Origin: a virus
Reading direction: 5' to 3' (one strand)
DNA: 56,135 nucleotides
IMG/VR virus record: IMGVR_UViG_3300045988_130618
Coordinates: 1-56,135 of that record
Shown here: positions 1 to 56,135 of the stretch, in pieces
Layout: every line of letters starts with the position of its first letter
Numbering within the stretch: the first letter of the stretch is position 1
The notes under the pieces: generated by a model
Database searches by the model: none
What the model was told of the DNA's origin: nothing
What the model saw: only the letters and a program-made list of their open reading frames with translations
Program-made: the position numbers and the translations under genes

Positions 1-52
1 CGCAATAATCCTTGAAAAGAAATCTTTGAATTTGTCAGCAATATAATCTCCT
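1..52. repeat. Terminal overlap: bases 1-52 are identical to 56084-56135, so the contig closes into a circle of 56083 unique bp
   Basis: Direct comparison of the first and last 52 nt (cgcaataatccttgaaaag...atataatctcct) gives an exact match. Confidence 0.95.
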
Positions 53-87
53 GTGTAATGGCTAGGTATGTCAATTACTACTTTCAT
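1..87 (-). CDS. 5' segment of a gene that wraps the contig junction and continues at 56135..55616; hypothetical protein
   Basis: ATG at 87-85 follows a GGAGGTGGAG RBS (100-91). 29 codons stay open to base 1 (MKVVIDIPSHYTGDYIADKFKDFFSRIIA). Via the overlap they are in frame with DIDCNG + MCGRYEK of the 55616..56065 ORF. Confidence 0.6.
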   Translation of the reverse strand, partial: MKVVIDIPSHYTGDYIADKFKDFFSRIIA

Positions 88-781
88 TTTCTCCACCTCC
101 AATGATTAATTCTGCATATGGTAGGTTTTCAATCCACTTGCAAAATTCTCTCCATTCATCTAACTTATGGTTTTTTCTTGAATGATACATATTAGATAAT
201 ACTTCATAATTAAGCATAACATTTCTTGTCTGATTGTATGAGGATGGAAGTAACTGTATCATTTGCCACCAATATGATTTATCCTCTGATTCCAGAAATT
301 CTATCCTAGCATGATTTAAAGAGGGTATTGTAAATCTTTCTAATATTTCTTTGGGACTAACTGTCATATGTTCATTGTTCGCTATAGGTATGAATGTGCC
401 CAACAAAATATCATTTAAGTGTTCGTAAGAGAAATCTTCAAGTGTAAACTCTTTTTCCTGAATCTTGTGCATAGTACTACAAGAGTTTGCAACAGTACCA
501 ACCTTGTATGTATCAAACTCTTTCCACCAATATAAAGGTGCTGTAATTCTTACATAAACTGGCATCATTCTCATATACTTTCTATGGTCTGTACCTGCTT
601 TAGCTAATCTCTGCATAAGGTCATGGTCATTATCACCTAATGCAAATATTTCATCAGAATTAATGTTATAAGTAATATAACTATCACTTTTATCCCAACT
701 ATTCATTGGATTTCTCATACCTTCAATAACAAATTCCATCTGGTCTGGTGAAGGTAAAACTGTATGTTCTAATTTAATCAT
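71..781 (-). CDS. ThyX (Thy1-fold)-like protein with a degenerate active-site motif
   Basis: N-terminal EGMRNPMNSWDKSDS and central GTDHRKYMRMMPVYVRITAPLYWWKEF..KVGTVANSCSTMH align by eye with the ThyX core. The RHRxxSxxxxSxRY motif is not conserved. Confidence 0.45.
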   Translation of the reverse strand: MIKLEHTVLPSPDQMEFVIEGMRNPMNSWDKSDSYITYNINSDEIFALGDNDHDLMQRLAKAGTDHRKYMRMMPVYVRITAPLYWWKEFDTYKVGTVANSCSTMHKIQEKEFTLEDFSYEHLNDILLGTFIPIANNEHMTVSPKEILERFTIPSLNHARIEFLESEDKSYWWQMIQLLPSSYNQTRNVMLNYEVLSNMYHSRKNHKLDEWREFCKWIENLPYAELIIGGGENESSN

Positions 782-795
782 TATTATTCTCCTTT

Positions 796-981
796 TTAAT
801 AATATTCTGCTTGTTCTATGGCTTTTTTATATAGTTTTGTATATTCTTCCTTATCTATTCTTTCCTCTTTTGTATAAAAGACTTCTTTACATTCCTTACA
901 TTGTCTTTTTCTTATAGTCGTTTTAAAGGTAGTTCTACTATCTAATACTTTCAAACTACCTCCACACATTCTACATATCAC
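796..981 (-). CDS. NrdR-type zinc-ribbon protein lacking the ATP-cone (61 aa, GTG start)
   Basis: MICRMCGGSLKVLDSR...IRKRQCKECKEVFYTKEE matches the NrdR N-terminus pattern CxxC..V.DSR...RRRxC..C..F.T.E. The protein ends right after the ribbon. AAGGAG RBS lies 7 nt upstream of the GTG. Confidence 0.55.
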   Translation of the reverse strand: MICRMCGGSLKVLDSRTTFKTTIRKRQCKECKEVFYTKEERIDKEEYTKLYKKAIEQAEYY

Positions 982-1309
982 TTTGATTCTCCTTATATCT
1001 TAAATATTCTAAAAACTGTCGCTCATTTAAAACATACATATCAGTTTTATCTTCAGGTGAAAATCTAAAAGCTAATACAGCTTCTTCCTTTCCCTGTTCA
1101 AACGATTGTTCTTTCATTTTTTCAAGCCAACCTTTCATAATAGTAAAAGATTTTCTTTCTATTGCTGGAGTTTTAGCTTCTATGAAAAACTTATCTGTAT
1201 GAACATCACCTCCTCCGAACTTTGTTCCACCGGAATTGCTCTGCACTTTACCTCCGGTTACTTTTGCGATATGCTTTTCCTGTTTATCTGAAAAATATCT
1301 AGTTGCCAT
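971..1309 (-). CDS. PD-(D/E)XK nuclease, Hjc/RecU-like resolvase candidate
   Basis: GGDVHTDKFFIEAK supplies a D...ExK motif; 112 aa; sits in the recombination/replication region. Confidence 0.45.
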   Translation of the reverse strand: MATRYFSDKQEKHIAKVTGGKVQSNSGGTKFGGGDVHTDKFFIEAKTPAIERKSFTIMKGWLEKMKEQSFEQGKEEAVLAFRFSPEDKTDMYVLNERQFLEYLRYKENQSDM

Positions 1310-1434
1310 TATTTATTTTTCCTCCTTTTATTGGCTTCTATAGCTCTACCCTGCTTTAATGCTTCCTTCTTAGTGGTATATACTTTTCCTGTTGTTCCCC
1401 ATTTATAACCTTTCTTTGTTTTCTTAACTGGCAT
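1309..1434 (-). CDS. Small basic hypothetical protein (41 aa, below the ORF-track cutoff)
   Basis: ATG at 1434 follows a GGAGGAAT RBS. Translation is MPVKKTKKGYKWGTTGKVYTTKKEALKQGRAIEANKRRKNK. Its TAA stop overlaps the next ATG. Confidence 0.5.
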   Translation of the reverse strand: MPVKKTKKGYKWGTTGKVYTTKKEALKQGRAIEANKRRKNK

Positions 1435-1583
1435 TTGTAAATTCCTCCTTTTTTACTTAATCCATTTTCTATCTAACTTTTTTGATAAACCATTAATCTT
1501 AACACCAAGAAAAGTCACAAGATATTGTGCATAATGTTTATTATGTTGTAATTTTGTTCCTTGTTTCTTCCATTGTCGTTTAT

Positions 1584-2126
1584 TCAATCTATCATCTCCC
1601 ATTCTTTTATAGCCGATTTTATTACCCAACCTGTCCAGCTTATATCGTCTATCTGTTCCATAATGTGTTTCAATTTTTCTTTTGCTTCTTCCTCACTTTC
1701 TATTCTTATTAGACCTACTTTTTCACTACATTCTGGACCTATACCATATAATTTAGATACTGGATTAGTTAATGGTTTTCCACATACAAGGCATTTAGAA
1801 GTAGGTTCTGCTTTTCCTTGTAAATTCATATAATACATTCCTCTTGTTTCTTTTATAACTTCACCTTGCATAATACATAATGGCATTGGAACACTATTAT
1901 TCCACTTATCCTGAAAATCAAAAGTAGATGTCGCTGGTTCTGTCATATACTTTTTAACAGTGATTTTATATGACTTTCCTACTTCCATCTTATTTGATTT
2001 CATATGCTCTACAGCATACTTTACTCCACAATGTCTTGCCGGGAGGATAAACTCAAATGGTTTATCCTCTTCAAAATCTTGTTCTTTGTATCTATGTATT
2101 TGTTTGAATATTTCTTTCATAATCAT
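1584..2126 (-). CDS. Hypothetical protein with a DUF6011-like zinc-ribbon motif
   Basis: CLVCGKPLTNPVSKLYGIGPEC fits CxxCGxxLxxxxSxxxGxGxxC. Confidence 0.5.
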   Translation of the reverse strand: MIMKEIFKQIHRYKEQDFEEDKPFEFILPARHCGVKYAVEHMKSNKMEVGKSYKITVKKYMTEPATSTFDFQDKWNNSVPMPLCIMQGEVIKETRGMYYMNLQGKAEPTSKCLVCGKPLTNPVSKLYGIGPECSEKVGLIRIESEEEAKEKLKHIMEQIDDISWTGWVIKSAIKEWEMID

Positions 2127-2133
2127 ACCTTCT

Positions 2134-2370
2134 TTATATACAAGAACAATTCTGTAATGCTAATGCTAAACAACATTTTGCCTTTTCTATAGCATCATCA
2201 AATCTACCCTTAGCAAATATAAAAAGATGTTCCCACTTAGCATCTTGAAAAGGAACTATGATAAAAGCCTCATAGTGACCTACGCTATAAGGTGAATCTG
2301 GCTTCCATATTATTCTTGCACTTCCTACATAGTTATTAACATTCATTTCAATCACTTTATTTGTTTTCAT
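2134..2370 (-). CDS. Hypothetical protein; start trimmed from 2427 to the ATG at 2370
   Basis: A GTGAGG RBS precedes the ATG at 2370. The longer ORF would run through promoter P1. Confidence 0.55.
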   Translation of the reverse strand: MKTNKVIEMNVNNYVGSARIIWKPDSPYSVGHYEAFIIVPFQDAKWEHLFIFAKGRFDDAIEKAKCCLALALQNCSCI

Positions 2371-2415
2371 AATAATTACCTCACTTTTATTTAATATATT
2401 TCTTAACTTGTTTAT

Positions 2416-2444
2416 ATTGTAATACATATAAACATAAATGTCAA
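2416..2444 (-). promoter_or_regulatory. SigmaA-type promoter P1 (TTGACA-N17-TACAAT)
   Basis: Minus strand reads TTGACAtttatgtttatatgtatTACAAT, followed by the conserved box ATAAACAAGTTAAGA. Confidence 0.75.
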
Positions 2445-2464
2445 GTGATTTTATTTAAAATAAA

Positions 2465-2498
2465 TAAAAAAGTTATCCACAATTTAATGTGGATAACT
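2465..2498 (-). terminator. Rho-independent terminator after recA; its stem arms are two inverted consensus DnaA boxes
   Basis: agttatccaca / tgtggataact gives an 11-bp stem with a 6-nt loop, followed by a T-run on the minus strand. TTATCCACA sits at 2473-2481 and TGTGGATAA at 2488-2496. Confidence 0.75.
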
Positions 2499-2516
2499 TT
2501 AGTAAATTGTTAATAA

Positions 2517-3536
2517 CTACTCTGCTTCTAACAGTGTCTGAATATCATTAGATAACTGCATATAAGCATCTGTATTATCTCTTAAATATTCAACCAATTT
2601 AGACTTGCCTTGAAATTTCTCTTTAACTTCCCCAGTTTCAGGTTCTACTAGTGTGAACCATGCACCAGCCTGATTGACAAGTCCTAACTTAATCGCAACA
2701 TCAACAGCATCAGAAATATAATCAATTCCTTCCAGATATTTCAGTGTATAGAATCCAACTTTTCTATCCGGTCTACATACTTTAGATTTAATAAGTGCTA
2801 CATTCACTATATTTCCAGCAGGATTCTCACAAGCTCTTGAAAGATTATTGCCTTTATCATCAATATAGTTTCCTTTTCTAAATTCAAGTCTTGTACTGCA
2901 AGCGTGTCTCCAAGCTCTTCCTCCTGTCGTTGTTGTTCCTCCGTACATACTATTCATATCATCTCGTACTTGATTTATTCCTATGAAGGCAGTCTGTGTT
3001 CTTGAAAGAACTGGAGTTATTTTCTTGCTAAATTCAGTTAGTGCCATACTTACCCCACCATATGTTCTTTCTCCTATCTGCTTTTCGTTTGCCTGCATTG
3101 ATACCATAGCACCTATACTATCTAATATACATAGGCTTATTTCTCCACTATCTATTAGTTCAATCATCATATTAAAGACTTCTTCTGCCCCCATACTATC
3201 TGGGTCAAGATAGATTATATCGTTACAATTCAATCCTAACTTAGTAGCCCAGCAAGAATCAAAAGTATGTTCAATATCTACAAATAACACTTTTTTATCT
3301 GGAAACATTCTTTGAGCATTTCCTGCTATATCAATAGCAGTAGTCGTCTTTCCACTTCCATCTGAACCATAAAACTCGGCTATTCTTCCAACCGGGATTC
3401 CACCATATGTCATATAATTTAATCTACAAGAGGAAAATGGAATCTTCTGCACTTCTTGAAAGTCTACACCTAAAGAAATGGCTCCTACTTTCATTTTCTT
3501 ATTTAAGTCTTTAATAATATTATCTAATTCTGACAT
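2517..3536 (-). CDS. recA: RecA-family recombinase
   Basis: Walker A GSDGSGKTT; Walker B-like LCILDSIGAM; RecA-type C-terminal domain (GLVNQAGAWFTL...GKSKLVEYLRDN); 339 aa. Confidence 0.85.
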   Translation of the reverse strand: MSELDNIIKDLNKKMKVGAISLGVDFQEVQKIPFSSCRLNYMTYGGIPVGRIAEFYGSDGSGKTTTAIDIAGNAQRMFPDKKVLFVDIEHTFDSCWATKLGLNCNDIIYLDPDSMGAEEVFNMMIELIDSGEISLCILDSIGAMVSMQANEKQIGERTYGGVSMALTEFSKKITPVLSRTQTAFIGINQVRDDMNSMYGGTTTTGGRAWRHACSTRLEFRKGNYIDDKGNNLSRACENPAGNIVNVALIKSKVCRPDRKVGFYTLKYLEGIDYISDAVDVAIKLGLVNQAGAWFTLVEPETGEVKEKFQGKSKLVEYLRDNTDAYMQLSNDIQTLLEAE

Positions 3537-3919
3537 AATTGTTTAATCCTCTCTTCTTTTAATTTTGCATATCTTTTTCGTTGATATTCTCTTACATATT
3601 GTTTATATTTTTCTGTCTGCCTATATTTTCGTTTAGTTTCTTTTCCTTTTTCACTTTCTCTATATCTTTTATCTCGTGCTTTTCCTTTTTCAGAATTGTT
3701 ATATCTTTTCATACAAGCCTTACCTTTAGGTGAAGCGTTAAAGGCTTTTCTACGTGCTTTTCCTTTTTCAGATGTATTATAATTTATAAACTTCGTAGAT
3801 TGTCCACGCTCTTTAAGTATTTGTCTATCTATTTCTATACTTTCATCATAGGTATCAAAATTTCCATCATATATGCAATCATCATATATGCAATTAAAAC
3901 AATCTTTATTACATTTCAT
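3524..3919 (-). CDS. Hypothetical protein: Cys-rich N-terminus plus a basic tail with a repeated SEKGKA..KRY motif
   Basis: CNKDCFNCIYDDC at the N-terminus; three or four SEKGK-type repeats. Confidence 0.6.
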   Translation of the reverse strand: MKCNKDCFNCIYDDCIYDGNFDTYDESIEIDRQILKERGQSTKFINYNTSEKGKARRKAFNASPKGKACMKRYNNSEKGKARDKRYRESEKGKETKRKYRQTEKYKQYVREYQRKRYAKLKEERIKQLCQN

Positions 3920-3921
3920 AA

Positions 3922-4473
3922 TTAATCCTCCGAAGTATGATTTATATATCTACTATTTGATAGTTCCATTTCTGTTATTCTTTTATTCATTACTTTTTTT
4001 AAGCTATTAAGCATTTCATATCCTGCATCCATTCGCAATTTCACTTTCTTATAAGCTCTTGAATATATAGCAAGTGTCATTGTTTCTGCTTGTGCTATAA
4101 GCTCTGCTTGTGCTGTCTTATCTGCAACTGTTTTTCCTGTTGCCTGTTCTCTTGCTTTTGAATATACTTCTTGTCTTATGGCTTTACAAGTATCTTCTTT
4201 AATACCTAAATCTTCCTGTGCCGAACCTGTGAAATATAAAGTATTTGCTAAATCCAATATATGAAATTCTAGTTCTTCATCAGTTATTTCCCTATTACTC
4301 TGCAACTCTTCTCGAATAACTGACATTAAATCATTCAAATCTTTGCAATACTTATTTACAAGTTTATCTGATATTTCTTTAATTGTATCACTTATATTAT
4401 CCACATTTTTCATTATAGATTCAGTTGTTTTGGATTCAGATGTATTAACCTTAATGTTGTCTCTTCTACTCAT
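3922..4473 (-). CDS. Hypothetical coiled-coil protein
   Basis: Long ORF tightly packed in the operon; no recognisable motif. Confidence 0.6.
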   Translation of the reverse strand: MSRRDNIKVNTSESKTTESIMKNVDNISDTIKEISDKLVNKYCKDLNDLMSVIREELQSNREITDEELEFHILDLANTLYFTGSAQEDLGIKEDTCKAIRQEVYSKAREQATGKTVADKTAQAELIAQAETMTLAIYSRAYKKVKLRMDAGYEMLNSLKKVMNKRITEMELSNSRYINHTSED

Positions 4474-4664
4474 TATCTAATAATTCCTCCTTCAGGATTA
4501 GTGGTTAAATAGTCACAAGTTATACGAGATAGATTAATGGGTAAATCATTGGTACAGTAATCACATTTTTCATCAATGCCCTCTATCAAATATGACATAT
4601 CGTCCACATATTTACATATATGCTTATGAATGCAATCATTACAAAGATACTTAGGTTTAATCAT
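4473..4664 (-). CDS. Small Cys-rich hypothetical protein
   Basis: 63 aa with CNDCIHKHIC and CDYC; overlapping stop/start with its neighbours. Confidence 0.5.
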   Translation of the reverse strand: MIKPKYLCNDCIHKHICKYVDDMSYLIEGIDEKCDYCTNDLPINLSRITCDYLTTNPEGGIIR

Positions 4665-5137
4665 AATTTCCTCCTTGCATATTCTGCCATTAACAAAGCC
4701 TCTGCCATTCCATCATGGTCTTTCTTACATCTTTCAGTTGCTTTTAGATTAACACTAGGAAATAATCTTTTACATACTTGAATAGATGTATTTTTATCAG
4801 ATGTGCAGGAAAATTCTTTCTTCCATTTCTGAGGTGGTACTAATTCAAAGGGTATTTCATATGCTTTAAGTACACCTTGTATAAACCCAAAATTCTGTCC
4901 AAAATTAAACATTGATACTACACCCTGTCCAGGCATTGCATTTACTTTTTCAAGTACACATTTAATCTCTTCATCTCTATGTACTGCTATGCAAGAACCT
5001 TTTGTGCATACATCAATAACATCTATCAAATCATCATCTGAATATTTATAAACAGATATATCAAGAGGTTTAGGAAGTTTATCATGCATAACTGCAATGC
5101 CACCATTTTTTCCTGGGTCAATTCCTATATATATCAT
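4661..5137 (-). CDS. RuvC-like Holliday junction resolvase
   Basis: N-terminal IYIGIDPGKNGGIAV (RuvC/RNase H-like catalytic Asp); C-terminal DHDGMAEALLMA; 158 aa. Confidence 0.7.
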   Translation of the reverse strand: MIYIGIDPGKNGGIAVMHDKLPKPLDISVYKYSDDDLIDVIDVCTKGSCIAVHRDEEIKCVLEKVNAMPGQGVVSMFNFGQNFGFIQGVLKAYEIPFELVPPQKWKKEFSCTSDKNTSIQVCKRLFPSVNLKATERCKKDHDGMAEALLMAEYARRKL

Positions 5138-5432
5138 CTAATATCACCTTCAATCTTACTTTATACTCTACATCGCCATTATCCATTTTGGTCTTTTCTA
5201 TAGGTAATCCTCTTTTTATAAGTTCTTTGGTTAACATATTTGCTAAAATTCCTTTAATCCATGATTCCTGCACAATAGCTTTATCCCATTTATCTACAAT
5301 ATAGGAAGCACCAATAGTAGTACACTGAATAGGCTGTTCAATAATTTTAGGTGGTTGAAACTTTAATTTATCAATTTCTTTTTGTAACTCTTCTATCTTC
5401 TTATCCTTTTTTGTTTTGATACCAAATATCAT
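5118..5432 (-). CDS. Hypothetical protein
   Basis: ORF packed in the operon; no motif recognised. Confidence 0.55.
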   Translation of the reverse strand: MIFGIKTKKDKKIEELQKEIDKLKFQPPKIIEQPIQCTTIGASYIVDKWDKAIVQESWIKGILANMLTKELIKRGLPIEKTKMDNGDVEYKVRLKVILDDIYRN

Positions 5433-5680
5433 TTTATTATCACCTCTCCAAAGTTTAATTTTTTATCTATTGCTATTTCAAATCTATCAGGATATCCTGC
5501 CTCTGGACCTGAATACCACCAACAATTAGATTTTTTATCATAATCCGTAGATAATTTTTTAAATAATCTAAATGTATCTTTACTCATTATTATATAAGGA
5601 CAAGCTGTAAAACCTTCAGATTCTACAATATTATTAAGTTCTTCATTAACATCCATATCTGTAGTATCAAATAATAACAT
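5429..5680 (-). CDS. Hypothetical protein
   Basis: ORF packed in the operon; no motif recognised. Confidence 0.55.
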   Translation of the reverse strand: MLLFDTTDMDVNEELNNIVESEGFTACPYIIMSKDTFRLFKKLSTDYDKKSNCWWYSGPEAGYPDRFEIAIDKKLNFGEVIIK

Positions 5681-5682
5681 AA

Positions 5683-6480
5683 TTAACCTACCTTTCTACA
5701 TATTCCTTTATAAGAACAATATTTACAATTCTTTGTATCTTCTGTTCGTGGAGGAGCTATCATTCTTTCCACGTATCCCTCACATTCACTTATATAGTTT
5801 ACAAGCCAGTTTTTCATATCCTGAGTTACTTCAAATACCTCAGGAACTTCAAGTGTACATATATCTCTATTCTCATATGTCACAAAAGCCTTATCTAAGT
5901 CTAAAGCTGTACAATAACATATAACCTGATTATGATGCTGTTCTAAGCAATGATTATCAAGTTGATTATATTTGAAAGATACCACATTCTTAAATTCAAA
6001 AAGATAATCCTCATTTGTAGATATCCTTCTTACAATGCCATCACACCTGAAAGATAAATTTAATACAGTATCTATAAGATGTGTTTCTGCTCCTTGTGTA
6101 CCTTTTATAATCAAGGATTTACATTTCCCAAACTTCTGTTTTTGCTTAACATATTCAGCAACATCAAGATACTTCCAATCATAGCCCATCTTTTGCATAT
6201 TTAATAATACATTCTGTATCCTTTCATGTCTGTCTGTACCAGTATCTGCCATTCCTGTAGAATTATATTCTACCATTTCTGGGTCTTGTGGTGCTTTTGT
6301 ACGAGTAAAATACATATTTCTCATACAATGTAAAGAAGAAGGCTTATAATAATTACTTCCTTTTCTTCTTCCTTCTTGTTCCATTCTTTCAATACAGCTC
6401 ATTACATCAGATAAGAATTTCTTGTTTGCTGGAAGCTGGGGTTTATTGTTATTTATTAGATTTAATAATCTTCTACTCAT
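5683..6480 (-). CDS. Cas4/RecB-like PD-(D/E)XK exonuclease with an Fe-S cysteine set
   Basis: One N-terminal Cys (SSLHCMR), a DYLFEFKNV (ExK) core and a C-terminal CKYCSYKGIC. Start set at the ATG at 6480, after GGAAAGGAG. Confidence 0.65.
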   Translation of the reverse strand: MSRRLLNLINNNKPQLPANKKFLSDVMSCIERMEQEGRRKGSNYYKPSSLHCMRNMYFTRTKAPQDPEMVEYNSTGMADTGTDRHERIQNVLLNMQKMGYDWKYLDVAEYVKQKQKFGKCKSLIIKGTQGAETHLIDTVLNLSFRCDGIVRRISTNEDYLFEFKNVVSFKYNQLDNHCLEQHHNQVICYCTALDLDKAFVTYENRDICTLEVPEVFEVTQDMKNWLVNYISECEGYVERMIAPPRTEDTKNCKYCSYKGICRKVG

Positions 6481-6637
6481 TATTATTCTCCTTTCCATAA
6501 CTTTTAACAGCTTTCTTCAAATATTCAACAAAATCAAAATCCTTATAGCTCTTCAATTCTTCTTTTGTACATAAACTATTAATCATACAATGATTAGATT
6601 CTAATATTTGCATAGCCTTAGTTGCTCTTTTTGTCAT
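6473..6637 (-). CDS. Small hypothetical protein (54 aa, not in the ORF track)
   Basis: ATG at 6637 follows a GGAGGAAAT RBS, directly downstream of promoter P2. Translation starts MTKRATKAMQILESNHCMINSLC. Confidence 0.5.
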   Translation of the reverse strand: MTKRATKAMQILESNHCMINSLCTKEELKSYKDFDFVEYLKKAVKSYGKENNNE

Positions 6638-6676
6638 TTAATTTCCTCCTTGTTTGTTACCTCTTAACTTGATTAT

Positions 6677-6705
6677 ATTGTAATACATATATATAGAAAT
6701 GTCAA
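6677..6705 (-). promoter_or_regulatory. SigmaA-type promoter P2 (TTGACA-N17-TACAAT)
   Basis: Minus strand reads TTGACAtttctatatatatgtatTACAAT, followed by ATAATCAAGTTAAGAG. Confidence 0.75.
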
Positions 6706-6727
6706 GCATATTTTAAAAATTTATATA

Positions 6728-6763
6728 TAAAAAATACACCCTTATATTTCTATAAGGGTGTAT
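6728..6763 (-). terminator. Rho-independent terminator after the clamp gene
   Basis: atacaccctta / taagggtgtat gives an 11-bp stem with an 8-nt loop, then TTTTTT on the minus strand. Confidence 0.75.
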
Positions 6764-6828
6764 ATACATAATAGGAAAGTGGTGAAACAGTGATATCTTT
6801 CAATCCGTTTGCAATATAAAGTATATAC

Positions 6829-7926
6829 TTATTCAGTCATATTGTCAAGGTCTTCATCCTCAAGAAGTGCTATAACCTGTGTTACTTTTCCACTCTCAAT
6901 CTTTAAAGCATTTTCATTTCCATAGCAAATCTTAACAGTATCATCAGGATTAGCCTGCAACTGTTCCTTCAACATTGGAATATCTACACAACACATGAAT
7001 GGTTCAAAGTCCTTGCTTTCTACATAGTTGATAGTCTCTGTTGAAGCATCCTTTTTACTATGGATATTGATACCTTTTCTTCCAAATGTGAAATATGCTC
7101 CATTCTTATCGTATGGTTCTATGAAAAGTGCCAATCTATCAAGAGTTGCTAACAGTAAATCTTTTGGTACTTTACAAGATGATGTAAATGCTTCATCAAG
7201 ATAAGCTTTTATACTATCAACTGGGAAATTTTCAATTCCTTCCATTAATGCTCCATCAATCACAACATCTTCTGTCACAAACAGAATACTTGCTGAACCA
7301 ATGTAAACATTTATGTCTTCATTAGTATTCAAAGTTAATAACTGCATCTGTTGTGCAGAAACAAGAATCGGATTCTCATATTCAAACATCTTGAATCCAT
7401 TAAAGGTTATCACACATCCATCAGTTGTGATTACATTTGTATCATCACAATAATAACCTGTCAAAGCAGGTTCTTCTAATGTCTTCGCAAGAGCTGACTT
7501 ATTAATATTATAAGCCTGCATAACACTTGAGAGCTTGGTTGTACACTGTACATTTTTATCGTCCATAATCTTAATATCTGGAAAAGACACAAGACCTTCC
7601 TCATCAGAAATAAGTGGAATCTTATATGTTCCGTTAGCTTTAACAGATAATACATCATCAATAATTATTAATTCAATATCCTCGGAAGTTGTCTTGGCTA
7701 TTAACTTTCCGAACTTGTCAGCATCAACTGTGATATCCATGTCATCTCCAGCTACTTTGTCAATGATAATACATAATGTATTAGTCATATCTGTTGTAAG
7801 CAACCTTAACTTTCCATCTGATAATTTAATACCTAGCATGGATGTAATTGGGATAAGATTGTTAAATCCTGCTCCTTTGATTGCTTTGTTTACTGCTTCT
7901 TTCATCCTGCTTGTTACTACTTTCAT
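6829..7926 (-). CDS. DNA sliding clamp (DnaN/beta-clamp-like)
   Basis: 365 aa, typical beta-clamp length and three-domain-like periodicity. N-terminus MKVVTSRMKEAVNKAIKGAG..LIPITSMLGIKL. A clamp-loader set is encoded elsewhere in the genome. Confidence 0.6.
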   Translation of the reverse strand: MKVVTSRMKEAVNKAIKGAGFNNLIPITSMLGIKLSDGKLRLLTTDMTNTLCIIIDKVAGDDMDITVDADKFGKLIAKTTSEDIELIIIDDVLSVKANGTYKIPLISDEEGLVSFPDIKIMDDKNVQCTTKLSSVMQAYNINKSALAKTLEEPALTGYYCDDTNVITTDGCVITFNGFKMFEYENPILVSAQQMQLLTLNTNEDINVYIGSASILFVTEDVVIDGALMEGIENFPVDSIKAYLDEAFTSSCKVPKDLLLATLDRLALFIEPYDKNGAYFTFGRKGINIHSKKDASTETINYVESKDFEPFMCCVDIPMLKEQLQANPDDTVKICYGNENALKIESGKVTQVIALLEDEDLDNMTE

Positions 7927-7940
7927 TTATATATCCTCCT

Positions 7941-8516
7941 TTATTGACTTAAACTCATTAACGAATAAGCTTCTTTTCTTAATTCTACATTATATTTAAA
8001 CTGACCTCTTATGGTAGCAGTTCTTGTCTTAGCACCTCTACTCTTGATACCTCTAGCCGTCATACAGCTATGTTCACCTTCTACAACTACTAACACATCT
8101 TCAGAACCTGTAGCTATCTGTATGATTTCAGCAATATCTGAACCTATCCTCTCCTGAAGCTGTAAACGCTTTCCAACCATATCTGCAATACGAGCAAATT
8201 TACTTAATCCTAATACTTTTCCATTAGGTATATATGCAATAGAAACTGTCATATTGTACATAAGCGCCATATGATGTTCACAATAACTGAAAATAGGTAT
8301 ATCCTGTACCACAACAAGGTCATCATTGTCTGTGTCAAAACATTTACAGAATTTTTCTGCTATTTCCTGATTTGTGTAATTCATTCCTTCAAATACTTCT
8401 TCATACATCTTAGCTACTCGCTTAGGTGTTTCTTTTAAGCCTTCTCTATATGGATTATCACCAAGAGCTTCTAATATTTCTCTAACTGCTTTTTCAATTT
8501 TTTCCTTATCAATCAT
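7941..8516 (-). CDS. folE: GTP cyclohydrolase I (FolE)
   Basis: [50 protein letters not shown] signatures; 191 aa. Confidence 0.9.
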
Positions 8517-8519
8517 TTT

Positions 8520-9155
8520 TTAAACTCCTCTCTTATTTGGATTCCATATAATCTTGTGTAACTGTACCTGTACACGGCAATTATTCATATGATGTTCCAA
8601 CATATAATTAACAATTTCTTCAGGTGTTATTTTTCCAAATACTGGACTAATAAACACTTGAGCTTTTGTTTCTGCAGACAACTTATAACAAACATCTAAA
8701 TCTTCTTTTGTACCAACAACGAACTTGATAACATCTGTAGGTCTTAAATAATCTATGTTATCTAATAACATCTTATCTTCCTGACCACTGGAAGGACACT
8801 TATAATCCATAGTGATGATAATATCAGAAAAAGTATAAGGTTCCACATTAATAGAACCATTTGTTTCTATATTGACTTCATATCCTTTATTTGTTAAATC
8901 CAATAAAAGTTCAAAAACACCTGGATGGATTAAGGGTTCTCCACCTGTGAGCGTTATTTTAGAACAACGAAATCCTTCTACCTTTTCTACAATTTCTTCA
9001 GCTGTCATTTCTGTATAATCGTTTCCTTCATACCCATAAGGTGTATCACAATATGAACATCTAAGGTTACATCCATATAAACGAATGAAGGTGGCAGGAA
9101 ATCCTGCCCTTATACCTTCTCCTTCTATGCTGTTAAATATTTCTACTACTTTCAT
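8520..9155 (-). CDS. queE: 7-carboxy-7-deazaguanine synthase (QueE, radical SAM)
   Basis: EIFNSIEGEG..FIRLYGCNLRCSYCDTPY is a QueE-type N-terminus with a CxxxCxxC cluster; 211 aa. Confidence 0.85.
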   Translation of the reverse strand: MKVVEIFNSIEGEGIRAGFPATFIRLYGCNLRCSYCDTPYGYEGNDYTEMTAEEIVEKVEGFRCSKITLTGGEPLIHPGVFELLLDLTNKGYEVNIETNGSINVEPYTFSDIIITMDYKCPSSGQEDKMLLDNIDYLRPTDVIKFVVGTKEDLDVCYKLSAETKAQVFISPVFGKITPEEIVNYMLEHHMNNCRVQVQLHKIIWNPNKRGV

Positions 9156-9521
9156 TTAATCCTCCTTGACACTAAATTCATATATAGCTATATTACCTTC
9201 GCTTTCCTGCACTTCAACCTTATAACAGTAGGTATCAATAGGACATATCTTATCAACCTCATCACATATCCATCTAGCTATATTCTCAGCCGTAGGATTA
9301 AAATCTACAACATCATTAATATACTTGTGGTCTAACTTATCCTGAACAAATTCTTTAATATGTTTAAAATCTACTAACATTCCATAATCTGTGAGCTTCT
9401 TGCCTTTGCAATGAACAGTTATTATCCAATTATGTCCATGTAAATTTGAACACTTACTGTCATAAGGTAACTTTAACTGATGGGCTCCTGCTATTTCCAT
9501 TCTTTTTGATACATAATACAT
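9156..9521 (-). CDS. queD: 6-carboxy-5,6,7,8-tetrahydropterin synthase (QueD)
   Basis: AGAHQL...KCSNLHGHNWIITV is the QueD/PTPS zinc-binding signature; 121 aa. Confidence 0.85.
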   Translation of the reverse strand: MYYVSKRMEIAGAHQLKLPYDSKCSNLHGHNWIITVHCKGKKLTDYGMLVDFKHIKEFVQDKLDHKYINDVVDFNPTAENIARWICDEVDKICPIDTYCYKVEVQESEGNIAIYEFSVKED

Positions 9522-9524
9522 AAA

Positions 9525-10115
9525 TTAATCCTCCTTCAAAGTATTTTTTGTTTGTAACATTAAACTTATTTTTTCAATAAAATCAATATCATAAGATATA
9601 TCAATTCTGGCTGGAAGATAATATTTATATCCGTCCTGATGAAAAAGTGTATTTGTTAAATCTAATCCTTCTAAAGATTTAAAATAACAAACAATCTTTT
9701 TCTTTTGTGGATATACTTCTGCTAAAGGCTTATTATTAGAATCCATTATTTTATAAGAATTATTAGACTCATAGAACTTAGCTTTTAATTCCTTAAGATA
9801 TGAACATAATTTTATAATTTCATTTTCGTGTGAAGAATTTTTCACTTTCTTAGTCTTAACAGATTTCTTATCATCCGTCTTTGCTGTTGTAATAATGTTA
9901 GGTTCAGTTACTTTCTCTACAGTAGATTCCTGAGGTATAATGGTCTGTTCTTCTTCTATTTTCTTCCACCATCTTTTCAACGTACTATGAGTGATAGAAA
10001 CTGTCTTACCTTTCTTTTCTCCATTAAGATATTCTACCATTACAGTATTTTCATTTGAATACTGTTCATCTACCTTAATTCTTGTTTCATTGTCCCTTCT
10101 TGATAAATAATACAT
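9525..10115 (-). CDS. Hypothetical Lys-rich protein embedded in the deazaguanine island
   Basis: 196-aa ORF immediately downstream of promoter P3; no enzymatic motif recognised. Confidence 0.6.
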   Translation of the reverse strand: MYYLSRRDNETRIKVDEQYSNENTVMVEYLNGEKKGKTVSITHSTLKRWWKKIEEEQTIIPQESTVEKVTEPNIITTAKTDDKKSVKTKKVKNSSHENEIIKLCSYLKELKAKFYESNNSYKIMDSNNKPLAEVYPQKKKIVCYFKSLEGLDLTNTLFHQDGYKYYLPARIDISYDIDFIEKISLMLQTKNTLKED

Positions 10116-10165
10116 AATATTAATCCTCCTTTTATTTTGTATATGTTATCTCTTAACTTGTTTAT

Positions 10166-10193
10166 ATTGTAACACATACAAGATAAAAGTCAA
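10166..10193 (-). promoter_or_regulatory. SigmaA-type promoter P3 (TTGACT-N16-TACAAT)
   Basis: Minus strand reads TTGACTtttatcttgtatgtgtTACAAT, followed by ATAAACAAGTTAAGAG. Confidence 0.65.
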
Positions 10194-10199
10194 CCCTTT

Positions 10200-11048
10200 T
10201 TAGAAAAGTTTTTTAGATTTTTTCTTAACTATGAATAATATTTCATCTGATTCCTTTGGATATGGAATGCTTACAATAGAACTTAACCAAGCACTAGGCA
10301 TATATAAAGACATTTTATTATAAAAATCTTTCATATCTTTTGAAACTTTATCACTAGAGAAAAATTCTTTCATTTTCTTTACTTTCATAACCAACCCAAC
10401 TTCATTGATTATTTCAAACCCAAGTTCATCAAGTTTTTCTTTTAATTCATCATAACCCCATTCATAAACGTGTGCGGCATATTGTGTTTCATAACCATTT
10501 CCAGGAGTATTTGGACAACTAAGAAACATAATAGAATCTTTATTCATAATTTTATGACACTCTATAAGACTTTGTGTTCCAACATCTTTATGCATATGTT
10601 CCAATGCAGATGTATAAATAACCAAATCAGCAAAACCTTTCTCTATATGATTAGACATTTCTGCTACATTTGAAAGTATCCAATCTGTCTTAAATGGATA
10701 ATATTCTTCTAAGTCTTCTTCCTTTAATACTTTTGCACTAGCACCTCTTTTAGCTTCTCTTATATTAGTTTCACAAATATCAACTCCTGTATAACTGTTA
10801 ATATTTTTAGCATAATATCTAAGAAGAGGTAATACCAAGGACCTACCACAACAAACATCTACAACATTCATATCTTTTTTTGCCATCAACGCAACTGCGT
10901 GGTGTTGAATATAATTCATAACATCCAAATTAGTAAAAAATCCATCTCTAAACTGAGTATAAAAATTTCTCATTTGATAAGTAGTACATAATACATCCTG
11001 AGGGTCCATACCTTCTTCAATTTTATGCACGATTTTCTTTTCTTCCAT
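10200..11048 (-). CDS. Class I SAM-dependent methyltransferase (small-molecule type)
   Basis: Motif I VVDVCCGRS, post-I YTGVDIC, DLVIYTSALEHM. No DPPY/NPPY or PCQ DNA-methyltransferase motifs seen. Confidence 0.7.
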   Translation of the reverse strand: MEEKKIVHKIEEGMDPQDVLCTTYQMRNFYTQFRDGFFTNLDVMNYIQHHAVALMAKKDMNVVDVCCGRSLVLPLLRYYAKNINSYTGVDICETNIREAKRGASAKVLKEEDLEEYYPFKTDWILSNVAEMSNHIEKGFADLVIYTSALEHMHKDVGTQSLIECHKIMNKDSIMFLSCPNTPGNGYETQYAAHVYEWGYDELKEKLDELGFEIINEVGLVMKVKKMKEFFSSDKVSKDMKDFYNKMSLYMPSAWLSSIVSIPYPKESDEILFIVKKKSKKLF

Positions 11049-11059
11049 TTTAAATCCTC

Positions 11060-11965
11060 CTAAAATAATTTTTTTCTATTGATACTGGAACCTTTATAAA
11101 CATAGTTATCTGCCCAATTTTTTAAATATATTAAGTTTGCTAACATTCTATATTTATAATCTGTTCTAACTAATTCTAACTCAATTCCAATACTTTGTAA
11201 ATACTTTTTTAATTGTTTTTCACCTAAATTATTAGATATATGATTTTTAAGATGTTGTTGTGAATCACTAACAGTTACTAATCCAAAAGGAGTTAATATA
11301 TTTCCATTAGCACCTATCATTATCCAACTTGTACTGTCTGCTGATGTAAATGGATATCTTTCCAATAATTTTAAAGACGTCATACCGAAAGCATGTGTTT
11401 TAACCTGTGGATTAGAACTTTTTTTAATTATAGTAAAACATTTATCAAACCAAATTTCTTTTTCTTTTGTTGAAGAATCAGTAGTTGCTGCTAAACCTAT
11501 ATATGGTATATGTTTTCCGTTAAAAGTTGTTTCTAACATTTGATGTAGATATTTCCAATCTTCCCTCCTATGAAAGATTGGTAATAATTTATCCGGACTC
11601 TTAACACGTTCCCTCATATAACAATAATTCTTCCAACTTAACTCTGGAGCTTCTAATATTTGTTCTTTTGTTTTAGGTTGTCCATAAATTCCAGGAATTT
11701 TATCAACTTGTGCAAATATGGTTAAATGTTCATCAATACTATTAATATATTCAATATATTCATTAACATCTAATTCAATATTTCGGGTATATACAGTATA
11801 AGCTCCTGAATCTATAAATAATTTTCCATGTACTTCCTCTTGACACCAACGAGAGATATTTTTACGGTCATTAACTTGTGACTGAAGTCTACATAAATTA
11901 TTTTTCAACATAAAAGATTCACAGTCTTCATTTTGTGTGCCAGCAAAATATAAATCAAAACTCAT
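11060..11965 (-). CDS. dpdA: DpdA-like (tRNA-guanine transglycosylase superfamily) DNA 7-deazaguanine transglycosylase candidate
   Basis: GKLFIDSGAYTVY motif typical of phage DpdA-type proteins. 301 aa. Sits next to folE/queD/queE and polA. Confidence 0.6.
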   Translation of the reverse strand: MSFDLYFAGTQNEDCESFMLKNNLCRLQSQVNDRKNISRWCQEEVHGKLFIDSGAYTVYTRNIELDVNEYIEYINSIDEHLTIFAQVDKIPGIYGQPKTKEQILEAPELSWKNYCYMRERVKSPDKLLPIFHRREDWKYLHQMLETTFNGKHIPYIGLAATTDSSTKEKEIWFDKCFTIIKKSSNPQVKTHAFGMTSLKLLERYPFTSADSTSWIMIGANGNILTPFGLVTVSDSQQHLKNHISNNLGEKQLKKYLQSIGIELELVRTDYKYRMLANLIYLKNWADNYVYKGSSINRKKLF

Positions 11966-14227
11966 TTATTCTACCTCAATACTTTCTCCGTACCAATTAT
12001 AAGAAACTTCACAATCACATTTAAAAGGTAATTCTATTAAATGTGATGGAGCCATCCTCATAAGATAGGATAATCTTTCTTTAACTTCTTTAGCGTTTTC
12101 TTTTGGACATTCCCCAATAACTTCATCATGAACACATATAAGTAAATGGAAATCAAGCTCTTTCATTCTTTCGTCATTATTAATGGAAATCATTGCTAAT
12201 TTTGCCATATCCGCGGCAGAACCTTGTACTCTCGCATTTACACATTGTCTTTCAGCTTGTGCTATAAATCCACCATTATCTTTAATCTTAATTCCTTGAG
12301 TTAAGGCACTTTGAATTATATCATTTTTCTTTTTCCATCCAAAAGCCTTTTGAAGTTGTTTGATGTAGTTGTCTTTCACTTTCTTAGGAACTTCTGTAGA
12401 TACCTCACTTCCAAATGCTAGTGGGTCAAAGTTAGTTACTTTTCCACTATAACTGAATTCATAAGGTTCTAACAACATATCTTTTAGATGTCTACGCCTT
12501 CCCCAAGCTGTTGTTACATAACCTTTAGTTCTTGCCATATTCTGTGAATCTTTAATAAACTGTGCTAATTCAGGAAAGGCTTTAAGAACAGCATCATATA
12601 TACCTTGTGCCTCTTTTGTAGATACTCCTAGTTGTTCACCTATAGAAGGAATCTGTCTTCCATATAAAATACCTAATACAATACTTTTAGCTTGTGTTCT
12701 TCTTTCCTTACCTGCCAAATTAACTGTTCCATCTGGTCTAAACTCTTTACATTCTTCATAAGGTTTATGAAAAGCTAAAGAAGCTATTGTGGCATATATA
12801 TCTTTACCATTCATAAAAGCTTCCTTCATTTTTCTATCTTTAGAAAGATGTGCTGTAACCATTGGCTCTTGCTGACTATAATCTCCACCTATAAGTACAT
12901 ACCCATCTTGAGCTTTAAACATCTGTCTAATCTCTTTGTTGTGTGAAGGGATATTCTGGAGATTCGGGTCTTGTGAACTGAATCTTCCTGTTTTTGCTCC
13001 ATACTGATTATAGCTTGCATGTACTCTTCCATCAGACAATGCAATTTCAGGCATTTTATCAATGTAAGTTCCTAACAGCTTATCAACATTTCTCATTCCC
13101 AAGATAGCCTCACAGATATTCTTTTCCTTGCCTTGTGCAAAATGTTTTAAAATATCTTCACCTGTTCCTCTAGGTGCTTTTTTATCCGGACTTTCCAATC
13201 CTAATATATCATAGAATAATATTGCAAGCTGAGTTGGGCTTGATAATGATATAGGGTCTGACAACTTATTATCCGGATGTTTCATCTTGTAATTATCAAT
13301 TTCATCCTTATACATTGCTATTGCTTCATCAGCCTGCTTTTGTCTTTCTTCTCTTAACTTATGATATTTTTCGTGTAAATTACTACATATATCAAAGTCA
13401 AGACATACACCTCTATCTTCCATATCTGCTACAACTGAAATCAAAGGCATTTCAATATTCCAAAATACATTATAAGGTCCAGCTAATACTCTTCTATTAA
13501 GAATTGTTTGTTGATATTTATACAATTCATAGGTCTTTATAGCATCACCTGCCGCATATAAATATCCTGTTGAGATTGGAATATTATCAAAAGTAACTCC
13601 TTTAAATAAACTATCAAATGTCAAAGATTCTGTATCTTTGCTATTACAGTATTTAAGATGCAAGTCTTTCAGTCTGTGACTTTCTTCTTCATCTATACAA
13701 TATGCCGCTAACATTGTATCCCAATAAGGCTTGAAATCAATTCCAAGTGTCTTTCTACATACACGTATATCATACTTTGCATTATGAAAAATCCATCTAA
13801 TATCCTTATGAAACTCTTTCATAATCTTTGAAACAGTTTCTTCGTTCATCTGTTCCTTTGTTCTTGCACCTGTGATATATGATTTATGATTGATTGGAAT
13901 ATATGCCGCTTTCTGTCCTGGAGTATAAATACATCCACCAACTATATCTACAAGTAATGGATTTAATGCATTTGTTTCTGTATCTAATGCACCCTCCCCA
14001 ACTTGCTTCATCTCTTTCATATATTCATATAACTGGTCAGGTTCTCTAATAAGAATATAATCATCTTTATGTATTGCTAATTTCTGATTGGCAATAGCAA
14101 CTATAGATTGTATTTGAGCGGCTAGATTATTTCCGCCGCCCCTAATACTTGTTCTTGTTGTTATTGTTTTGGATTTTTTGATTATATTCTTATCATTGCT
14201 TTTTGGTCTTGCAAATGATAATGCCAT
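11966..14227 (-). CDS. polA: Family A DNA polymerase (Pol I-like) with a 3'-5' exonuclease domain
   Basis: Exo I ALDTETNAL; motif A GGDYSQQEP; motif B RRTQAKSIVLGILYG; motif C CVHDEV; 753 aa. Confidence 0.95.
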   Translation of the reverse strand: MALSFARPKSNDKNIIKKSKTITTRTSIRGGGNNLAAQIQSIVAIANQKLAIHKDDYILIREPDQLYEYMKEMKQVGEGALDTETNALNPLLVDIVGGCIYTPGQKAAYIPINHKSYITGARTKEQMNEETVSKIMKEFHKDIRWIFHNAKYDIRVCRKTLGIDFKPYWDTMLAAYCIDEEESHRLKDLHLKYCNSKDTESLTFDSLFKGVTFDNIPISTGYLYAAGDAIKTYELYKYQQTILNRRVLAGPYNVFWNIEMPLISVVADMEDRGVCLDFDICSNLHEKYHKLREERQKQADEAIAMYKDEIDNYKMKHPDNKLSDPISLSSPTQLAILFYDILGLESPDKKAPRGTGEDILKHFAQGKEKNICEAILGMRNVDKLLGTYIDKMPEIALSDGRVHASYNQYGAKTGRFSSQDPNLQNIPSHNKEIRQMFKAQDGYVLIGGDYSQQEPMVTAHLSKDRKMKEAFMNGKDIYATIASLAFHKPYEECKEFRPDGTVNLAGKERRTQAKSIVLGILYGRQIPSIGEQLGVSTKEAQGIYDAVLKAFPELAQFIKDSQNMARTKGYVTTAWGRRRHLKDMLLEPYEFSYSGKVTNFDPLAFGSEVSTEVPKKVKDNYIKQLQKAFGWKKKNDIIQSALTQGIKIKDNGGFIAQAERQCVNARVQGSAADMAKLAMISINNDERMKELDFHLLICVHDEVIGECPKENAKEVKERLSYLMRMAPSHLIELPFKCDCEVSYNWYGESIEVE

Positions 14228-14236
14228 ATAATCCTC

Positions 14237-14548
14237 CTACTTATGATAGTCTTCAATTACATCTATTCCGTATGCAACGGCACACTGATTTTCAATCTTA
14301 CAACCTCTATAATTTTCCCAACCATTAGCAAAGTATGCAATGTCGGCGGTTGAAAGTAATTCCAAAGACTTACCCAGAAACCACAATGGCTTTGCATCAT
14401 GTGGTGCATTTTCAAAGAAAGAGTCAATTACTTCTATATCCTCGTCTGGGTATACTTCCTTTACTCTTTGTATAATTTTATTTCTTTCAAGCTTAATTTC
14501 ATCGTTTGTCTTGTCTTTCATCGGCTGACTTATAAATAATTTTTTCAT
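14237..14548 (-). CDS. DUF4406 / nucleoside 2-deoxyribosyltransferase-superfamily-like protein
   Basis: LFISQPMKDKTNDEI and ADIAYFANGWENYRGCKIENQCAVAYGIDVI fit the DUF4406 pattern (IaGPM...cD..v.l.gW..S.G...E...A...g..v). Confidence 0.4.
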   Translation of the reverse strand: MKKLFISQPMKDKTNDEIKLERNKIIQRVKEVYPDEDIEVIDSFFENAPHDAKPLWFLGKSLELLSTADIAYFANGWENYRGCKIENQCAVAYGIDVIEDYHK

Positions 14549-14549
14549 C

Positions 14550-15227
14550 TTACATACCTGCCCTTCTGCTTGTTGCTCTACTTGCTCCTCTTCTTGATGA
14601 AAGTGGTTCAGTGTTTCTGCGTCTTACCTGCGTATTATCCTCATTATCATTATTATCTACATCTGGAAAACTTCCTGTATCAAGATACTCCTGCATTTCC
14701 TCAGCTGACTTATCCATAATATAACCACCTAAAAATTCTGGCTTTTCAAAATTACTGATATCAATAGGCTTTGCTGGGGATACCTGTATATCATACTTGG
14801 TTTTCTTATCACCTTTCTTACCATTACGAATAATATCTACTGGTTGCATACGCATATCTCCCCAGCGATTTACAAGATTCTTAATCTTAGGAATGAATGT
14901 CTTTCCTCTGTTCCATATCTTAATCTTTGCATCCTGCTGGTCAACCATAGCCAACATCATTACGACCTGTGTCTTTAATCCTGCGGCACACATAGGGCAT
15001 ACATCAAGTGGGTCATCATAGTTTCTCAGACAATTTACAAATCTTGTCTTATCATTTCCATCATCCCACTTGCCAACAATAGCCTGATGACAAGCATAAA
15101 TATCAACATCTTCCATATCAGATACAAGAAGCTGTGCTGTTACCATATCACCATCATTCTCAAGTTTTAAAAATTCACTGTCTGAACCTCCGTACTTGTC
15201 TACATCATCATAGTTAATTCTTCCCAT
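14550..15227 (-). CDS. gp32-like single-stranded DNA-binding protein
   Basis: FLKLENDGD..., then H48...C66...CPMC gives a His + 3 Cys zinc motif in the same order as T4 gp32. Lies directly next to the polymerase. Confidence 0.55.
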   Translation of the reverse strand: MGRINYDDVDKYGGSDSEFLKLENDGDMVTAQLLVSDMEDVDIYACHQAIVGKWDDGNDKTRFVNCLRNYDDPLDVCPMCAAGLKTQVVMMLAMVDQQDAKIKIWNRGKTFIPKIKNLVNRWGDMRMQPVDIIRNGKKGDKKTKYDIQVSPAKPIDISNFEKPEFLGGYIMDKSAEEMQEYLDTGSFPDVDNNDNEDNTQVRRRNTEPLSSRRGASRATSRRAGM

Positions 15228-15291
15228 ACTTTTTTCCTTTCTTAATTGTTTTAGTGTTTTTAGTTTCTTATAAGATTTAATATCTTATAAT

Positions 15292-15360
15292 CTGGAGTAG
15301 TAGGAATCGAACCTACACCTTGTCAGCTGGTCACGCACTCGCCATCTATACTATACTCCA
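15292..15360 (-). tRNA. tRNA-like gene with a non-canonical anticodon arm; identity undetermined
   Basis: Perfect 7-bp acceptor TGGAGTA/TACTCCA; T-arm GTAGG-TTCGATT-CCTAC; D-loop with GG. The anticodon region pairs only as ACC/GGT around a 9-nt loop AGCTGACAA. Confidence 0.45.
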
Positions 15361-15521
15361 AGTATTTAACAGTATTCCCAGCTTTATTCCTGTCACTATC
15401 CCAATCACCGCATTTTGCTATATCAGGTGCTTTACTTCTTTTTGACTGCCAGGATAGAAATTTAATTAAGGATGAAAACCTAACAAAATCATTCTATTTT
15501 ACCATTCGGGGAAATGGTAAA

Positions 15522-15593
15522 CAGCCCTTGTTGGATTCGAACCAACGAATGCAGGAATCAAAATCCTGTGCCTTACCACTTGGTGAAAAGGCT
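15522..15593 (-). tRNA. tRNA-Gln (anticodon UUG)
   Basis: Acceptor AGCCTTT/AAGGGCT; anticodon stem CAGGA/TCCTG with loop TTTTGAT; T-arm GTTGG-TTCGAAT-CCAAC. Very similar to bacterial tRNA-Gln. No CCA is encoded. Confidence 0.9.
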
Positions 15594-15650
15594 ATAATAT
15601 ATCAATACTACATTCACCTCAACCTACCTCAATTCCTCGTATTGATATAT

Positions 15651-15679
15651 TAGTGTTTTATGTGTTATCGCTTCACATT
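15651..15679 (-). repeat. Conserved 29-nt element, copy 1 (the second copy is at 50591-50619)
   Basis: tagtgttttaTgtgttatcgcttcacatt versus tagtgttttaAgtgttatcgcttcacatt: 28/29 identical. Confidence 0.85.
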
Positions 15680-15701
15680 GATTTTTATATTCATTTGTAT
15701 A

Positions 15702-15863
15702 TCATTTCTTATAAGCGTATAATGTACAACCAGTTCCTTTCAGATTATTGGCTTTTAACCAATCCATAGCTTTTTTCTGACTTGTAAATCCATCTGCAAT
15801 AACCTTATTATCGGAAACCCACTTATATAAATGCCTACTTCTTGATAATATTGTATCATACAT
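15702..15863 (-). CDS. Small hypothetical protein (53 aa, not in the ORF track)
   Basis: ATG at 15863 follows a GGTGA RBS, downstream of promoter P4. Translation starts MYDTILSRSRHLYKWVSDNKVIADGF; TGA stop at 15702. Confidence 0.5.
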   Translation of the reverse strand: MYDTILSRSRHLYKWVSDNKVIADGFTSQKKAMDWLKANNLKGTGCTLYAYKK

Positions 15864-15909
15864 ATCAATCACCTTTTACCTTTCTATGTATTTCTTAACT
15901 TGTAGCTAT

Positions 15910-15938
15910 ATTGTAATACATAAAAGTAAAAATGTCAA
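15910..15938 (-). promoter_or_regulatory. SigmaA-type promoter P4 (TTGACA-N17-TACAAT)
   Basis: Minus strand reads TTGACAtttttacttttatgtatTACAAT, followed by ATAGCTACAAGTTAAGAAATAC. Confidence 0.75.
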
Positions 15939-15945
15939 TAGTTTT

Positions 15946-17949
15946 TCAAAAAATTATTTTGCATCTTAGAAATTCTTCTTGCAAGTCATTTATATCCCGA
16001 TTATCTGAGTATACAAGTTCTTTTATTATCTTTCCGTGTACATTCTTTCTAAATCTTTCTGTTGCTTTTCTTCCTGCTTCATCAGGGTCAAATGCAAGAA
16101 TATATTCACGAACTGGTAACTTATTTAATATTTCATACTGCTTTTTATTTCCTGTTCCTATCATAGCCATAGCAGGCTTATTATATTTCCAGCAGGTCAA
16201 ACAATTTAAGAATGATTCAGTGATATAAGCCGTTCTATACATTCCAGTAACGAATCTATATCCTTGATATATTGGTTTATCTTCTCCTCTTGGCAATCTG
16301 AAAAACTTGTTTTTAACACTTCGGCTTGCAATAAATCTAACTGTACCATACAAATCTGCAACTGGGAATGTAATCTCATCTCTTGCTTTGTCATATCCTA
16401 TATCAAACCTTTCTATAATTTCATCAGTCAATCCTCTTTCATACATATAAGGATGTATATACCTATATTTGTCTAATTCTTCTTCTGTAATAACTGTTTT
16501 ATCTCCTTCTTCCAAGTCACTTTTCTTTTCATATTCATTTCCTTGTCCAGCTTTTCCCATTTCTCCGGATTTTCCTTTTGATGCTGTTTCAATGCCTTTA
16601 CAAATTCCTCTGGATAAATTGATTTTCCTTGCATTAAATCCCTCCATTATATTTGGTCTTGTTTCAATTTCAACAGTATTAAATCTTTTTATAAGCCATC
16701 TTTTTCCAAATTTTCCTTCATCTTGATATCCATATAATTCGGATATCATTTCCTCTATTGTACCCGCCCAGCCACAAGCAAAGCAATTTCCTGTTAAAAT
16801 ATAACCGTCAAGTGCGAATGAATGTGTGGATGTTTGACAGCAATACACATCTTCATATCTGTCTGTATATTCAACAGAAACTACTTTATGTCTTAATCTC
16901 CCATCATAGGATGATTTATTTTTAATTCCTTTAGCAGTTATAAAAAATGATTGTGGAACATTATTTTTAACGATTCGTAAAGTATATGCATTAGTATCAT
17001 TTTTTACAACCAAACATCCTCTGTTGCCTGCTTTAATATTAGAAGTTCCAATATTAAAAGTTGCTATGCCCAAGTGAACAAAAATATCTCTTATCTTTAA
17101 AATATCTTCTTTTTTTGCAGAATATAAGGATAAACCTCCATTACTTTCATTTCCATCGGCTACAAAATAACCAGCTAAAAAACCCAATAAGTATTCATCG
17201 GTTTCTATATTCATGTCTGGAACTTTTTTTAAATTTCTATATGAACTAAAACATATAGAATCATATTCTATTCCATTTCCTGCTATTGATTTTTTAATAT
17301 TACCTAAATGCTCAAAATATTTAGATATTCCTAAATCTGATTTATTATAAAAGAAACATCTATATTGATACTTTCTATGATGACCAGTCATACAACCATC
17401 ACCATAACAAAATCCGTGTACAATCCCATCTATAGAGGGAATTAGTTCTTCATTTACTTTTGGTAAAATTTTATCTAAATACATCCAATTTTTTAAATCT
17501 TTTGTTTGTATTTTGTTTTTGCGATTTTTCACAATCCACTCATGTTCTGGAGTTGTATAGATTATACGTTCTTTTTCATTTGCAGTTAGTGTAAGTTTCA
17601 TCAGTCGTTGTTTTCCGTAGTTTCTAAATATTACGGTTTCCCAATTACCATTTCCATTTATAATATCAACAGCCTTGTCACACAAACTGGATATTGATTT
17701 TACCCCACTTCTAGTAATGACTTTTGTGTCTGCCTGAAAACAGTGACATTTATCAATTTCTCCATTTACACCAAAAGACGGCTTTCGTTCTTGTCCATTC
17801 TTGTGAAAAGGACAATTCGTCTGCACATTTTCTCCGTTGTTTCTGAAAATATGAAATCTATCTACCCCGTGTTGTGCAAGGTCAAATTTAAGCATATCTA
17901 AGACAGATTGGGTATCAGATTGTATAATTGTATCTTGTAGCTTTATCAA
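15946..17949 (-). CDS. dnaG: DnaG-type DNA primase (zinc finger + TOPRIM) interrupted by an intein; TTG start
   Basis: CPFHKNGQERKPSFGVN...KCH[intein]CFACGWAG zinc finger. C-terminal TOPRIM (AYITESFLNCL...AFDPDEAGRKA). GAGGAGG RBS lies 8 nt before the TTG. Confidence 0.85.
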   Translation of the reverse strand: MIKLQDTIIQSDTQSVLDMLKFDLAQHGVDRFHIFRNNGENVQTNCPFHKNGQERKPSFGVNGEIDKCHCFQADTKVITRSGVKSISSLCDKAVDIINGNGNWETVIFRNYGKQRLMKLTLTANEKERIIYTTPEHEWIVKNRKNKIQTKDLKNWMYLDKILPKVNEELIPSIDGIVHGFCYGDGCMTGHHRKYQYRCFFYNKSDLGISKYFEHLGNIKKSIAGNGIEYDSICFSSYRNLKKVPDMNIETDEYLLGFLAGYFVADGNESNGGLSLYSAKKEDILKIRDIFVHLGIATFNIGTSNIKAGNRGCLVVKNDTNAYTLRIVKNNVPQSFFITAKGIKNKSSYDGRLRHKVVSVEYTDRYEDVYCCQTSTHSFALDGYILTGNCFACGWAGTIEEMISELYGYQDEGKFGKRWLIKRFNTVEIETRPNIMEGFNARKINLSRGICKGIETASKGKSGEMGKAGQGNEYEKKSDLEEGDKTVITEEELDKYRYIHPYMYERGLTDEIIERFDIGYDKARDEITFPVADLYGTVRFIASRSVKNKFFRLPRGEDKPIYQGYRFVTGMYRTAYITESFLNCLTCWKYNKPAMAMIGTGNKKQYEILNKLPVREYILAFDPDEAGRKATERFRKNVHGKIIKELVYSDNRDINDLQEEFLRCKIIF
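16786..17742 (-). mobile_element. Intein (319 aa) with a double-motif LAGLIDADG homing endonuclease, inserted in the primase zinc finger
   Basis: Block A CFQADTKVITRSG; block B TTPEHEW; LAGLIDADG motifs IVHGFCYGDGC and LLGFLAGYFVADGN; C-terminus HSFALDGYILTGN followed by +1 Cys. The exteins rejoin to KCH-CFACGWAG. Confidence 0.8.
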
Positions 17950-17952
17950 GGT

Positions 17953-18222
17953 TTATGCCTCCTCAATCTTTCCAAATAGCTCTTCATACTTTGATAAATC
18001 ATACTTCAACAATAGACACTTAACTTCACTTTCAGTTAAGCTTTCTGCAAAAATAGTAGAGGAAAATGGTTTAGTATAAGTCACTAACCAATTACCTTTC
18101 TTACTTCTCCAAATCTTAGTTTGAAATATTTGAAATATACAGTTATCATTATAATCGCATTTTTCAGAAATCAATTCCATTTTATCTGTATCATATTTTA
18201 AATTATCAATTACAAATATCAT
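17953..18222 (-). CDS. Hypothetical protein
   Basis: 89-aa ORF between the helicase and primase genes. Confidence 0.55.
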   Translation of the reverse strand: MIFVIDNLKYDTDKMELISEKCDYNDNCIFQIFQTKIWRSKKGNWLVTYTKPFSSTIFAESLTESEVKCLLLKYDLSKYEELFGKIEEA

Positions 18223-19491
18223 TTAATATTCCTCCTCTTCTTTATCTTTAAAACTTCGCCTTAAATTCTCTGCTTTCTCTTCATCTTCTTCACCTTTTTC
18301 TGGTTGAGGTATATAATCAAAAGTACCTTTATCAGTATCCCACATATATACCCACTTGATACCTACTCTACTATTTCTTGCTTTAATATTCTGTATTTGT
18401 AAGCCAGTTTCTTTCTGTTGGATAGATAATACGATAGAAGCATTATAAGCTATACCATCACTATCACGTATATTAGTTAAATCTAAATCTTCATTCAGTT
18501 GTCCTTCTCTATTGGACTGCACAACAACTAAAACTGGAATATGTAAATCAATACTTAACTGCATTAAATCTTCTGATATATGTGTTAGTTCAGTTGTCTT
18601 ATTATCACCTCTCTGTTTTCGTTCATCTTTAAGATAAGATATGCCATCTATTGCTAATATATCTAATTTATTAGATTCTACCCAGCTTTTTAATTTTGAT
18701 ACAGTCACATTATTTTTAAAATCTTTTGGATGTGTTACATAAAAAGGAATATTACTTTCTGATAACTTATTTATATATCTTTCATATCCTTGTATATCTT
18801 CTCCTCTATATAAAGCTTGTGAACTTATATGTTGATGTAATGTATCAAATCTATATCCTGTTTTATTAGCGGACATCTCCGGTTCTAATAACCCACAACT
18901 TAAATTCATCTTCCAAGCGTGTTCTAACATTTTAATTAATATCCAAGATTTTCCTTGTCCTGTTCTCGCAAATAAAACTACAAGTTCCTCTCCCTTATGC
19001 CATCCACCTAAATCTTCATCTATCTCTTGAAATCCTGTTGGTATAAAGAAAGTATCTTTATTTTCTCTTGTTTCTTTCCATTCTTCTAATCTATCTTTAG
19101 CATTAGATATGATATTAATACCTTTCTGTCCAGCTTCTATCCTTAAATTAGGTATTTCTTTTTTAAGATAATCTACAGCGGCATAAGAATCTGTTTGTAA
19201 TAATGTAGACATTTTAGTTAGTACTGGAACAGATTGTGAATATAAATATTCTTCTCTAAATGTATTAACAAGATATTCTGTACTTTCAGATACATTAATT
19301 ACATCAAAATCTTGAAATTTTGCTATAAATGTTTCAAGGTCTGGAACATTTCCATATTCTTGTTTATGTTCCATTATATAATCATATTCTTCCTGATACT
19401 GATTAAAATAATCCCTTGTAATATCGTTATTAGCAAGTATAGATATATCTTTATCCTTTAATATTTTATTGATTATTTGTAATTCAACCAT
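18223..19491 (-). CDS. dnaB: DnaB-family replicative helicase
   Basis: Walker A FARTGQGKSW, Walker B ILAIDGISYL, RecA-like C-terminal domain with a DnaB-type N-terminal domain; 422 aa. Confidence 0.85.
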   Translation of the reverse strand: MVELQIINKILKDKDISILANNDITRDYFNQYQEEYDYIMEHKQEYGNVPDLETFIAKFQDFDVINVSESTEYLVNTFREEYLYSQSVPVLTKMSTLLQTDSYAAVDYLKKEIPNLRIEAGQKGINIISNAKDRLEEWKETRENKDTFFIPTGFQEIDEDLGGWHKGEELVVLFARTGQGKSWILIKMLEHAWKMNLSCGLLEPEMSANKTGYRFDTLHQHISSQALYRGEDIQGYERYINKLSESNIPFYVTHPKDFKNNVTVSKLKSWVESNKLDILAIDGISYLKDERKQRGDNKTTELTHISEDLMQLSIDLHIPVLVVVQSNREGQLNEDLDLTNIRDSDGIAYNASIVLSIQQKETGLQIQNIKARNSRVGIKWVYMWDTDKGTFDYIPQPEKGEEDEEKAENLRRSFKDKEEEEY

Positions 19492-20156
19492 TAAAGTATA
19501 CCTCTTTTATCATTTTCTACAAATTCTATAACATTTGAACATTTATACACCCTGCTTGCTAATCTTGTACCAAGTACATTATTAATCTCTTCTTCATTCT
19601 TATTACTTGTATATATATTTGTTTTTCTTGCATTTATCCTACCATCTATATATTGTAGTAATATTTGATGTTCATAACCACTCACAGCACCTTCTCCAAT
19701 ATCATCCCATATAACCAAATCAACAGTAGATATAAGGTTACATAGCTCCTCAAAGCCTTTTACGTCCTGTGAAATTGAACGCTTACAATTATATAAAAAT
19801 GTTGGTACATTAACAAATAAAGCCTTGCAATCTAAACAGCTTCTGTGCCATATTTTATCAAAATAAGCATACATCAAACGTATAGCCCAACTTGTTTTGC
19901 CATTTCCTGGATTTTCTGAATAAATATATAGATTATGTCCTTGCTTTACAAAATCTTCCATATTACTGGATATACCACTTAATGTTCTAAATGCTTTCAT
20001 ATCTCCATCTTGTTTGCACATTAAATCTTTATATTCCCATAAAGATTCAGGAAGTTGTGATTGATTAAAAAGAGAATACATAAGTCTGTATCTTATACAG
20101 TTTTCAGAACATTTCTTAGTACATACTCTTTTATACCAACAATGATTAATATCCAT
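19491..20156 (-). CDS. DnaC/IstB-like AAA+ helicase loader
   Basis: Walker A ENPGNGKTSWA, Walker B DLVIWDDIG. Sits immediately upstream of dnaB. Confidence 0.65.
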   Translation of the reverse strand: MDINHCWYKRVCTKKCSENCIRYRLMYSLFNQSQLPESLWEYKDLMCKQDGDMKAFRTLSGISSNMEDFVKQGHNLYIYSENPGNGKTSWAIRLMYAYFDKIWHRSCLDCKALFVNVPTFLYNCKRSISQDVKGFEELCNLISTVDLVIWDDIGEGAVSGYEHQILLQYIDGRINARKTNIYTSNKNEEEINNVLGTRLASRVYKCSNVIEFVENDKRGIL

Positions 20157-20472
20157 TATTTAAAGCCTCCTGCTTCTGTAACTGTTTCTGAGCTTCTATA
20201 AGTGCGTTCATAGTGGTCATAGCACTATCACAATGATTCTGTAAGGTTTTAATCGTTATATTAAGCTCACCACTATATCTGGCTATCCAATAGCCGTCCT
20301 GAGGTGTTCCACATATAGGATATCCATCATCTCTTAATTTTTGTATAAGGATACGAACATCTCGGCAATTAAGACCTGTATTAAAAGCTATATTTTTATG
20401 ATGTTTTCCACAAGGTTCGGCAGGTATTTCCTGCAATACTAACTCTTTTAAAAATTCTATATCACCTTTCAT
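20146..20472 (-). CDS. Winged-helix (HTH_11/BirA-N-like) DNA-binding protein
   Basis: RDVRILIQKLRDDGYPICGTPQDGYWIA. Confidence 0.4.
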   Translation of the reverse strand: MKGDIEFLKELVLQEIPAEPCGKHHKNIAFNTGLNCRDVRILIQKLRDDGYPICGTPQDGYWIARYSGELNITIKTLQNHCDSAMTTMNALIEAQKQLQKQEALNNGY

Positions 20473-20485
20473 ATAAATGCCTCCT

Positions 20486-21274
20486 TTAAAATTTCATAAG
20501 TGTTCCATTATCCCTCATTTGACGTATTTCTTCTCTACCCTCTTTTGTTGTTGTATCATTAAGTATCAAATCACTTGATACAGTTTTTTTCTTATGAATA
20601 TCTACTAACCATTCAGGTGGTGTTATATATTTATAGTTTCTTTGATAACTTGTATCTATACATTTTTTAATTGTTGTATAATCTTTTCCTGCTATTTTTG
20701 CTATATTAGCTTCTATAGCTCCTTTTGTTTTTATTTTCATTTCTTCTAAAAACTGTTCAATTAATTCTATACTTTCATCATCTTCTATATCATTTTTTAA
20801 ACAAGAATCTATAACAAGTTTTGAAATTGTTGAACTTTTTTTAGAATTTTTTTTATCTATATTATTTTCTATAGTTTTATTTCTATTATTTATATCTATA
20901 TTATTATGTAAAGAATTTTGACACCCCCCTGTCAAATTTTTTGACACCCCCCTGTCAAATTTTTTGACACCCCCCTGTAAAGAATCTTGACATCCTGTCA
21001 AATTAACACGATATGAACAAAACTTGATATTATTTTTAAATTCTTCTTTTTTTATAATTAATCCTTCATTAACAAGTTTATTAAGGGTTGTCATAATTGT
21101 TTGTCTTGAACATCCACACCATGCACATAAATAACTAGCACTGCCAGTAAACTCACAATCTTCAGTCTGTGAGAAACCATATATTATTGCATATACAAGT
21201 AGAGCATTACCTTTTAATCTTAATTCATTGAGCATCCAACCTTGTATTGTGATAAAATTTTCATTTTTAATCAT
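20486..21274 (-). CDS. Replication initiator / replisome organizer with an N-terminal wHTH
   Basis: N-terminus ITIQGWMLNELRLKGNALLVYAIIYGF...SRQTIMTTLNKLVNEGLI. Internal DNA iterons. Located upstream of the loader and helicase genes. Confidence 0.55.
   Translation of the reverse strand: MIKNENFITIQGWMLNELRLKGNALLVYAIIYGFSQTEDCEFTGSASYLCAWCGCSRQTIMTTLNKLVNEGLIIKKEEFKNNIKFCSYRVNLTGCQDSLQGGVKKFDRGVSKNLTGGCQNSLHNNIDINNRNKTIENNIDKKNSKKSSTISKLVIDSCLKNDIEDDESIELIEQFLEEMKIKTKGAIEANIAKIAGKDYTTIKKCIDTSYQRNYKYITPPEWLVDIHKKKTVSSDLILNDTTTKEGREEIRQMRDNGTLMKF
20907..21004. repeat. Iteron array (about four 23-bp units) inside the initiator gene; candidate origin of replication
   Basis: ttgacacccccctgtcaaatttt occurs at 20918-20940 and 20941-20963 (identical). 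Diverged copies lie at 20964-20986 and 20987-21004. Confidence 0.7.
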
Positions 21275-21294
21275 ATAGACATTCTCCTTACATT

Positions 21295-21440
21295 AAAAAA
21301 TCCTTGTTATAAATAGATGTGCCTTTCTTTTTAGTCAGTTGCGAGTTGAATAAAAAGTTAGTTGTGTGTATAAAGACACACCTATTTATAACAAGGATAA
21401 TTGTTATTTTATTAAATTATTCAATATTCAACTCGCAACT
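21295..21440 (-). promoter_or_regulatory. Structured leader of the initiator gene: two interleaved long inverted repeats, one forming a terminator-like hairpin
   Basis: IR-A 21337-21352 pairs with 21425-21440 (16 bp). IR-B 21300-21316 pairs with 21382-21398 (17 bp) and is followed by TTTTT on the minus strand. Confidence 0.6.
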
Positions 21441-21442
21441 AT

Positions 21443-21471
21443 ATTATAACATACACACAATTATTTTACAA
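21443..21471 (-). promoter_or_regulatory. SigmaA-type promoter P10 with an extended -10 (TTGTAA-N17-TGtTATAAT)
   Basis: Minus strand reads TTGTAAaataattgtgtgtatgtTATAAT. Confidence 0.65.
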
Positions 21472-21474
21472 CAC

Positions 21475-22056
21475 TTAATTCATTGAATTTAATTCTTCAA
21501 TCTGAGCATCTACTTCTGCATTGAGTTTAGCCCATAACTGTTCTCTTACATCCTGAATATCCTGCTTAGCCTGTGATACATCCCACTCTTCTTCTGCAAT
21601 AAATTTAAAGTAATTATCACCTTTCTTAATTGTAGCTCCTGATGTATATCTTAAGGATGTTACCTGAATACCTGTAGGAGTATATTCAGATTCTTCTTCC
21701 TTATGTTTTTCTTCTGCTACCTTAACAACCTCTTTATCTGTTTTTTCTGTATTGTTAGAAGCTTCATTTACAGCTGTTTTTGATTTAGTTGTAGTATTTA
21801 TTACCTGCTTAGGTTTGGTAGCTGTATTAGCTTTCTGTGTCGTCTTAGATTTAGCTTCTTTTTTAGGTTCTTCAACTGGTGGATTCATAGGTTCTTCTGT
21901 GACTTCACCTGTATCTGTATCAACATCTACATCACCTGCTTCATATCCTGCACAATCCTCACAAGATATTTTTTTTCCTTCAACCTCCATCATAATACCA
22001 TCACAGCTCTTGCAATACTCATCATTTACATCTCCTGCATACTTACATACCTTCAT
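21475..22056 (-). CDS. Hypothetical protein: Cys-rich N-terminus, then an acidic/Thr-Lys-rich linker
   Basis: CKYAGDVNDEYCKSCDG...CEDCAG; 193 aa. Confidence 0.6.
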   Translation of the reverse strand: MKVCKYAGDVNDEYCKSCDGIMMEVEGKKISCEDCAGYEAGDVDVDTDTGEVTEEPMNPPVEEPKKEAKSKTTQKANTATKPKQVINTTTKSKTAVNEASNNTEKTDKEVVKVAEEKHKEEESEYTPTGIQVTSLRYTSGATIKKGDNYFKFIAEEEWDVSQAKQDIQDVREQLWAKLNAEVDAQIEELNSMN

Positions 22057-22461
22057 TTACTTGTCCTCCTTTTTCTTTGTAATTCTTAAGGTCTGTGTAA
22101 CTGTGTCAATCTTAGCTTTTGATAATGCATTTATATTAAAATCTCCGTTATATACCAATTTTTCAAGAGCATCCTCATCTATATACTCTTTTGTTTTTAT
22201 AACAGAATGAAGCAAAGCTCCATCAAGATTTTCTTTAATAATTTCTATTGCCAAATCTTCATTAAGACTTGATTTTGTTGTGGTTGTAACTGTAGCAGTA
22301 TAATTATCACTGCTGGCAGTAGTTATGCCTTTTTCATTAAAATACTGCTTAATTAAGTTACCTGCTTCAGTGTTAGATTTTTTTAACTTATTTTCTAAGT
22401 CTTTATTCTGCTTATATGAATCTATACAAGCAGAAATATTAAAGCCATTTCTTCTACTCAT
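22057..22461 (-). CDS. Hypothetical protein
   Basis: 134-aa ORF packed in the operon. Confidence 0.55.
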   Translation of the reverse strand: MSRRNGFNISACIDSYKQNKDLENKLKKSNTEAGNLIKQYFNEKGITTASSDNYTATVTTTTKSSLNEDLAIEIIKENLDGALLHSVIKTKEYIDEDALEKLVYNGDFNINALSKAKIDTVTQTLRITKKKEDK

Positions 22462-22762
22462 TATTCTTTAACTCCTTATTCTTCATTATTCTAGTTCCAC
22501 GTCTACCCCATTGATAATAGGCATTAAATTCTGCCATACATCCTTTATATTCAGACTGTAACTTATTCTTAAAATCTTCAAGTTGCTGTATAGCTTCCAT
22601 TGTGAAAAATCTAGTACCTCTATTATCTGTGGTGTAAGTAGGTAGTTTAAGACCTAAAGGCTTTGTATAATTTGGGTCTTCATACCACTTATACCATCTT
22701 TTTAAAGTAGTTGTAGATATGTCAAGAATCTGTGCTGTTCTTGCTGTGGAAAACTTTTCCAT
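22454..22762 (-). CDS. HTH (MerR/excisionase-type) DNA-binding protein
   Basis: FSTARTAQILDISTTTLKRWYKWY. Start moved to the ATG at 22762, 8 nt after GGGAGG. Confidence 0.5.
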   Translation of the reverse strand: MEKFSTARTAQILDISTTTLKRWYKWYEDPNYTKPLGLKLPTYTTDNRGTRFFTMEAIQQLEDFKNKLQSEYKGCMAEFNAYYQWGRRGTRIMKNKELKNNE

Positions 22763-22790
22763 TGGTTTCACCTCCCTTCATATATATTGT

Positions 22791-22819
22791 ATTGTAACAC
22801 ATATAAAATAAAATGTAAA
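22791..22819 (-). promoter_or_regulatory. SigmaA-type promoter P5 (TTTACA-N17-TACAAT)
   Basis: Minus strand reads TTTACAttttattttatatgtgtTACAAT. Confidence 0.6.
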
Positions 22820-22822
22820 GTG

Positions 22823-24538
22823 TTAACCTAATAAGAAATTAATATCATCAACACTTATTTTTCCATCAACAAGAGCATCTGCAATCTGTCCTTTCTTTTC
22901 TACTAATTCCTCAATACGTTCATCAATGGTATTTTTGCATACAAGTGTTATAATATTGACTGTTCCTTGCGTACCTATTCTATGTGCTCTATCTTCTGCC
23001 TGTGCTTTTAATGCCATATTCCAAGGACTATCCAAAAATATAACATTCTGTGCGGCGGTTAATGTAAGTCCTGTTCCCATTGCTCCAATAGTACCAATTA
23101 TAACTTTGCAATTCTTATCAGTCTGAAATCTGGTAACTTCATTCATTCTATCATCTGCCTTAGTATTACCTGTGATATATGCAGGATTATAAGACTTTAA
23201 CTTTTCTTTTGCTATCTCTGTCATTGATTCCCAGTTACTGAAAACAATAGCTTTCTGTCCACTTGCACTTATTTCTTCTATAAGTTCAACCATTCTATCC
23301 ATTTTAGCTGATTCCTGAACTGTCTGTGATAATATACCTGTCCAACCTGTAGCTTGTCTTAATCTAATCATCATAGATAATGGATTGTTTGAAAACTTAA
23401 TTTTCTGTAATTCATTCATAACTCCCATATATACTTCCTTATATATCTGAGCCTGTTTAGCTGTCATATCTACATATTCAATCTTTCTAAGTTTTTCAGG
23501 TAAGTCAAGAACTTCTGTTTTTAATCTTCTAAGCATTACTTCATCCATCAATGCTCTAATTTCCTCAAGGTTCTTGTATCCAACCACTTGTGAACCACCC
23601 CATCCACCTAATGTGCAATAATGCTGTTTGAATTGATAGAAGCTATGCTTTTCATAACCAAGCCAATTCAAAGGGAAATATAAATCAAGTGGATTATTCA
23701 TTAATGGAGTACCACTCATAGCCACCATGTATGAAGCAGATAACAACGACATAGCTCTGCTTTGTAAAGATGTAGGGTCTTTTGACTTGTGGCACTCATC
23801 GAAAGCTATAACTGATATAATTCCTTTTTTACAAAGTTCTTGTAACTTTTCTGCGACTGGAAAATGATATTTGCTTTTACTTATCTTTTCAGCTCCAGCT
23901 CTTAATGTTTCAATATTAGTAATAATGTATCTGCAATCAGGAAGATTGTCTAAATCTTCAAGTTTATCTTTTGTTGAACCCTCATAAGCCTTTCCAGTTG
24001 TTTTTCTAAAACGTGTACCAAGTACCCATCCCTTTTCATCTGAATGTATTCCAATTTCTGACTGCCAGTTATATTTTAAGGAATTAACACCACAAATTAT
24101 AAGTACTTTATTGATTGTATCTGTTTTTTCAAGACAACCTACAAAATCTATAATCTGCTTTGTTTTTCCAAGTCCTTGGTCATCACATAATAGGAATTTC
24201 TTTTTATTCAAACCAAATCTTACACCATCAATCTGGTGATTGAATGGCTTTGTCTTAAACTTAAAATCCTTTGGAATATCAACCTCAAATTCTTGCTTGT
24301 GTAAATCTTCATATATTCCGGATATTTGAATTTCTTCATTCTCAAACTTATTACACAATCCAATAATATTATTAACTGGCATTTCCCAAGTATGATTATC
24401 CGGATTATATACTCTTGTTCCCATCTGCTTGATATAATTCACAATATCCGGATTATAATCAAAAGATACAAAAGCACTCTTTTTTACTAAAATATTGTTG
24501 GAGAGCTTGTCAGGTTCTCCAATATGTATTTTAATCAT
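22823..24538 (-). CDS. SNF2-family helicase/ATPase
   Basis: Motif I DDQGLGKTKQ, motif II FDECHKSK, C-terminal helicase motifs GTGLTLTAA and QAEDRAHRIGQ-like (QAEDRAHRIGT); 571 aa. Confidence 0.9.
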   Translation of the reverse strand: MIKIHIGEPDKLSNNILVKKSAFVSFDYNPDIVNYIKQMGTRVYNPDNHTWEMPVNNIIGLCNKFENEEIQISGIYEDLHKQEFEVDIPKDFKFKTKPFNHQIDGVRFGLNKKKFLLCDDQGLGKTKQIIDFVGCLEKTDTINKVLIICGVNSLKYNWQSEIGIHSDEKGWVLGTRFRKTTGKAYEGSTKDKLEDLDNLPDCRYIITNIETLRAGAEKISKSKYHFPVAEKLQELCKKGIISVIAFDECHKSKDPTSLQSRAMSLLSASYMVAMSGTPLMNNPLDLYFPLNWLGYEKHSFYQFKQHYCTLGGWGGSQVVGYKNLEEIRALMDEVMLRRLKTEVLDLPEKLRKIEYVDMTAKQAQIYKEVYMGVMNELQKIKFSNNPLSMMIRLRQATGWTGILSQTVQESAKMDRMVELIEEISASGQKAIVFSNWESMTEIAKEKLKSYNPAYITGNTKADDRMNEVTRFQTDKNCKVIIGTIGAMGTGLTLTAAQNVIFLDSPWNMALKAQAEDRAHRIGTQGTVNIITLVCKNTIDERIEELVEKKGQIADALVDGKISVDDINFLLG

Positions 24539-24581
24539 TTACTAATTCCTCCTTTTTAATCTCTTTCTTTAACATATTTGT

Positions 24582-24610
24582 ATTGTAATACATACAAACA
24601 TATATGTCAA
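24582..24610 (-). promoter_or_regulatory. SigmaA-type promoter P6 (TTGACA-N17-TACAAT)
   Basis: Minus strand reads TTGACAtatatgtttgtatgtatTACAAT. Confidence 0.75.
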
Positions 24611-24629
24611 GTCTTTTTGTAATTTTTTC

Positions 24630-24662
24630 AAAAAAAAAAATAAAGGAGAATAAATCCCCTTT
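24630..24662 (-). terminator. Rho-independent terminator closing the late/accessory region
   Basis: Minus-strand AAAGGGGA-tttat-TCTCCTTT stem (one G-U pair), followed by A + T10. Confidence 0.7.
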
Positions 24663-24667
24663 ATTTC

Positions 24668-25006
24668 TTATACAATATTTGATTGTGGTATATTTTGCAA
24701 AGATATTAAATGCTTTTTAAATATATCTCTTTCAGACTCTGTACAAGACATATATAATTCACTTAACATCTTACGAATAGTAGATAATAATATTTCCAAA
24801 TTATCTACACTTCTATTATGCATATAATTAATAAATAATCCTTGTATATCTGTTATGGTTTCATCTACATTACTTTCAGGAACCAAATCAACATCACCCA
24901 TTCTTTGTATTTCTGCTAATATTAAAAATGCTTCTACATCAAAGCCTTTGGTGAGTTGATTTTCTGCTAATTGTTTGGCTAAAGGAATTGATTGTTGAAA
25001 TGTCAT
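24668..25006 (-). CDS. Hypothetical acidic protein
   Basis: 112-aa ORF; last gene before the terminator. Confidence 0.55.
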   Translation of the reverse strand: MTFQQSIPLAKQLAENQLTKGFDVEAFLILAEIQRMGDVDLVPESNVDETITDIQGLFINYMHNRSVDNLEILLSTIRKMLSELYMSCTESERDIFKKHLISLQNIPQSNIV

Positions 25007-25008
25007 AA

Positions 25009-25590
25009 TTATTCACCCATCTTTTTCTTATACTTATTATGTAGCTCTTCCTGTATTTCGGCTATATAAACAGTATCAAAATCTACAAGTTTTAATTTAT
25101 TCATACATCTTTCCAGCTTTTTAAGTTCCTTACTTGTATCTTTAAGCATACACATAACATATTCAGCATCACATACCTTATCTTGCTTTAATAATATCAT
25201 ATAATAATGTTCTAATACTTCTTTTGTTTCTTCTTCCCATTCTTGCCATTCTAACATAGCTCTATTAACATAAGACTTCTTTGTGTTGGCACTTACATTA
25301 AGATTTTCTGCATTATACCAATCATTAGGAATGATATGAATAGCTTCTACATTCATATCAGGAATCAAATGATTATCATAATCAATAAAATGGAAATGCA
25401 TTTTTATATTTTCATCCGATTCTTTTTTATATCTGTATTCCTGCCAGCGTTTAAAGCCTTGTAATCCAAGGAAACTAAACATAACAGATAATTCTCTATG
25501 TAACATCATAGCAGTTATCTGTCTTCTGTTTATTTCAGCATAAATCTGACTAGGTGACATATTATCATTTATGGAATTACTTAATTTCAT
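25009..25590 (-). CDS. Hypothetical protein, possibly a ferritin-like four-helix bundle (weak)
   Basis: EINRRQITAMMLHRELSVMFSFLGLQGFKRWQEYRYKKESDENIKMH loosely follows ferritin/Dps helix A-B spacing. Start set at the ATG at 25590, because the track start is TTG. Confidence 0.3.
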   Translation of the reverse strand: MKLSNSINDNMSPSQIYAEINRRQITAMMLHRELSVMFSFLGLQGFKRWQEYRYKKESDENIKMHFHFIDYDNHLIPDMNVEAIHIIPNDWYNAENLNVSANTKKSYVNRAMLEWQEWEEETKEVLEHYYMILLKQDKVCDAEYVMCMLKDTSKELKKLERCMNKLKLVDFDTVYIAEIQEELHNKYKKKMGE

Positions 25591-25801
25591 TATTATCAAC
25601 TCCTAACTTTTTAAGAATTAAGTCAATTTTTTCATCCTGCTCTTTTAAGTGAGAATGAATATCATTTACTGCTATATCCAACATTTTTCCTGCTGTGTCC
25701 TGTGTAAAATTCAAATCAAGATTCTTAAGACCTATATAGAAAGAAATGATATTCAATATATCCATTATAGAAAACTGTTCATCCTCACTAAAATTTAACA
25801 T
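25577..25801 (-). CDS. Hypothetical protein
   Basis: 74-aa ORF overlapping its neighbours by a few nt. Confidence 0.5.
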   Translation of the reverse strand: MLNFSEDEQFSIMDILNIISFYIGLKNLDLNFTQDTAGKMLDIAVNDIHSHLKEQDEKIDLILKKLGVDNNEIK

Positions 25802-26205
25802 ATCTTAGTCACCACAACATCTACATCACCTGTCCAAGCTACTTCGGTATTAACAAACTGTAAGATTGTTGGAGAATCACAGCATTTACAAGAATTATTA
25901 TCTGTCACCTGTACAAGTGTAGATATAGGAACATTTACAGATGTTGCAACTGTTGCACCTGTTATAGTTCTTGTAGCTTGTGGCTGTGTTACTCCGTTTT
26001 TAGTCATACTAACTGTGATATTTCCTGCCGCAGTAGCAAGTGCAGTTGCATTAAATAATACTTCATATACACCACATTTATTAAGCTGAATTGTATTTGT
26101 TCCAGTGAGTTCAGCTGTGCATCCCTTTTTTAATGTAACACTATTAAAAGGGATAACTCCTGAAGTTGCAGGAATTGTTTGATTTTTTGAATATGCTTCT
26201 AACAT
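25795..26205 (-). CDS. BclA C-terminal-domain-like (C1q/TNF-like jelly roll) protein with no collagen-like region
   Basis: VIPFNSVTLKKGCTAELTGTNTIQLNKCGVYEVLFNATALATAAGNITVSMTKNGV parallels Bacillus BclA-CTD PVPFNTVGSQFGTAISQLDADTFVISETGFYKITVIANTATASVLGGLTIQVNGV. Confidence 0.55.
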   Translation of the reverse strand: MLEAYSKNQTIPATSGVIPFNSVTLKKGCTAELTGTNTIQLNKCGVYEVLFNATALATAAGNITVSMTKNGVTQPQATRTITGATVATSVNVPISTLVQVTDNNSCKCCDSPTILQFVNTEVAWTGDVDVVVTKIC

Positions 26206-26225
26206 TGTTTATTCTCCTTTCATTT

Positions 26226-26251
26226 AAAAAGGGTGCTATATTAGCACCCTT
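26226..26251 (-). terminator. Rho-independent terminator inside the accessory island
   Basis: aagggtgcta / tagcaccctt gives a 10-bp stem with a 3-nt loop and a T-run on the minus strand. Confidence 0.75.
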
Positions 26252-26292
26252 TGATTGACATACTAATATGCTCTATTTTTAATTATTCACTT

Positions 26293-26916
26293 TTATACGT
26301 TCGCACATGTACAGCCACATCCGTTAGTGAATATTGGACTATATCCTGCTGTGTATGTTGTTGCATTAGGATATCTAACTACACCACACATAGCTGATTG
26401 AAGCTGTAACTGATTAACCTGTGACTGAAGGCTCTCAATCTTATTCTGCTGAATAGCATCAAGAACTTTCTGTGTCTGAGCTGTTGTATTAGCATTAATA
26501 GCGGCAGTATTGATAGCACCATTGTAATTAACACCATCAATAGCTCTCTGTGTTGTGCAACAACAATCAGCAATCTGATTCTGAGTAGTACCAAAGTTAC
26601 GAAGAGTTTCATAACCTAAATTACAGATTCCGTTCTGTAATCCCTGATAGTTGTGCTGAGCATTATCATTCAGCCTGCCAACTGCATTCTCAAGATTGTT
26701 GAAGTTCATAGCATTACAAAGTCCTGCTTCTGTAACTGGCTCACCATTCATTATAGGACCTCTGTTACCTGCACCGAAGAAACCTCCTCCTCCAATAAGT
26801 AAAAGAATAAGTAAAGCGAAAATCCACATTCCGCCTCCACCTGCACCACCAAACATTCCACCATCATTTTTATCTGTAACGGCGGCAATGTCTGCTAAAG
26901 ATACTCCTGTGTCCAT
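26293..26916 (-). CDS. Membrane protein: YjcZ-like Gly-rich TM N-terminus, Cys-rich and coiled-coil C-terminal part
   Basis: GGMFGGAGGGGMWIFALLILLLIGGGGFFGAG resembles the tiny YjcZ-family sporulation TM proteins. It also has CCCTTQ, a QQNKIESLQSQVNQLQLQ coil, and ends GCGCTCANV. Confidence 0.4.
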   Translation of the reverse strand: MDTGVSLADIAAVTDKNDGGMFGGAGGGGMWIFALLILLLIGGGGFFGAGNRGPIMNGEPVTEAGLCNAMNFNNLENAVGRLNDNAQHNYQGLQNGICNLGYETLRNFGTTQNQIADCCCTTQRAIDGVNYNGAINTAAINANTTAQTQKVLDAIQQNKIESLQSQVNQLQLQSAMCGVVRYPNATTYTAGYSPIFTNGCGCTCANV

Positions 26917-26962
26917 AACTGTATCTCCTTTCTAAAAAATATTTATTATGAAAAGCATTAAG

Positions 26963-27226
26963 CTATTTCATCATACCTAAAATTTGATTAGGGTCAATTC
27001 CCATTTGTGAACATTTTTGATAGAATACATCTTTAGGATTCTGACCACTACACATATTGAAAACTTCTTGTAGTTGAGGATTATTTTTAGCCATATTCAT
27101 TAGAGCTTGTTCTGGATTATTAGCTATTTTTAGCATATTTTTCATTTGTGCTATTCTGTTTAATATTGGATTGTTTAACCCTTGCTGTGTCAAGGTCTGC
27201 TGATTGTTGAATAGACTGCTTGCCAT
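26963..27226 (-). CDS. Hypothetical helical protein
   Basis: Strong RBS AAAGGAGGAATTATTAAATG at 27226; 87 aa. Confidence 0.6.
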   Translation of the reverse strand: MASSLFNNQQTLTQQGLNNPILNRIAQMKNMLKIANNPEQALMNMAKNNPQLQEVFNMCSGQNPKDVFYQKCSQMGIDPNQILGMMK

Positions 27227-27605
27227 TTAATAATTCCTCCTTTAACTGATTGAACTCATCTCTTGTCACATAATCAATATTCTGTGAAGTTTGAGATTGT
27301 GTAGTTATTTCACTAAAAGAAAATGCCCTTATAGTAGGAAATCCTGCTCCGTCAGTAGTTTTGATATACATAACATCTTCATTATTATCAAAAAGTGCTA
27401 CTGTACTATTAGCAGGCATTTGATAAGCCTTTGCACCTTCTAATCCAGTGACTCTTGTTAATGTTGTAGGTTGCATATTATAATTGGAACCTACATTATT
27501 AGAATTATTTATTGTGTTTAGATAATTCATATACGGATTGTAATTCATCATTGGATTGTTCATTCCTTGATACATCTTTCTTGCCTTCCCTTCTAATAAA
27601 TTCAT
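27120..27605 (-). CDS. N/Y/M/Q-rich hypothetical protein; the start may be the ATG at 27575
   Basis: MNNPMMNYNPYMNYLNTINNSNN low-complexity head, then a folded-looking core VALFDNNEDVMYIKTTDGAGFPTIRAFSF. The 3' end overlaps the next ORF by 107 nt. Confidence 0.5.
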   Translation of the reverse strand: MNLLEGKARKMYQGMNNPMMNYNPYMNYLNTINNSNNVGSNYNMQPTTLTRVTGLEGAKAYQMPANSTVALFDNNEDVMYIKTTDGAGFPTIRAFSFSEITTQSQTSQNIDYVTRDEFNQLKEELLNGKQSIQQSADLDTARVKQSNIKQNSTNEKYAKNS

Positions 27606-27815
27606 TAAGATATAAGTGATATTGTACTAATGATATAGGGTCAAGTGTCATTGGATTTATCATCATATTTCTCCTCTATTTCTAATAAAACCATAAATAT
27701 TCTACATATGTGGAGTATAGATATACCTTGTAGTTTAGGACTATTTATAAGTTCATCTAAAATAACTCTAGCATTTTTCATATCTTATACTCCTTTCTTA
27801 TAGTTTAATTGTAAA

Positions 27816-27853
27816 TAAAAAAGAACACACTCACAATGTAGTGAATGTGTTCT
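27816..27853 (-). terminator. Rho-independent terminator after the region-4 HTH gene
   Basis: Minus-strand AGAACACATTCAC-tacatt-GTGAGTGTGTTCT (13 bp, one G-U pair), followed by TTTTTTATTT. Confidence 0.75.
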
Positions 27854-27873
27854 AAATGTGTTATGATATATTT

Positions 27874-28074
27874 TTATAAGACTTTAATTATTTTCTTATT
27901 TACTCTCTGGCTTAGCTTTCTAGCATAATCACTTGATATATTAAGTTCCTCTGCAATATGTTCTAAAGTTTCACCTTTAGCACGTTGTTCAAAGATAGGG
28001 ATTTCTAAATTAACAAAATTACATTGTTCTCTTAAATAATCAAGTTCTTTCTTGGTGAAATTAGATATCGTCAT
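27874..28074 (-). CDS. Sigma-70 region-4-like HTH protein; late transcription regulator candidate
   Basis: GETLEHIAEELNISSDYARKLSQRVNKKI resembles a region 4.2 HTH; 66 aa. Confidence 0.45.
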   Translation of the reverse strand: MTISNFTKKELDYLREQCNFVNLEIPIFEQRAKGETLEHIAEELNISSDYARKLSQRVNKKIIKVL

Positions 28075-28075
28075 A

Positions 28076-28165
28076 TTAACTTCTCCGCTTACGAGGTTTT
28101 TTATCCTTGCTTCCCTTAGGACGTCCTCTTCTTTTAATTGTTGTTACTTTAATTGTTGCCGCCAT
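28076..28165 (-). CDS. Possible 29-aa AT-hook-like micro-ORF (low confidence)
   Basis: MAATIKVTTIKRRGRPKGSKDKKPRKRRS contains the RGRP core. The RBS is weak. Its stop lies 1 nt before the next ATG. Confidence 0.25.
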   Translation of the reverse strand: MAATIKVTTIKRRGRPKGSKDKKPRKRRS

Positions 28166-28379
28166 TGTCTATACTTCCATTTCCACCAATATAATTAGCA
28201 TTACTGCCATCATCACTTGTTACTTCTGTAACTGTCTGTTCTGTTGGTAAACACCAAGCATATAGCCATATGGCATTGGAAGCAAATAACAAAATCAAAG
28301 TGATGATAAATAATATAAAATATCTTTTGCCAGTTCTTTTGACTTCATGTAGAAGTTCAAGTGCTAAGTTATCTTCCAT
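28149..28379 (-). CDS. Single-TM lysis-cassette protein
   Basis: KRYFILFIITLILLFASNAIWLYAW TM segment; 76 aa. Confidence 0.5.
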   Translation of the reverse strand: MEDNLALELLHEVKRTGKRYFILFIITLILLFASNAIWLYAWCLPTEQTVTEVTSDDGSNANYIGGNGSIDNGGNN

Positions 28380-28653
28380 TATGATTATCCTCCTCTAAAT
28401 CACTGATACGATGATTAGCAACATCCTGCCTTTCTTGCATAACAGAAATAGCTTTTTCTGCTTCATACATCCTTTCTACAACATTATTATGCTTTTTAAC
28501 ACTAGCATCTAAAGTGGATATGTCTTTTTTAATCAAGGCTATTTCTGTTCTAACTTCACTGATAGTTAAATCATGCTGTTTTCTTGATGTGTAAATGACA
28601 CCAATCAACGCAAGTCCTCCTGTTATGATTGAACATATAATAGATGAGAACAT
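28369..28653 (-). CDS. N-terminal TM + coiled-coil lysis-cassette protein
   Basis: MFSSIICSIITGGLALIGVIY TM segment, then a coiled coil. Start set at the ATG at 28653. Confidence 0.5.
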   Translation of the reverse strand: MFSSIICSIITGGLALIGVIYTSRKQHDLTISEVRTEIALIKKDISTLDASVKKHNNVVERMYEAEKAISVMQERQDVANHRISDLEEDNHNGR

Positions 28654-28657
28654 AGAC

Positions 28658-28921
28658 CTAACCTTTCTTAAAATTCTTAATAAAATTCTTATACAGTTCA
28701 TATAGACCTGTACTAGCTAATCCACTTGTTATTCCAATCGCTATAACATCTGGGGTAAATGTATGACTTATCCAAGCACTTAATACAATACCTAGTACTC
28801 CGACAACTAATGGAATATAGTCATTAATCTTATCTGTCTTGATGACAGATTTAAGAATAAAGCCTACACCTAAACATATAGCTAAGATAACAAGGTTAAT
28901 ATAGTTATTTAAAAATTCCAT
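28658..28921 (-). CDS. Holin
   Basis: 87 aa with 2-3 predicted TM helices and a charged C-terminus (KNFIKNFKKG). Lies close downstream of the endolysin gene, separated from it by one small ORF. Confidence 0.6.
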   Translation of the reverse strand: MEFLNNYINLVILAICLGVGFILKSVIKTDKINDYIPLVVGVLGIVLSAWISHTFTPDVIAIGITSGLASTGLYELYKNFIKNFKKG

Positions 28922-28933
28922 ATATCCTCCTTT

Positions 28934-29101
28934 CTAAATAACTTCCAGAATATTCAATTTATAAGTTCCTACATATTTTCCATCAAGATAGAGTTTAGCT
29001 GTTTCTTTATATACTTCGCCAACATCATATATATAATTAGTTTCAGGTAATCTGACTTGACTACCTGAAACTATCTGTTCATATGCGTTACCTGTTTTCA
29101 T
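28934..29101 (-). CDS. Small hypothetical protein (55 aa, not in the ORF track)
   Basis: ATG at 29101 directly follows the endolysin stop (TAAATG). Translation starts MKTGNAYEQIVSGSQVRLPETNYIYDVGEVYKE. Confidence 0.45.
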   Translation of the reverse strand: MKTGNAYEQIVSGSQVRLPETNYIYDVGEVYKETAKLYLDGKYVGTYKLNILEVI

Positions 29102-30007
29102 TTAAGCGGCTTCTACGTCACTAATATTAACAGCGGCATATACTTCTCCATATATACTTAAAACAACTCTATCTCCATCAATGCTATAAATCTGATAAGG
29201 TCTATCTGTATACTTTAATGGTGTACCATTATAATCACAAGTTCCTGTGAATCTTACATCCTGTCCTTCTTCTAATGTTGGAGCTGTGTCATCATTATCT
29301 TCATCACTTGTATTATCTGGATAATATTTGTCATTTAAAATATCCTGACAAGCTCTCCAATCATATCCTGCGGCTGTTACTCTTTCTCTCCTATCATCTC
29401 CAACACCCCATAATCCAAGATACATTTCATCAGCAATCTGTTCATTAGATTTTCCTGATTCATCAACATTTATCTTCGTATCTATTGTAGAGGTATCTTC
29501 TGGAGCTTCCGTAACATCAAAGGATTCAACATAATCATTGAACACTCTAAGTCCAAAATTATTTATAACAGACAGACAAGTATCATAGTATGTAGGACTT
29601 GTGGCATAAGCGTAACCTATATCATTAGTCAAACCATCTAATTCTCCTTCAACAGTATTCTGTGAAGTAGCATCATCATAGTTATCCCACTGCATAAGGT
29701 CATAGTAACCAACAACCGCTTCTGCAAGGCTATTGAATTTCTGAAAACTATCTACAATGTTGATATACTGTCCGTTTATATATTCAGTTGTGTTGGATAT
29801 AATACCTTCACCCTTTATACCAAACAATGTACTTGCATTAAGATTGTATCCAGATTCTACACAAGCCTGAGCAATAACAACTGCTGGACTTATAGTTTTA
29901 TCACCACTGTGTCTACGTCTTAGCCACTCATTACATATAATAGGAGCTAAAGTATTAACAAACGTATTAACGTGCTGATACTTGGTTTCTACTACTGGAA
30001 ATTCCAT
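29102..30007 (-). CDS. Endolysin: GH73 N-acetylglucosaminidase domain plus a C-terminal SH3-like binding domain
   Basis: VVIAQACVESGYNLNASTLFGIKG (catalytic Glu context of LytD/FlgJ-type glucosaminidases). The C-terminus GQDVRFTGTCDYNGTPLKY..YQIYSIDGDRVVL is SH3-like. Confidence 0.75.
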   Translation of the reverse strand: MEFPVVETKYQHVNTFVNTLAPIICNEWLRRRHSGDKTISPAVVIAQACVESGYNLNASTLFGIKGEGIISNTTEYINGQYINIVDSFQKFNSLAEAVVGYYDLMQWDNYDDATSQNTVEGELDGLTNDIGYAYATSPTYYDTCLSVINNFGLRVFNDYVESFDVTEAPEDTSTIDTKINVDESGKSNEQIADEMYLGLWGVGDDRRERVTAAGYDWRACQDILNDKYYPDNTSDEDNDDTAPTLEEGQDVRFTGTCDYNGTPLKYTDRPYQIYSIDGDRVVLSIYGEVYAAVNISDVEAA

Positions 30008-30038
30008 TCCTAATCCTCCTTTCTTTAATGATATTTAC

Positions 30039-30067
30039 ATTATAATACAGTTTACATTTTTTGTAAA
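30039..30067 (-). promoter_or_regulatory. SigmaA-type promoter P9 upstream of the lysis cassette (TTTACA-N17-TATAAT)
   Basis: Minus strand reads TTTACAaaaaatgtaaactgtatTATAAT. Confidence 0.6.
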
Positions 30068-30087
30068 CTATTTGTACACTTTTATTT

Positions 30088-31464
30088 TTAAGATTCTTCT
30101 GTTAATGTGTAGGTTATTTTCATACTCTGTTCAGATGTTTTTGTTACTGGTGTATCTAAGTTATTTTTTGTTGCTAGATAATATGGTAACAAGCAATAAT
30201 AAAGTCTACGTGCATATGAATTATTGTTATAATAAAAAGCCAAGTTATATAATTTATTTTGTGCAATTATCTTTGTAAACAGTGGATTCATACAATTTTG
30301 TTTTTGATATGCAATATCAGTCTTCGGGTCAAAAATAAAATCTGAACATACAAAATAATTATAGTATTTCCACATTTTATTAGCGACGTCCGCCCAGCCT
30401 GAATCTCCAGACGTAAATTTTGAAGTAAAACCTAGTGGTATTTGTGTAATGTCTTGAAAATTATTTAGATTAATTTTTATAAACTTATCCTTAGTTATAG
30501 ACATAATGTATAAATATTCTTCATCTGACATTTGAGCAAATCTTAGATGGTCATTTTGCAATTTCTCAGTCATAACCATATTACCTTCTGTATAGCTATA
30601 ATCATCTTTTTTAATTTTTATCCAATATAATGTATTACTTTCAGAGTTAATAGATGTTCCGGATATTTCAAATATATACCAATAACCATTTTTCCCATCT
30701 ATTAAATTATGATATGCAGTACTTATAGATGCAAAAGTTGTATTAGATAACTTATGTAGCTCTGTATATTGAAAATTATTAATGTCATTTGTTAATGTAA
30801 CTTTAGTGCCTATTATATTTATATTTACAATATAAATAATATTATCTTTAATAATTAAACCAATTACTTTTGATTCCGGTATATTAAATTCAACTATGCT
30901 AGTTATTAAATCACTTGGGTCTGTTATATTTAAGGGATTATTAGATTGTATGGTTAAATCAACAGAACCTACGCTTTGAACTATATTTCTAGAATTACCA
31001 AATGTATCACCAATATAGTTAATTCCAGTTAATTTGTGACTTAGTGCAACAGCACTTATTTCACCATTTCCTTGACTTGTGCTAAAGTCCCATACAAACT
31101 TATATCCATTTTCAATAGGACCAGATTCTGTTTGATTCATAGAACCTCGTTTTGTGTTTTGAGTGGTATTAACATCATTAGAAGCATATCCTATACAAGT
31201 GTTATCTATAGGAGCTATAATATTATCTTTATCATTATCTAACTGTTTTTCAAATAATAAAATACTACCTATTGCATTAGGACATAATGGAAGTATATTT
31301 CCATCTGACATATTAGACATATTAAATATATAAGGATTAAGTGTAGCAAATCTACAATCAAATAAATCTTGGATAGCATCAGTAACCATATTATTCTTTT
31401 CAACAACCTGTATTTCTCCAGTTTTCTCATTCTTCAATTCAATTTTAGTATGTCCTTTTAACAT
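30088..31464 (-). CDS. Tail fiber / receptor-binding protein candidate
   Basis: 458-aa ORF, last in the tail module and immediately before the lysis cassette. Confidence 0.45.
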   Translation of the reverse strand: MLKGHTKIELKNEKTGEIQVVEKNNMVTDAIQDLFDCRFATLNPYIFNMSNMSDGNILPLCPNAIGSILLFEKQLDNDKDNIIAPIDNTCIGYASNDVNTTQNTKRGSMNQTESGPIENGYKFVWDFSTSQGNGEISAVALSHKLTGINYIGDTFGNSRNIVQSVGSVDLTIQSNNPLNITDPSDLITSIVEFNIPESKVIGLIIKDNIIYIVNINIIGTKVTLTNDINNFQYTELHKLSNTTFASISTAYHNLIDGKNGYWYIFEISGTSINSESNTLYWIKIKKDDYSYTEGNMVMTEKLQNDHLRFAQMSDEEYLYIMSITKDKFIKINLNNFQDITQIPLGFTSKFTSGDSGWADVANKMWKYYNYFVCSDFIFDPKTDIAYQKQNCMNPLFTKIIAQNKLYNLAFYYNNNSYARRLYYCLLPYYLATKNNLDTPVTKTSEQSMKITYTLTEES

Positions 31465-31476
31465 ATATAACCTCCT

Positions 31477-32583
31477 TTAATTAGTAAAGTTTATAATCAT
31501 ATTAGTAACTGTATCTTTTTTATTTGATAATGTAAATCGTATTTTAAATGATGTTAATCCTTGAAGTATTTGTGTCCAGTTTTCTGTAGTTATTGCTAAT
31601 AATGTTTCCATTGTCATTCCAGTTTCATTTTCACTTAATACAACCCAACTCACACCATTATATAATTTCCATGTTACACCATTATCAAAGCTACAAGCCA
31701 CATGAGGGTCACCAGTATATTCAGCTGTTATTTTTTCTATACCTGTTATAGTTTTATCAGATATATCTATATCGTCAGTTATAATAGTTTGTTGTGGAGG
31801 GGTAGCTAAAACATTTGCTTTTAATGCTGGTAAAACATCTTCACTATCCTGCCAATAATATATCTTAGGCTTAGTTAATGTCTTTAATATATTATATGTA
31901 GGTGGTTCATCAAATCCATAAGTTTTAAGATTTTCTGATGTTACTTCTGTTATAGTCAATTCATTTAAAGCATTATCAACAATATTATAATACTTATTTG
32001 TAGTTGTATCATAGACAAGATATTTTCTGTCATAAGGTGGTAGAATATTAGGTATATCATAACTAATTATATATGTATCGTTAGGTTGTCTGATAAATGA
32101 TACATTAGGTGTATCTATTGTAGGAGCTGTATATGTGTAAGTTTGATTATTAGTGACTAACTGAAATGTTCCATCATAATTAGAACTAGGAATATCTACC
32201 ATATGAAGAAAAATATCCCCAGTACTAAATAAAATCACATCATAGGTTAATTTATATGATTCGGATGTATTATTATATTGACTATACCCACTCCACCTAA
32301 ATTTTAAAAAATTATAATAATTATATAAAGTTCCTTCTTCTCTGTATAAATACCACATCTTAGTATCTCTTCTATTTACTTTAAGATGTTCTGAATTAGA
32401 ACCAAATCCAAACCAAGTATTGCCCGATATATAAATAGAAGATGTAATAATAGAATTAAAATTAAACCAATCAACACCTTGTGCTGTATAGGCATTATCA
32501 TCATAACTTACATTATCTATCAAAGTTTCTGAATTAGTTATACCTGAAGAAATTATATCATCTATGCTATTATAATTAGACAT
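31477..32583 (-). CDS. Tail/baseplate structural protein
   Basis: 368-aa ORF downstream of the Tal-like protein. Confidence 0.45.
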   Translation of the reverse strand: MSNYNSIDDIISSGITNSETLIDNVSYDDNAYTAQGVDWFNFNSIITSSIYISGNTWFGFGSNSEHLKVNRRDTKMWYLYREEGTLYNYYNFLKFRWSGYSQYNNTSESYKLTYDVILFSTGDIFLHMVDIPSSNYDGTFQLVTNNQTYTYTAPTIDTPNVSFIRQPNDTYIISYDIPNILPPYDRKYLVYDTTTNKYYNIVDNALNELTITEVTSENLKTYGFDEPPTYNILKTLTKPKIYYWQDSEDVLPALKANVLATPPQQTIITDDIDISDKTITGIEKITAEYTGDPHVACSFDNGVTWKLYNGVSWVVLSENETGMTMETLLAITTENWTQILQGLTSFKIRFTLSNKKDTVTNMIINFTN

Positions 32584-34573
32584 TAGATATAGTCACCTCC
32601 TCAACGCTTGCAAACTGTGTAAAGTCTAATTCTACACTTGACATTCTACCACTATCAATAGATTCTTCTGTTCCATTATAAATATAGTCAGTCTTGAGTT
32701 CATACTTTGTATCTGTAAGAACATAATTCTTATTATAAGTATACAAGTTAGCTTTTGATACGTCAATATTATAAAATTTAATTGTTTTATCAAAACTGAT
32801 ACTATCCTTTGCACCTGCAAATACAAGTCCACCAGATAATGTGAATGGACTAACTGTTTCTACAATACCTCTTGATGTAGGAATTTGAGTTTTAACAGAT
32901 AATATATCTTTAAATGTATTAACTGTGATACCACCTGATAAGCTGAAAGCTGGAACTTGTTCTGCAATATTGATAGTTCCATCCCAAGCTGTACCGCCTG
33001 CAAGTCCTTTAGCAAAACAAATTGCTTTAATTCCGTATTTAGGAATATTCAAAGTTGGTATAGTTGTATCAATAGCAGTATCTTCATATTTTGTAGTTTT
33101 AATATAATTCTCGAAAGATATTATTTTAGCTGTATGCTGTCTTTCTATACTTTCAACATATTCTGTATTTATAGAAACTGTTAATGTCAATCTGCCATTT
33201 TCATCCATAGTCATATAGTTGGTAAGTGTTATTTCATTATCACCTTTATGATGATAACTTCTTATAGAATCTCTATCAACTATGGCTCCATCCTTATAGT
33301 AATCAACTCTCACATATCCATCTGAATCTAATGTGAAAGGTATAGTTGCAATAAAAATAACATCTGCTTGTGATGTAGCGGCTAAGTTAAATTTAATAAT
33401 CATTTTTTTAGTAGAAGATGTATTAAATTCTTCCTCATTTGTAAATGTATAAGCATAGAAATTATTCTTATATAACGTATTAATATCTTTGCTATTATCA
33501 TAAATGACTATAGAATTATCGGATGTATCTCTTGTATATATTTCTGCACCCTTTGATTGTAAATCGTCTGTCATTTCTTCAAATCCACCTATGTCAAGGT
33601 CTCTTTGAAGTATATAAGAATATATTAGTTCTCCTTCATAACCAGAGGTCACAATGAAGTCACCTGTTTCTAAACAAGGATTTCCTCTTATTTTTAAATC
33701 AATAGGACTGAATGTAACATGTGCTATCTTATCAAAAATATTAGAACATAAAGTAGTTAATGTATCTTTATTTTCTCCAACCTGTAAAACTTGTAAAGAA
33801 ATTGGATAGCTGTTATCTCCATCACCATAATAAAAATCAGCATCAACATCTGTCTGTGTTAATTTAATCTGGTTAATGTCGTGGGTAACATAATCCTCAT
33901 AAGATATATCTTTTCTAATATTTGCTTCTACCTGGATGGCTTTATCTTTATCAGCTGTAATAAATATATAATCAAACAATCCATCTCTGTTAATTTTTCC
34001 AAAACATCCATTGATAGCACATATATCGGATAGTACATAGCTTCCATATACATTAGAGGCATAAGTACTTTGATATATATAAGCATTATCATTAGGTAGT
34101 TCTATATCTACTTGTTCTACACCTTCAAATTGTTCAAAAAAGGAATCCCTTAATTTTTTAATTGTAATTGGAAAAACAATATGATTATACCAAGTAGTCA
34201 TATTTTTATTTCTCATAGTATAAAGCATATCATATGCTGTTATATCTCTATACTTTTTATCAGAAGCTGGGGTATCTGACTCCACTTTAAATGTACCTAA
34301 TGGCATTTTTAAAGTGGAATCATTATTAAGTATTTGATATGCTTTTATTGTTTTTCCTTTTAATTTGGTGTGGCGGTTATTCATTCTAAATTTAATATAA
34401 CTAGATTCACAACCACCCCACCTTAAATTATCCTGTGAACAGATGCTTTCATATAAGGAGAAATTATCCTGATGTAAGTCATTATTAGATAATGTATCAT
34501 CACCTATTTCTATGATTATATTCTTTTTTACATCATCCTTTTTATAAAGGGAAAATAATTCTTCTTTAATCAT
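32576..34573 (-). CDS. Tail tip / Tal-like (prophage tail endopeptidase family-like) protein
   Basis: 665-aa ORF in the second position after the tape measure, which is the canonical siphovirus order. Confidence 0.5.
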   Translation of the reverse strand: MIKEELFSLYKKDDVKKNIIIEIGDDTLSNNDLHQDNFSLYESICSQDNLRWGGCESSYIKFRMNNRHTKLKGKTIKAYQILNNDSTLKMPLGTFKVESDTPASDKKYRDITAYDMLYTMRNKNMTTWYNHIVFPITIKKLRDSFFEQFEGVEQVDIELPNDNAYIYQSTYASNVYGSYVLSDICAINGCFGKINRDGLFDYIFITADKDKAIQVEANIRKDISYEDYVTHDINQIKLTQTDVDADFYYGDGDNSYPISLQVLQVGENKDTLTTLCSNIFDKIAHVTFSPIDLKIRGNPCLETGDFIVTSGYEGELIYSYILQRDLDIGGFEEMTDDLQSKGAEIYTRDTSDNSIVIYDNSKDINTLYKNNFYAYTFTNEEEFNTSSTKKMIIKFNLAATSQADVIFIATIPFTLDSDGYVRVDYYKDGAIVDRDSIRSYHHKGDNEITLTNYMTMDENGRLTLTVSINTEYVESIERQHTAKIISFENYIKTTKYEDTAIDTTIPTLNIPKYGIKAICFAKGLAGGTAWDGTINIAEQVPAFSLSGGITVNTFKDILSVKTQIPTSRGIVETVSPFTLSGGLVFAGAKDSISFDKTIKFYNIDVSKANLYTYNKNYVLTDTKYELKTDYIYNGTEESIDSGRMSSVELDFTQFASVEEVTISNV

Positions 34574-34580
34574 ACTAACC

Positions 34581-34940
34581 TCACATTTGTTCTATTGATA
34601 TATCTATTATACTATATATCTTCCCAGATGTTAAATCTTTTTTTATCACTGGATAAAAATCCATATATGTTGTTATTTCCTTTGCTTGTGCTAAATTATT
34701 AACATGTACCTTCATTGTATATGTCTTATCAGTCTTAACAGACTGTATATCTGTTAGAAATTTGTTATAAGCGGATTCAGTGAGTTTAAGATGTAATGTA
34801 CCTTGTATATATGTTCGTGTAACATCTTTGTGCAATTTTCCATTTCCATCAGTCCAGCTATTATACTCATTATATTCATTAATATCATATTCATTAACAA
34901 GATATCTACTATAATCAGTCTTATTAATTTCTACAAGCAT
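34581..34940 (-). CDS. Distal-tail-position protein (short)
   Basis: 119-aa ORF immediately after the tape measure. Confidence 0.35.
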   Translation of the reverse strand: MLVEINKTDYSRYLVNEYDINEYNEYNSWTDGNGKLHKDVTRTYIQGTLHLKLTESAYNKFLTDIQSVKTDKTYTMKVHVNNLAQAKEITTYMDFYPVIKKDLTSGKIYSIIDISIEQM

Positions 34941-37303
34941 TATAAACCACCTCTTCCATTAGATTTCTTAATATTATCATTTTCTGTTTTAACTAACCTG
35001 AATACGCCTTTAGCATCACCCTCCAATACAACATTAACATTGACATCCGAACCTTCTGAAATAGCTTGATAGCTTCTATTCATATCAGCTTGCATATCAC
35101 TATTTAATTTTGCTTGTAAAGTATTATATCCATTAGTTAAATCAGAAGTAATTTGTTGCATTGGGTCATTTTCAGTAAAACCTACACCAACACCTTCTGC
35201 TATATATCTACCTACTTGGTCTTTCATAACTCTTGATGGAGAATGTATACCAAAGAAGTCTTTTATTCCATCTAATACAGTACTTCCAAAACCTCTAACT
35301 TTATCCACAATCCAACCTGTCATATCACTAATACCATTCCATAAACCTTCAATAAGATTAGAACCTATATCATATAATGCGGAGAATCCATTTTCAAATG
35401 GAGATGTTATAGCATTTAATAAATCCTCACCTATACCACCAATAAAACTAAACATTGCTTCAATACCATCACCTAATAAAGTTATTAATTTTCCACCTAA
35501 GCTAATCCAATTAAAAGCTAATAAAGAGCTTACAATAGCTTCTATAATTTGGGGTATATTAGCAATAAGTGTAGGTATACAAGATATAATACCTGATATT
35601 AATTTTAATAATAAGCTAAAACCCATAGCAATTATAGTAGGAAAATTGTCATTAATAATATTAGCAAATGTAGTTATAATTTTTGGAACTTTTTCTATAA
35701 GTATTGGCAAACAAGATATAATTCCTTCAACTAATTGATTAAGCATACCAAAACCAGTTTGAATTATATCGGGAGCTTTTGAAGCTATGGTATCTGCAAA
35801 ATTCTGTACAAAATCTAAAATAGTAGGTACAGTTTCAGGTATTTTTTCTATAAATCCATCTAGTATATACCAAAGTAAATTTGCACCACTTTCTAATAAG
35901 GTAGGTCCTATTTCTATTAGAGTTTGCACCATATAATCCAATAATGATACTAACGTATCCCATATTTGTGGAAGACTTGATGTTAAACCTAATATTATGG
36001 ATTGAATCATATCCACACCTGACTGAATAAACTGTGGAAGTATATCATTGATAATCGTAGGTATTTCATTAAGTATAACTGGTAATAATGATGTGATAAG
36101 TGTTCCAACACCTTGTAGAGCTATCTCTATCCTAGGTATTATATTAGAAACAGTTGCAGTTGTAGATTCTACAAATTCATCCATTAATTGCTGGAAGTCG
36201 GCATCATCCCTAGCCATACCTGTGACAAGATTAGTCCAAGAGGATTTCATCATATTAACAGAACCTTCAATAGTTGTAGCGGCTTCTCTTGCGGATGTTC
36301 CTGTTATATCAAGTCTTTCTTGTGTTATATGAATAGCTTCAATAATTTGGTCAAATGTTACTTTTTCATTTAAGTTCTTAGCAGTTAAATCATCAGCGGC
36401 ATCACCTAATACACCAGAGTCTTTAACAAGTCTAGCCATTTCTGAAGCAGTGCCACCATAACCAAGTTTCAAGTTATCCAGCATTGTATAATTTTGCTTA
36501 GCAAAACCTTGATAAGCATATTGAATGGATTCCATAGAAGTACCCATTTTATTAGCATTATCAGACATATCTATGATAGCCTTATTAGCTAACTCTGTAG
36601 CTTTATCCGTATCACCCTCCAAACCTTGTAACAAAGAAGCGGCAAAAGATGTAGCTGTTTCCATATAATCATTAGCGGATAACTGAGCTGTTTTATATGC
36701 TACACTAGCATAGTCTTGTAATTTCTGTGAAGAATCTTTAAATAATGTATCAATACCACCTACTAACTGTTCATAAGAGGAATAACTTGATACCGCCGCA
36801 CCTACAAGTCCAGTCACAGCAGATGCCGCCGCACCTACACCTACAACAACACCTTTAAAAGTTGCTGAACCTATTTTCTTAGCAGTTGAACCTACTTTAC
36901 TTCCAAAGGATTCTACTTTTTTAGCAGAATCCTGTGATTTATTTCCAACATCTTCTGTGGATTTACTTACCTTTTTATTAGCAGTATCTAAATTCTCAGA
37001 ACTTTTCTTAGCTTTTTCTGTAGAGTTTGCAACTTGTTCAGTAGCAGTTTTTACATTGTTTAAATTAGATGCTTCTTTATTTAAAGAGGAAGCAGTTGTA
37101 TCTGCTTGTGCTTTAACTTTAGCTGTGGCAGTGTTTAACTTCTCCTGTGCGGATGTGACCTGTTGAGTGCTTTTAGTTGTATCATTAAAGGACTTAGCTA
37201 TATCTTTTCCAGCTTCTGTAGCTGTTTTTTTAGCTTTCTCTAATCCTTCTTTTAATCCTTTATCATCCAGGTCTGTTTGAATAGTTACTTTTCCATCTGC
37301 CAA
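34940..37303 (-). CDS. Tail tape measure protein
   Basis: 787 aa with an N-terminal coiled coil (TKSTQQVTSAQEKLNTATAKVKA...) and a long hydrophobic Gly/Ile-rich repeated central region. Sits after the chaperone genes. Confidence 0.85.
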   Translation of the reverse strand: MADGKVTIQTDLDDKGLKEGLEKAKKTATEAGKDIAKSFNDTTKSTQQVTSAQEKLNTATAKVKAQADTTASSLNKEASNLNNVKTATEQVANSTEKAKKSSENLDTANKKVSKSTEDVGNKSQDSAKKVESFGSKVGSTAKKIGSATFKGVVVGVGAAASAVTGLVGAAVSSYSSYEQLVGGIDTLFKDSSQKLQDYASVAYKTAQLSANDYMETATSFAASLLQGLEGDTDKATELANKAIIDMSDNANKMGTSMESIQYAYQGFAKQNYTMLDNLKLGYGGTASEMARLVKDSGVLGDAADDLTAKNLNEKVTFDQIIEAIHITQERLDITGTSAREAATTIEGSVNMMKSSWTNLVTGMARDDADFQQLMDEFVESTTATVSNIIPRIEIALQGVGTLITSLLPVILNEIPTIINDILPQFIQSGVDMIQSIILGLTSSLPQIWDTLVSLLDYMVQTLIEIGPTLLESGANLLWYILDGFIEKIPETVPTILDFVQNFADTIASKAPDIIQTGFGMLNQLVEGIISCLPILIEKVPKIITTFANIINDNFPTIIAMGFSLLLKLISGIISCIPTLIANIPQIIEAIVSSLLAFNWISLGGKLITLLGDGIEAMFSFIGGIGEDLLNAITSPFENGFSALYDIGSNLIEGLWNGISDMTGWIVDKVRGFGSTVLDGIKDFFGIHSPSRVMKDQVGRYIAEGVGVGFTENDPMQQITSDLTNGYNTLQAKLNSDMQADMNRSYQAISEGSDVNVNVVLEGDAKGVFRLVKTENDNIKKSNGRGGL

Positions 37304-37318
37304 TTATATCACCACCTT

Positions 37319-37879
37319 TTATGTGTTATAAAATTCTGCATTAATATCATCCATTAATGCTTCATCTACTGTATTTAATGTTGTTGGTAGCTTCCATATA
37401 TGTTTTAATTTTCTACATTGTTCTTCGTAGCATGTATTATCTTTCTTATAACTTCTCATGGACATAATCTGTTTAATCTTAGTATCTTCAGGAAGTGACA
37501 TAAATAACGCTTTAAACATATGCCAATGCATATCACAAGAAGTTAAATCAATACCATAAGCCTGCATAAAAGAACCTACAATATATTCACCATCCTGTAT
37601 ATAGTCTAAAATAACTTCAGAATCCTGTGTACTATCATTTGGAGTACTGTTAATATTCTTATAAAATCCTATTAACTGTGAAATAAATTCATCCATATGT
37701 TGTGTTAATTCTAAAGCTGTTATATCCTTTATGACAAATCCCATATCATATAATGTGCAATTATCTTTCTTTAATCGTTCACCAAATTCAAGCCATTCTC
37801 TAAAATCTGTATCTAAAAAATAAGACTTGCCTGCCACTATGATGTGGTCTGGCAAGCCTTTAACCCTTAAATCAATCAT
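37319..37879 (-). CDS. Phage Gp15-family protein (tail assembly chaperone position)
   Basis: LPDHIIVAGKSYFLDTDFREWLEF matches the Gp15 family N-terminus. Confidence 0.55.
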   Translation of the reverse strand: MIDLRVKGLPDHIIVAGKSYFLDTDFREWLEFGERLKKDNCTLYDMGFVIKDITALELTQHMDEFISQLIGFYKNINSTPNDSTQDSEVILDYIQDGEYIVGSFMQAYGIDLTSCDMHWHMFKALFMSLPEDTKIKQIMSMRSYKKDNTCYEEQCRKLKHIWKLPTTLNTVDEALMDDINAEFYNT

Positions 37880-38253
37880 TATTTAATCACCTTAAGATTC
37901 TTTGCTTTATCCATAGCTGATAACACCTGCATAATCTTATCAAGCTGTTCATTGTTAAGTGCTATAGATGCTTCTTCCTGATTAAAATCTGAAACTGGCT
38001 TGTTATAAGCTCTAACGATTGAAAGATATATAATATTTAATACATTAGGGTCTGTGGACTGAAAATCACCTATAACAGATTTAATATCATCTCCTATAAG
38101 CTCACATATTAAGTCATACATTCCCTTACACTTATCACGAAACCTGCTATTTCCTGTGTTAAGCTGTTCCTGTTTTTCTATCTTATCTGCAATACCGAAA
38201 GTATAAGCAGGAAGATAATAAGTATCACCTAAATAATTAATTGAATATTCCAT
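37879..38253 (-). CDS. Tail assembly chaperone candidate
   Basis: 124-aa ORF between the major tail protein and the Gp15-like/tape measure genes. Confidence 0.45.
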   Translation of the reverse strand: MEYSINYLGDTYYLPAYTFGIADKIEKQEQLNTGNSRFRDKCKGMYDLICELIGDDIKSVIGDFQSTDPNVLNIIYLSIVRAYNKPVSDFNQEEASIALNNEQLDKIMQVLSAMDKAKNLKVIK

Positions 38254-38275
38254 ATAAATGCCTCCTTGTTATATG

Positions 38276-38791
38276 TTAAATTTCTTTGTTACCGGCTGTA
38301 GAAGCTTCAGATACACTTGCTGTAAATGTTGGTGTACCTGATTCAATCGTATAAGTACCTTTTTCAATATCTCCACCCATTTTGATAGAAAATGTTATTT
38401 TTCCATCAACTGTATTAAGTACCTTTGATGTGATTGTAGCCATACATCTCCAAGCTTTTTTACCTTTTCCACCAAAGCACATTAAGAATGGAACCTTAAC
38501 ATCTGCTCCAGTAGGGAGATTATAGAGCTGTTCAAACATAAAGTCATAAATAGGATTGCCTTCATAGCAAGCAATTTCCTGTGGAAGTTCTGGCTTGTTA
38601 GAATTGATTTCTGTTACAGCATTTTCATAACAGATATAATCCATATCCTCTTCAACTTCTCCTACTGTAAGTTCAAAGATAGTAGAATAATCAATTCTTT
38701 TCCAAGTATTCGCTGCAAATGTGCTATCTTTAGCGGTATCTAAGAATGGAATATACTGATTTCTTGTAAGTTTAGTCATAGCATCTGCCAT
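38276..38791 (-). CDS. Major tail protein
   Basis: 171-aa ORF at the canonical position, with a strong RBS and a beta-rich sequence. Confidence 0.55.
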   Translation of the reverse strand: MADAMTKLTRNQYIPFLDTAKDSTFAANTWKRIDYSTIFELTVGEVEEDMDYICYENAVTEINSNKPELPQEIACYEGNPIYDFMFEQLYNLPTGADVKVPFLMCFGGKGKKAWRCMATITSKVLNTVDGKITFSIKMGGDIEKGTYTIESGTPTFTASVSEASTAGNKEI

Positions 38792-38794
38792 TGC

Positions 38795-39232
38795 TTAATC
38801 ACCTTTCCTTTCTAAATATTCTATATAAAATTGTCCTTCATATCTTGCAACCTGTGTATTATTTTCTGTAATATATACTTCAGGTGCTTTATATGTAGAA
38901 CCTATTTCATTAACAACATAGTTATCTAAATCAGGATATTCTCCTGCATTATTTTTCATTTCTACAAATCTTGTTATATTATCAAATGCATTAATAGCTT
39001 CTAAGTTTAAATCACTTGTTCCACCTGCATCATATTCCTGCACAAGATTTATATTAAATAATAGATGTACTTCTTTACTTCCATCTAAATAAGTGTTTAA
39101 GATTGTACTGGCGGCATTAGAAGTTACAGAAGATGTATCTGGTTCCAATGGAATTACATTAAAATATACATATGAACCAATCTCCGGACATTCTTTAAGC
39201 CAATCTGAAATTCTTTCATATATGTTCATCAC
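38795..39232 (-). CDS. Tail completion / head-tail joining protein
   Basis: Position in the head-tail connector module. Confidence 0.4.
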   Translation of the reverse strand: MMNIYERISDWLKECPEIGSYVYFNVIPLEPDTSSVTSNAASTILNTYLDGSKEVHLLFNINLVQEYDAGGTSDLNLEAINAFDNITRFVEMKNNAGEYPDLDNYVVNEIGSTYKAPEVYITENNTQVARYEGQFYIEYLERKGD

Positions 39233-39588
39233 ATCCTCCTTATAAACTCACTAACACTATCAGCTATAATATCTGCATAATCACGTTCTGCCGCTTTTTC
39301 CCAATGTGATTGAGCTAATGGATGCTTTTCCTTATTATAGTTCAAAGGATTTCCATTCTTGCTTATGTCATTCCATTGATAGTGCGAATATATCTGATTA
39401 TATGATACTTCAAAGGGTTTGGTCGTATAGCTTTGACTTAATGTACCAGTATCCATAGGGACATATTTTCTAAATATCTTTCCCCATTCTTCTGCTAAAA
39501 ATTGTCCTACCTTATCATCTTTGCAAAATCTCTTTGTTATAGTATCAGGAGTTTTCATTTTAACAGTTGATGTAGCAGTTATCTTCAT
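39229..39588 (-). CDS. Head-tail joining (minor capsid / HK97 gp10-like position) protein
   Basis: FLAEEWGKIFRKYVPMDTGTLSQS motif typical of this family. Confidence 0.45.
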   Translation of the reverse strand: MKITATSTVKMKTPDTITKRFCKDDKVGQFLAEEWGKIFRKYVPMDTGTLSQSYTTKPFEVSYNQIYSHYQWNDISKNGNPLNYNKEKHPLAQSHWEKAAERDYADIIADSVSEFIRRM

Positions 39589-39995
39589 TATATACCACCA
39601 ACCCTAAATTCAAAATTAACCATAGGTCTTTGTTGCACTTGTTCAATACTTCTTATTTCACAAGTATTAGGTTCATACAAGTTCCTTATAGATATGATAT
39701 TATTAGCTGTAACATCTTCAGTCACTATATCTAATATAATTATGTCCTGAGGAGACAATGTATAATAATTTGTCTTATCTTCTAATCCTTTCCAATCTTT
39801 ATATGCAAGGTATTTATTAGAAAAGGGAATGAGTATTGTGAACTCTTCTCCCATTGCAACAACATTATTATTAACATTAGATATTCTGTCTTTTTTATAT
39901 ACACAATTTTCTATATATGTTTTATACCATATGTCAAGTCCAGTAATGGAATCTTTCTTTTTTAATTTATTTAAAAGGGTTATTGTTCCTTGCAT
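39588..39995 (-). CDS. Head closure / head-tail adaptor candidate
   Basis: Position in the connector module. Start set at the ATG at 39995. Confidence 0.4.
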   Translation of the reverse strand: MQGTITLLNKLKKKDSITGLDIWYKTYIENCVYKKDRISNVNNNVVAMGEEFTILIPFSNKYLAYKDWKGLEDKTNYYTLSPQDIIILDIVTEDVTANNIISIRNLYEPNTCEIRSIEQVQQRPMVNFEFRVGGI

Positions 39996-40383
39996 AATCA
40001 ATATACCTTCCTCTATAAAAAAGTTGTGGATAAGCACTTAAATATTGCATAGCTATTTCCTTAAATCTATTCAATATCTGTCCTTCTAAATCCACATTAT
40101 TTTCACTGGATGTATTAACATATCCAAATGTTTCTATTCCATTACTGTAACTTGATAAACTTGTATCTCTTTCATTGTTTACATTCTGTAATATATTAAT
40201 AAGTTTGACTTCTAACTTCTTGACTGCTTCTGGAATTGTTTCCAATTCTTTTAAACAAGCTGATAAATTATTACTTGTTATATAGTCAAGTTTGGATTCT
40301 ACTTCAAATTGTAAGTTAGGAAATGCACTTTCTGTACACTTCCCACCTAACGCTTGATATTCTTCAAATGTTAAATAACTCAT
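39967..40383 (-). CDS. Head-tail connector (gp6-like) candidate
   Basis: MSYLTFEEYQALGG N-terminus typical of gp6-like connectors. Start set at the ATG at 40383, which has proper GGAG spacing. Confidence 0.45.
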   Translation of the reverse strand: MSYLTFEEYQALGGKCTESAFPNLQFEVESKLDYITSNNLSACLKELETIPEAVKKLEVKLINILQNVNNERDTSLSSYSNGIETFGYVNTSSENNVDLEGQILNRFKEIAMQYLSAYPQLFYRGRYIDYARNNNPFK

Positions 40384-40402
40384 AAAGTGCATCTCCTTTC
40401 AC

Positions 40403-40570
40403 TTACTCAGAATCCTCGGCGGAGGCAACCTTAGAAACTGACTTCTTTCTATTATTAGTTGATGTAGAAGTCTTTTTCTTGACTTCTACACCTCCCATAT
40501 TAAGATATGCCTGATATACTTCAGGATTATCATTAACTAAGACATTACCATTAGGCATTAAAATCTCCAT
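40403..40570 (-). CDS. Small hypothetical protein (55 aa, not in the ORF track)
   Basis: ATG at 40570 follows a GGAGGATTATT RBS. Translation starts MEILMPNGNVLVNDNPEVYQAYLNMGG. Confidence 0.45.
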   Translation of the reverse strand: MEILMPNGNVLVNDNPEVYQAYLNMGGVEVKKKTSTSTNNRKKSVSKVASAEDSE

Positions 40571-40585
40571 AATAATCCTCCTTAA

Positions 40586-41446
40586 TTATTCCTGATGTTC
40601 TCCATTATACCAGAATATTGTATCAGGTGTGACTGCCTTAGTGCCATAGTAGAAGAACATCTCAACTGCCATAGCCTCTGAAAGAGGGATTCTCTCAGCT
40701 GTATAAGGTACACTTCTAACTGGCTGTGCAATAGATTCATCCATCATAATTTCAAACTTGACACCTGATGGAAGTCTGTTAGAACTGAAACACTTAACAC
40801 CATGAAACATAACGAACTCTTCTGTTGTTGTGTCTACGTTAGTATTTACCACTGTATCAAGATACATTCTCATATCCGAATATGTCGTTGGGTCAAATGT
40901 GATAGACATCATAGACCTGTCAATTCCGTCAATATATTCATTCTTAGTTGTTTCAAGCTGTAATATAGCCGCTTCTACGATAGCTTCTATATTAGTTACA
41001 GTTGAAGCTGGCTTGAACTGTGTACCTGCTGTCTTACCTTCTGCAAAGAACTTTTCGTCAAGCTCTGCAATCATTCTCCTAGTGTGATTAGCACTTCTCT
41101 TAGCAATAAGTCCGTCAACACCTAAAAGACGAATATCCTTCTGCTGAATTTCTTCAACAAATTCCTTATCCTGGTCAATAGGAACTGTTACTGTCTTACC
41201 TTTTACGGCATCACCTTTATTAGCACTTCTAGCTGTTCCATAATCCTTAGATGTAGCATTAGCAAATCTCTTTGCTTCTACTGTACCTGCTAATGGGTCA
41301 CCTGATAAGTCTGTGTTCTTAATCTTAGTGCTGATAGTACCTTTCTGTACATTAGCAATTACACCATCATATGCTTCCTTTAAAAGCATCTTTCCTGTTG
41401 GGTCAAGTAATACATTTAAAGATTGAATTCTTGTTGTATCTGCCAT
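40586..41446 (-). CDS. Major capsid protein
   Basis: 286-aa ORF directly after the scaffold gene, in a highly expressed context with a strong RBS. Confidence 0.7.
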   Translation of the reverse strand: MADTTRIQSLNVLLDPTGKMLLKEAYDGVIANVQKGTISTKIKNTDLSGDPLAGTVEAKRFANATSKDYGTARSANKGDAVKGKTVTVPIDQDKEFVEEIQQKDIRLLGVDGLIAKRSANHTRRMIAELDEKFFAEGKTAGTQFKPASTVTNIEAIVEAAILQLETTKNEYIDGIDRSMMSITFDPTTYSDMRMYLDTVVNTNVDTTTEEFVMFHGVKCFSSNRLPSGVKFEIMMDESIAQPVRSVPYTAERIPLSEAMAVEMFFYYGTKAVTPDTIFWYNGEHQE

Positions 41447-41464
41447 TTTTTAAAATCTCCTTTT

Positions 41465-42112
41465 CTACCAGATTACTGGTGTATTATTATCATTAATATT
41501 TTCTTCTGGAGGCTGTCCATCAGATACCTTTCCTGAAGACTTACCACCGAACTGCGGCTTTGTATCTGGCTTTGGCTTATCTTCTTCCTGCTTAGCAAAT
41601 GCATCTGGGTCATTCTGTGTATAAGCACTTACAAAATCGTCAAAGCCTAAAATAACATCACCTTCCATTGGAAGATTCTTATTTAATGCCTGTGTTAAAA
41701 AGGCATTCTTTGCTGATTTACTTGAAAACTTTAAATCACCAACCTTTTCCTTAATAGCATACTCATAAGCCTGCTTATCAAGAGCTTTCTGATAGTCTGT
41801 CTTAGCATTGTCATACTTGGTCTGTAAGGTATCGAACTGTGTCTGCAAAGTATTAAGTTTCTCTGCATCAGCACCAGCATTCTTGAGCTTTTCCTGTAAA
41901 TCTTTCAGGTCTGTATCTCTCTGCTGAATGTCTGTGTCATACTTATTTTTATAAGTATCACGTTCACCTGTTACTTTTTCCAGCTTATCATTAAGACCTT
42001 TAACTTCTGCAATAGTCTTATAGTTTTCAACAACTGCCTTGTCAAATTCTTCTTTCTTGTCTGCTGGAACTTCAAGTCCAAAGGACTTTAAGATTTCATA
42101 AATGTTTTTCAT
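41465..42112 (-). CDS. Scaffolding protein (Phage GP20-like)
   Basis: MKNIYEILKSFGLEVPADKKEEFDKAV... plus a long coiled coil and a charged C-terminus. Confidence 0.7.
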   Translation of the reverse strand: MKNIYEILKSFGLEVPADKKEEFDKAVVENYKTIAEVKGLNDKLEKVTGERDTYKNKYDTDIQQRDTDLKDLQEKLKNAGADAEKLNTLQTQFDTLQTKYDNAKTDYQKALDKQAYEYAIKEKVGDLKFSSKSAKNAFLTQALNKNLPMEGDVILGFDDFVSAYTQNDPDAFAKQEEDKPKPDTKPQFGGKSSGKVSDGQPPEENINDNNTPVIW

Positions 42113-42190
42113 AGAATTTTTACCTCACTTTTTATAATCTAAAATTATTTTATAGTCCACTTTCTGGACTATGGATTATTTACATTCTAT

Positions 42191-42219
42191 ATTATACACA
42201 AGTTATCAACACTTGTAAA
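42191..42219 (-). promoter_or_regulatory. SigmaA-type promoter P11 for the scaffold-capsid operon (TTTACA-N17-TATAAT)
   Basis: Minus strand reads TTTACAagtgttgataacttgtgTATAAT. Two DnaA-box-like 9-mers overlap the -10 and the spacer. Confidence 0.55.
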
Positions 42220-42371
42220 GTAGTTATCAACAAGTTATACACAAAATTATCAACAATTTTGAGTTATCAACAATAATTGTGCATAACTTATACACATAAT
42301 ACACAAAGTTATCAACATAGTTAATAGTTATCAACAAATATATAAGTTATTCACATAAATTTTGTTGATAA
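42192..42371. promoter_or_regulatory. Array of 12 DnaA-box-like 9-mers (TTATNCACA / TTATCAACA) in 180 bp
   Basis: Perfect TTATNCACA at 42192, 42235, 42278 (inverted), 42288 and 42347. TTATCAACA at 42203, 42224, 42247, 42264, 42309, 42328 and 42363 (inverted). Confidence 0.8.
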
Positions 42372-42401
42372 CTTATTGGAAAAAGACTTGACATTTTCCA
42401 A

Positions 42402-42440
42402 TAAAAATATAAGTGCCTATCCCACTAAGAATAGGCACTT
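42402..42440 (-). terminator. Rho-independent terminator after the minor head protein gene
   Basis: aagtgcctat / ataggcactt gives a 10-bp stem with a 10-nt loop, then ATATTTTT on the minus strand. Confidence 0.65.
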
Positions 42441-42445
42441 TATTA

Positions 42446-43564
42446 TTATGGTTTACTTTGTTTTCCTTGATAACCTGGAACATATGCTCTATCATATCTC
42501 TTTTTTAATTGAGCTTGTTCTGCTACATATCTATATTGTTTTTGTATAGCAGTTAGTTCTGATTTTTCCTTTTTAAAATCTATATCAGCTTTATTTAAAG
42601 CTATTATTTCATCTTTTTTGTATCTCATTTTAGTTTCCAGTTGTCGCATAATCTGACTAGCTTCATAACGTGTTACGTCTTTATCACCTATTGTTATAGA
42701 TTCCTTACTATAATCTTTCATTTGTTCCAAATCTTTCTGAGTATAACCTTTAGGTGATACACCTAATATGATATATGATATTCCGTGATGACAATTACAT
42801 GTTCCTATCTTACGCTTTAAATTGTTATTAATAGATTCATACTTAGCTATAGAATATTGTTTGCCTTGATATGGAAGATGGTCATCTGCACATAAGCTGT
42901 GAGCATCTATTTCTATTCCATCCGCTCCATACTGTGAAGCACTTTCTTTTCTAACACCTGCATTTACTTGCCTAACACCTTCTAAAATATTCATTCTGGA
43001 GGCACTATCTAGTCTACGTGTATGTCCACTAGCATATTTCACTCTTAAGCCTTCATTAGCTTTTTGCTTTAATATATCACGTATAGCAGAATTATAATCC
43101 TGTACTCCCATAGTTACACTTGTTATAGCTGTATCAATTAACTCTCTATAATTATCTTGTATAGATGTTGTATTAGACATATTAAGAAATGTTCCAGCAG
43201 TTAATTGCTTTATAGATTGTATATAGTTTTGTATTGTTATATTTTTAGAAAAAGGGACTTGCTTTATACCTCTTGCTTGATATAAATAAGCTACATCTCC
43301 ATATTCTTCAAATCCACTTCTATCATATAACTCATATATTTCATTTAATGCCAATTTTGTCTGTTTAGATAATTCCTGATTAATTTCATCTATATTCTGT
43401 CCCATAATAGCAAATTGTTCTAATCTATGTAGATTAGAAGCAGATAGTTGTCCTATCTGCCTAATCTGCTTTGCCATTAAAGTTATATACTTAGTGGTAA
43501 CAAGTTCAAATCTATTAGAAATAGTATAAGCTATATCTGTTAATTCCTGAGGTGTTAATGTCAT
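42446..43564 (-). CDS. Minor head protein (SPP1 gp7 / Mu F-like head morphogenesis)
   Basis: 372-aa ORF directly after the portal gene, the canonical position. Confidence 0.55.
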   Translation of the reverse strand: MTLTPQELTDIAYTISNRFELVTTKYITLMAKQIRQIGQLSASNLHRLEQFAIMGQNIDEINQELSKQTKLALNEIYELYDRSGFEEYGDVAYLYQARGIKQVPFSKNITIQNYIQSIKQLTAGTFLNMSNTTSIQDNYRELIDTAITSVTMGVQDYNSAIRDILKQKANEGLRVKYASGHTRRLDSASRMNILEGVRQVNAGVRKESASQYGADGIEIDAHSLCADDHLPYQGKQYSIAKYESINNNLKRKIGTCNCHHGISYIILGVSPKGYTQKDLEQMKDYSKESITIGDKDVTRYEASQIMRQLETKMRYKKDEIIALNKADIDFKKEKSELTAIQKQYRYVAEQAQLKKRYDRAYVPGYQGKQSKP

Positions 43565-43567
43565 TTA

Positions 43568-45145
43568 CTAATCCTCCTTGTTATCTTCTTCCTCTACTGG
43601 AGTTTTATTATTTTCATTACTTTCCAATGTAGTTTCCTTCCTTGTATTTGTGAATAAATCGTTCATCATTAATTCCTGTGCCTTTTTATCCATTTCATCA
43701 ATTTCTGTTTGTGCTGTTTCTACAGATTTTCCAGTATACCAAGCTCGTACTTCTGCTTTGCTTATAATACCTTCACGCTTAAGATTAAGTTTCTGTTCAA
43801 GAACTGTATCTGTATCTGTTAATACACTATCTCCCCAATCTAATGAGGTATCATAATCACCTTCAGGAGCTAAGTCATATAAATCAGTTAATACATTCAT
43901 AGCATATACAACATCCATTATACAATCTTCCAATGCTTCCTGATTATGTGATATAGTTGTATATGTTCTTTGTTTTAATATCTTAACTTCTGTAGCAGTT
44001 CTTGCTTCTGATTGCACCTGTGACAATGAACCTTTTGCTAATCCTATAAGAATTTCTATTTTTTCAAGATAAGCATTAAGTCCATTATTATAATTTTGGT
44101 CTCGTAGATTAGGAGCAAATTCCTTATATGTATCAGCAGTACCTAAATCAACTTTACGATATAATCTATCTTTAAGCTCATCCATTTTAGCTTCTGTTCC
44201 AAAGTAACCTTCATCAAATAATAAAGCAGTTGGGTCAACATCAATAGCAAGCTGACCTCCATTATATTCCCAATCAAGTCTGGAAAACTGTTTATCAGTT
44301 CTTTCTATCATCTTAACTGCTGGACTGAATAAAGATATACCTAAAGGAGAATCCATATCCACATTATTAGCCGTAGCCACACGATAATATCCATATAAAG
44401 GCTTATCAACATTTTCTATAGGTACAGGTTCTTGTGATATTGTACTCCAACGACTAACTTCACTTAGAGGAATTTCCTGCCCTAATTCCTGTTCTTTAGT
44501 ATCTTCACCTGTTCTATATTTAGCTTTATATGCTTTATTTTCTATAATTATTTTTCTTTCAGTGGCTGAAAATGTTTGCCTTTCTATCTTTGTGTAAATA
44601 AAATCACCTGCTATAAACTGGTCAATAAAAGCTATATCAGTTATATTTCCATCATCATCGAAAGAAATAGGACAAAAATCTCCTTGAAAATTAAAATCAA
44701 GGAATATCTGATTGTTATTTATATAAGGCTTTATAATCATACCACCTAAAGCAAGTGCCTTTTCTAATGTTTGTGGAAGTTTCTTTATAAGTCTTTTTTG
44801 GTATATGTCATTTAGATATTTAGCTCTTGTATCAATATCCTGATTATTCTTATCCTCCTCAATTTCATCATTAACTCCAGGCTCCTTGATACTTGTAACT
44901 AATTCAGATAATATCTGTTGTTGTGCTGTATCACATATAAGTTTAGCTAGTCCTAAAGAATATACACCTTGCTTATCATTAAGCCAAGGAGATTCATCCT
45001 TATACATAGATTTCCATAAATCAAAAGCGGCAGACATTTTATCAGAAATAACTGAATCACTTATATCTAAGGATTCGGCAACTGACTTATATCCAATCAT
45101 CTTTGCAAGAGCTTCATATATAAGATTTAATAATTTTTTAAACAT
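43568..45145 (-). CDS. Portal protein
   Basis: 525 aa with an acidic C-terminus, located upstream of the minor head protein gene. Confidence 0.75.
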   Translation of the reverse strand: MFKKLLNLIYEALAKMIGYKSVAESLDISDSVISDKMSAAFDLWKSMYKDESPWLNDKQGVYSLGLAKLICDTAQQQILSELVTSIKEPGVNDEIEEDKNNQDIDTRAKYLNDIYQKRLIKKLPQTLEKALALGGMIIKPYINNNQIFLDFNFQGDFCPISFDDDGNITDIAFIDQFIAGDFIYTKIERQTFSATERKIIIENKAYKAKYRTGEDTKEQELGQEIPLSEVSRWSTISQEPVPIENVDKPLYGYYRVATANNVDMDSPLGISLFSPAVKMIERTDKQFSRLDWEYNGGQLAIDVDPTALLFDEGYFGTEAKMDELKDRLYRKVDLGTADTYKEFAPNLRDQNYNNGLNAYLEKIEILIGLAKGSLSQVQSEARTATEVKILKQRTYTTISHNQEALEDCIMDVVYAMNVLTDLYDLAPEGDYDTSLDWGDSVLTDTDTVLEQKLNLKREGIISKAEVRAWYTGKSVETAQTEIDEMDKKAQELMMNDLFTNTRKETTLESNENNKTPVEEEDNKED

Positions 45146-45279
45146 TGTATTTATTCTCCTTATATTATTCAGTCATAGTTTTATATATTTATATTTTCAA
45201 GTTGTCACCTACTGCTAACATTTTATTTCAACACCTATTTTGAATTTTTATTCATTAAATTAATTAAACAGTAATTAAT

Positions 45280-46734
45280 TTAGTAGACTATAGTAAGAAT
45301 ATCCCCACCAACGCTTGCTGTGTTAGTAATTTTTATATTTCCATTATCAGCTAGTTCAATATTAACTTTTGAATTTTCTTTAAGGGCGTGAATAAACATT
45401 TTATTTCCAGGTTCGCTTCGCACTACATAAGTCCCCATATCAAATGCTGTTTCATATATTAAAAGCATTGTGTTTAATGGTATATATATTGTTTCCTTTG
45501 TATTTATAACATATTTATTTATAGTGTTGTCTAGATTATTTTTCAGCAGAGCAACATCTGCATTAAGCCGTCCTGTATCGCCTGTATAAGGAACGAAATC
45601 ATCATAGGTGGCATTAAGGTTAGTGGTGAGCATTGGCTTAAAAATAGCACTTTTAAGTGTTGTTCCTTTATATACTACTATTCGAAGCGAAACGGCGTTT
45701 GATGTTAAAATACTAGGGTTATTAATGATTACACCATTTCCGTAATCATTCTGCTGAACACCCGTTTCAGATATTATTAAACTTAATTTATAGGTTGTAT
45801 TGCTACCACCGGACGGACAGCCACATAGTTTTACATTTTCTTTAAGCTTTGCAAAATTAATTGTATTTAGGCTGATTGCAACTAAATCTGTAGCCGTACC
45901 ATTCAAAGTATAAGTATCATCCCCATTGTTAGTGCAAGTTACTCCATTTTGCGTAGTTGTTTGTAAAGTAGGATTCAAAAGATTTACAGTAGTTTCTTTC
46001 TTTAATGTATCTAAATCTTCTTTTACTTCTGTATCATCATATACTGTATCTGTAAATTTGGCATTTGCTGGAACATCACTATTTACAGTATGACCATTAA
46101 CTGTAGATGAATTTCCACCATTAGCAGGTAATTCAGTTGGAATTTCTGTCTTCTTTGCATAATCAGTCAAATCCACAGAAGTGTCACCAATGCATTGTAC
46201 AGTCCCATCAATAAGAAGATATTCTCTATATTTATCATTTCCTGTAACAGATTCAATCTTTAACATATAAATCGTATTCTTATCTGCTGTTTCTGAGCTT
46301 GGAATCTCTGTTACAATTTCACGTCTTAAATGGTCAGCATTACTAATCTGTTCTCCGACATATGTTTTTGTTGCATAAGTTGTGAGAGTATTAGTAACAT
46401 CTGCATCAGTTTGGTATTTATTGTCATTTTGTAAGTCACTTACTTTAGTTGGAATATCAGAAGAGTTTGCTTTCTTAATAATCTCTTCTTTAAGGGCAGT
46501 TAAAGAAGTAGAATGTTCTTCTAACTTAGCTCCTACTGTCTTTGCCTCTGCTGGAACTCCTTCTTCTGTCAATGTTGCATCTGTTAAATGTAAATCAACA
46601 GTATTCAGATTCCCAGACAAAGGAACATTGTTTATAGATGGCTTATTCATCAAGTCATTATAGTTAGTTGTTCCTCCTTCTCCGCCCCCACTTGTTTCAA
46701 TCTTTCTAAATCCAGGTATAACTACTCTTCCCAT
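45280..46734 (-). CDS. Fiber-like protein with phage tail-fiber repeat motifs
   Basis: NYNDLMNKPSINNVPLSGN and KVSDLQNDNKYQT motifs; Gly-rich N-terminus. Unusually placed between the terminase and portal genes. Confidence 0.5.
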   Translation of the reverse strand: MGRVVIPGFRKIETSGGGEGGTTNYNDLMNKPSINNVPLSGNLNTVDLHLTDATLTEEGVPAEAKTVGAKLEEHSTSLTALKEEIIKKANSSDIPTKVSDLQNDNKYQTDADVTNTLTTYATKTYVGEQISNADHLRREIVTEIPSSETADKNTIYMLKIESVTGNDKYREYLLIDGTVQCIGDTSVDLTDYAKKTEIPTELPANGGNSSTVNGHTVNSDVPANAKFTDTVYDDTEVKEDLDTLKKETTVNLLNPTLQTTTQNGVTCTNNGDDTYTLNGTATDLVAISLNTINFAKLKENVKLCGCPSGGSNTTYKLSLIISETGVQQNDYGNGVIINNPSILTSNAVSLRIVVYKGTTLKSAIFKPMLTTNLNATYDDFVPYTGDTGRLNADVALLKNNLDNTINKYVINTKETIYIPLNTMLLIYETAFDMGTYVVRSEPGNKMFIHALKENSKVNIELADNGNIKITNTASVGGDILTIVY

Positions 46735-47111
46735 TATTGTTCTCCTTTCAATTTTTCTACATACATATTAAGATAATTAATGCATTTTTGCAAGTCTTGT
46801 ATTTTAGCATTATCTTTCTTATTTCCGTTTCTACATAAATATCTCATAACTGTACCTAAATAGAAACCATCTTCATAATTCCAATTTCCTTTTTCTCCCC
46901 AAGCTTCTATCACTTTTATACATTCATATGTATTATTTTCTCCACCATAATAGCTGGCGTGATTTCCATCTATATATTCAGTATCTATAGATGTATCTTT
47001 TGCACAATCCTTAGGATGGTCTATTAATTCACAACTACCATCACTATACCAATTCCTATTATGTTCTGTGTCATTATATACAATATGCTTTTCCTCTTTT
47101 TTATAAGCCAT
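46734..47111 (-). CDS. DUF3310-family protein
   Basis: HASYYGGENNTYECIKVIEAW...GFYLGTVMRYLCRNGNKKDNAKIQDLQKCINYL fits the DUF3310 pattern. Confidence 0.55.
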   Translation of the reverse strand: MAYKKEEKHIVYNDTEHNRNWYSDGSCELIDHPKDCAKDTSIDTEYIDGNHASYYGGENNTYECIKVIEAWGEKGNWNYEDGFYLGTVMRYLCRNGNKKDNAKIQDLQKCINYLNMYVEKLKGEQ

Positions 47112-47124
47112 TATATGAACCTCC

Positions 47125-47448
47125 TTAATCTACTATATTATTAAAAATATCTGTCATTTTTGGAAATTGTAAAGCTATAAAATCCACTAATGTTTCATCA
47201 TCTTCATATTGACTTAAGCCGCTTTCGTGGAATATAGCGTGTATTATTTCGTGTCTTAATACTTCTTTATATCTTTCAGTACGTGATTCTAATGTATCTT
47301 CTGCAGATAACATATGCCAGCTAGGTTTTATATATATTATCTTTTCATATAAATCACATTCTCCATCTAAGCCTTGTTGTATAAGCCTTTCTTCGATATC
47401 CTTATCACGCTTAATCTGATATTGAACTCCTAAAATATTAATATTCAT
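47125..47448 (-). CDS. Putative zinc metallopeptidase (HExxH)
   Basis: VLRHEIIHAIFHESG. Confidence 0.45.
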   Translation of the reverse strand: MNINILGVQYQIKRDKDIEERLIQQGLDGECDLYEKIIYIKPSWHMLSAEDTLESRTERYKEVLRHEIIHAIFHESGLSQYEDDETLVDFIALQFPKMTDIFNNIVD

Positions 47449-47548
47449 TTTCTAACCTCCTTTATATATTGTATTAAAGCTATTATAAATCTTATTATGA
47501 AATAGGACAATGCACATATTCCCCATATTAGTGTTATTAATTCTAACA

Positions 47549-48817
47549 TCACTTGCCTTTCTTTTTCCACACAGATTCCATAGCATATCTTGTCATATCA
47601 ATACTATGATTGTCAGCATCAGGATAAGCTGATGTTGGATTTCCATCTTTGTCAAGAACATATTCATACTTCTTAAATTCTTTAGCTGTATCAGGACATC
47701 TTTTTGGGTCTATGACTATTTTAACTAACGATTGAAGCCATTTCATTCCATAACGTATACTTCCAGGTCCTTTCTCTGCAGGTCTTGCATTTATTCCAAA
47801 TGCTCTATAATCTGCAATAGACTTTTCTTCTGCACTATCACAAGTCACTATATCATATCTTCCTACATTAAATTCATCTTTTATAACCTGAGCTGTATCG
47901 GAGTTTTTCATCTTATTAGTTCTAAATTCTTCAAAGATATAAAGTATCATCCTTCTGCTATCATAGTACATACAGCCATAATGGAATGGGTCTGGATACC
48001 AACCCCAGTCAACACCTCTATATAGCTTATCCCATCTTGATATTTCTTCATCTGTTATTATTCTTTCTTCTATATTATCAAATACCTCAGTACCTGTACC
48101 TATTGCAACACCTAGATATTCGTGTTCATAAGCCTTAGGATTAACCATTTTAAGCCATTCAGCATCATCTATAAACTGTTGACCTAGCCATTCTTTAGGA
48201 GCTTGTAAGTATGTTGTATGAGATACTAATGTATCTTTTCTTAGCTTTTCCTGTGTTATATATTCATTAGCCCAGTTATTCTTTGACTTAGGTGGATTCA
48301 TTGATTTAAAAACAATGAAATCACTACCACCTCTAATAACAGACTGTTGAACTTTTCTTATCTCTTCTTCTCCAGCAAATTCATCAAACTCTTCAAACCA
48401 TAAATAACCTATATATCCAAATGGAACTTTTATAGATTTTGATTTTCTAGCTTTATCCAAGCCCTTAAATATAATTTTCTGTCCAGTTGGAAGATATGTA
48501 GCTCTCATAGGTGATTTGGTTAATTTCCATAAATGTGACACATTTAATTTATTAATAGCCCATTCAATTTGTGAATATACAGATGTTTCCAAAGTATCAG
48601 CTACTTTTCTATATATAACAGCGTGTTTCTTGCTGTTTTCCTCTTTCATCATATTATGAATTATTTCTATAGAAATAACTGAGGATTTTAATGAACCTCT
48701 ACCACCAGTTAAATCATAATATGTATGTCCTTTTTTCTTAATATCATTATGAACACCATAAAAAGCTGGACCTATACAATTAAGAAGTGATACACCTTTA
48801 ACTTTCTTCTGAAACAT
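47549..48817 (-). CDS. terL: Terminase large subunit
   Basis: Walker A-like LTGGRGSLKSS, Walker B YLWFEEFDE, and a C-terminal nuclease domain (GVDWGW...CDSAE...DNHSIDMTRY); 422 aa. Confidence 0.85.
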   Translation of the reverse strand: MFQKKVKGVSLLNCIGPAFYGVHNDIKKKGHTYYDLTGGRGSLKSSVISIEIIHNMMKEENSKKHAVIYRKVADTLETSVYSQIEWAINKLNVSHLWKLTKSPMRATYLPTGQKIIFKGLDKARKSKSIKVPFGYIGYLWFEEFDEFAGEEEIRKVQQSVIRGGSDFIVFKSMNPPKSKNNWANEYITQEKLRKDTLVSHTTYLQAPKEWLGQQFIDDAEWLKMVNPKAYEHEYLGVAIGTGTEVFDNIEERIITDEEISRWDKLYRGVDWGWYPDPFHYGCMYYDSRRMILYIFEEFRTNKMKNSDTAQVIKDEFNVGRYDIVTCDSAEEKSIADYRAFGINARPAEKGPGSIRYGMKWLQSLVKIVIDPKRCPDTAKEFKKYEYVLDKDGNPTSAYPDADNHSIDMTRYAMESVWKKKGK

Positions 48818-49247
48818 CTTCCACCTCTACATCATCTGGAATATCATCTATAATAGTAACTGCTGTCTGCACATTAATATTCTTAGCTCTTACATCTAAT
48901 CTATCTGCTAAAGCATTTGCTGCTTTGGTTCTTTCCTGTAATGATGGTTCCATATCGAAGCTATCTTTTTCCTCGCCTCTCATTACTCTTGTAAGATATT
49001 GCATTACTTCCTCTATACTAGCTATCTTGTCAGATTCCAGTCTTTCCCTTATTGCAGATATATATTCCTGGATTCTAACTTGCTTTAACAGTCTACAACC
49101 TTGTGCTGATGCTGTCTTAGCACTATAACCTGCTCTAATAGCTGATTGTGTTATGTTACTTGTTTCTATCCAATATAATACAAAGTCTATTTGTTTTTGA
49201 CTTAAATGTTTCTTTATTTCTTTTTCTTTATCTGTTTCATTCTTCAT
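48798..49247 (-). CDS. terS: Terminase small subunit
   Basis: LSQKQIDFVLYWIETSNITQSAIRAGYSAKTASAQGCRLLK is a Terminase_2-type HTH. Confidence 0.8.
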   Translation of the reverse strand: MKNETDKEKEIKKHLSQKQIDFVLYWIETSNITQSAIRAGYSAKTASAQGCRLLKQVRIQEYISAIRERLESDKIASIEEVMQYLTRVMRGEEKDSFDMEPSLQERTKAANALADRLDVRAKNINVQTAVTIIDDIPDDVEVEDVSEES

Positions 49248-49479
49248 TATTACTAGCCTCCTTCCATATTTCCTGTAATACTGATATTACTTTTATTTGA
49301 CTTGCTGTTCTTATTAATTGTTTTTTATTTCTTACTACTGTATACATAGTTATATATCTATCTTGTTGTTCTGAATAGAATTGAGATGTATTTATACATA
49401 CTATTATACCTTTTGATTTTAATGCTTTTTGTAATTTGAATATTAATGATTTAGTATCTATATTTACCCCGCCTTTCAT
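49237..49479 (-). CDS. Hypothetical protein
   Basis: 80-aa ORF overlapping the terS start; no clear RBS. Confidence 0.45.
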   Translation of the reverse strand: MKGGVNIDTKSLIFKLQKALKSKGIIVCINTSQFYSEQQDRYITMYTVVRNKKQLIRTASQIKVISVLQEIWKEASNNEE

Positions 49480-49514
49480 ATTTTTGTTAATATTATATTA
49501 ACATAATGTTAAAC

Positions 49515-49560
49515 TAAAAACAACATACCATCTTATTTATTTCTATAAGATAGTATGTTG
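49515..49560 (-). terminator. Rho-independent terminator
   Basis: caacatac(c)atctta / taagat(a)gtatgttg gives an interrupted 14-bp stem followed by TTTTT on the minus strand. Confidence 0.65.
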
Positions 49561-49568
49561 TTAATATA

Positions 49569-49679
49569 TTATTTCTTATTATGTTTTTCTTCTAATCTAT
49601 CCATATTCCCTGCCGCTTTTGTTAATGCAAATATGAATATAATAACTATTATAATAGCTAGTACTCCTAATATTATCAT
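49569..49679 (-). CDS. 36-aa single-TM peptide (not in the ORF track)
   Basis: AAAGGAGGAAAGTGA RBS before the ATG at 49679. Translation is MIILGVLAIIIVIIFIFALTKAAGNMDRLEEKHNKK. Confidence 0.5.
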   Translation of the reverse strand: MIILGVLAIIIVIIFIFALTKAAGNMDRLEEKHNKK

Positions 49680-49699
49680 TCACTTTCCTCCTTTATTTA

Positions 49700-49906
49700 C
49701 TACAATAATGATTCCTGTATTATTTCAGCAGGTACTTCATATACACATACATTATATATTAGAAAACTTAGAAAGCAGGATAATATAAATATAACTAAAC
49801 ATATGCAAGATACTTTTATATTCCTTTTCATTATCTTTTCTCTTTTATCATTATAATACTGTCTTTGTACCATACATACCAAATCTAAATTTAATTCCTT
49901 ATTCAT
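49700..49906 (-). CDS. 68-aa membrane protein (start trimmed to MNKELN)
   Basis: VSCICLVIFILSCFLSFLIYNV TM segment. The ATG overlaps the upstream stop (GATGAATAA). Confidence 0.5.
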   Translation of the reverse strand: MNKELNLDLVCMVQRQYYNDKREKIMKRNIKVSCICLVIFILSCFLSFLIYNVCVYEVPAEIIQESLL

Positions 49907-50066
49907 CTTCTGTATTCTCCTTTTCTTCCCATAATTTTTTATGGTTATTTTCTGCTTGATATTTTCTCCAGCATATTGCACCCATACCTAATTCAATAGC
50001 TTGTGGACTTCTTAATTTTCTTCCACATCTTTTACAAGTTGTTTGCTTTAATTCAGTATCTGACAT
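49899..50066 (-). CDS. 55-aa DUF6011-like zinc-ribbon protein (not in the ORF track)
   Basis: MSDTELKQTTCKRCGRKLRSPQAIELGMGAICW. The ATG overlaps the sigma gene stop (TAATG). Confidence 0.55.
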   Translation of the reverse strand: MSDTELKQTTCKRCGRKLRSPQAIELGMGAICWRKYQAENNHKKLWEEKENTEDE

Positions 50067-50569
50067 TATCCTACCTCCAACTTCTTTTTTATTTGAGTTA
50101 AAAGACGACTTATATATGATTGACTATAATGTAATTGTTTAGATATTTCATCCTGTGTAAATCCTAACATACATAATCTTACAATCTGTAATTGGCTATC
50201 ATTTAAAACATCTTCCAAATTATATGGTATAATTTCATCATAAGCTGTTAACCCATTAGTTATAAGCTCACTCCTAGAAAATATATCACCTTGTTCATTA
50301 TGTATTGGTTCATCTAATGAACACAATGTATCACATCTTCTCCTTTGTGACATATTCCTTCTACATTCTGCCTTATATTCATTATCCATAACAATAACTG
50401 CATAAGTAGCAAATTTTGAATTTTTAGCTTCATCATAATGTATAGCCGCCTTACATAATCCTAAGGCTAATATATCATAATATAAATCAATATCCAGATT
50501 TTTCTGTTGTATAAACCAATATATTAAATTATGGTTATCTGTTACAAGTCTTTCCTGTTCTTTTGTCAT
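50066..50569 (-). CDS. Sigma-70 family sigma factor (group 3, SigF/G-like)
   Basis: Region 2 with KFATYAVIVMDNEYKAECRR (compare the F[ST]TYAV motif). Region 4 HTH LQIVRLCMLGFTQDEISKQLHYSQSYISRLL; 167 aa. Confidence 0.8.
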   Translation of the reverse strand: MTKEQERLVTDNHNLIYWFIQQKNLDIDLYYDILALGLCKAAIHYDEAKNSKFATYAVIVMDNEYKAECRRNMSQRRRCDTLCSLDEPIHNEQGDIFSRSELITNGLTAYDEIIPYNLEDVLNDSQLQIVRLCMLGFTQDEISKQLHYSQSYISRLLTQIKKKLEVG

Positions 50570-50590
50570 TCAAGTGTCCTCCTTATAAAG

Positions 50591-50619
50591 TAGTGTTTTA
50601 AGTGTTATCGCTTCACATT
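50591..50619 (-). repeat. Conserved 29-nt element, copy 2; it ends 21 nt upstream of the sigma factor ATG
   Basis: 28/29 identity to 15651-15679. Confidence 0.85.
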
Positions 50620-50628
50620 TCATTGTTT

Positions 50629-50835
50629 TTATGCTTCTACTCTATGTCCATTTTCAAATATTGAACATACCCAATATCCTAATTTTTCAAAATAGCTTTT
50701 CATTGTTCTATAATTATAACTTCTTAAAAATGTAATTTCTTTTCCGTTTGATAAAGCATATACTGGAAATGAATTTGGTTCTGTACTTGCTAATCTTGCT
50801 TCCTCTAATGTTTCCATCATTTCTAAATCTGTCAT
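50629..50835 (-). CDS. Hypothetical protein
   Basis: 68-aa ORF downstream of promoter P7. Confidence 0.55.
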   Translation of the reverse strand: MTDLEMMETLEEARLASTEPNSFPVYALSNGKEITFLRSYNYRTMKSYFEKLGYWVCSIFENGHRVEA

Positions 50836-50880
50836 ATTAATTACCTCTTTCTATTTATATGTATTTCTTACTTCTATTAT

Positions 50881-50909
50881 ATTGTAATACATACATATAG
50901 AAATGTCAA
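50881..50909 (-). promoter_or_regulatory. SigmaA-type promoter P7 (TTGACA-N17-TACAAT)
   Basis: Minus strand reads TTGACAtttctatatgtatgtatTACAAT. Confidence 0.75.
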
Positions 50910-50920
50910 GTCTTTTTCAT

Positions 50921-50960
50921 AAAAAAAAAATAGGTGTATCTTTTAATTGAGATACACCTA
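50921..50960 (-). terminator. Rho-independent terminator after the clamp-loader operon
   Basis: taggtgtatc / gatacaccta gives a 10-bp stem with a 10-nt loop, followed by T10 on the minus strand. Confidence 0.75.
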
Positions 50961-51008
50961 ATAGAGGAGGAAAAATATAACATAACAAGTCTACTACATA
51001 ATAACATA

Positions 51009-51965
51009 TTACTTAATGCAATGCAACACCAAATATTCTAAGGCTATATCTTCATCTATTATACCCATCTTTATTCCTGCTTCTACTTGTTGACAAAATA
51101 ACATATTTCTTTTAACTTCTGGAATACTATATCCGCCTACATTTTTAGTACAACCATATAATTCTCCTTTTGTCATACCTGTTCTTTCTAATGCACCTTT
51201 TTTATTACTTCCAAGTCCTTGATAAGCTAATAAATTTCTAAAACCTGTATATAATATGCTTGCTATCATCATTGCAGGTTCTCCTTTTCTTTTAGCTTCA
51301 TCAAGTTTCTGTATAGCTGTATCTGGATATCCTCCTAATACTGCATTGGTTAATTCAAATGTTATATCACCTATTTCCTTATAGAACAAGCCTTGTTTAT
51401 TTAATAGCTTAAATGCACTATCTGTATTAGGTGTACCTTCTTTGTCAGCATAATAATTAACCCACTGATGTATCTTATCTATTTCCATTAAGATTCTACC
51501 ATAATCATAATTACACCATGATATTAGCTTAGAAGCGTTTTCCTCACTTAAATCAGGCAGTTTTTGATGAATATAGTTGATTAGTACATCTTCGGATAAG
51601 TGTGTAAATTCTACAGCATTTCCTTTATTCTGTGAATAGAATTTTCCTCTCTTATCCAAACTATGATATTTAAGCAGTAATATATGATTATTTTTTTCAA
51701 AAGTCTTTTTTATATTATTCCAATTCTCTTCAGCTTTAATATAATTAACATCCTCATTAATAATATATACTTTATTAGATTTATCCAGGCTTTTTACTCG
51801 CATATTATTTAAAGCACTTACTACATTATCACAATATACAATTTTATAAGACTGAGCTATATGTTGAATATAAACATCTAATATAGCTTGTTCTTCCCCA
51901 AATAAAATTAAATAATGAGGTATTGTATTCTGTGAAATAGCTTTCATTAGATTTACAAGTTCCAT
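51009..51965 (-). CDS. Clamp loader delta (HolA-like) subunit
   Basis: HYLILFGEEQAILDVY N-terminus, 318 aa, operon context with the DnaX-like and delta-prime-like genes. Confidence 0.5.
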   Translation of the reverse strand: MELVNLMKAISQNTIPHYLILFGEEQAILDVYIQHIAQSYKIVYCDNVVSALNNMRVKSLDKSNKVYIINEDVNYIKAEENWNNIKKTFEKNNHILLLKYHSLDKRGKFYSQNKGNAVEFTHLSEDVLINYIHQKLPDLSEENASKLISWCNYDYGRILMEIDKIHQWVNYYADKEGTPNTDSAFKLLNKQGLFYKEIGDITFELTNAVLGGYPDTAIQKLDEAKRKGEPAMMIASILYTGFRNLLAYQGLGSNKKGALERTGMTKGELYGCTKNVGGYSIPEVKRNMLFCQQVEAGIKMGIIDEDIALEYLVLHCIK

Positions 51966-52318
51966 TAAAATAATTTTCCTTTCTTTTTCTTTTTCACTTC
52001 TACTTTCTGTATTTTAGAAGAGGAATCTAATATATGTATTGCTATATTCATTAAATATTCCTTATCCTGCTTATTTAATCTATGATATAAATCAAATCCA
52101 GTAGTTCCATCAAAATCATACATAACATATCCATATTGAGTATCATTTATATCTATATCTTTTTGAAGTTCTACAAGTTGATTACTTAATTCATCATACT
52201 GCTTATCAGTTAATCTATTAGTATTTAATTCATAATAAGCAATCGCATTTAATATGATTTTTCTTTGCAGATAATTAATACACGTTATTTTATTCCAACT
52301 TCGAGGAAATTTTTGCAT
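51965..52318 (-). CDS. Hypothetical protein
   Basis: GAGGTG RBS; 117 aa. Confidence 0.55.
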   Translation of the reverse strand: MQKFPRSWNKITCINYLQRKIILNAIAYYELNTNRLTDKQYDELSNQLVELQKDIDINDTQYGYVMYDFDGTTGFDLYHRLNKQDKEYLMNIAIHILDSSSKIQKVEVKKKKKGKLF

Positions 52319-52553
52319 TTTTATTCACCTCATTTATATAATCTGTACACGCTTTAGCACAAACATCTTTTGATGAAAATACTTGTTCATCCCACAAACT
52401 ATTATATCTTATATCTCGAATATCATTAGAAGTTACAGTATAATACCAACCAGCATAATGAGCAGAATAGTTTATATTGCACTCAAATTTCTTGTATTTG
52501 CCTTTATAGAATTTATTATTACTCCAACTATATTTCACTTCAACAAGCTTCAT
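52290..52553 (-). CDS. Hypothetical protein (start trimmed to the ATG at 52553)
   Basis: GGAGGA RBS upstream of MKLVEVKYSW. Confidence 0.5.
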   Translation of the reverse strand: MKLVEVKYSWSNNKFYKGKYKKFECNINYSAHYAGWYYTVTSNDIRDIRYNSLWDEQVFSSKDVCAKACTDYINEVNKNAKISSKLE

Positions 52554-53334
52554 TTTTAATATCCTCCAATAATTTAATAAACATACATTCAATACTAGCT
52601 TTTTTATTAATAGCATTACGATTTAACTGATTCTTACATTCTGTTATGTAATTCAAACTTGCAGTAGAAATATTACAAAAATCGTAAATTTTGTAAAATC
52701 TTTTTTGAAATACTCTCATAAATAATAATCCATCAATTTTATCTGTTTCGGTTTGTTTTGATTTTAACTGAGTACAAGCTTTTAATAATTTTGTACCACT
52801 TCTTTCTTCTAATGCTTTTAATACATCATCTACACAATTTTCAGCTTTTTGTAATTCAGATTTCTCAATATGTAACTGTCCTATATTACTACAGTATTCC
52901 AATAAAATTTCATCTTTACACACGCTTCTCAATTCTTCTATTGTATAAGGTTCCATTTTAATGACTGTTCCTCGACTTTTAATAGTACCTAACATATTAT
53001 CTATATTATGTACTGTCATTATGAAATAAGCATTATTTGGAGGCTCCTCCACAACTTTAAGCAGTGCATTTTTAGCGGCAACAGACATATCATCTGCATT
53101 TCTAAAAATATACATCATAGGAGCTGTATATTCATAGGCATATTCAATAGTCCTTCTTACATCTTCTATCTTACATTCACTTATGATACCTGTTATATGT
53201 AGCATATTCATTATAGCTTTTGCAAATGTTAGTCTTCCACTTCCTTCATCCCCAGCTATAATAATGAATCTAGGGACAGACTTATTACATCTCCATCTAA
53301 TCAATGTTTGTATATTATTCTTCTGTCCTATCAT
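52540..53334 (-). CDS. Clamp loader delta-prime (HolB-like) AAA+ subunit
   Basis: FIIIAGDEGSGRLTFAKAIM (degenerate P-loop), LLKVVEEPPNNAYFIM, TIKSRGT (SRC-like). Confidence 0.6.
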   Translation of the reverse strand: MIGQKNNIQTLIRWRCNKSVPRFIIIAGDEGSGRLTFAKAIMNMLHITGIISECKIEDVRRTIEYAYEYTAPMMYIFRNADDMSVAAKNALLKVVEEPPNNAYFIMTVHNIDNMLGTIKSRGTVIKMEPYTIEELRSVCKDEILLEYCSNIGQLHIEKSELQKAENCVDDVLKALEERSGTKLLKACTQLKSKQTETDKIDGLLFMRVFQKRFYKIYDFCNISTASLNYITECKNQLNRNAINKKASIECMFIKLLEDIKNEAC

Positions 53335-53539
53335 TATTTTCTACCTCCAATGTTAGAAAGGCTGAACCTGTTAACATATATCTTCCAATACTTTCCAACC
53401 TACAATTACTTATTGCATACAAGTTTAAAGTATCATTTGACAACACATACACATCCTGAATATCATTATCATATATTTTTTTCTTAACTTCTGATATAGT
53501 TAATTGAGTAACTTTTAATTTATTATTATGTTTTGTCAT
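53315..53539 (-). CDS. Hypothetical protein (start trimmed to the ATG at 53539)
   Basis: GGAAAAGGAGAATAAT RBS upstream of MTKHNNK. Confidence 0.5.
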   Translation of the reverse strand: MTKHNNKLKVTQLTISEVKKKIYDNDIQDVYVLSNDTLNLYAISNCRLESIGRYMLTGSAFLTLEVENNDRTEE

Positions 53540-53540
53540 A

Positions 53541-54584
53541 TTATTCTCCTTTTCCACAATAAATCAAAATAGATAATTCTATTAATGTTTTAGGGTCAGT
53601 GTCCCACTTAATTTGATTATTTAAAGAAACTATAAAATTCATAACATCAAATACTGTATCATCAACAAGCTGTTCTAATTCATTCTCAAGTGTGTTAGGT
53701 AAACTTATATAATCAAAATTCTTATATAAAGCGTACTTTTCTACTTCTAAAACAAACTTAGCAAAATCTTTCATAAACTGCTTAACATCTTTACCTGCAT
53801 TATATATATTCTCTACTGTAGTAATCGCAGTTCCTTTTTCCTTATTCTGTAAAGCCGTTAAAAATAATATAAATGTGGAATAATCTTCACCACCTATTGT
53901 TTGCAATACATTTTCCAATGTTAAATCTGAGGATAAGGATAAGCACTTATCCATTAAAGTTATAGCATCTCTCATTCCACCATTAGATACTTTAGCTATA
54001 TATTCAATAGCTTCTATATTCCAATCATAAGCACCATCACAACCACACTCATTAGCTTCTTCACTTTCCATAATAAGTATGCTGGATAATCTTTCTACAA
54101 TTCCTTTATTACTTATCTTTTGAAAGTTATATCTCTGCACTCTTGAAAGAATTGTTGCAGGTACTTTCTGAGGGTCAGTGGTGCAGAAAATGAAAATAGT
54201 AAATTTTGGTGGTTCTTCCAATGTCTTTAATAATGCTTGCCAAGCTCCGTTTGACAATGAATGACACTCATCCACTATGAATATTTTATATTCTGCATCA
54301 AGTGGTTTTCTTTTAGCATCTTCTATAATCTGTCGTATGTTATCTACTCCACTATTACTTGCGGCATCCACTTCAATCGGATTTCCTTTTCCTACATTTA
54401 TCATATTAGCAAATATTCTTGCTGATGTTGTCTTTCCAGTTCCTGCTGGTCCAGTAAAAAGATATCCGTGCTGAAAAGTTTTAGTTTCCAACTGATTCAT
54501 TAATATGTCTTTTATTGCACTCTGTTCTGTCATATCGTCAAATGTTTTAGGACGATATTTTACTGCTAATGATTCCTTAGCCAT
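53541..54584 (-). CDS. Clamp loader ATPase (DnaX gamma/tau-like)
   Basis: KYRPKTFDDM, Walker A GPAGTGKTT, Walker B FIVDECH, LLKTLEEPP, ILSRVQ (SRC). Confidence 0.8.
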   Translation of the reverse strand: MAKESLAVKYRPKTFDDMTEQSAIKDILMNQLETKTFQHGYLFTGPAGTGKTTSARIFANMINVGKGNPIEVDAASNSGVDNIRQIIEDAKRKPLDAEYKIFIVDECHSLSNGAWQALLKTLEEPPKFTIFIFCTTDPQKVPATILSRVQRYNFQKISNKGIVERLSSILIMESEEANECGCDGAYDWNIEAIEYIAKVSNGGMRDAITLMDKCLSLSSDLTLENVLQTIGGEDYSTFILFLTALQNKEKGTAITTVENIYNAGKDVKQFMKDFAKFVLEVEKYALYKNFDYISLPNTLENELEQLVDDTVFDVMNFIVSLNNQIKWDTDPKTLIELSILIYCGKGE

Positions 54585-54847
54585 TATTCTTCCTCCTCTT
54601 CTATAAGTGGTAAAAACTTAATAAAATCTATCATAGATTTTACAAAATTAAATTCCTTATATGTTATGCCATTTCTCATAAGTGTAAATGTATAAGATGT
54701 TAAACCTTTAGCATTTAATTTTGTAAGTTCCTCTGTTATTTGTTGCTTACTACCACAAGGTATTCTCTTAACCTTGTCATTTTTCTTCACATTGATAATA
54801 ACAACATAAGTATTTTTTCTTTCAGTTCTTGTTCCATTTATTCTCAT
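54584..54847 (-). CDS. Hypothetical protein
   Basis: 87-aa ORF downstream of promoter P8. Confidence 0.55.
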   Translation of the reverse strand: MRINGTRTERKNTYVVIINVKKNDKVKRIPCGSKQQITEELTKLNAKGLTSYTFTLMRNGITYKEFNFVKSMIDFIKFLPLIEEEEE

Positions 54848-54881
54848 AATAAATCTACCTTTCTTAAATTAATTTATATAT

Positions 54882-54910
54882 ATTGTAATACATATAAATT
54901 AATAAGTCAA
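54882..54910 (-). promoter_or_regulatory. SigmaA-type promoter P8 (TTGACT-N17-TACAAT)
   Basis: Minus strand reads TTGACTtattaatttatatgtatTACAAT. Confidence 0.65.
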
Positions 54911-55230
54911 GACTTTTTATAAAGATTATCAGAAATCTCTATAATCTTATTCTTAATATCTGCATTTGTATGTTCATTATATCCTTTCTTATCGTATTCA
55001 GTAAACTTATATAATAAAGTGGTTGTTAAATCAGACAAAGCTTTATTATAACCATTTTCAAAGCCTTTAGAATATTGCTGTCTATCGTAATTAATAGCTT
55101 TAATAAGTTCTTCTTTATTTATATCAATACCTATTTTCTGGATAGCTTGTATTATATCATTTTCCAAGTTTGTTTCCATTTGTCCTATAATAATATCTAT
55201 AGGACTTTCATAACCTGTTATATTATTCAT
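54907..55230 (-). CDS. Hypothetical protein
   Basis: 107-aa ORF. Confidence 0.55.
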   Translation of the reverse strand: MNNITGYESPIDIIIGQMETNLENDIIQAIQKIGIDINKEELIKAINYDRQQYSKGFENGYNKALSDLTTTLLYKFTEYDKKGYNEHTNADIKNKIIEISDNLYKKS

Positions 55231-55640
55231 TTTTGAAACCTCCTTTTAGATTTTTCTATAGAAATAATATCTGCAAAAATATTAAAATTTAACTTATAAT
55301 TAGAACAAGAATAAGTCGGGTTCTTAATTGTTAATTTATCACAAGAAAAAACTCTGCTTATATTCTCAATTACATTATTATTAACACATTCACCGGATTC
55401 ATTATAAACACAACTAGCACAAGAAGGCTTTATCTTAATTGGATTCTCTACCAATTTTCCAAAAAAGCAATTACAATAATCATTTGTAGCTTTTCTAGTT
55501 TCTCTTGTATGTCCTTCTTCATCCCAAAATTCAGAAAATGTTATAATATTTATTCTTTCTTTTCCACAAAATGGACAAACAATTTTCTTTTCATATCTAG
55601 TATTCATATTCTCCTCTATTCTGCTTCTGATTGAAGCCAT
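55227..55640 (-). CDS. Cys-rich hypothetical protein
   Basis: CPFCGKE..., CNCFFG, CASCVYNESGEC; 137 aa. Confidence 0.55.
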   Translation of the reverse strand: MASIRSRIEENMNTRYEKKIVCPFCGKERINIITFSEFWDEEGHTRETRKATNDYCNCFFGKLVENPIKIKPSCASCVYNESGECVNNNVIENISRVFSCDKLTIKNPTYSCSNYKLNFNIFADIISIEKSKRRFQK

Positions 55641-56135
55641 TCCCCAACTTCTGTCACTGTGTGCATTGAAACCCCATTTTCAATAGTCTTAACGCTACCA
55701 TCTTCATAAGTTTCTATTGAACATATAAAATCAAGTAACTCTTCATCCGACATATTCCTTATCCTGTCGGCATTGGTCTGTTTATCGCTTTCCACAATTT
55801 CAAAATATGTATTAATGTCACTTAATACCGACTTTAAATCGTATGAGCTATATCCAATAGAATAATCCTTTTTGCCAACCTGTCTATACTTCAATTCATA
55901 ATAAGGCTTATCGTCTAGCATTCGTGCTATTATTTCTAAGCTATTTACCTTAGCCTTATTCATATTTGCTGTTATGCTATCACATCTGCAAGAAATCTTT
56001 TCTTCACTATCGTCAAATGCCTTTAGAAACATTTCAGCAATTTCTTTCTCGTATCTACCGCACATACCATTGCAATCAATATCCGCAATAATCCTTGAAA
56101 AGAAATCTTTGAATTTGTCAGCAATATAATCTCCT
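55616..56135 (-). CDS. Hypothetical protein, 5'-truncated by the contig end; the true start is at base 87 across the junction
   Basis: The frame upstream of the annotated ATG (56065) stays open to 56135 and continues in 52..1, then up to the ATG at 87. Confidence 0.6.
   Translation of the reverse strand, partial: GDYIADKFKDFFSRIIADIDCNGMCGRYEKEIAEMFLKAFDDSEEKISCRCDSITANMNKAKVNSLEIIARMLDDKPYYELKYRQVGKKDYSIGYSSYDLKSVLSDINTYFEIVESDKQTNADRIRNMSDEELLDFICSIETYEDGSVKTIENGVSMHTVTEVGEWLQSEAE
56084..56135. repeat. Terminal overlap copy (identical to 1-52)
   Basis: Exact 52-nt identity with the window start. Confidence 0.95.

Follow-up and report, generated by a model that had tools for sequence, protein, structure and literature searches.

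A putative 7-deazaguanine DNA modification island without QueC, and its DpdA-linked methyltransferase family, in a gut phage genome

The window, i.e., the whole 56,135-nucleotide stretch of DNA analysed here (IMG/VR record IMGVR_UViG_3300045988_130618), is the complete genome of a 56 kb gut phage; its ends overlap by 52 nt and the assembly is therefore closed. In the deazaguanine island, which is bounded upstream by PolA and downstream by DnaN, all genes lie on the minus strand, in the order FolE, QueE, QueD, a 196-aa orphan, a class I SAM methyltransferase and a DpdA1-type transglycosylase. The features are as follows.

1..52, no strand: terminal direct repeat, identical to 56084-56135; closed genome of 56,083 bp
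6734..6763, minus: terminator-like hairpin (13-bp stem and T run) 3' of DnaN; pattern scan only
6829..7926, minus: sliding clamp (DnaN-like), downstream boundary; weak PF00712 match, E 8e-4
7941..8516, minus: FolE (GTP cyclohydrolase I), 191 aa; PF01227 E 8e-66; TIGR00063 193.9 bits, cutoff 181.6; NF006826 above cutoff
8520..9155, minus: QueE (7-carboxy-7-deazaguanine synthase, clostridial type), 211 aa; TIGR03963 269.9 bits, cutoff 260.1; Radical_SAM E 3e-17
9156..9521, minus: QueD (6-carboxytetrahydropterin synthase), 121 aa; TIGR03367 93.3 bits, cutoff 89.25; PF01242 E 6e-32
9525..10115, minus: ORF196, orphan two-domain protein; no match in Pfam, NCBIfam or PHROG
10166..10193, minus: weak promoter-like site, TTGACT-16-TG-TACAAT, within the 84 nt that separate ORF196 from the methyltransferase
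10200..11048, minus: class I SAM-dependent methyltransferase, 282 aa; Methyltransf_23 34.4 bits, cutoff 27; Methyltransf_11 29.1 bits, cutoff 21.2
11060..11965, minus: DpdA (DpdA1-type DNA guanine transglycosylase), 301 aa; PHROG 887 'queuine tRNA-ribosyltransferase', E 1.4e-52
11966..14227, minus: DNA polymerase I (3'-5' exonuclease and pol A), upstream boundary; PF00476 E 1e-88; PF01612 E 8e-22

FolE, QueE and QueD each exceeded curated family cutoffs, and an earlier note that had named the three from sequence motifs proved correct in family, position and strand alike. QueE has the cluster CNLRCSYC, and the QueD motif is CxxxHGH (CSNLHGH), which differs from the DpdL motif LxxxHRHxF. The last gene of the island returned no TGT match in Pfam and no PDB match by sequence; nonetheless, its assignment in the same note to the TGT/DpdA family was upheld by the PHROG 887 match and by its identity to known DpdAs, namely 50% to that of Bacillus phage Flasso, 45% over the full length to that of Streptococcus phage Dp-1, and 33% to that of phage 9g. 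In an alignment of 8 DpdA sequences, D52 (FIDSGAY) and D210 (SADSTSW) were invariant.

QueC was sought with a 7-sequence HMM, run with the --max option on all six frames of the whole genome, and the best E was only 0.63, whereas in a leave-one-out control the QueC of a sister contig (L011) was recovered with an E of 3.7e-72. Profiles for QueF, QueT, Vut_1, DpdC-like and QueF-L-like proteins found no match anywhere in the window genome, and a second PTPS/DpdL-type ORF was likewise absent from it. When every ORF of 90 aa or longer was compared with Pfam, DUF3109 (DpdM), a formyltransferase (DpdN), an amidotransferase and a second methyltransferase were all missing. The genome thus has no preQ transporter, DpdL, DpdM or DpdN, and the reported lack of QueC, QueF, ArcS and Gat-QueC holds for the complete genome.

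The PolA gene abuts the DpdA start without any gap, and PolA is likewise the upstream neighbor in Flasso and in loci L004-L011, L091 and L101-L104. The homologs of the window's sliding clamp are annotated as DnaN and occupy the equivalent position in Dp-1, MS1 and Flasso. Placement of the island between PolA and DnaN was therefore rightly noted before, but it has no special status, since the same DnaN/Cas4 site is used in Dp-1, MS1 and Flasso, the last also with PolA upstream; judged from gene order, the position is ancestral synteny common to these phages.

Dp-1 and MS1, which carry dPreQ1 in their DNA (Hutinet et al. 2019, PMC6884629), resemble the window in having a homologous DpdA (45% and 39%, respectively), FolE, QueD and QueE, a genome of ~56 kb, and a module that adjoins genes for DnaN, a Cas4-like nuclease, RecA and the clamp loader. 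Unlike the window, they possess QueC and a transporter (QueT or Vut_1), and Dp-1 also a QueF-type reductase; they have no methyltransferase, whereas the window has both the methyltransferase and ORF196. The phiST-type Cellulophaga phages are the sole described class of QueC-less deazaguanine phages (PMC10516641); their pathway, in which FolE, QueD and QueE with DpdA3 and DpdL yield dDG (Cui et al. 2023, PMC10516641), also stops at 7-carboxy-7-deazaguanine (CDG) and also encodes a DpdA. The DpdL of phiST is a QueD paralogue; the window, in contrast, has a single true QueD with no second PTPS-like ORF, a DpdA1-type rather than a DpdA3 enzyme, and the methyltransferase. A third relative is DpdM of Cellulophaga phage phiSM and Vibrio phage VH7D, a phage-cluster methyltransferase that acts on the C7 substituent of an inserted base (dPreQ1 to mdPreQ1, by N-methylation; PMC10516641). 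DpdM, however, has a DUF3109/YkgJ-like metal-binding fold and requires preQ1 and hence QueF, while the window enzyme is of Rossmann class I in a genome with neither QueF nor DUF3109. The suggestion that this gene combination lies outside the described pathways hence needs qualification: DpdA with FolE, QueD and QueE but no QueC has already been described, although together with DpdL and with dDG as product, which does not apply to the DpdL-free window (PMC10516641), and the window methyltransferase indeed belongs to none of the described deazaguanine pathways.

Sequence and structure searches with the methyltransferase gave generic class I matches only, which do not indicate whether O, N or C is methylated. 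Its match to the mRNA cap G-N7 methyltransferase profile fell under the Pfam cutoff, and its AF2 model (pLDDT 80) was matched by Foldseek to class I small-molecule and cap methyltransferases with a probability of 1.0 and a TM of ~0.5, none of these matches being specific. There were 683 homologs, the best 120 of which were at least 63% identical; among 1.84e9 proteins, only 252 representatives had E ≤ 1e-3. The family occurs in roughly 100 sequences from phages and prophages, is absent from cultured phages, and lies beside DpdA, within ~1.5 kb, in 94 of 98 loci. Across these loci the DpdAs are 22-96% identical and the methyltransferases 63-98%, with 60 positions invariant across gene contexts. 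A fusion to ParB_N (P0160) hints that the enzyme acts on DNA. On these sequence comparisons, it is a new DpdA-linked family, small, sharply conserved and previously undescribed, and its recurrence next to DpdA in so many sequences suggests a methylated DNA base not yet described.

The methyltransferase was found in three settings. The window type, with FolE, QueD and QueE only, comprises 11 loci in at least 5 lineages and spans two phage backbones, one PolA/Dp-1-like and one ParB-type (L076, L081, L082); this recurrence argues that the QueC-less arrangement was selected and is not a chance deletion. In 8 loci the enzyme accompanies QueC and a DpdC-like (DUF6884) protein, and in ~75 loci, including one on a Faecalibacterium prausnitzii chromosome, it accompanies a preQ transporter, mostly alongside a QueF-L-like T-fold protein. 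In methyltransferase-bearing loci, QueC is always paired with the DUF6884/DpdC-like protein (motifs CS(K/R)TK and LSDxYG), and both are gone from every locus that combines FolE, QueD and QueE with the methyltransferase. DpdC is the DUF6884 protein of the bacterial Dpd step from dPreQ0 to dADG; in relatives L091, L018, L015, L012 and L103, a DUF6884-like protein and DpdA accompany the same methyltransferase, whereas the window has no DUF6884 protein. It is to be noted that the phage DUF6884-like proteins scored 28.3 and 24.7 bits against a Pfam cutoff of 30, and their activity is putative. Overall, a candidate nitrile converter (DpdC-like or QueF-L-like) was present in 75 of the 83 loci with a preQ0-type source, as opposed to 0 of the 11 CDG-only loci, a pattern consistent with a substrate bearing at C7 a group of carboxyl, amide or amidine level and not a nitrile. 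Eight methyltransferase loci consist of DpdA and transporter alone, with no recognisable converter, and are unexplained by a carboxyl-level model. Since L101 and L102 have DpdC-like genes but no methyltransferase, the two are independent modules. The sister phage L011 (PolA 90%, Cas4 94% and QueD 93% identical) has QueC and lacks the methyltransferase, and its DpdA is 57% identical to that of the QueC-less locus L007, so that no DpdA lineage is CDG-dedicated.

Taken together, the earlier observation was confirmed and its interpretation partly supported. In our proposal, the island is a phage module of the Dp-1 type and would replace some guanines of the phage DNA by a 7-deazaguanine derivative. 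That this DNA carries a 7-deazaguanine of some kind is very probable. As judged by curated family membership, FolE, QueD and QueE would lead from GTP to CDG, where the pathway stops because the complete genome has no QueC, and DpdA would then exchange guanine in double-stranded DNA for a CDG-derived base. That a DpdA can insert CDG follows from the dCDG placed into DNA by the DpdA2 of VH7D in E. coli delta-queC (PMC10516641 Table 2). The methyltransferase, which likely belongs to the deazaguanine pathway, would methylate the deazaguanine; the likeliest stage is after insertion and the likeliest site the carboxyl-level C7 substituent, so that the product here would be the methyl ester of dCDG (7-methoxycarbonyl-7-deazaguanine). 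SAM-dependent class I methyltransferases of the Methyltransf_11 type do esterify carboxyl groups of modified nucleobases in tRNA: CmoM converts cmo5U to mcmo5U, and Trm9/ALKBH8 converts cm5U to mcm5U. HuiC, of the same type, O-methylates preQ0 in huimycin (10.64898/2026.04.15.718813). The substrates of these enzymes are, however, tRNA or a free metabolite rather than DNA, and none showed a specific sequence or structural likeness to the window enzyme. By analogy with other deazaguanines, for which this has been shown, the modified DNA would withstand host restriction. We give this reading as a whole, with methylation possibly to the methyl ester, a probability of about 0.4 from sequence data. 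Insertion of a CDG-derived base with no QueC step, for which the joint loss of QueC and the DpdC-like protein speaks, has slightly better than even odds, and a methylated deazaguanine not yet described falls a little short of them; the specific methyl ester is doubtful. The additional suggestion that the methyltransferase tailors CDG is one among several readings, since the enzyme also occurs with QueC and a DpdC-like protein or with transporters only. If the proposal is true, the base would be a methylated DNA base of a previously undescribed kind.

A tentative alternative, somewhat unlikely in our estimate, is that phage FolE, QueD and QueE raise the flux to CDG and host QueC, possibly with QueF, completes preQ0 or preQ1, which DpdA inserts as in Dp-1 (dPreQ1); the methyltransferase could then be a non-homologous analogue of DpdM (mdPreQ1) or methylate a ring position. 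The CW_7 domain of the phage lysin points to a Gram-positive host, and many Gram-positive bacteria have queCDEF. The 45% identity to the Dp-1 DpdA agrees with completion by the host, as do the partial pathways common among phages (PMC6884629) and the methyltransferase loci with only a preQ0/preQ1-type transporter (QueT, Vut_1), in which the base must originate outside the phage. Loss of the DpdC-like partner from the QueC-less loci would, however, be unexpected if preQ0 were inserted, and the fact that at least 5 lineages have kept three of the four genes suggests CDG as the intended end product. Moreover, no surveyed locus had a true QueF adjoining the methyltransferase, and preQ1 is an unlikely common substrate, since the DpdC-like protein of the QueC+ loci would consume dPreQ0. 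Considering that the three settings would give three C7 groups (acid, amide, amidine) to one near-invariant enzyme, which also occurs in the minimal loci of DpdA, methyltransferase and transporter, methylation of a shared ring position would be the better fit: DpdA would insert any available 7-deazaguanine, here CDG, and the methyl group would go to a common position (e.g., N2, N1 or C8) or to a neighboring base, whatever the C7 group. CDA-fold deaminases act on ring amino groups, and in L101 one replaces the methyltransferase while keeping its N-terminal leader; the weak likeness to guanine-binding cap methyltransferases points the same way. We still consider this improbable, since that likeness mostly concerns the SAM-binding region, and since neither the constant pairing of QueC with the DpdC-like protein nor the prevalence of candidate nitrile converters in preQ0-source loci would be explained.

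A reading in which the methyltransferase is unrelated to deazaguanine (an anti-defence, RNA or small-molecule methyltransferase, or a non-methylating member of the fold) and the island installs plain dCDG is less probable again. The generic class I fold is shared by proteins such as SpnF that are not methyltransferases, and small natural amounts of dCDG occur in Sulfolobus virus STSV-2 (PMC10516641); but the adjacency to DpdA is kept in very different phages and a prophage, and the family is small, discrete and not found in other contexts. Least credible, and in our view very remote, is that the island acts not on phage DNA but on host pools of tRNA queuosine or preQ. Older annotations do read 'queuosine biosynthesis' and 'tRNA-ribosyltransferase', but the homologous systems of 9g and Dp-1 are DNA-modifying, the 9g DpdA fails to complement tgt (PMC6884629), and the only clear tRNA of the window phage, tRNA-Gln(UUG), is not a queuosine target.

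ORF196 has only 33 homologs, every one unnamed, and its best Foldseek E was 0.12. Its N-terminal β domain is joined by a disordered linker (56-93) to a C-terminal α+β domain. Since it is found both with and without the methyltransferase, including in the QueC+ L011, and is missing from the QueC-less L009, L010 and L017, it is probably a bystander with no enzymatic part in the pathway. Promoter-like matches in the island region (53) were not in excess over shuffled sequences (43.6 +/- 7), and the hairpin beyond DnaN likely marks the end of the transcription unit.

The genes from PolA through the sliding clamp form an uninterrupted minus-strand array, with gaps of 0-14 nt except for 84 nt ahead of ORF196, the orphan 196-aa ORF.

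Predicted features of the island and its borders
11966-14227, minus strand: PolA
11060-11965, minus strand: DpdA (phage DNA guanine transglycosylase, DpdA1 type), 301 aa; PHROG 887, E 1.4e-52
10200-11048, minus strand: class I SAM methyltransferase (MTase), 282 aa; Methyltransf_23 and Methyltransf_11, above cutoff
9525-10115, minus strand: ORF196, 196 aa; no profile match
9156-9521, minus strand: QueD, 121 aa; TIGR03367, 93.3 bits (cutoff 89.25); motif CSNLHGH (CxxxHGH)
8520-9155, minus strand: QueE, 211 aa; TIGR03963, 269.9 bits (cutoff 260.1); CxxxCxxC
7941-8516, minus strand: FolE, 191 aa; PF01227, E 8e-66; TIGR00063, 193.9 bits (cutoff 181.6)
6829-7926, minus strand: clamp (DnaN)

FolE, QueD and QueE all scored above the curated equivalog cutoffs and kept their catalytic motifs, and the profile searches thus upheld the earlier note, which had read them from signatures on consecutive minus-strand ORFs; its class I methyltransferase call and its description of the 196-aa ORF as an orphan were likewise borne out, by the Pfam scores and by zero profile matches, respectively. 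Since bases 1-52 of the window are identical to bases 56084-56135, the genome is closed, at 56,083 bp, a size similar to that of Streptococcus phage Dp-1 (56,506 bp) and of 55-58 kb contigs with a near-identical MTase. An Rfam scan of the window and of four representative loci gave no preQ1 riboswitch, and promoter matches in the region were no commoner than chance.

By tblastn, DpdA shared 33% identity with its characterised counterpart in phage 9g across 77% of the protein (E 3e-25), 45% with that of Dp-1 across 100% (E 5e-82), and 50% with that of Bacillus phage Flasso. In an alignment of eight sequences (22-50% identity), D52 and D210, located in DSG(A/G) and (A/V)DS motifs, were invariant; we take them to be the equivalents of the TGT catalytic residues. 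The Pfam TGT model PF01702 did not match the window DpdA, and PDB sequence and profile searches with it returned noise only; the proposal that 11060-11965 is TGT/DpdA-like was confirmed by PHROG 887 and by the homology to the characterised DpdA of 9g and to that of Dp-1. Two tandem DpdA paralogues were seen in several MTase-bearing loci (L015:11512-13276, L098:183-1628 and L100:1842-3361), those of L015 being 43% identical to each other.

The reported absence of QueC withstood a sensitive HMM, tblastn and a motif search of the complete genome. An HMM built from seven QueC proteins (three from cultured and four from metagenomic relatives) and run unfiltered on all six frames of the window gave a best E of 0.63 for QueC (PF06508), while a leave-one-out version recovered the QueC of L011, a sister contig, at E 3.7e-72; tblastn with three QueCs gave nothing below E 1, and the SGGxDS motif was not found in the window. 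Profiles for QueF, QueT, Vut_1, QueF-L-like proteins and DpdC-like proteins (DUF6884-like candidate nitrile converters) were all negative against the window. A PTPS HMM, used to look for DpdL (the proposed CDG decarboxylase, a second QueD/PTPS paralogue with LxxxHRHxF; CDG, 7-carboxy-7-deazaguanine), matched QueD alone (E 1e-49; next E 0.3), and DpdL is therefore absent from the window, in which the sole LxxxHRH match is a 52-aa antisense frame. A Pfam census of all window ORFs of at least 90 aa found no DUF3109, formyltransferase (DpdN, which acts on dPreQ1), amidotransferase or second methyltransferase. None of the tailoring enzymes DpdL, DpdM and DpdN was thus detected in the window, and the earlier statement that nothing resembles QueF, ArcS or Gat-QueC agreed with the profiles and the census. 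DpdM, the dPreQ1 methyltransferase, has a DUF3109/YkgJ-like metal-binding fold (PMC10516641), in contrast to the window enzyme, which is a Rossmann-type Methyltransf_23/11 protein.

The position of the island is shared with known phages. In Dp-1 and MS1, both of Streptococcus, QueC-QueD-QueE-FolE-transporter-DpdA stands directly ahead of DnaN, a Cas4-like nuclease, RecA and clamp-loader genes, and in Flasso the order is PolA ... QueC-QueD-QueE-FolE-QueF ... DpdA ... DnaN-Cas4. The window has the same frame of PolA, island, DnaN, Cas4-like nuclease and RecA, and the location among replisome genes is therefore an ancestral trait of these phages; the description of the island as welded to the replisome was right in placing it between PolA and DnaN, but the arrangement is not distinctive. 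Dp-1 DNA contains dPreQ1 at ~1.7% of G (PMC6884629). The island had no megablast match among deposited phages, so that relatives exist at the protein level only, and a genome-collection scan with the MTase found no close relative of the window phage in a named isolate.

Metagenomic relatives were closer. The IMG/VR contigs L004-L010 and L017, with MTases 68-98% identical to that of the window, have the order PolA-DpdA-MTase-(ORF196)-QueD-QueE-FolE-DnaN without QueC, whereas the very close relative L011 (PolA 90%, Cas4 94% and QueD 93% identical) has PolA-DpdA-ORF196-QueC-QueD-QueE-FolE-DnaN without the MTase. Against L004, the closest relative, identities were mosaic (MTase 98%, DpdA 96%, PolA 91%, FolE 87%, QueD 76%, QueE 57%, ORF196 54%), indicating that cassettes recombine within the island. 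ORF196 occurs with and without the MTase, is missing from L009, L010 and L017, and evolves fast, with 30-54% identity where PolA has ~90%; its structural model shows a pair of small domains with a disordered linker, for which Foldseek returned no significant structural neighbour and no specific functional match, and it was treated as a bystander.

The MTase matched PF13489 at 34.4 bits (cutoff 27) and PF08241 at 29.1 bits (cutoff 21.2), and its AF2 model (pLDDT 80.4) showed the alternating strands and helices of a class I Rossmann fold. Many class I methyltransferases were matched by Foldseek at probability 1.0, among them generic small-molecule and mRNA-cap enzymes at TM ~0.5, but there was no canonical DNA methyltransferase and no specific functional match. 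Identity as an mRNA cap guanine-N7 methyltransferase (PF03291) was not supported, at 24.0 bits, under the cutoff of 26.6; the PDB sequence match to the cap enzyme 1ri1 (E 0.005) was confined to residues 42-102, the SAM-binding region, and Foldseek ranked this enzyme 22nd, with TM 0.54. Sequence and fold give no pointer to the acceptor atom. Homologues numbered 683 in a set of 5.8 billion proteins, the best 120 of the 683 all being at least 63% identical and without names, and an exhaustive HMMER scan of 1.84 billion representatives matched only 252 to the family at E<=1e-3; by these counts, the family is a small, discrete group within a huge superfamily. Its signature motifs (TTYQMR, NxIQH, DxCCGR, YTSxxEHM, CPNT..G and Y.AHxYEW) are present in the window MTase. 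Among 50,697 deposited phage genomes searched by tblastn the family was absent; the best match was 23% identical, and one in Stenotrophomonas phage AXL3 was set aside as irrelevant, being located among thymidylate rather than deazaguanine genes. In the literature searched, no class I methyltransferase was described for DpdA clusters, and this enzyme is not DpdM, DpdL or DpdN, in line with the earlier view that the gene combination lies outside the described pathways. Of the fused family members P0121, P0138 and P0160, only the metagenomic P0160 (690 aa) was informative, being a natural protein in which a long linker connects a ParB_N domain to a family MTase; P0121, in which the MTase is fused to the phage structural domain DUF3383, probably arose from an error in gene calling or assembly, and the N-terminal 230 aa of P0138 matched no family.

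The gene neighbourhood was then defined in 98 MTase-bearing loci from IMG/VR, assemblies and GTDB genomes, scored with HMMs.

Contexts of the MTase in the surveyed loci
(a) QueD/QueE/FolE only: 11 loci including the window; at least five lineages, two backbones
(b) QueC and a DUF6884-like protein: 8 loci; 4 lineages, including L091
(c) QueT or Vut_1 transporter and a ~103-aa protein: 66 loci, including L092
DpdC-like protein and Vut_1: 1 locus (L103)
Transporter only: 8 loci, without a recognisable nitrile converter
Fragments: 4 loci, truncated contigs

DpdA adjoined the MTase in 94 of the 98 loci, the others being truncated or carrying a divergent TGT-like protein of 362 aa, and the neighbouring DpdAs were 22-96% identical. 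Sixty MTase positions were invariant across 59 distinct sequences from every context, the window included, and a single position separated contexts (a) and (b), so that the MTase is the same enzyme in every context. These results show that the MTase is a conserved companion of DpdA, independent of the deazaguanine source, and that the QueC-less configuration recurs with it, also on a ParB-type backbone (L076, L081 and L082). Exchange of QueC for the MTase, as the comparison of L011 with the window had suggested, was ruled out by the coexistence of both in L012, L015, L018 and L091, the last of which has the window's synteny (PolA-DpdA-DpdC-like-MTase-QueC-QueD-QueE-FolE-DnaN).

Wherever QueC accompanied the MTase in the survey, a DpdC-like protein was present as well; overall, a candidate nitrile converter was found in 75 of 83 loci with a preQ0-type source and in 0 of 11 CDG-only loci. 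Bacterial DpdC, without which dPreQ0 is not turned into dADG, belongs to DUF6884 (10.1101/2025.02.24.639861; Pfam description), and the phage proteins, although just below the Pfam cutoff, keep CS(K/R)TK and LSDxYG as counterparts of the CxxxK and LSAxxG of that family. The phage proteins are not obligate partners of the MTase, as they occur without it in L101 and L102. In transporter-type clusters, the MTase is followed by a conserved protein of ~103 aa (L025:10833-11144 and 65 other loci) with an invariant Cys in CxIG and an invariant PDY. A 136-aa ORF in this position had been suspected to be a QueF, but BLAST, Pfam and NCBIfam searches gave no match; the profile matched T-fold proteins only (dihydroneopterin aldolase, E 8.5e-5; QueF-Like archaeosine synthase, E 0.09, with the catalytic-Cys region aligned), and QueF-L-like is used here as a weak label. 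A ParB-like gene stands separately ahead of dpdA in these loci, recalling the bacterial DpdA/DpdB pairing. One such cluster, L092, with the order ParB-like, DpdA, MTase, QueF-L-like and QueT, lies at ~2,343,273-2,364,088 of the complete chromosome of Faecalibacterium prausnitzii strain 2 (NZ_CP186691.1), presumably in a prophage; clusters near-identical to it made up most IMG/VR matches.

Taken together, the window carries what is predicted to be a DpdA 7-deazaguanine DNA-modification module, whose distinguishing features are that QueC is lost although DpdL is absent, and that a new MTase family is present. Considering that QueC always came with a DpdC-like protein, and given the distribution of the candidate nitrile converter, the simplest common denominator would be an MTase substrate with a C7 substituent at the carboxyl, amide or amidine level. 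Loci of context (a) would reach it directly from CDG, which would render QueC and DpdC dispensable together. DpdA is predicted to insert the CDG-derived base in place of G, and methyl-esterification by the MTase would then neutralise the CDG carboxylate; class I methyltransferases esterify carboxylates on tRNA bases. Action on DNA is favoured by the ParB_N fusion and by the tight or overlapping spacing with dpdA. The most likely product would thus be a methylated CDG-derived base, and to the full explanation, in which such a base is inserted by DpdA and methylated by the MTase, we assign a probability of roughly 0.4. In wider terms, and just as tentatively, gut phages such as the window phage and the F. 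prausnitzii prophage may carry an undescribed methylated 7-deazaguanine, here plausibly the CDG methyl ester, through a new family of DpdA-partner class I MTases, with QueC and preQ0 bypassed and CDG inserted directly. There is precedent in phage VH7D, whose DpdA2 inserts CDG in E. coli delta-queC, albeit ~40-fold less efficiently than preQ1 in wild-type cells (PMC10516641). The earlier interpretation is partly supported: the suggestion in the earlier note that a CDG-derived base may be tailored by the MTase gains from the constancy of the MTase beside DpdA and from the recurrence of the QueC-less layout, and loses from the independence of the MTase from the deazaguanine source.

Several observations speak against a carboxyl-level substrate, namely the 8 loci with DpdA, MTase and transporter only, the DpdC-like genes without MTase in L101 and L102, and the awkward need for three different C7 groups to be accepted by one invariant enzyme. 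Moreover, the DpdA of the QueC-bearing L011 is 57% identical to that of the QueC-less L007, and DpdAs of one subclade thus serve both kinds of locus, which counts against a DpdA lineage dedicated to CDG. Completion of the pathway from phage CDG by host QueC, somewhat unlikely but the nearest competitor, would make the island a routine partial pathway; it draws on a lysin among the window ORFs at 25795-42112 (minus strand), whose Glucosaminidase and CW_7 repeat domains suggest a Gram-positive (Bacillota) host, and it would still leave the MTase with no assigned function. One ORF of the same region has a BclA_C-like domain.

Distinctly less probable is methylation of a ring position. In L101, a Dp-1-like relative, a 177-aa CDA-fold deaminase (L101:6500-7033, plus strand; HAEINAI...PCPMC) takes the place of the MTase behind the DpdC-like gene, and its first ~20 residues (MAKVGDIIDGKKVMLKIEEGE) match the N-terminal leader that P0086 and P0069 have as members of the MTase family. 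Cassettes thus seem to have been exchanged in frame, which suggests that alternative tailoring enzymes share the slot and that their target may be the ring instead of the C7 group. That the MTase has nothing to do with deazaguanine is improbable, in view of its adjacency to DpdA in nearly all loci, and a role of the island in tRNA is very improbable indeed.

Eight 7-deazaguanine DNA bases are known, and to our knowledge each addition to the list brought a further enzyme and a further means of escaping restriction. The gene neighbourhoods predict a ninth, methylated base, a DpdA1-type enzyme able to use a CDG-derived substrate, and alternative routes to one substrate, through QueC and DpdC, through the QueF-L-like protein, or by direct use of CDG. 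If true, this would extend natural DNA chemistry, add an enzyme for site-specific DNA derivatisation, and matter for the sequencing of abundant gut phages and for their analysis by restriction. The MTase family, while absent from deposited phages, is frequent in viromes of the human gut and also occurs in the complete F. prausnitzii chromosome. The proposal is testable in a cultured F. prausnitzii strain, a cultivable system for identifying the base, and by simple reconstructions in E. coli.

Elsewhere in the window, a DnaG-type primase of 667 aa (15946-17949, minus strand) has a CHC2 zinc ribbon at residues 35-73 and Toprim at 575-656, between which lie matches to Intein_splicing (residues 107-384, below cutoff) and to LAGLIDADG_3, so that an intein bearing a homing endonuclease is probably embedded in the protein. 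A tRNA-Gln(UUG) gene lies at 15521-15594 (minus strand), and a second, weaker tRNA-like match at 15292-15360 (minus strand) was made by Rfam only (40.5 bits; ARAGORN negative). The replication/recombination module near RecA includes a 180-aa protein (1584-2126, minus strand) with a DUF6011 domain (E 3.5e-11).

Follow-up and report, generated by a model that had tools for sequence, protein, structure and literature searches.

A conserved array of DnaA-box-like sites on the scaffold/capsid promoter of a metagenomic phage and its relatives

A dense array of 12 DnaA-box-like sites lies on and upstream of the promoter for the scaffold and capsid genes of a metagenomic phage that belongs to an uncultured gut family, and in every relative that we fetched (~25 loci) the array and the promoter occupied the same position. 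The boxes are strongly enriched, conserved across lineages and held in a fixed register with the promoter. Judging from sequence comparison, we put the chances about even that host DnaA binds the array and regulates the scaffold/capsid promoter.

Genome context and layout of the array

The window, by which we mean the whole stretch of DNA analysed, is IMG/VR record IMGVR_UViG_3300045988_130618 (56,135 bp, 30.7% GC), and its end is a 52-bp direct repeat of its start, which identifies it as a circularly assembled complete genome of ~56.08 kb. All of its genes are on the minus strand. The head and packaging genes comprise small and large terminase, an SPP1-type portal, an SPP1 gp7-like minor head protein and a scaffold, and the lysis genes a holin and a glucosaminidase/CW_7 endolysin. 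Replication is represented by an HTH_36 initiator, a DnaC/IstB-like loader, DnaB, an intein-containing DnaG and a family-A polymerase (PolA), with SSB, beta clamp, clamp loader, RecA and an SNF2 helicase as further replication genes; no integrase was found among the ORFs scanned. The intein that splits the DnaG-type primase (15946-17949) carries a LAGLIDADG homing-endonuclease domain, and a single tRNA-Gln (UUG) gene, at 15521-15594 on the minus strand, sits within a 474-bp non-coding gap. Cultured phages are at best distant, the portals of Clostridioides and Faecalibacterium phages reaching no more than 35% identity to that of the window. Megablast and blastn searches of the array region against cultured phages returned no relative and only short, box-only matches in microviruses, and the only bacterial-genome match, from one scan of genome contigs, was a 7-kb contig binned to an uncultured Clostridia MAG.

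The features of the array region are as follows.

42446..43564, minus strand: SPP1 gp7-like minor head protein gene (phrog_581, E=3e-53; PF06152), directly upstream of the array
42411..42440, minus strand: intrinsic terminator after the minor-head gene, with a 13-bp stem and a T-run
42192..42371, no strand assigned: array of 12 DnaA-box-like 9-mers, five TTATNCACA and seven TTATCAACA, within 180 bp
42192, 42235, 42278 (minus), 42288, 42347: perfect TTATNCACA boxes
42203, 42224, 42247, 42264, 42309, 42328, 42363 (minus): one-mismatch TTATCAACA boxes
42192..42255, minus strand: promoter-proximal phased block of five same-orientation boxes (42192, 42203, 42224, 42235, 42247)
42191..42219, minus strand: sigmaA/sigma70-type promoter TTTACA-N17-TATAAT toward scaffold and capsid, matching 11 of 12 consensus positions
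42152..42172, minus strand: stem-loop of the predicted 5' leader (AGTCCA-GAAAG-TGGACT), with an invariant ATTTTAG after it
41465..42112, minus strand: head scaffolding protein gene, first downstream of the promoter (phrog_194, E=8e-18; PF06810 in homologues)
40586..41446, minus strand: putative major capsid protein gene, assigned by position and a weak PF25209 match in a homologue; the protein itself had no PHROG match

Ten of the 12 boxes read TTATNNACA on the plus strand and TGTNNATAA on the coding (minus) strand, those at 42278 and 42363 being inverted, and an extended GTTATNNACA core is present in 9 of 12. Start-to-start spacings across the array are 11, 21, 11, 12, 17, 14, 10, 21, 19, 19 and 16 bp. 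A preliminary description of this DNA had listed the same 12 coordinates, every one of which held on recount, and had pointed to the extended core in most boxes and to repeated 11- and 21-bp spacings, both of which recur among the computed distances. That description had also proposed comparing the boxes with shuffled controls, and the enrichment proved clear. Genome-wide, TTATNCACA occurs 14 times against 5.2 expected and TTATCAACA 10 times against 1.6 expected (100 dinucleotide shuffles, none of which reached the observed number in either case), and the 180 bp of the array hold half of all such boxes in the 56-kb genome. Shuffles of the 333-bp intergenic region itself (dinucleotide, n=5000) held 0.10 boxes on average and 2 at most, as compared with 12 in the real sequence, and the Poisson probability of at least 12 boxes in the 180 bp of the array is 2e-26. 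A functionless pile-up of AT-rich words, which a genome of only 30.7% GC might have suggested, was thus refuted by the shuffles, as well as by the retention of the element across ~25 related loci and by the difference in column variation between boxes and spacers described below, and we regard its probability as negligible.

The intergenic region spans 42113-42445 (333 bp, the gap size first described) between the minor-head gene and the scaffold/capsid genes, and on the coding strand the order is minor-head gene, terminator, array, promoter, leader, scaffold gene and capsid gene. The terminator insulates the scaffold/capsid operon, which must therefore depend on its own promoter. The best promoter-like site in the region is TTTACA-17-TATAAT at 42219-42191, the promoter that the preliminary description had named, with one box (42203) filling its spacer and another (42192) overlapping its -10, as that description had also noted; the boxes at 42224, 42235 and 42247 lie just upstream of the -35. 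A DnaA-regulated promoter is expected to be of the housekeeping-sigma type and to have boxes on or next to its -35, spacer or -10, as is the case here. Within the proximal block the start-to-start distances are 11, 21, 11 and 12 bp and the within-pair spacers 2-3 bp.

The scaffold leader, as judged from the position of the -10, would be ~70 nt long. Its stem of 6 bp, closed by a GAAAG or GAAAA loop, is conserved in seven lineages (alignment A1), with 42/42 cells paired and compensatory changes in 5/6 pairs; its covariation score was reached by 0/500 shuffles, and the stem-loop is present in the minimum-free-energy fold. An Rfam search of the leader and array gave no family match, only sub-threshold chance matches.

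Elsewhere in the window, at least six sites of a second promoter type, cTTGACAttt..TATGTATTACAATata with conserved spacer sequence, precede the replication and early gene blocks and probably make up the early promoter set of the phage. The non-early lysis promoter has the same hexamers and spacing as the scaffold/capsid promoter, and a palindrome, TTTACAaaaaaTGTAAA, that overlaps its -35 may be the operator of some other regulator.

2416-2444, 6677-6705, ~10150-10180, 15910-15938, 24582-24610, 50881-50909, all minus strand: early-class promoter sites
30039-30067, minus strand: lysis promoter TTTACA-N17-TATAAT, before the endolysin and holin genes, without DnaA boxes
2472..2517, no strand assigned: second, small box cluster, formed by the inverted pair AAGTTATCCACA-attaaa-TGTGGATAACTT and a further GTTATTAACA

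The small cluster sits just upstream of the early-class promoter at 2444-2416, and its perfect inverted pair (2472-2497) doubles as the terminator hairpin after recA. Terminator hairpins of this kind, with stems of inverted perfect DnaA boxes (AAGTTATCCACA-loop-TGTGGATAACTT) ahead of a T-run, recur across the family; in four relatives (L003, 5149-5170; L004; L007; L027) the terminator of the upstream gene is an inverted DnaA-box pair, which in L004, L007 and L027 stands at the distal end of the array.

Conservation in relatives and recurrence in other phages

Relatives were reached through a protein database and a promoter DNA pattern. The minor-head protein has hundreds of metagenomic homologues on ~55-kb contigs; a pattern scan of IMG/VR with this protein alone gave no match. 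The protein-based set comprised seven loci, six with minor-head proteins 47-67% identical to that of the window (L002-L007, two of which share the same protein) and one at 97% (L001), and the promoter pattern yielded 17 loci from IMG/VR; a remote relative (L027/L127) was likewise found by DNA pattern. The contig of L001 ends (5278) inside the array, probably as an assembly break caused by the repeats. Exactly one box cluster was found per locus in L002-L007, the 17 IMG/VR loci and L027/L127, always in the gap between the minor-head and scaffold genes. The preliminary description had proposed checking the array for conservation in related phages, and it is conserved.

Relatives have between 6 and 12 boxes each; lineages differ in the distal layout, and the sequence between boxes cannot be aligned across them. 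What is kept is the promoter (TTTACA or TTGTAA with TATAAT or TATACT), with its spacer occupied by a box and its -10 by a box or one-mismatch box. The five-box proximal layout is common to the window, L003, L007 and an L007-like IMG/VR group, whereas in L002, L004, L005 and L027 the spacer and -10 boxes are kept and the arrangement upstream of the -35 differs; in L004 the box over the -10 is a one-mismatch box only. Same-orientation pairs 2-3 bp apart (42192/42203, 42224/42235 and 42235/42247 in the window) are also present in most relatives. In one closely related subgroup, 1/49 columns varied at fixed box positions as compared with 9/43 in the spacers (Fisher p=0.005).

Perfect TTATCCACA boxes occur in several relatives, and 54 boxes taken from six diverse relatives give the frequency matrix A-A-G-TTAT-[C/A/T]-[C/A]-ACA, the set holding 11 perfect TTATCCACA, 15 TTATACACA and 16 TTATCAACA. 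The remote relative, at 37-39% GC and with the same synteny, has seven array boxes, six of them TTATCCACA and one TTATACACA.

Some relatives (L002, 5151-5699; L007, 6454-6738; L020; L023; L024) have an insertion of one or two small antisense genes, under an early-class promoter, that separates the minor-head gene from the array. All that is left of such a promoter in the window is a -35 remnant (CTTGACATTTTCC) at 42387-42399 on the plus strand.

A double box, TGTGGATAA-NN-TGTGNATAAT, was found at 120 sites in 117 IMG/VR stretches with GC contents from 0.29 to 0.64; by rough estimate only a handful would be expected by chance for 18 specified bases, and many of the 117 stretches are related to one another. 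Annotation of the downstream gene in representative loci showed three or more unrelated phage groups with double or multiple DnaA boxes ahead of a terminase or capsid gene. In the L060 (/L070) group, 6-8 boxes in most members and 3 in one lie directly upstream of terS; in the L047 (/L100) group, 5 boxes do so; and in the L077/L117 (/L055) group, three tandem boxes precede a scaffold-like protein and then the major head protein. The boxes of L120 precede a replication initiator gene. Among cultured phages, blastn gave no relatives for the box regions of L060 and L077. Two cultured phages carry unannotated boxes, with a double box AAGTTATCCACAgagTTATCCACA in Lactococcus phage 949 (L143, 2507-2530; record 13319-13360) and an inverted pair in Streptomyces phage LukeCage (L144, 2505-2537).

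The binding protein and the question of an origin

The array has the sequence features expected of a DnaA-box cluster, namely several 9-mers that match TTATNCACA or accepted one-mismatch variants of it (five perfect and seven others), and same-orientation pairs 2-3 bp apart. Variation among the boxes is confined to positions 5 and 6, and the E. coli consensus TTATNCACA and the Thermoanaerobacter tengcongensis consensus TTATCNACA together cover it. Against this, TTATCAACA, the commonest box of the window array, is a non-consensus box in E. coli. T. tengcongensis, of the class Clostridia, has the consensus TTATCNACA and an oriC with 12 boxes, of which boxes 9-12 overlap the dnaA promoter (PMC1888806). 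Using ChIP-seq in E. coli, Stringer et al. 2024 found in vivo DnaA binding almost only at box pairs 2 or 3 bp apart, the bound sites typically having gag or aag before TTATCCACA (PMC11317965), and the array boxes share both this spacing and the AAG flank.

Pfam scans of ~50 ORFs detected no DnaA domain in the phage, and when DnaA sequences were compared by phmmer with the six-frame translation, no DnaA or domain IV came up below E=2. The window does encode, at 7941-9521 and 11060-11965, GTP cyclohydrolase I (FolE), a radical-SAM QueE-like protein, QueD (PTPS) and a DpdA-like queuine/tRNA-ribosyltransferase homologue (phrog_887). A FolE/QueE/QueD/DpdA set is typical of phages that replace DNA guanine by a 7-deazaguanine derivative. 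From this gene content, the guanines of the phage DNA may be so modified, and such a modification could alter the contacts of DnaA to the G-rich strand of the boxes.

The main rival to DnaA is a different regulator, either a phage protein that activates or represses the head operon or some further host factor, for which the boxes would be operators that resemble or mimic DnaA boxes; a phage regulator of this kind was among the three options that the preliminary description had offered without choosing one. Several observations leave room for such a protein. Many small ORFs have no recognisable domain and could include an unrecognised DNA-binding protein, the AAG flank and the preference for TTATCAACA could mean a specificity slightly off that of DnaA, and the phage encodes the following candidates.

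50066-50569: sigma-like factor gene
22454-22771: weak HTH proteins

However, the motif stays anchored on the universal DnaA consensus, without lineage drift, in relatives at 47% minor-head identity and as far out as the remote L027, its direct-repeat spacing of 2-3 bp is typical of DnaA, and boxes precede head or packaging genes in unrelated groups with GC contents from 0.29 to 0.48. A universal host factor would account for this recurrence more simply than a series of lineage-specific phage regulators. Moreover, no cognate gene adjoins the array in the window, where flanking regulator genes are lacking, although some relatives carry their small antisense genes there and many ORFs are unannotated. 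Timing argues in the same direction. The scaffold promoter differs from the early class but is just as near to the host consensus, so that host RNA polymerase should fire on it in the incoming genome unless something already present blocks it. Whatever represses such a near-consensus sigmaA promoter on injected DNA has to be there ahead of all phage proteins, which favors DnaA, whereas a repressor made by the phage would be absent at injection. We consider a regulator other than DnaA less likely than DnaA, if still the strongest competitor.

The box cluster resembles oriC, a second, DnaA-dependent replication origin has also to be considered, and SPP1 offers an analogy. SPP1 has a second origin in a late non-coding region, and its portal and gp7 families are shared with the window phage. 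The phage has, on the other hand, its own initiator, iterons, AT-rich stretch, DnaC-like loader, DnaB, DnaG and PolA, and the iterons have a sequence unrelated to the boxes.

20907-21004: 23-bp iterons TTGACAGGGGGGTGTCAAAAAAT, 3-4 copies, within the HTH_36 initiator gene (20486-21274) and followed by an AT-rich stretch

Iterons inside an initiator gene and followed by an AT-rich stretch are a classic phage origin arrangement, and those at 20907-21004 are likely the true replication origin. The array, for its part, lacks the AT-rich unwinding element and the DnaA-trios (as in Firmicutes) of an oriC-like site. In the window and four relatives, neither strand has as many as four TA[AG] trios in a row, and no AT-rich unwinding stretch by the array stands apart from the 70-87% AT background, 30-bp windows ranging from 0.60 to 0.87 AT with no separate block. 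Cumulative GC skew is monotonic, with no inflection, in a genome in which all genes are on one strand and transcription dominates the skew. Reading the array instead as an iteron origin for the phage's own initiator, of the lambda O or SPP1 G38P type, was rejected because TTGACAGGGGGGTGTCAAAAAAT shares nothing with AAGTTATNNACA. The preliminary description had located these iterons, which do exist within the initiator gene, and had reasoned that they make a plain origin at the array less likely. This reasoning is sound, and the second origin that the description had nonetheless offered as an option is disfavored by the missing trios, the missing AT stretch and the complete initiator, iteron and helicase-loader module of the phage itself; we give it a very small probability.

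Other candidates were tried and rejected. A partition centromere (parC/parS) would have head genes as its neighbours, and no partition ATPase was found among the ORFs scanned; a pac site and operators of Spo0A, LexA, CodY or ParB are unfit in position, neighbours or sequence.

A model for the array and its relation to known systems

If DnaA is the binder, we infer that its binding most likely represses, given where the boxes stand, and that titration would relieve the repression. Pre-existing cellular DnaA would fill the spacer and -10 boxes and would oligomerise along the phased upstream boxes, stabilising the occlusion and so governing the access of RNA polymerase. The phage would then replicate with its own replisome, each genome copy adding ~12 boxes, until the rising number of copies out-titrated the limited DnaA pool and the promoter was released. 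The E. coli pool is ~1000-2000 DnaA molecules per cell. The output of head proteins, the most abundant products, would thereby be coupled to phage DNA replication and, as a by-product, DnaA would be drawn away from the host origin. DnaA is able to activate promoters too, and the lysis promoter at 30067-30039, which has no boxes, means that repression through boxes would not extend to every non-early promoter of the phage. The full proposal, in which host DnaA serves as a copy-number-sensitive timer for head and packaging genes that evolved independently in several lineages and also stops host initiation, we consider possible and hold only tentatively.

The array might alternatively act mainly as a DnaA sponge for host takeover, by sequestration or datA-like inactivation, with its overlap of the promoter incidental. 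Its 12 boxes are comparable in number to the DnaA-titrating clusters of the E. coli and B. subtilis chromosomes, and it would be amplified along with phage copy number. A pure sponge would not, however, need boxes in register with the -35 and -10, and this register is the most conserved part of the element; we find this explanation improbable as the main function; sponge function could hold alongside promoter control. The preliminary description had combined both in a DnaA sensor or sponge acting on late gene expression. This option best fits the comparative evidence of conservation, locking to the promoter, degeneracy and spacing, and within it the identity of DnaA as the binder is suggested by the sequence of the boxes.

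Only in a few model systems is it understood how structural genes are held back by phages that depend on host RNA polymerase. Should the binder be DnaA, the array would be a simple, previously undescribed device in which the host initiator is the repressor and phage copy number the inducer, and one short DNA element would link phage replication, late transcription and host replication arrest. The presence of the same boxes before head and terminase genes in unrelated metagenomic groups means that the principle may be widespread, and for annotation it follows that clusters of DnaA boxes in phages should not automatically be called origins. A literature search that took in only a small part of the subscription journals returned no published account of DnaA boxes at phage late promoters or ahead of terminase genes.

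Among cultured phages, the double box of Lactococcus phage 949 is the same extended box as in the window array and has a 3-bp spacer. Unlike the array, the 949 group and LukeCage have two boxes only, in ~1-kb non-coding regions between gene blocks, with no visible head-gene promoter beneath. Bacterial promoters under DnaA-box control include the autoregulated dnaA promoter. That of T. tengcongensis resembles the array in its close TTATC/NNACA-type 9-mers that overlap a housekeeping-sigma promoter, in its 12 boxes and in its variable consensus position 6 (PMC1888806). The array differs in that its promoter is a phage promoter for scaffold and capsid, has neither an adjacent dnaA gene nor an unwinding element, and is only predicted to bind DnaA. 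Chromosomal DnaA-titrating loci are represented by E. coli datA and the DnaA-box clusters of B. subtilis. Like the array, these are dense, non-origin groups of boxes that could lower free DnaA, but they are chromosomal and single-copy, whereas the phage array would reach hundreds of copies and is joined to a promoter.

In T5-like phages, the injection-stop region has ~8 conserved DnaA or DnaA-like boxes, including TTATCAACA and TTATTAACA, with pairs 3 bp apart, and was argued not to be an origin (bioRxiv 10.1101/866236). Those boxes differ from the array in that they lie in an untranslated terminal repeat of phages with a Gram-negative host, are proposed to arrest DNA injection at the membrane, and are associated with no late promoter. 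Late expression is tied to replication through a replication protein in certain other phages. In T4, the sliding clamp activates late transcription. The late transcription of phage Mu likewise uses the beta clamp (PMC12867686). The likeness of these systems to the model proposed here is functional only, as the clamp is a mobile activator, whereas the array would work through the titration of an initiator that acts as a repressor.
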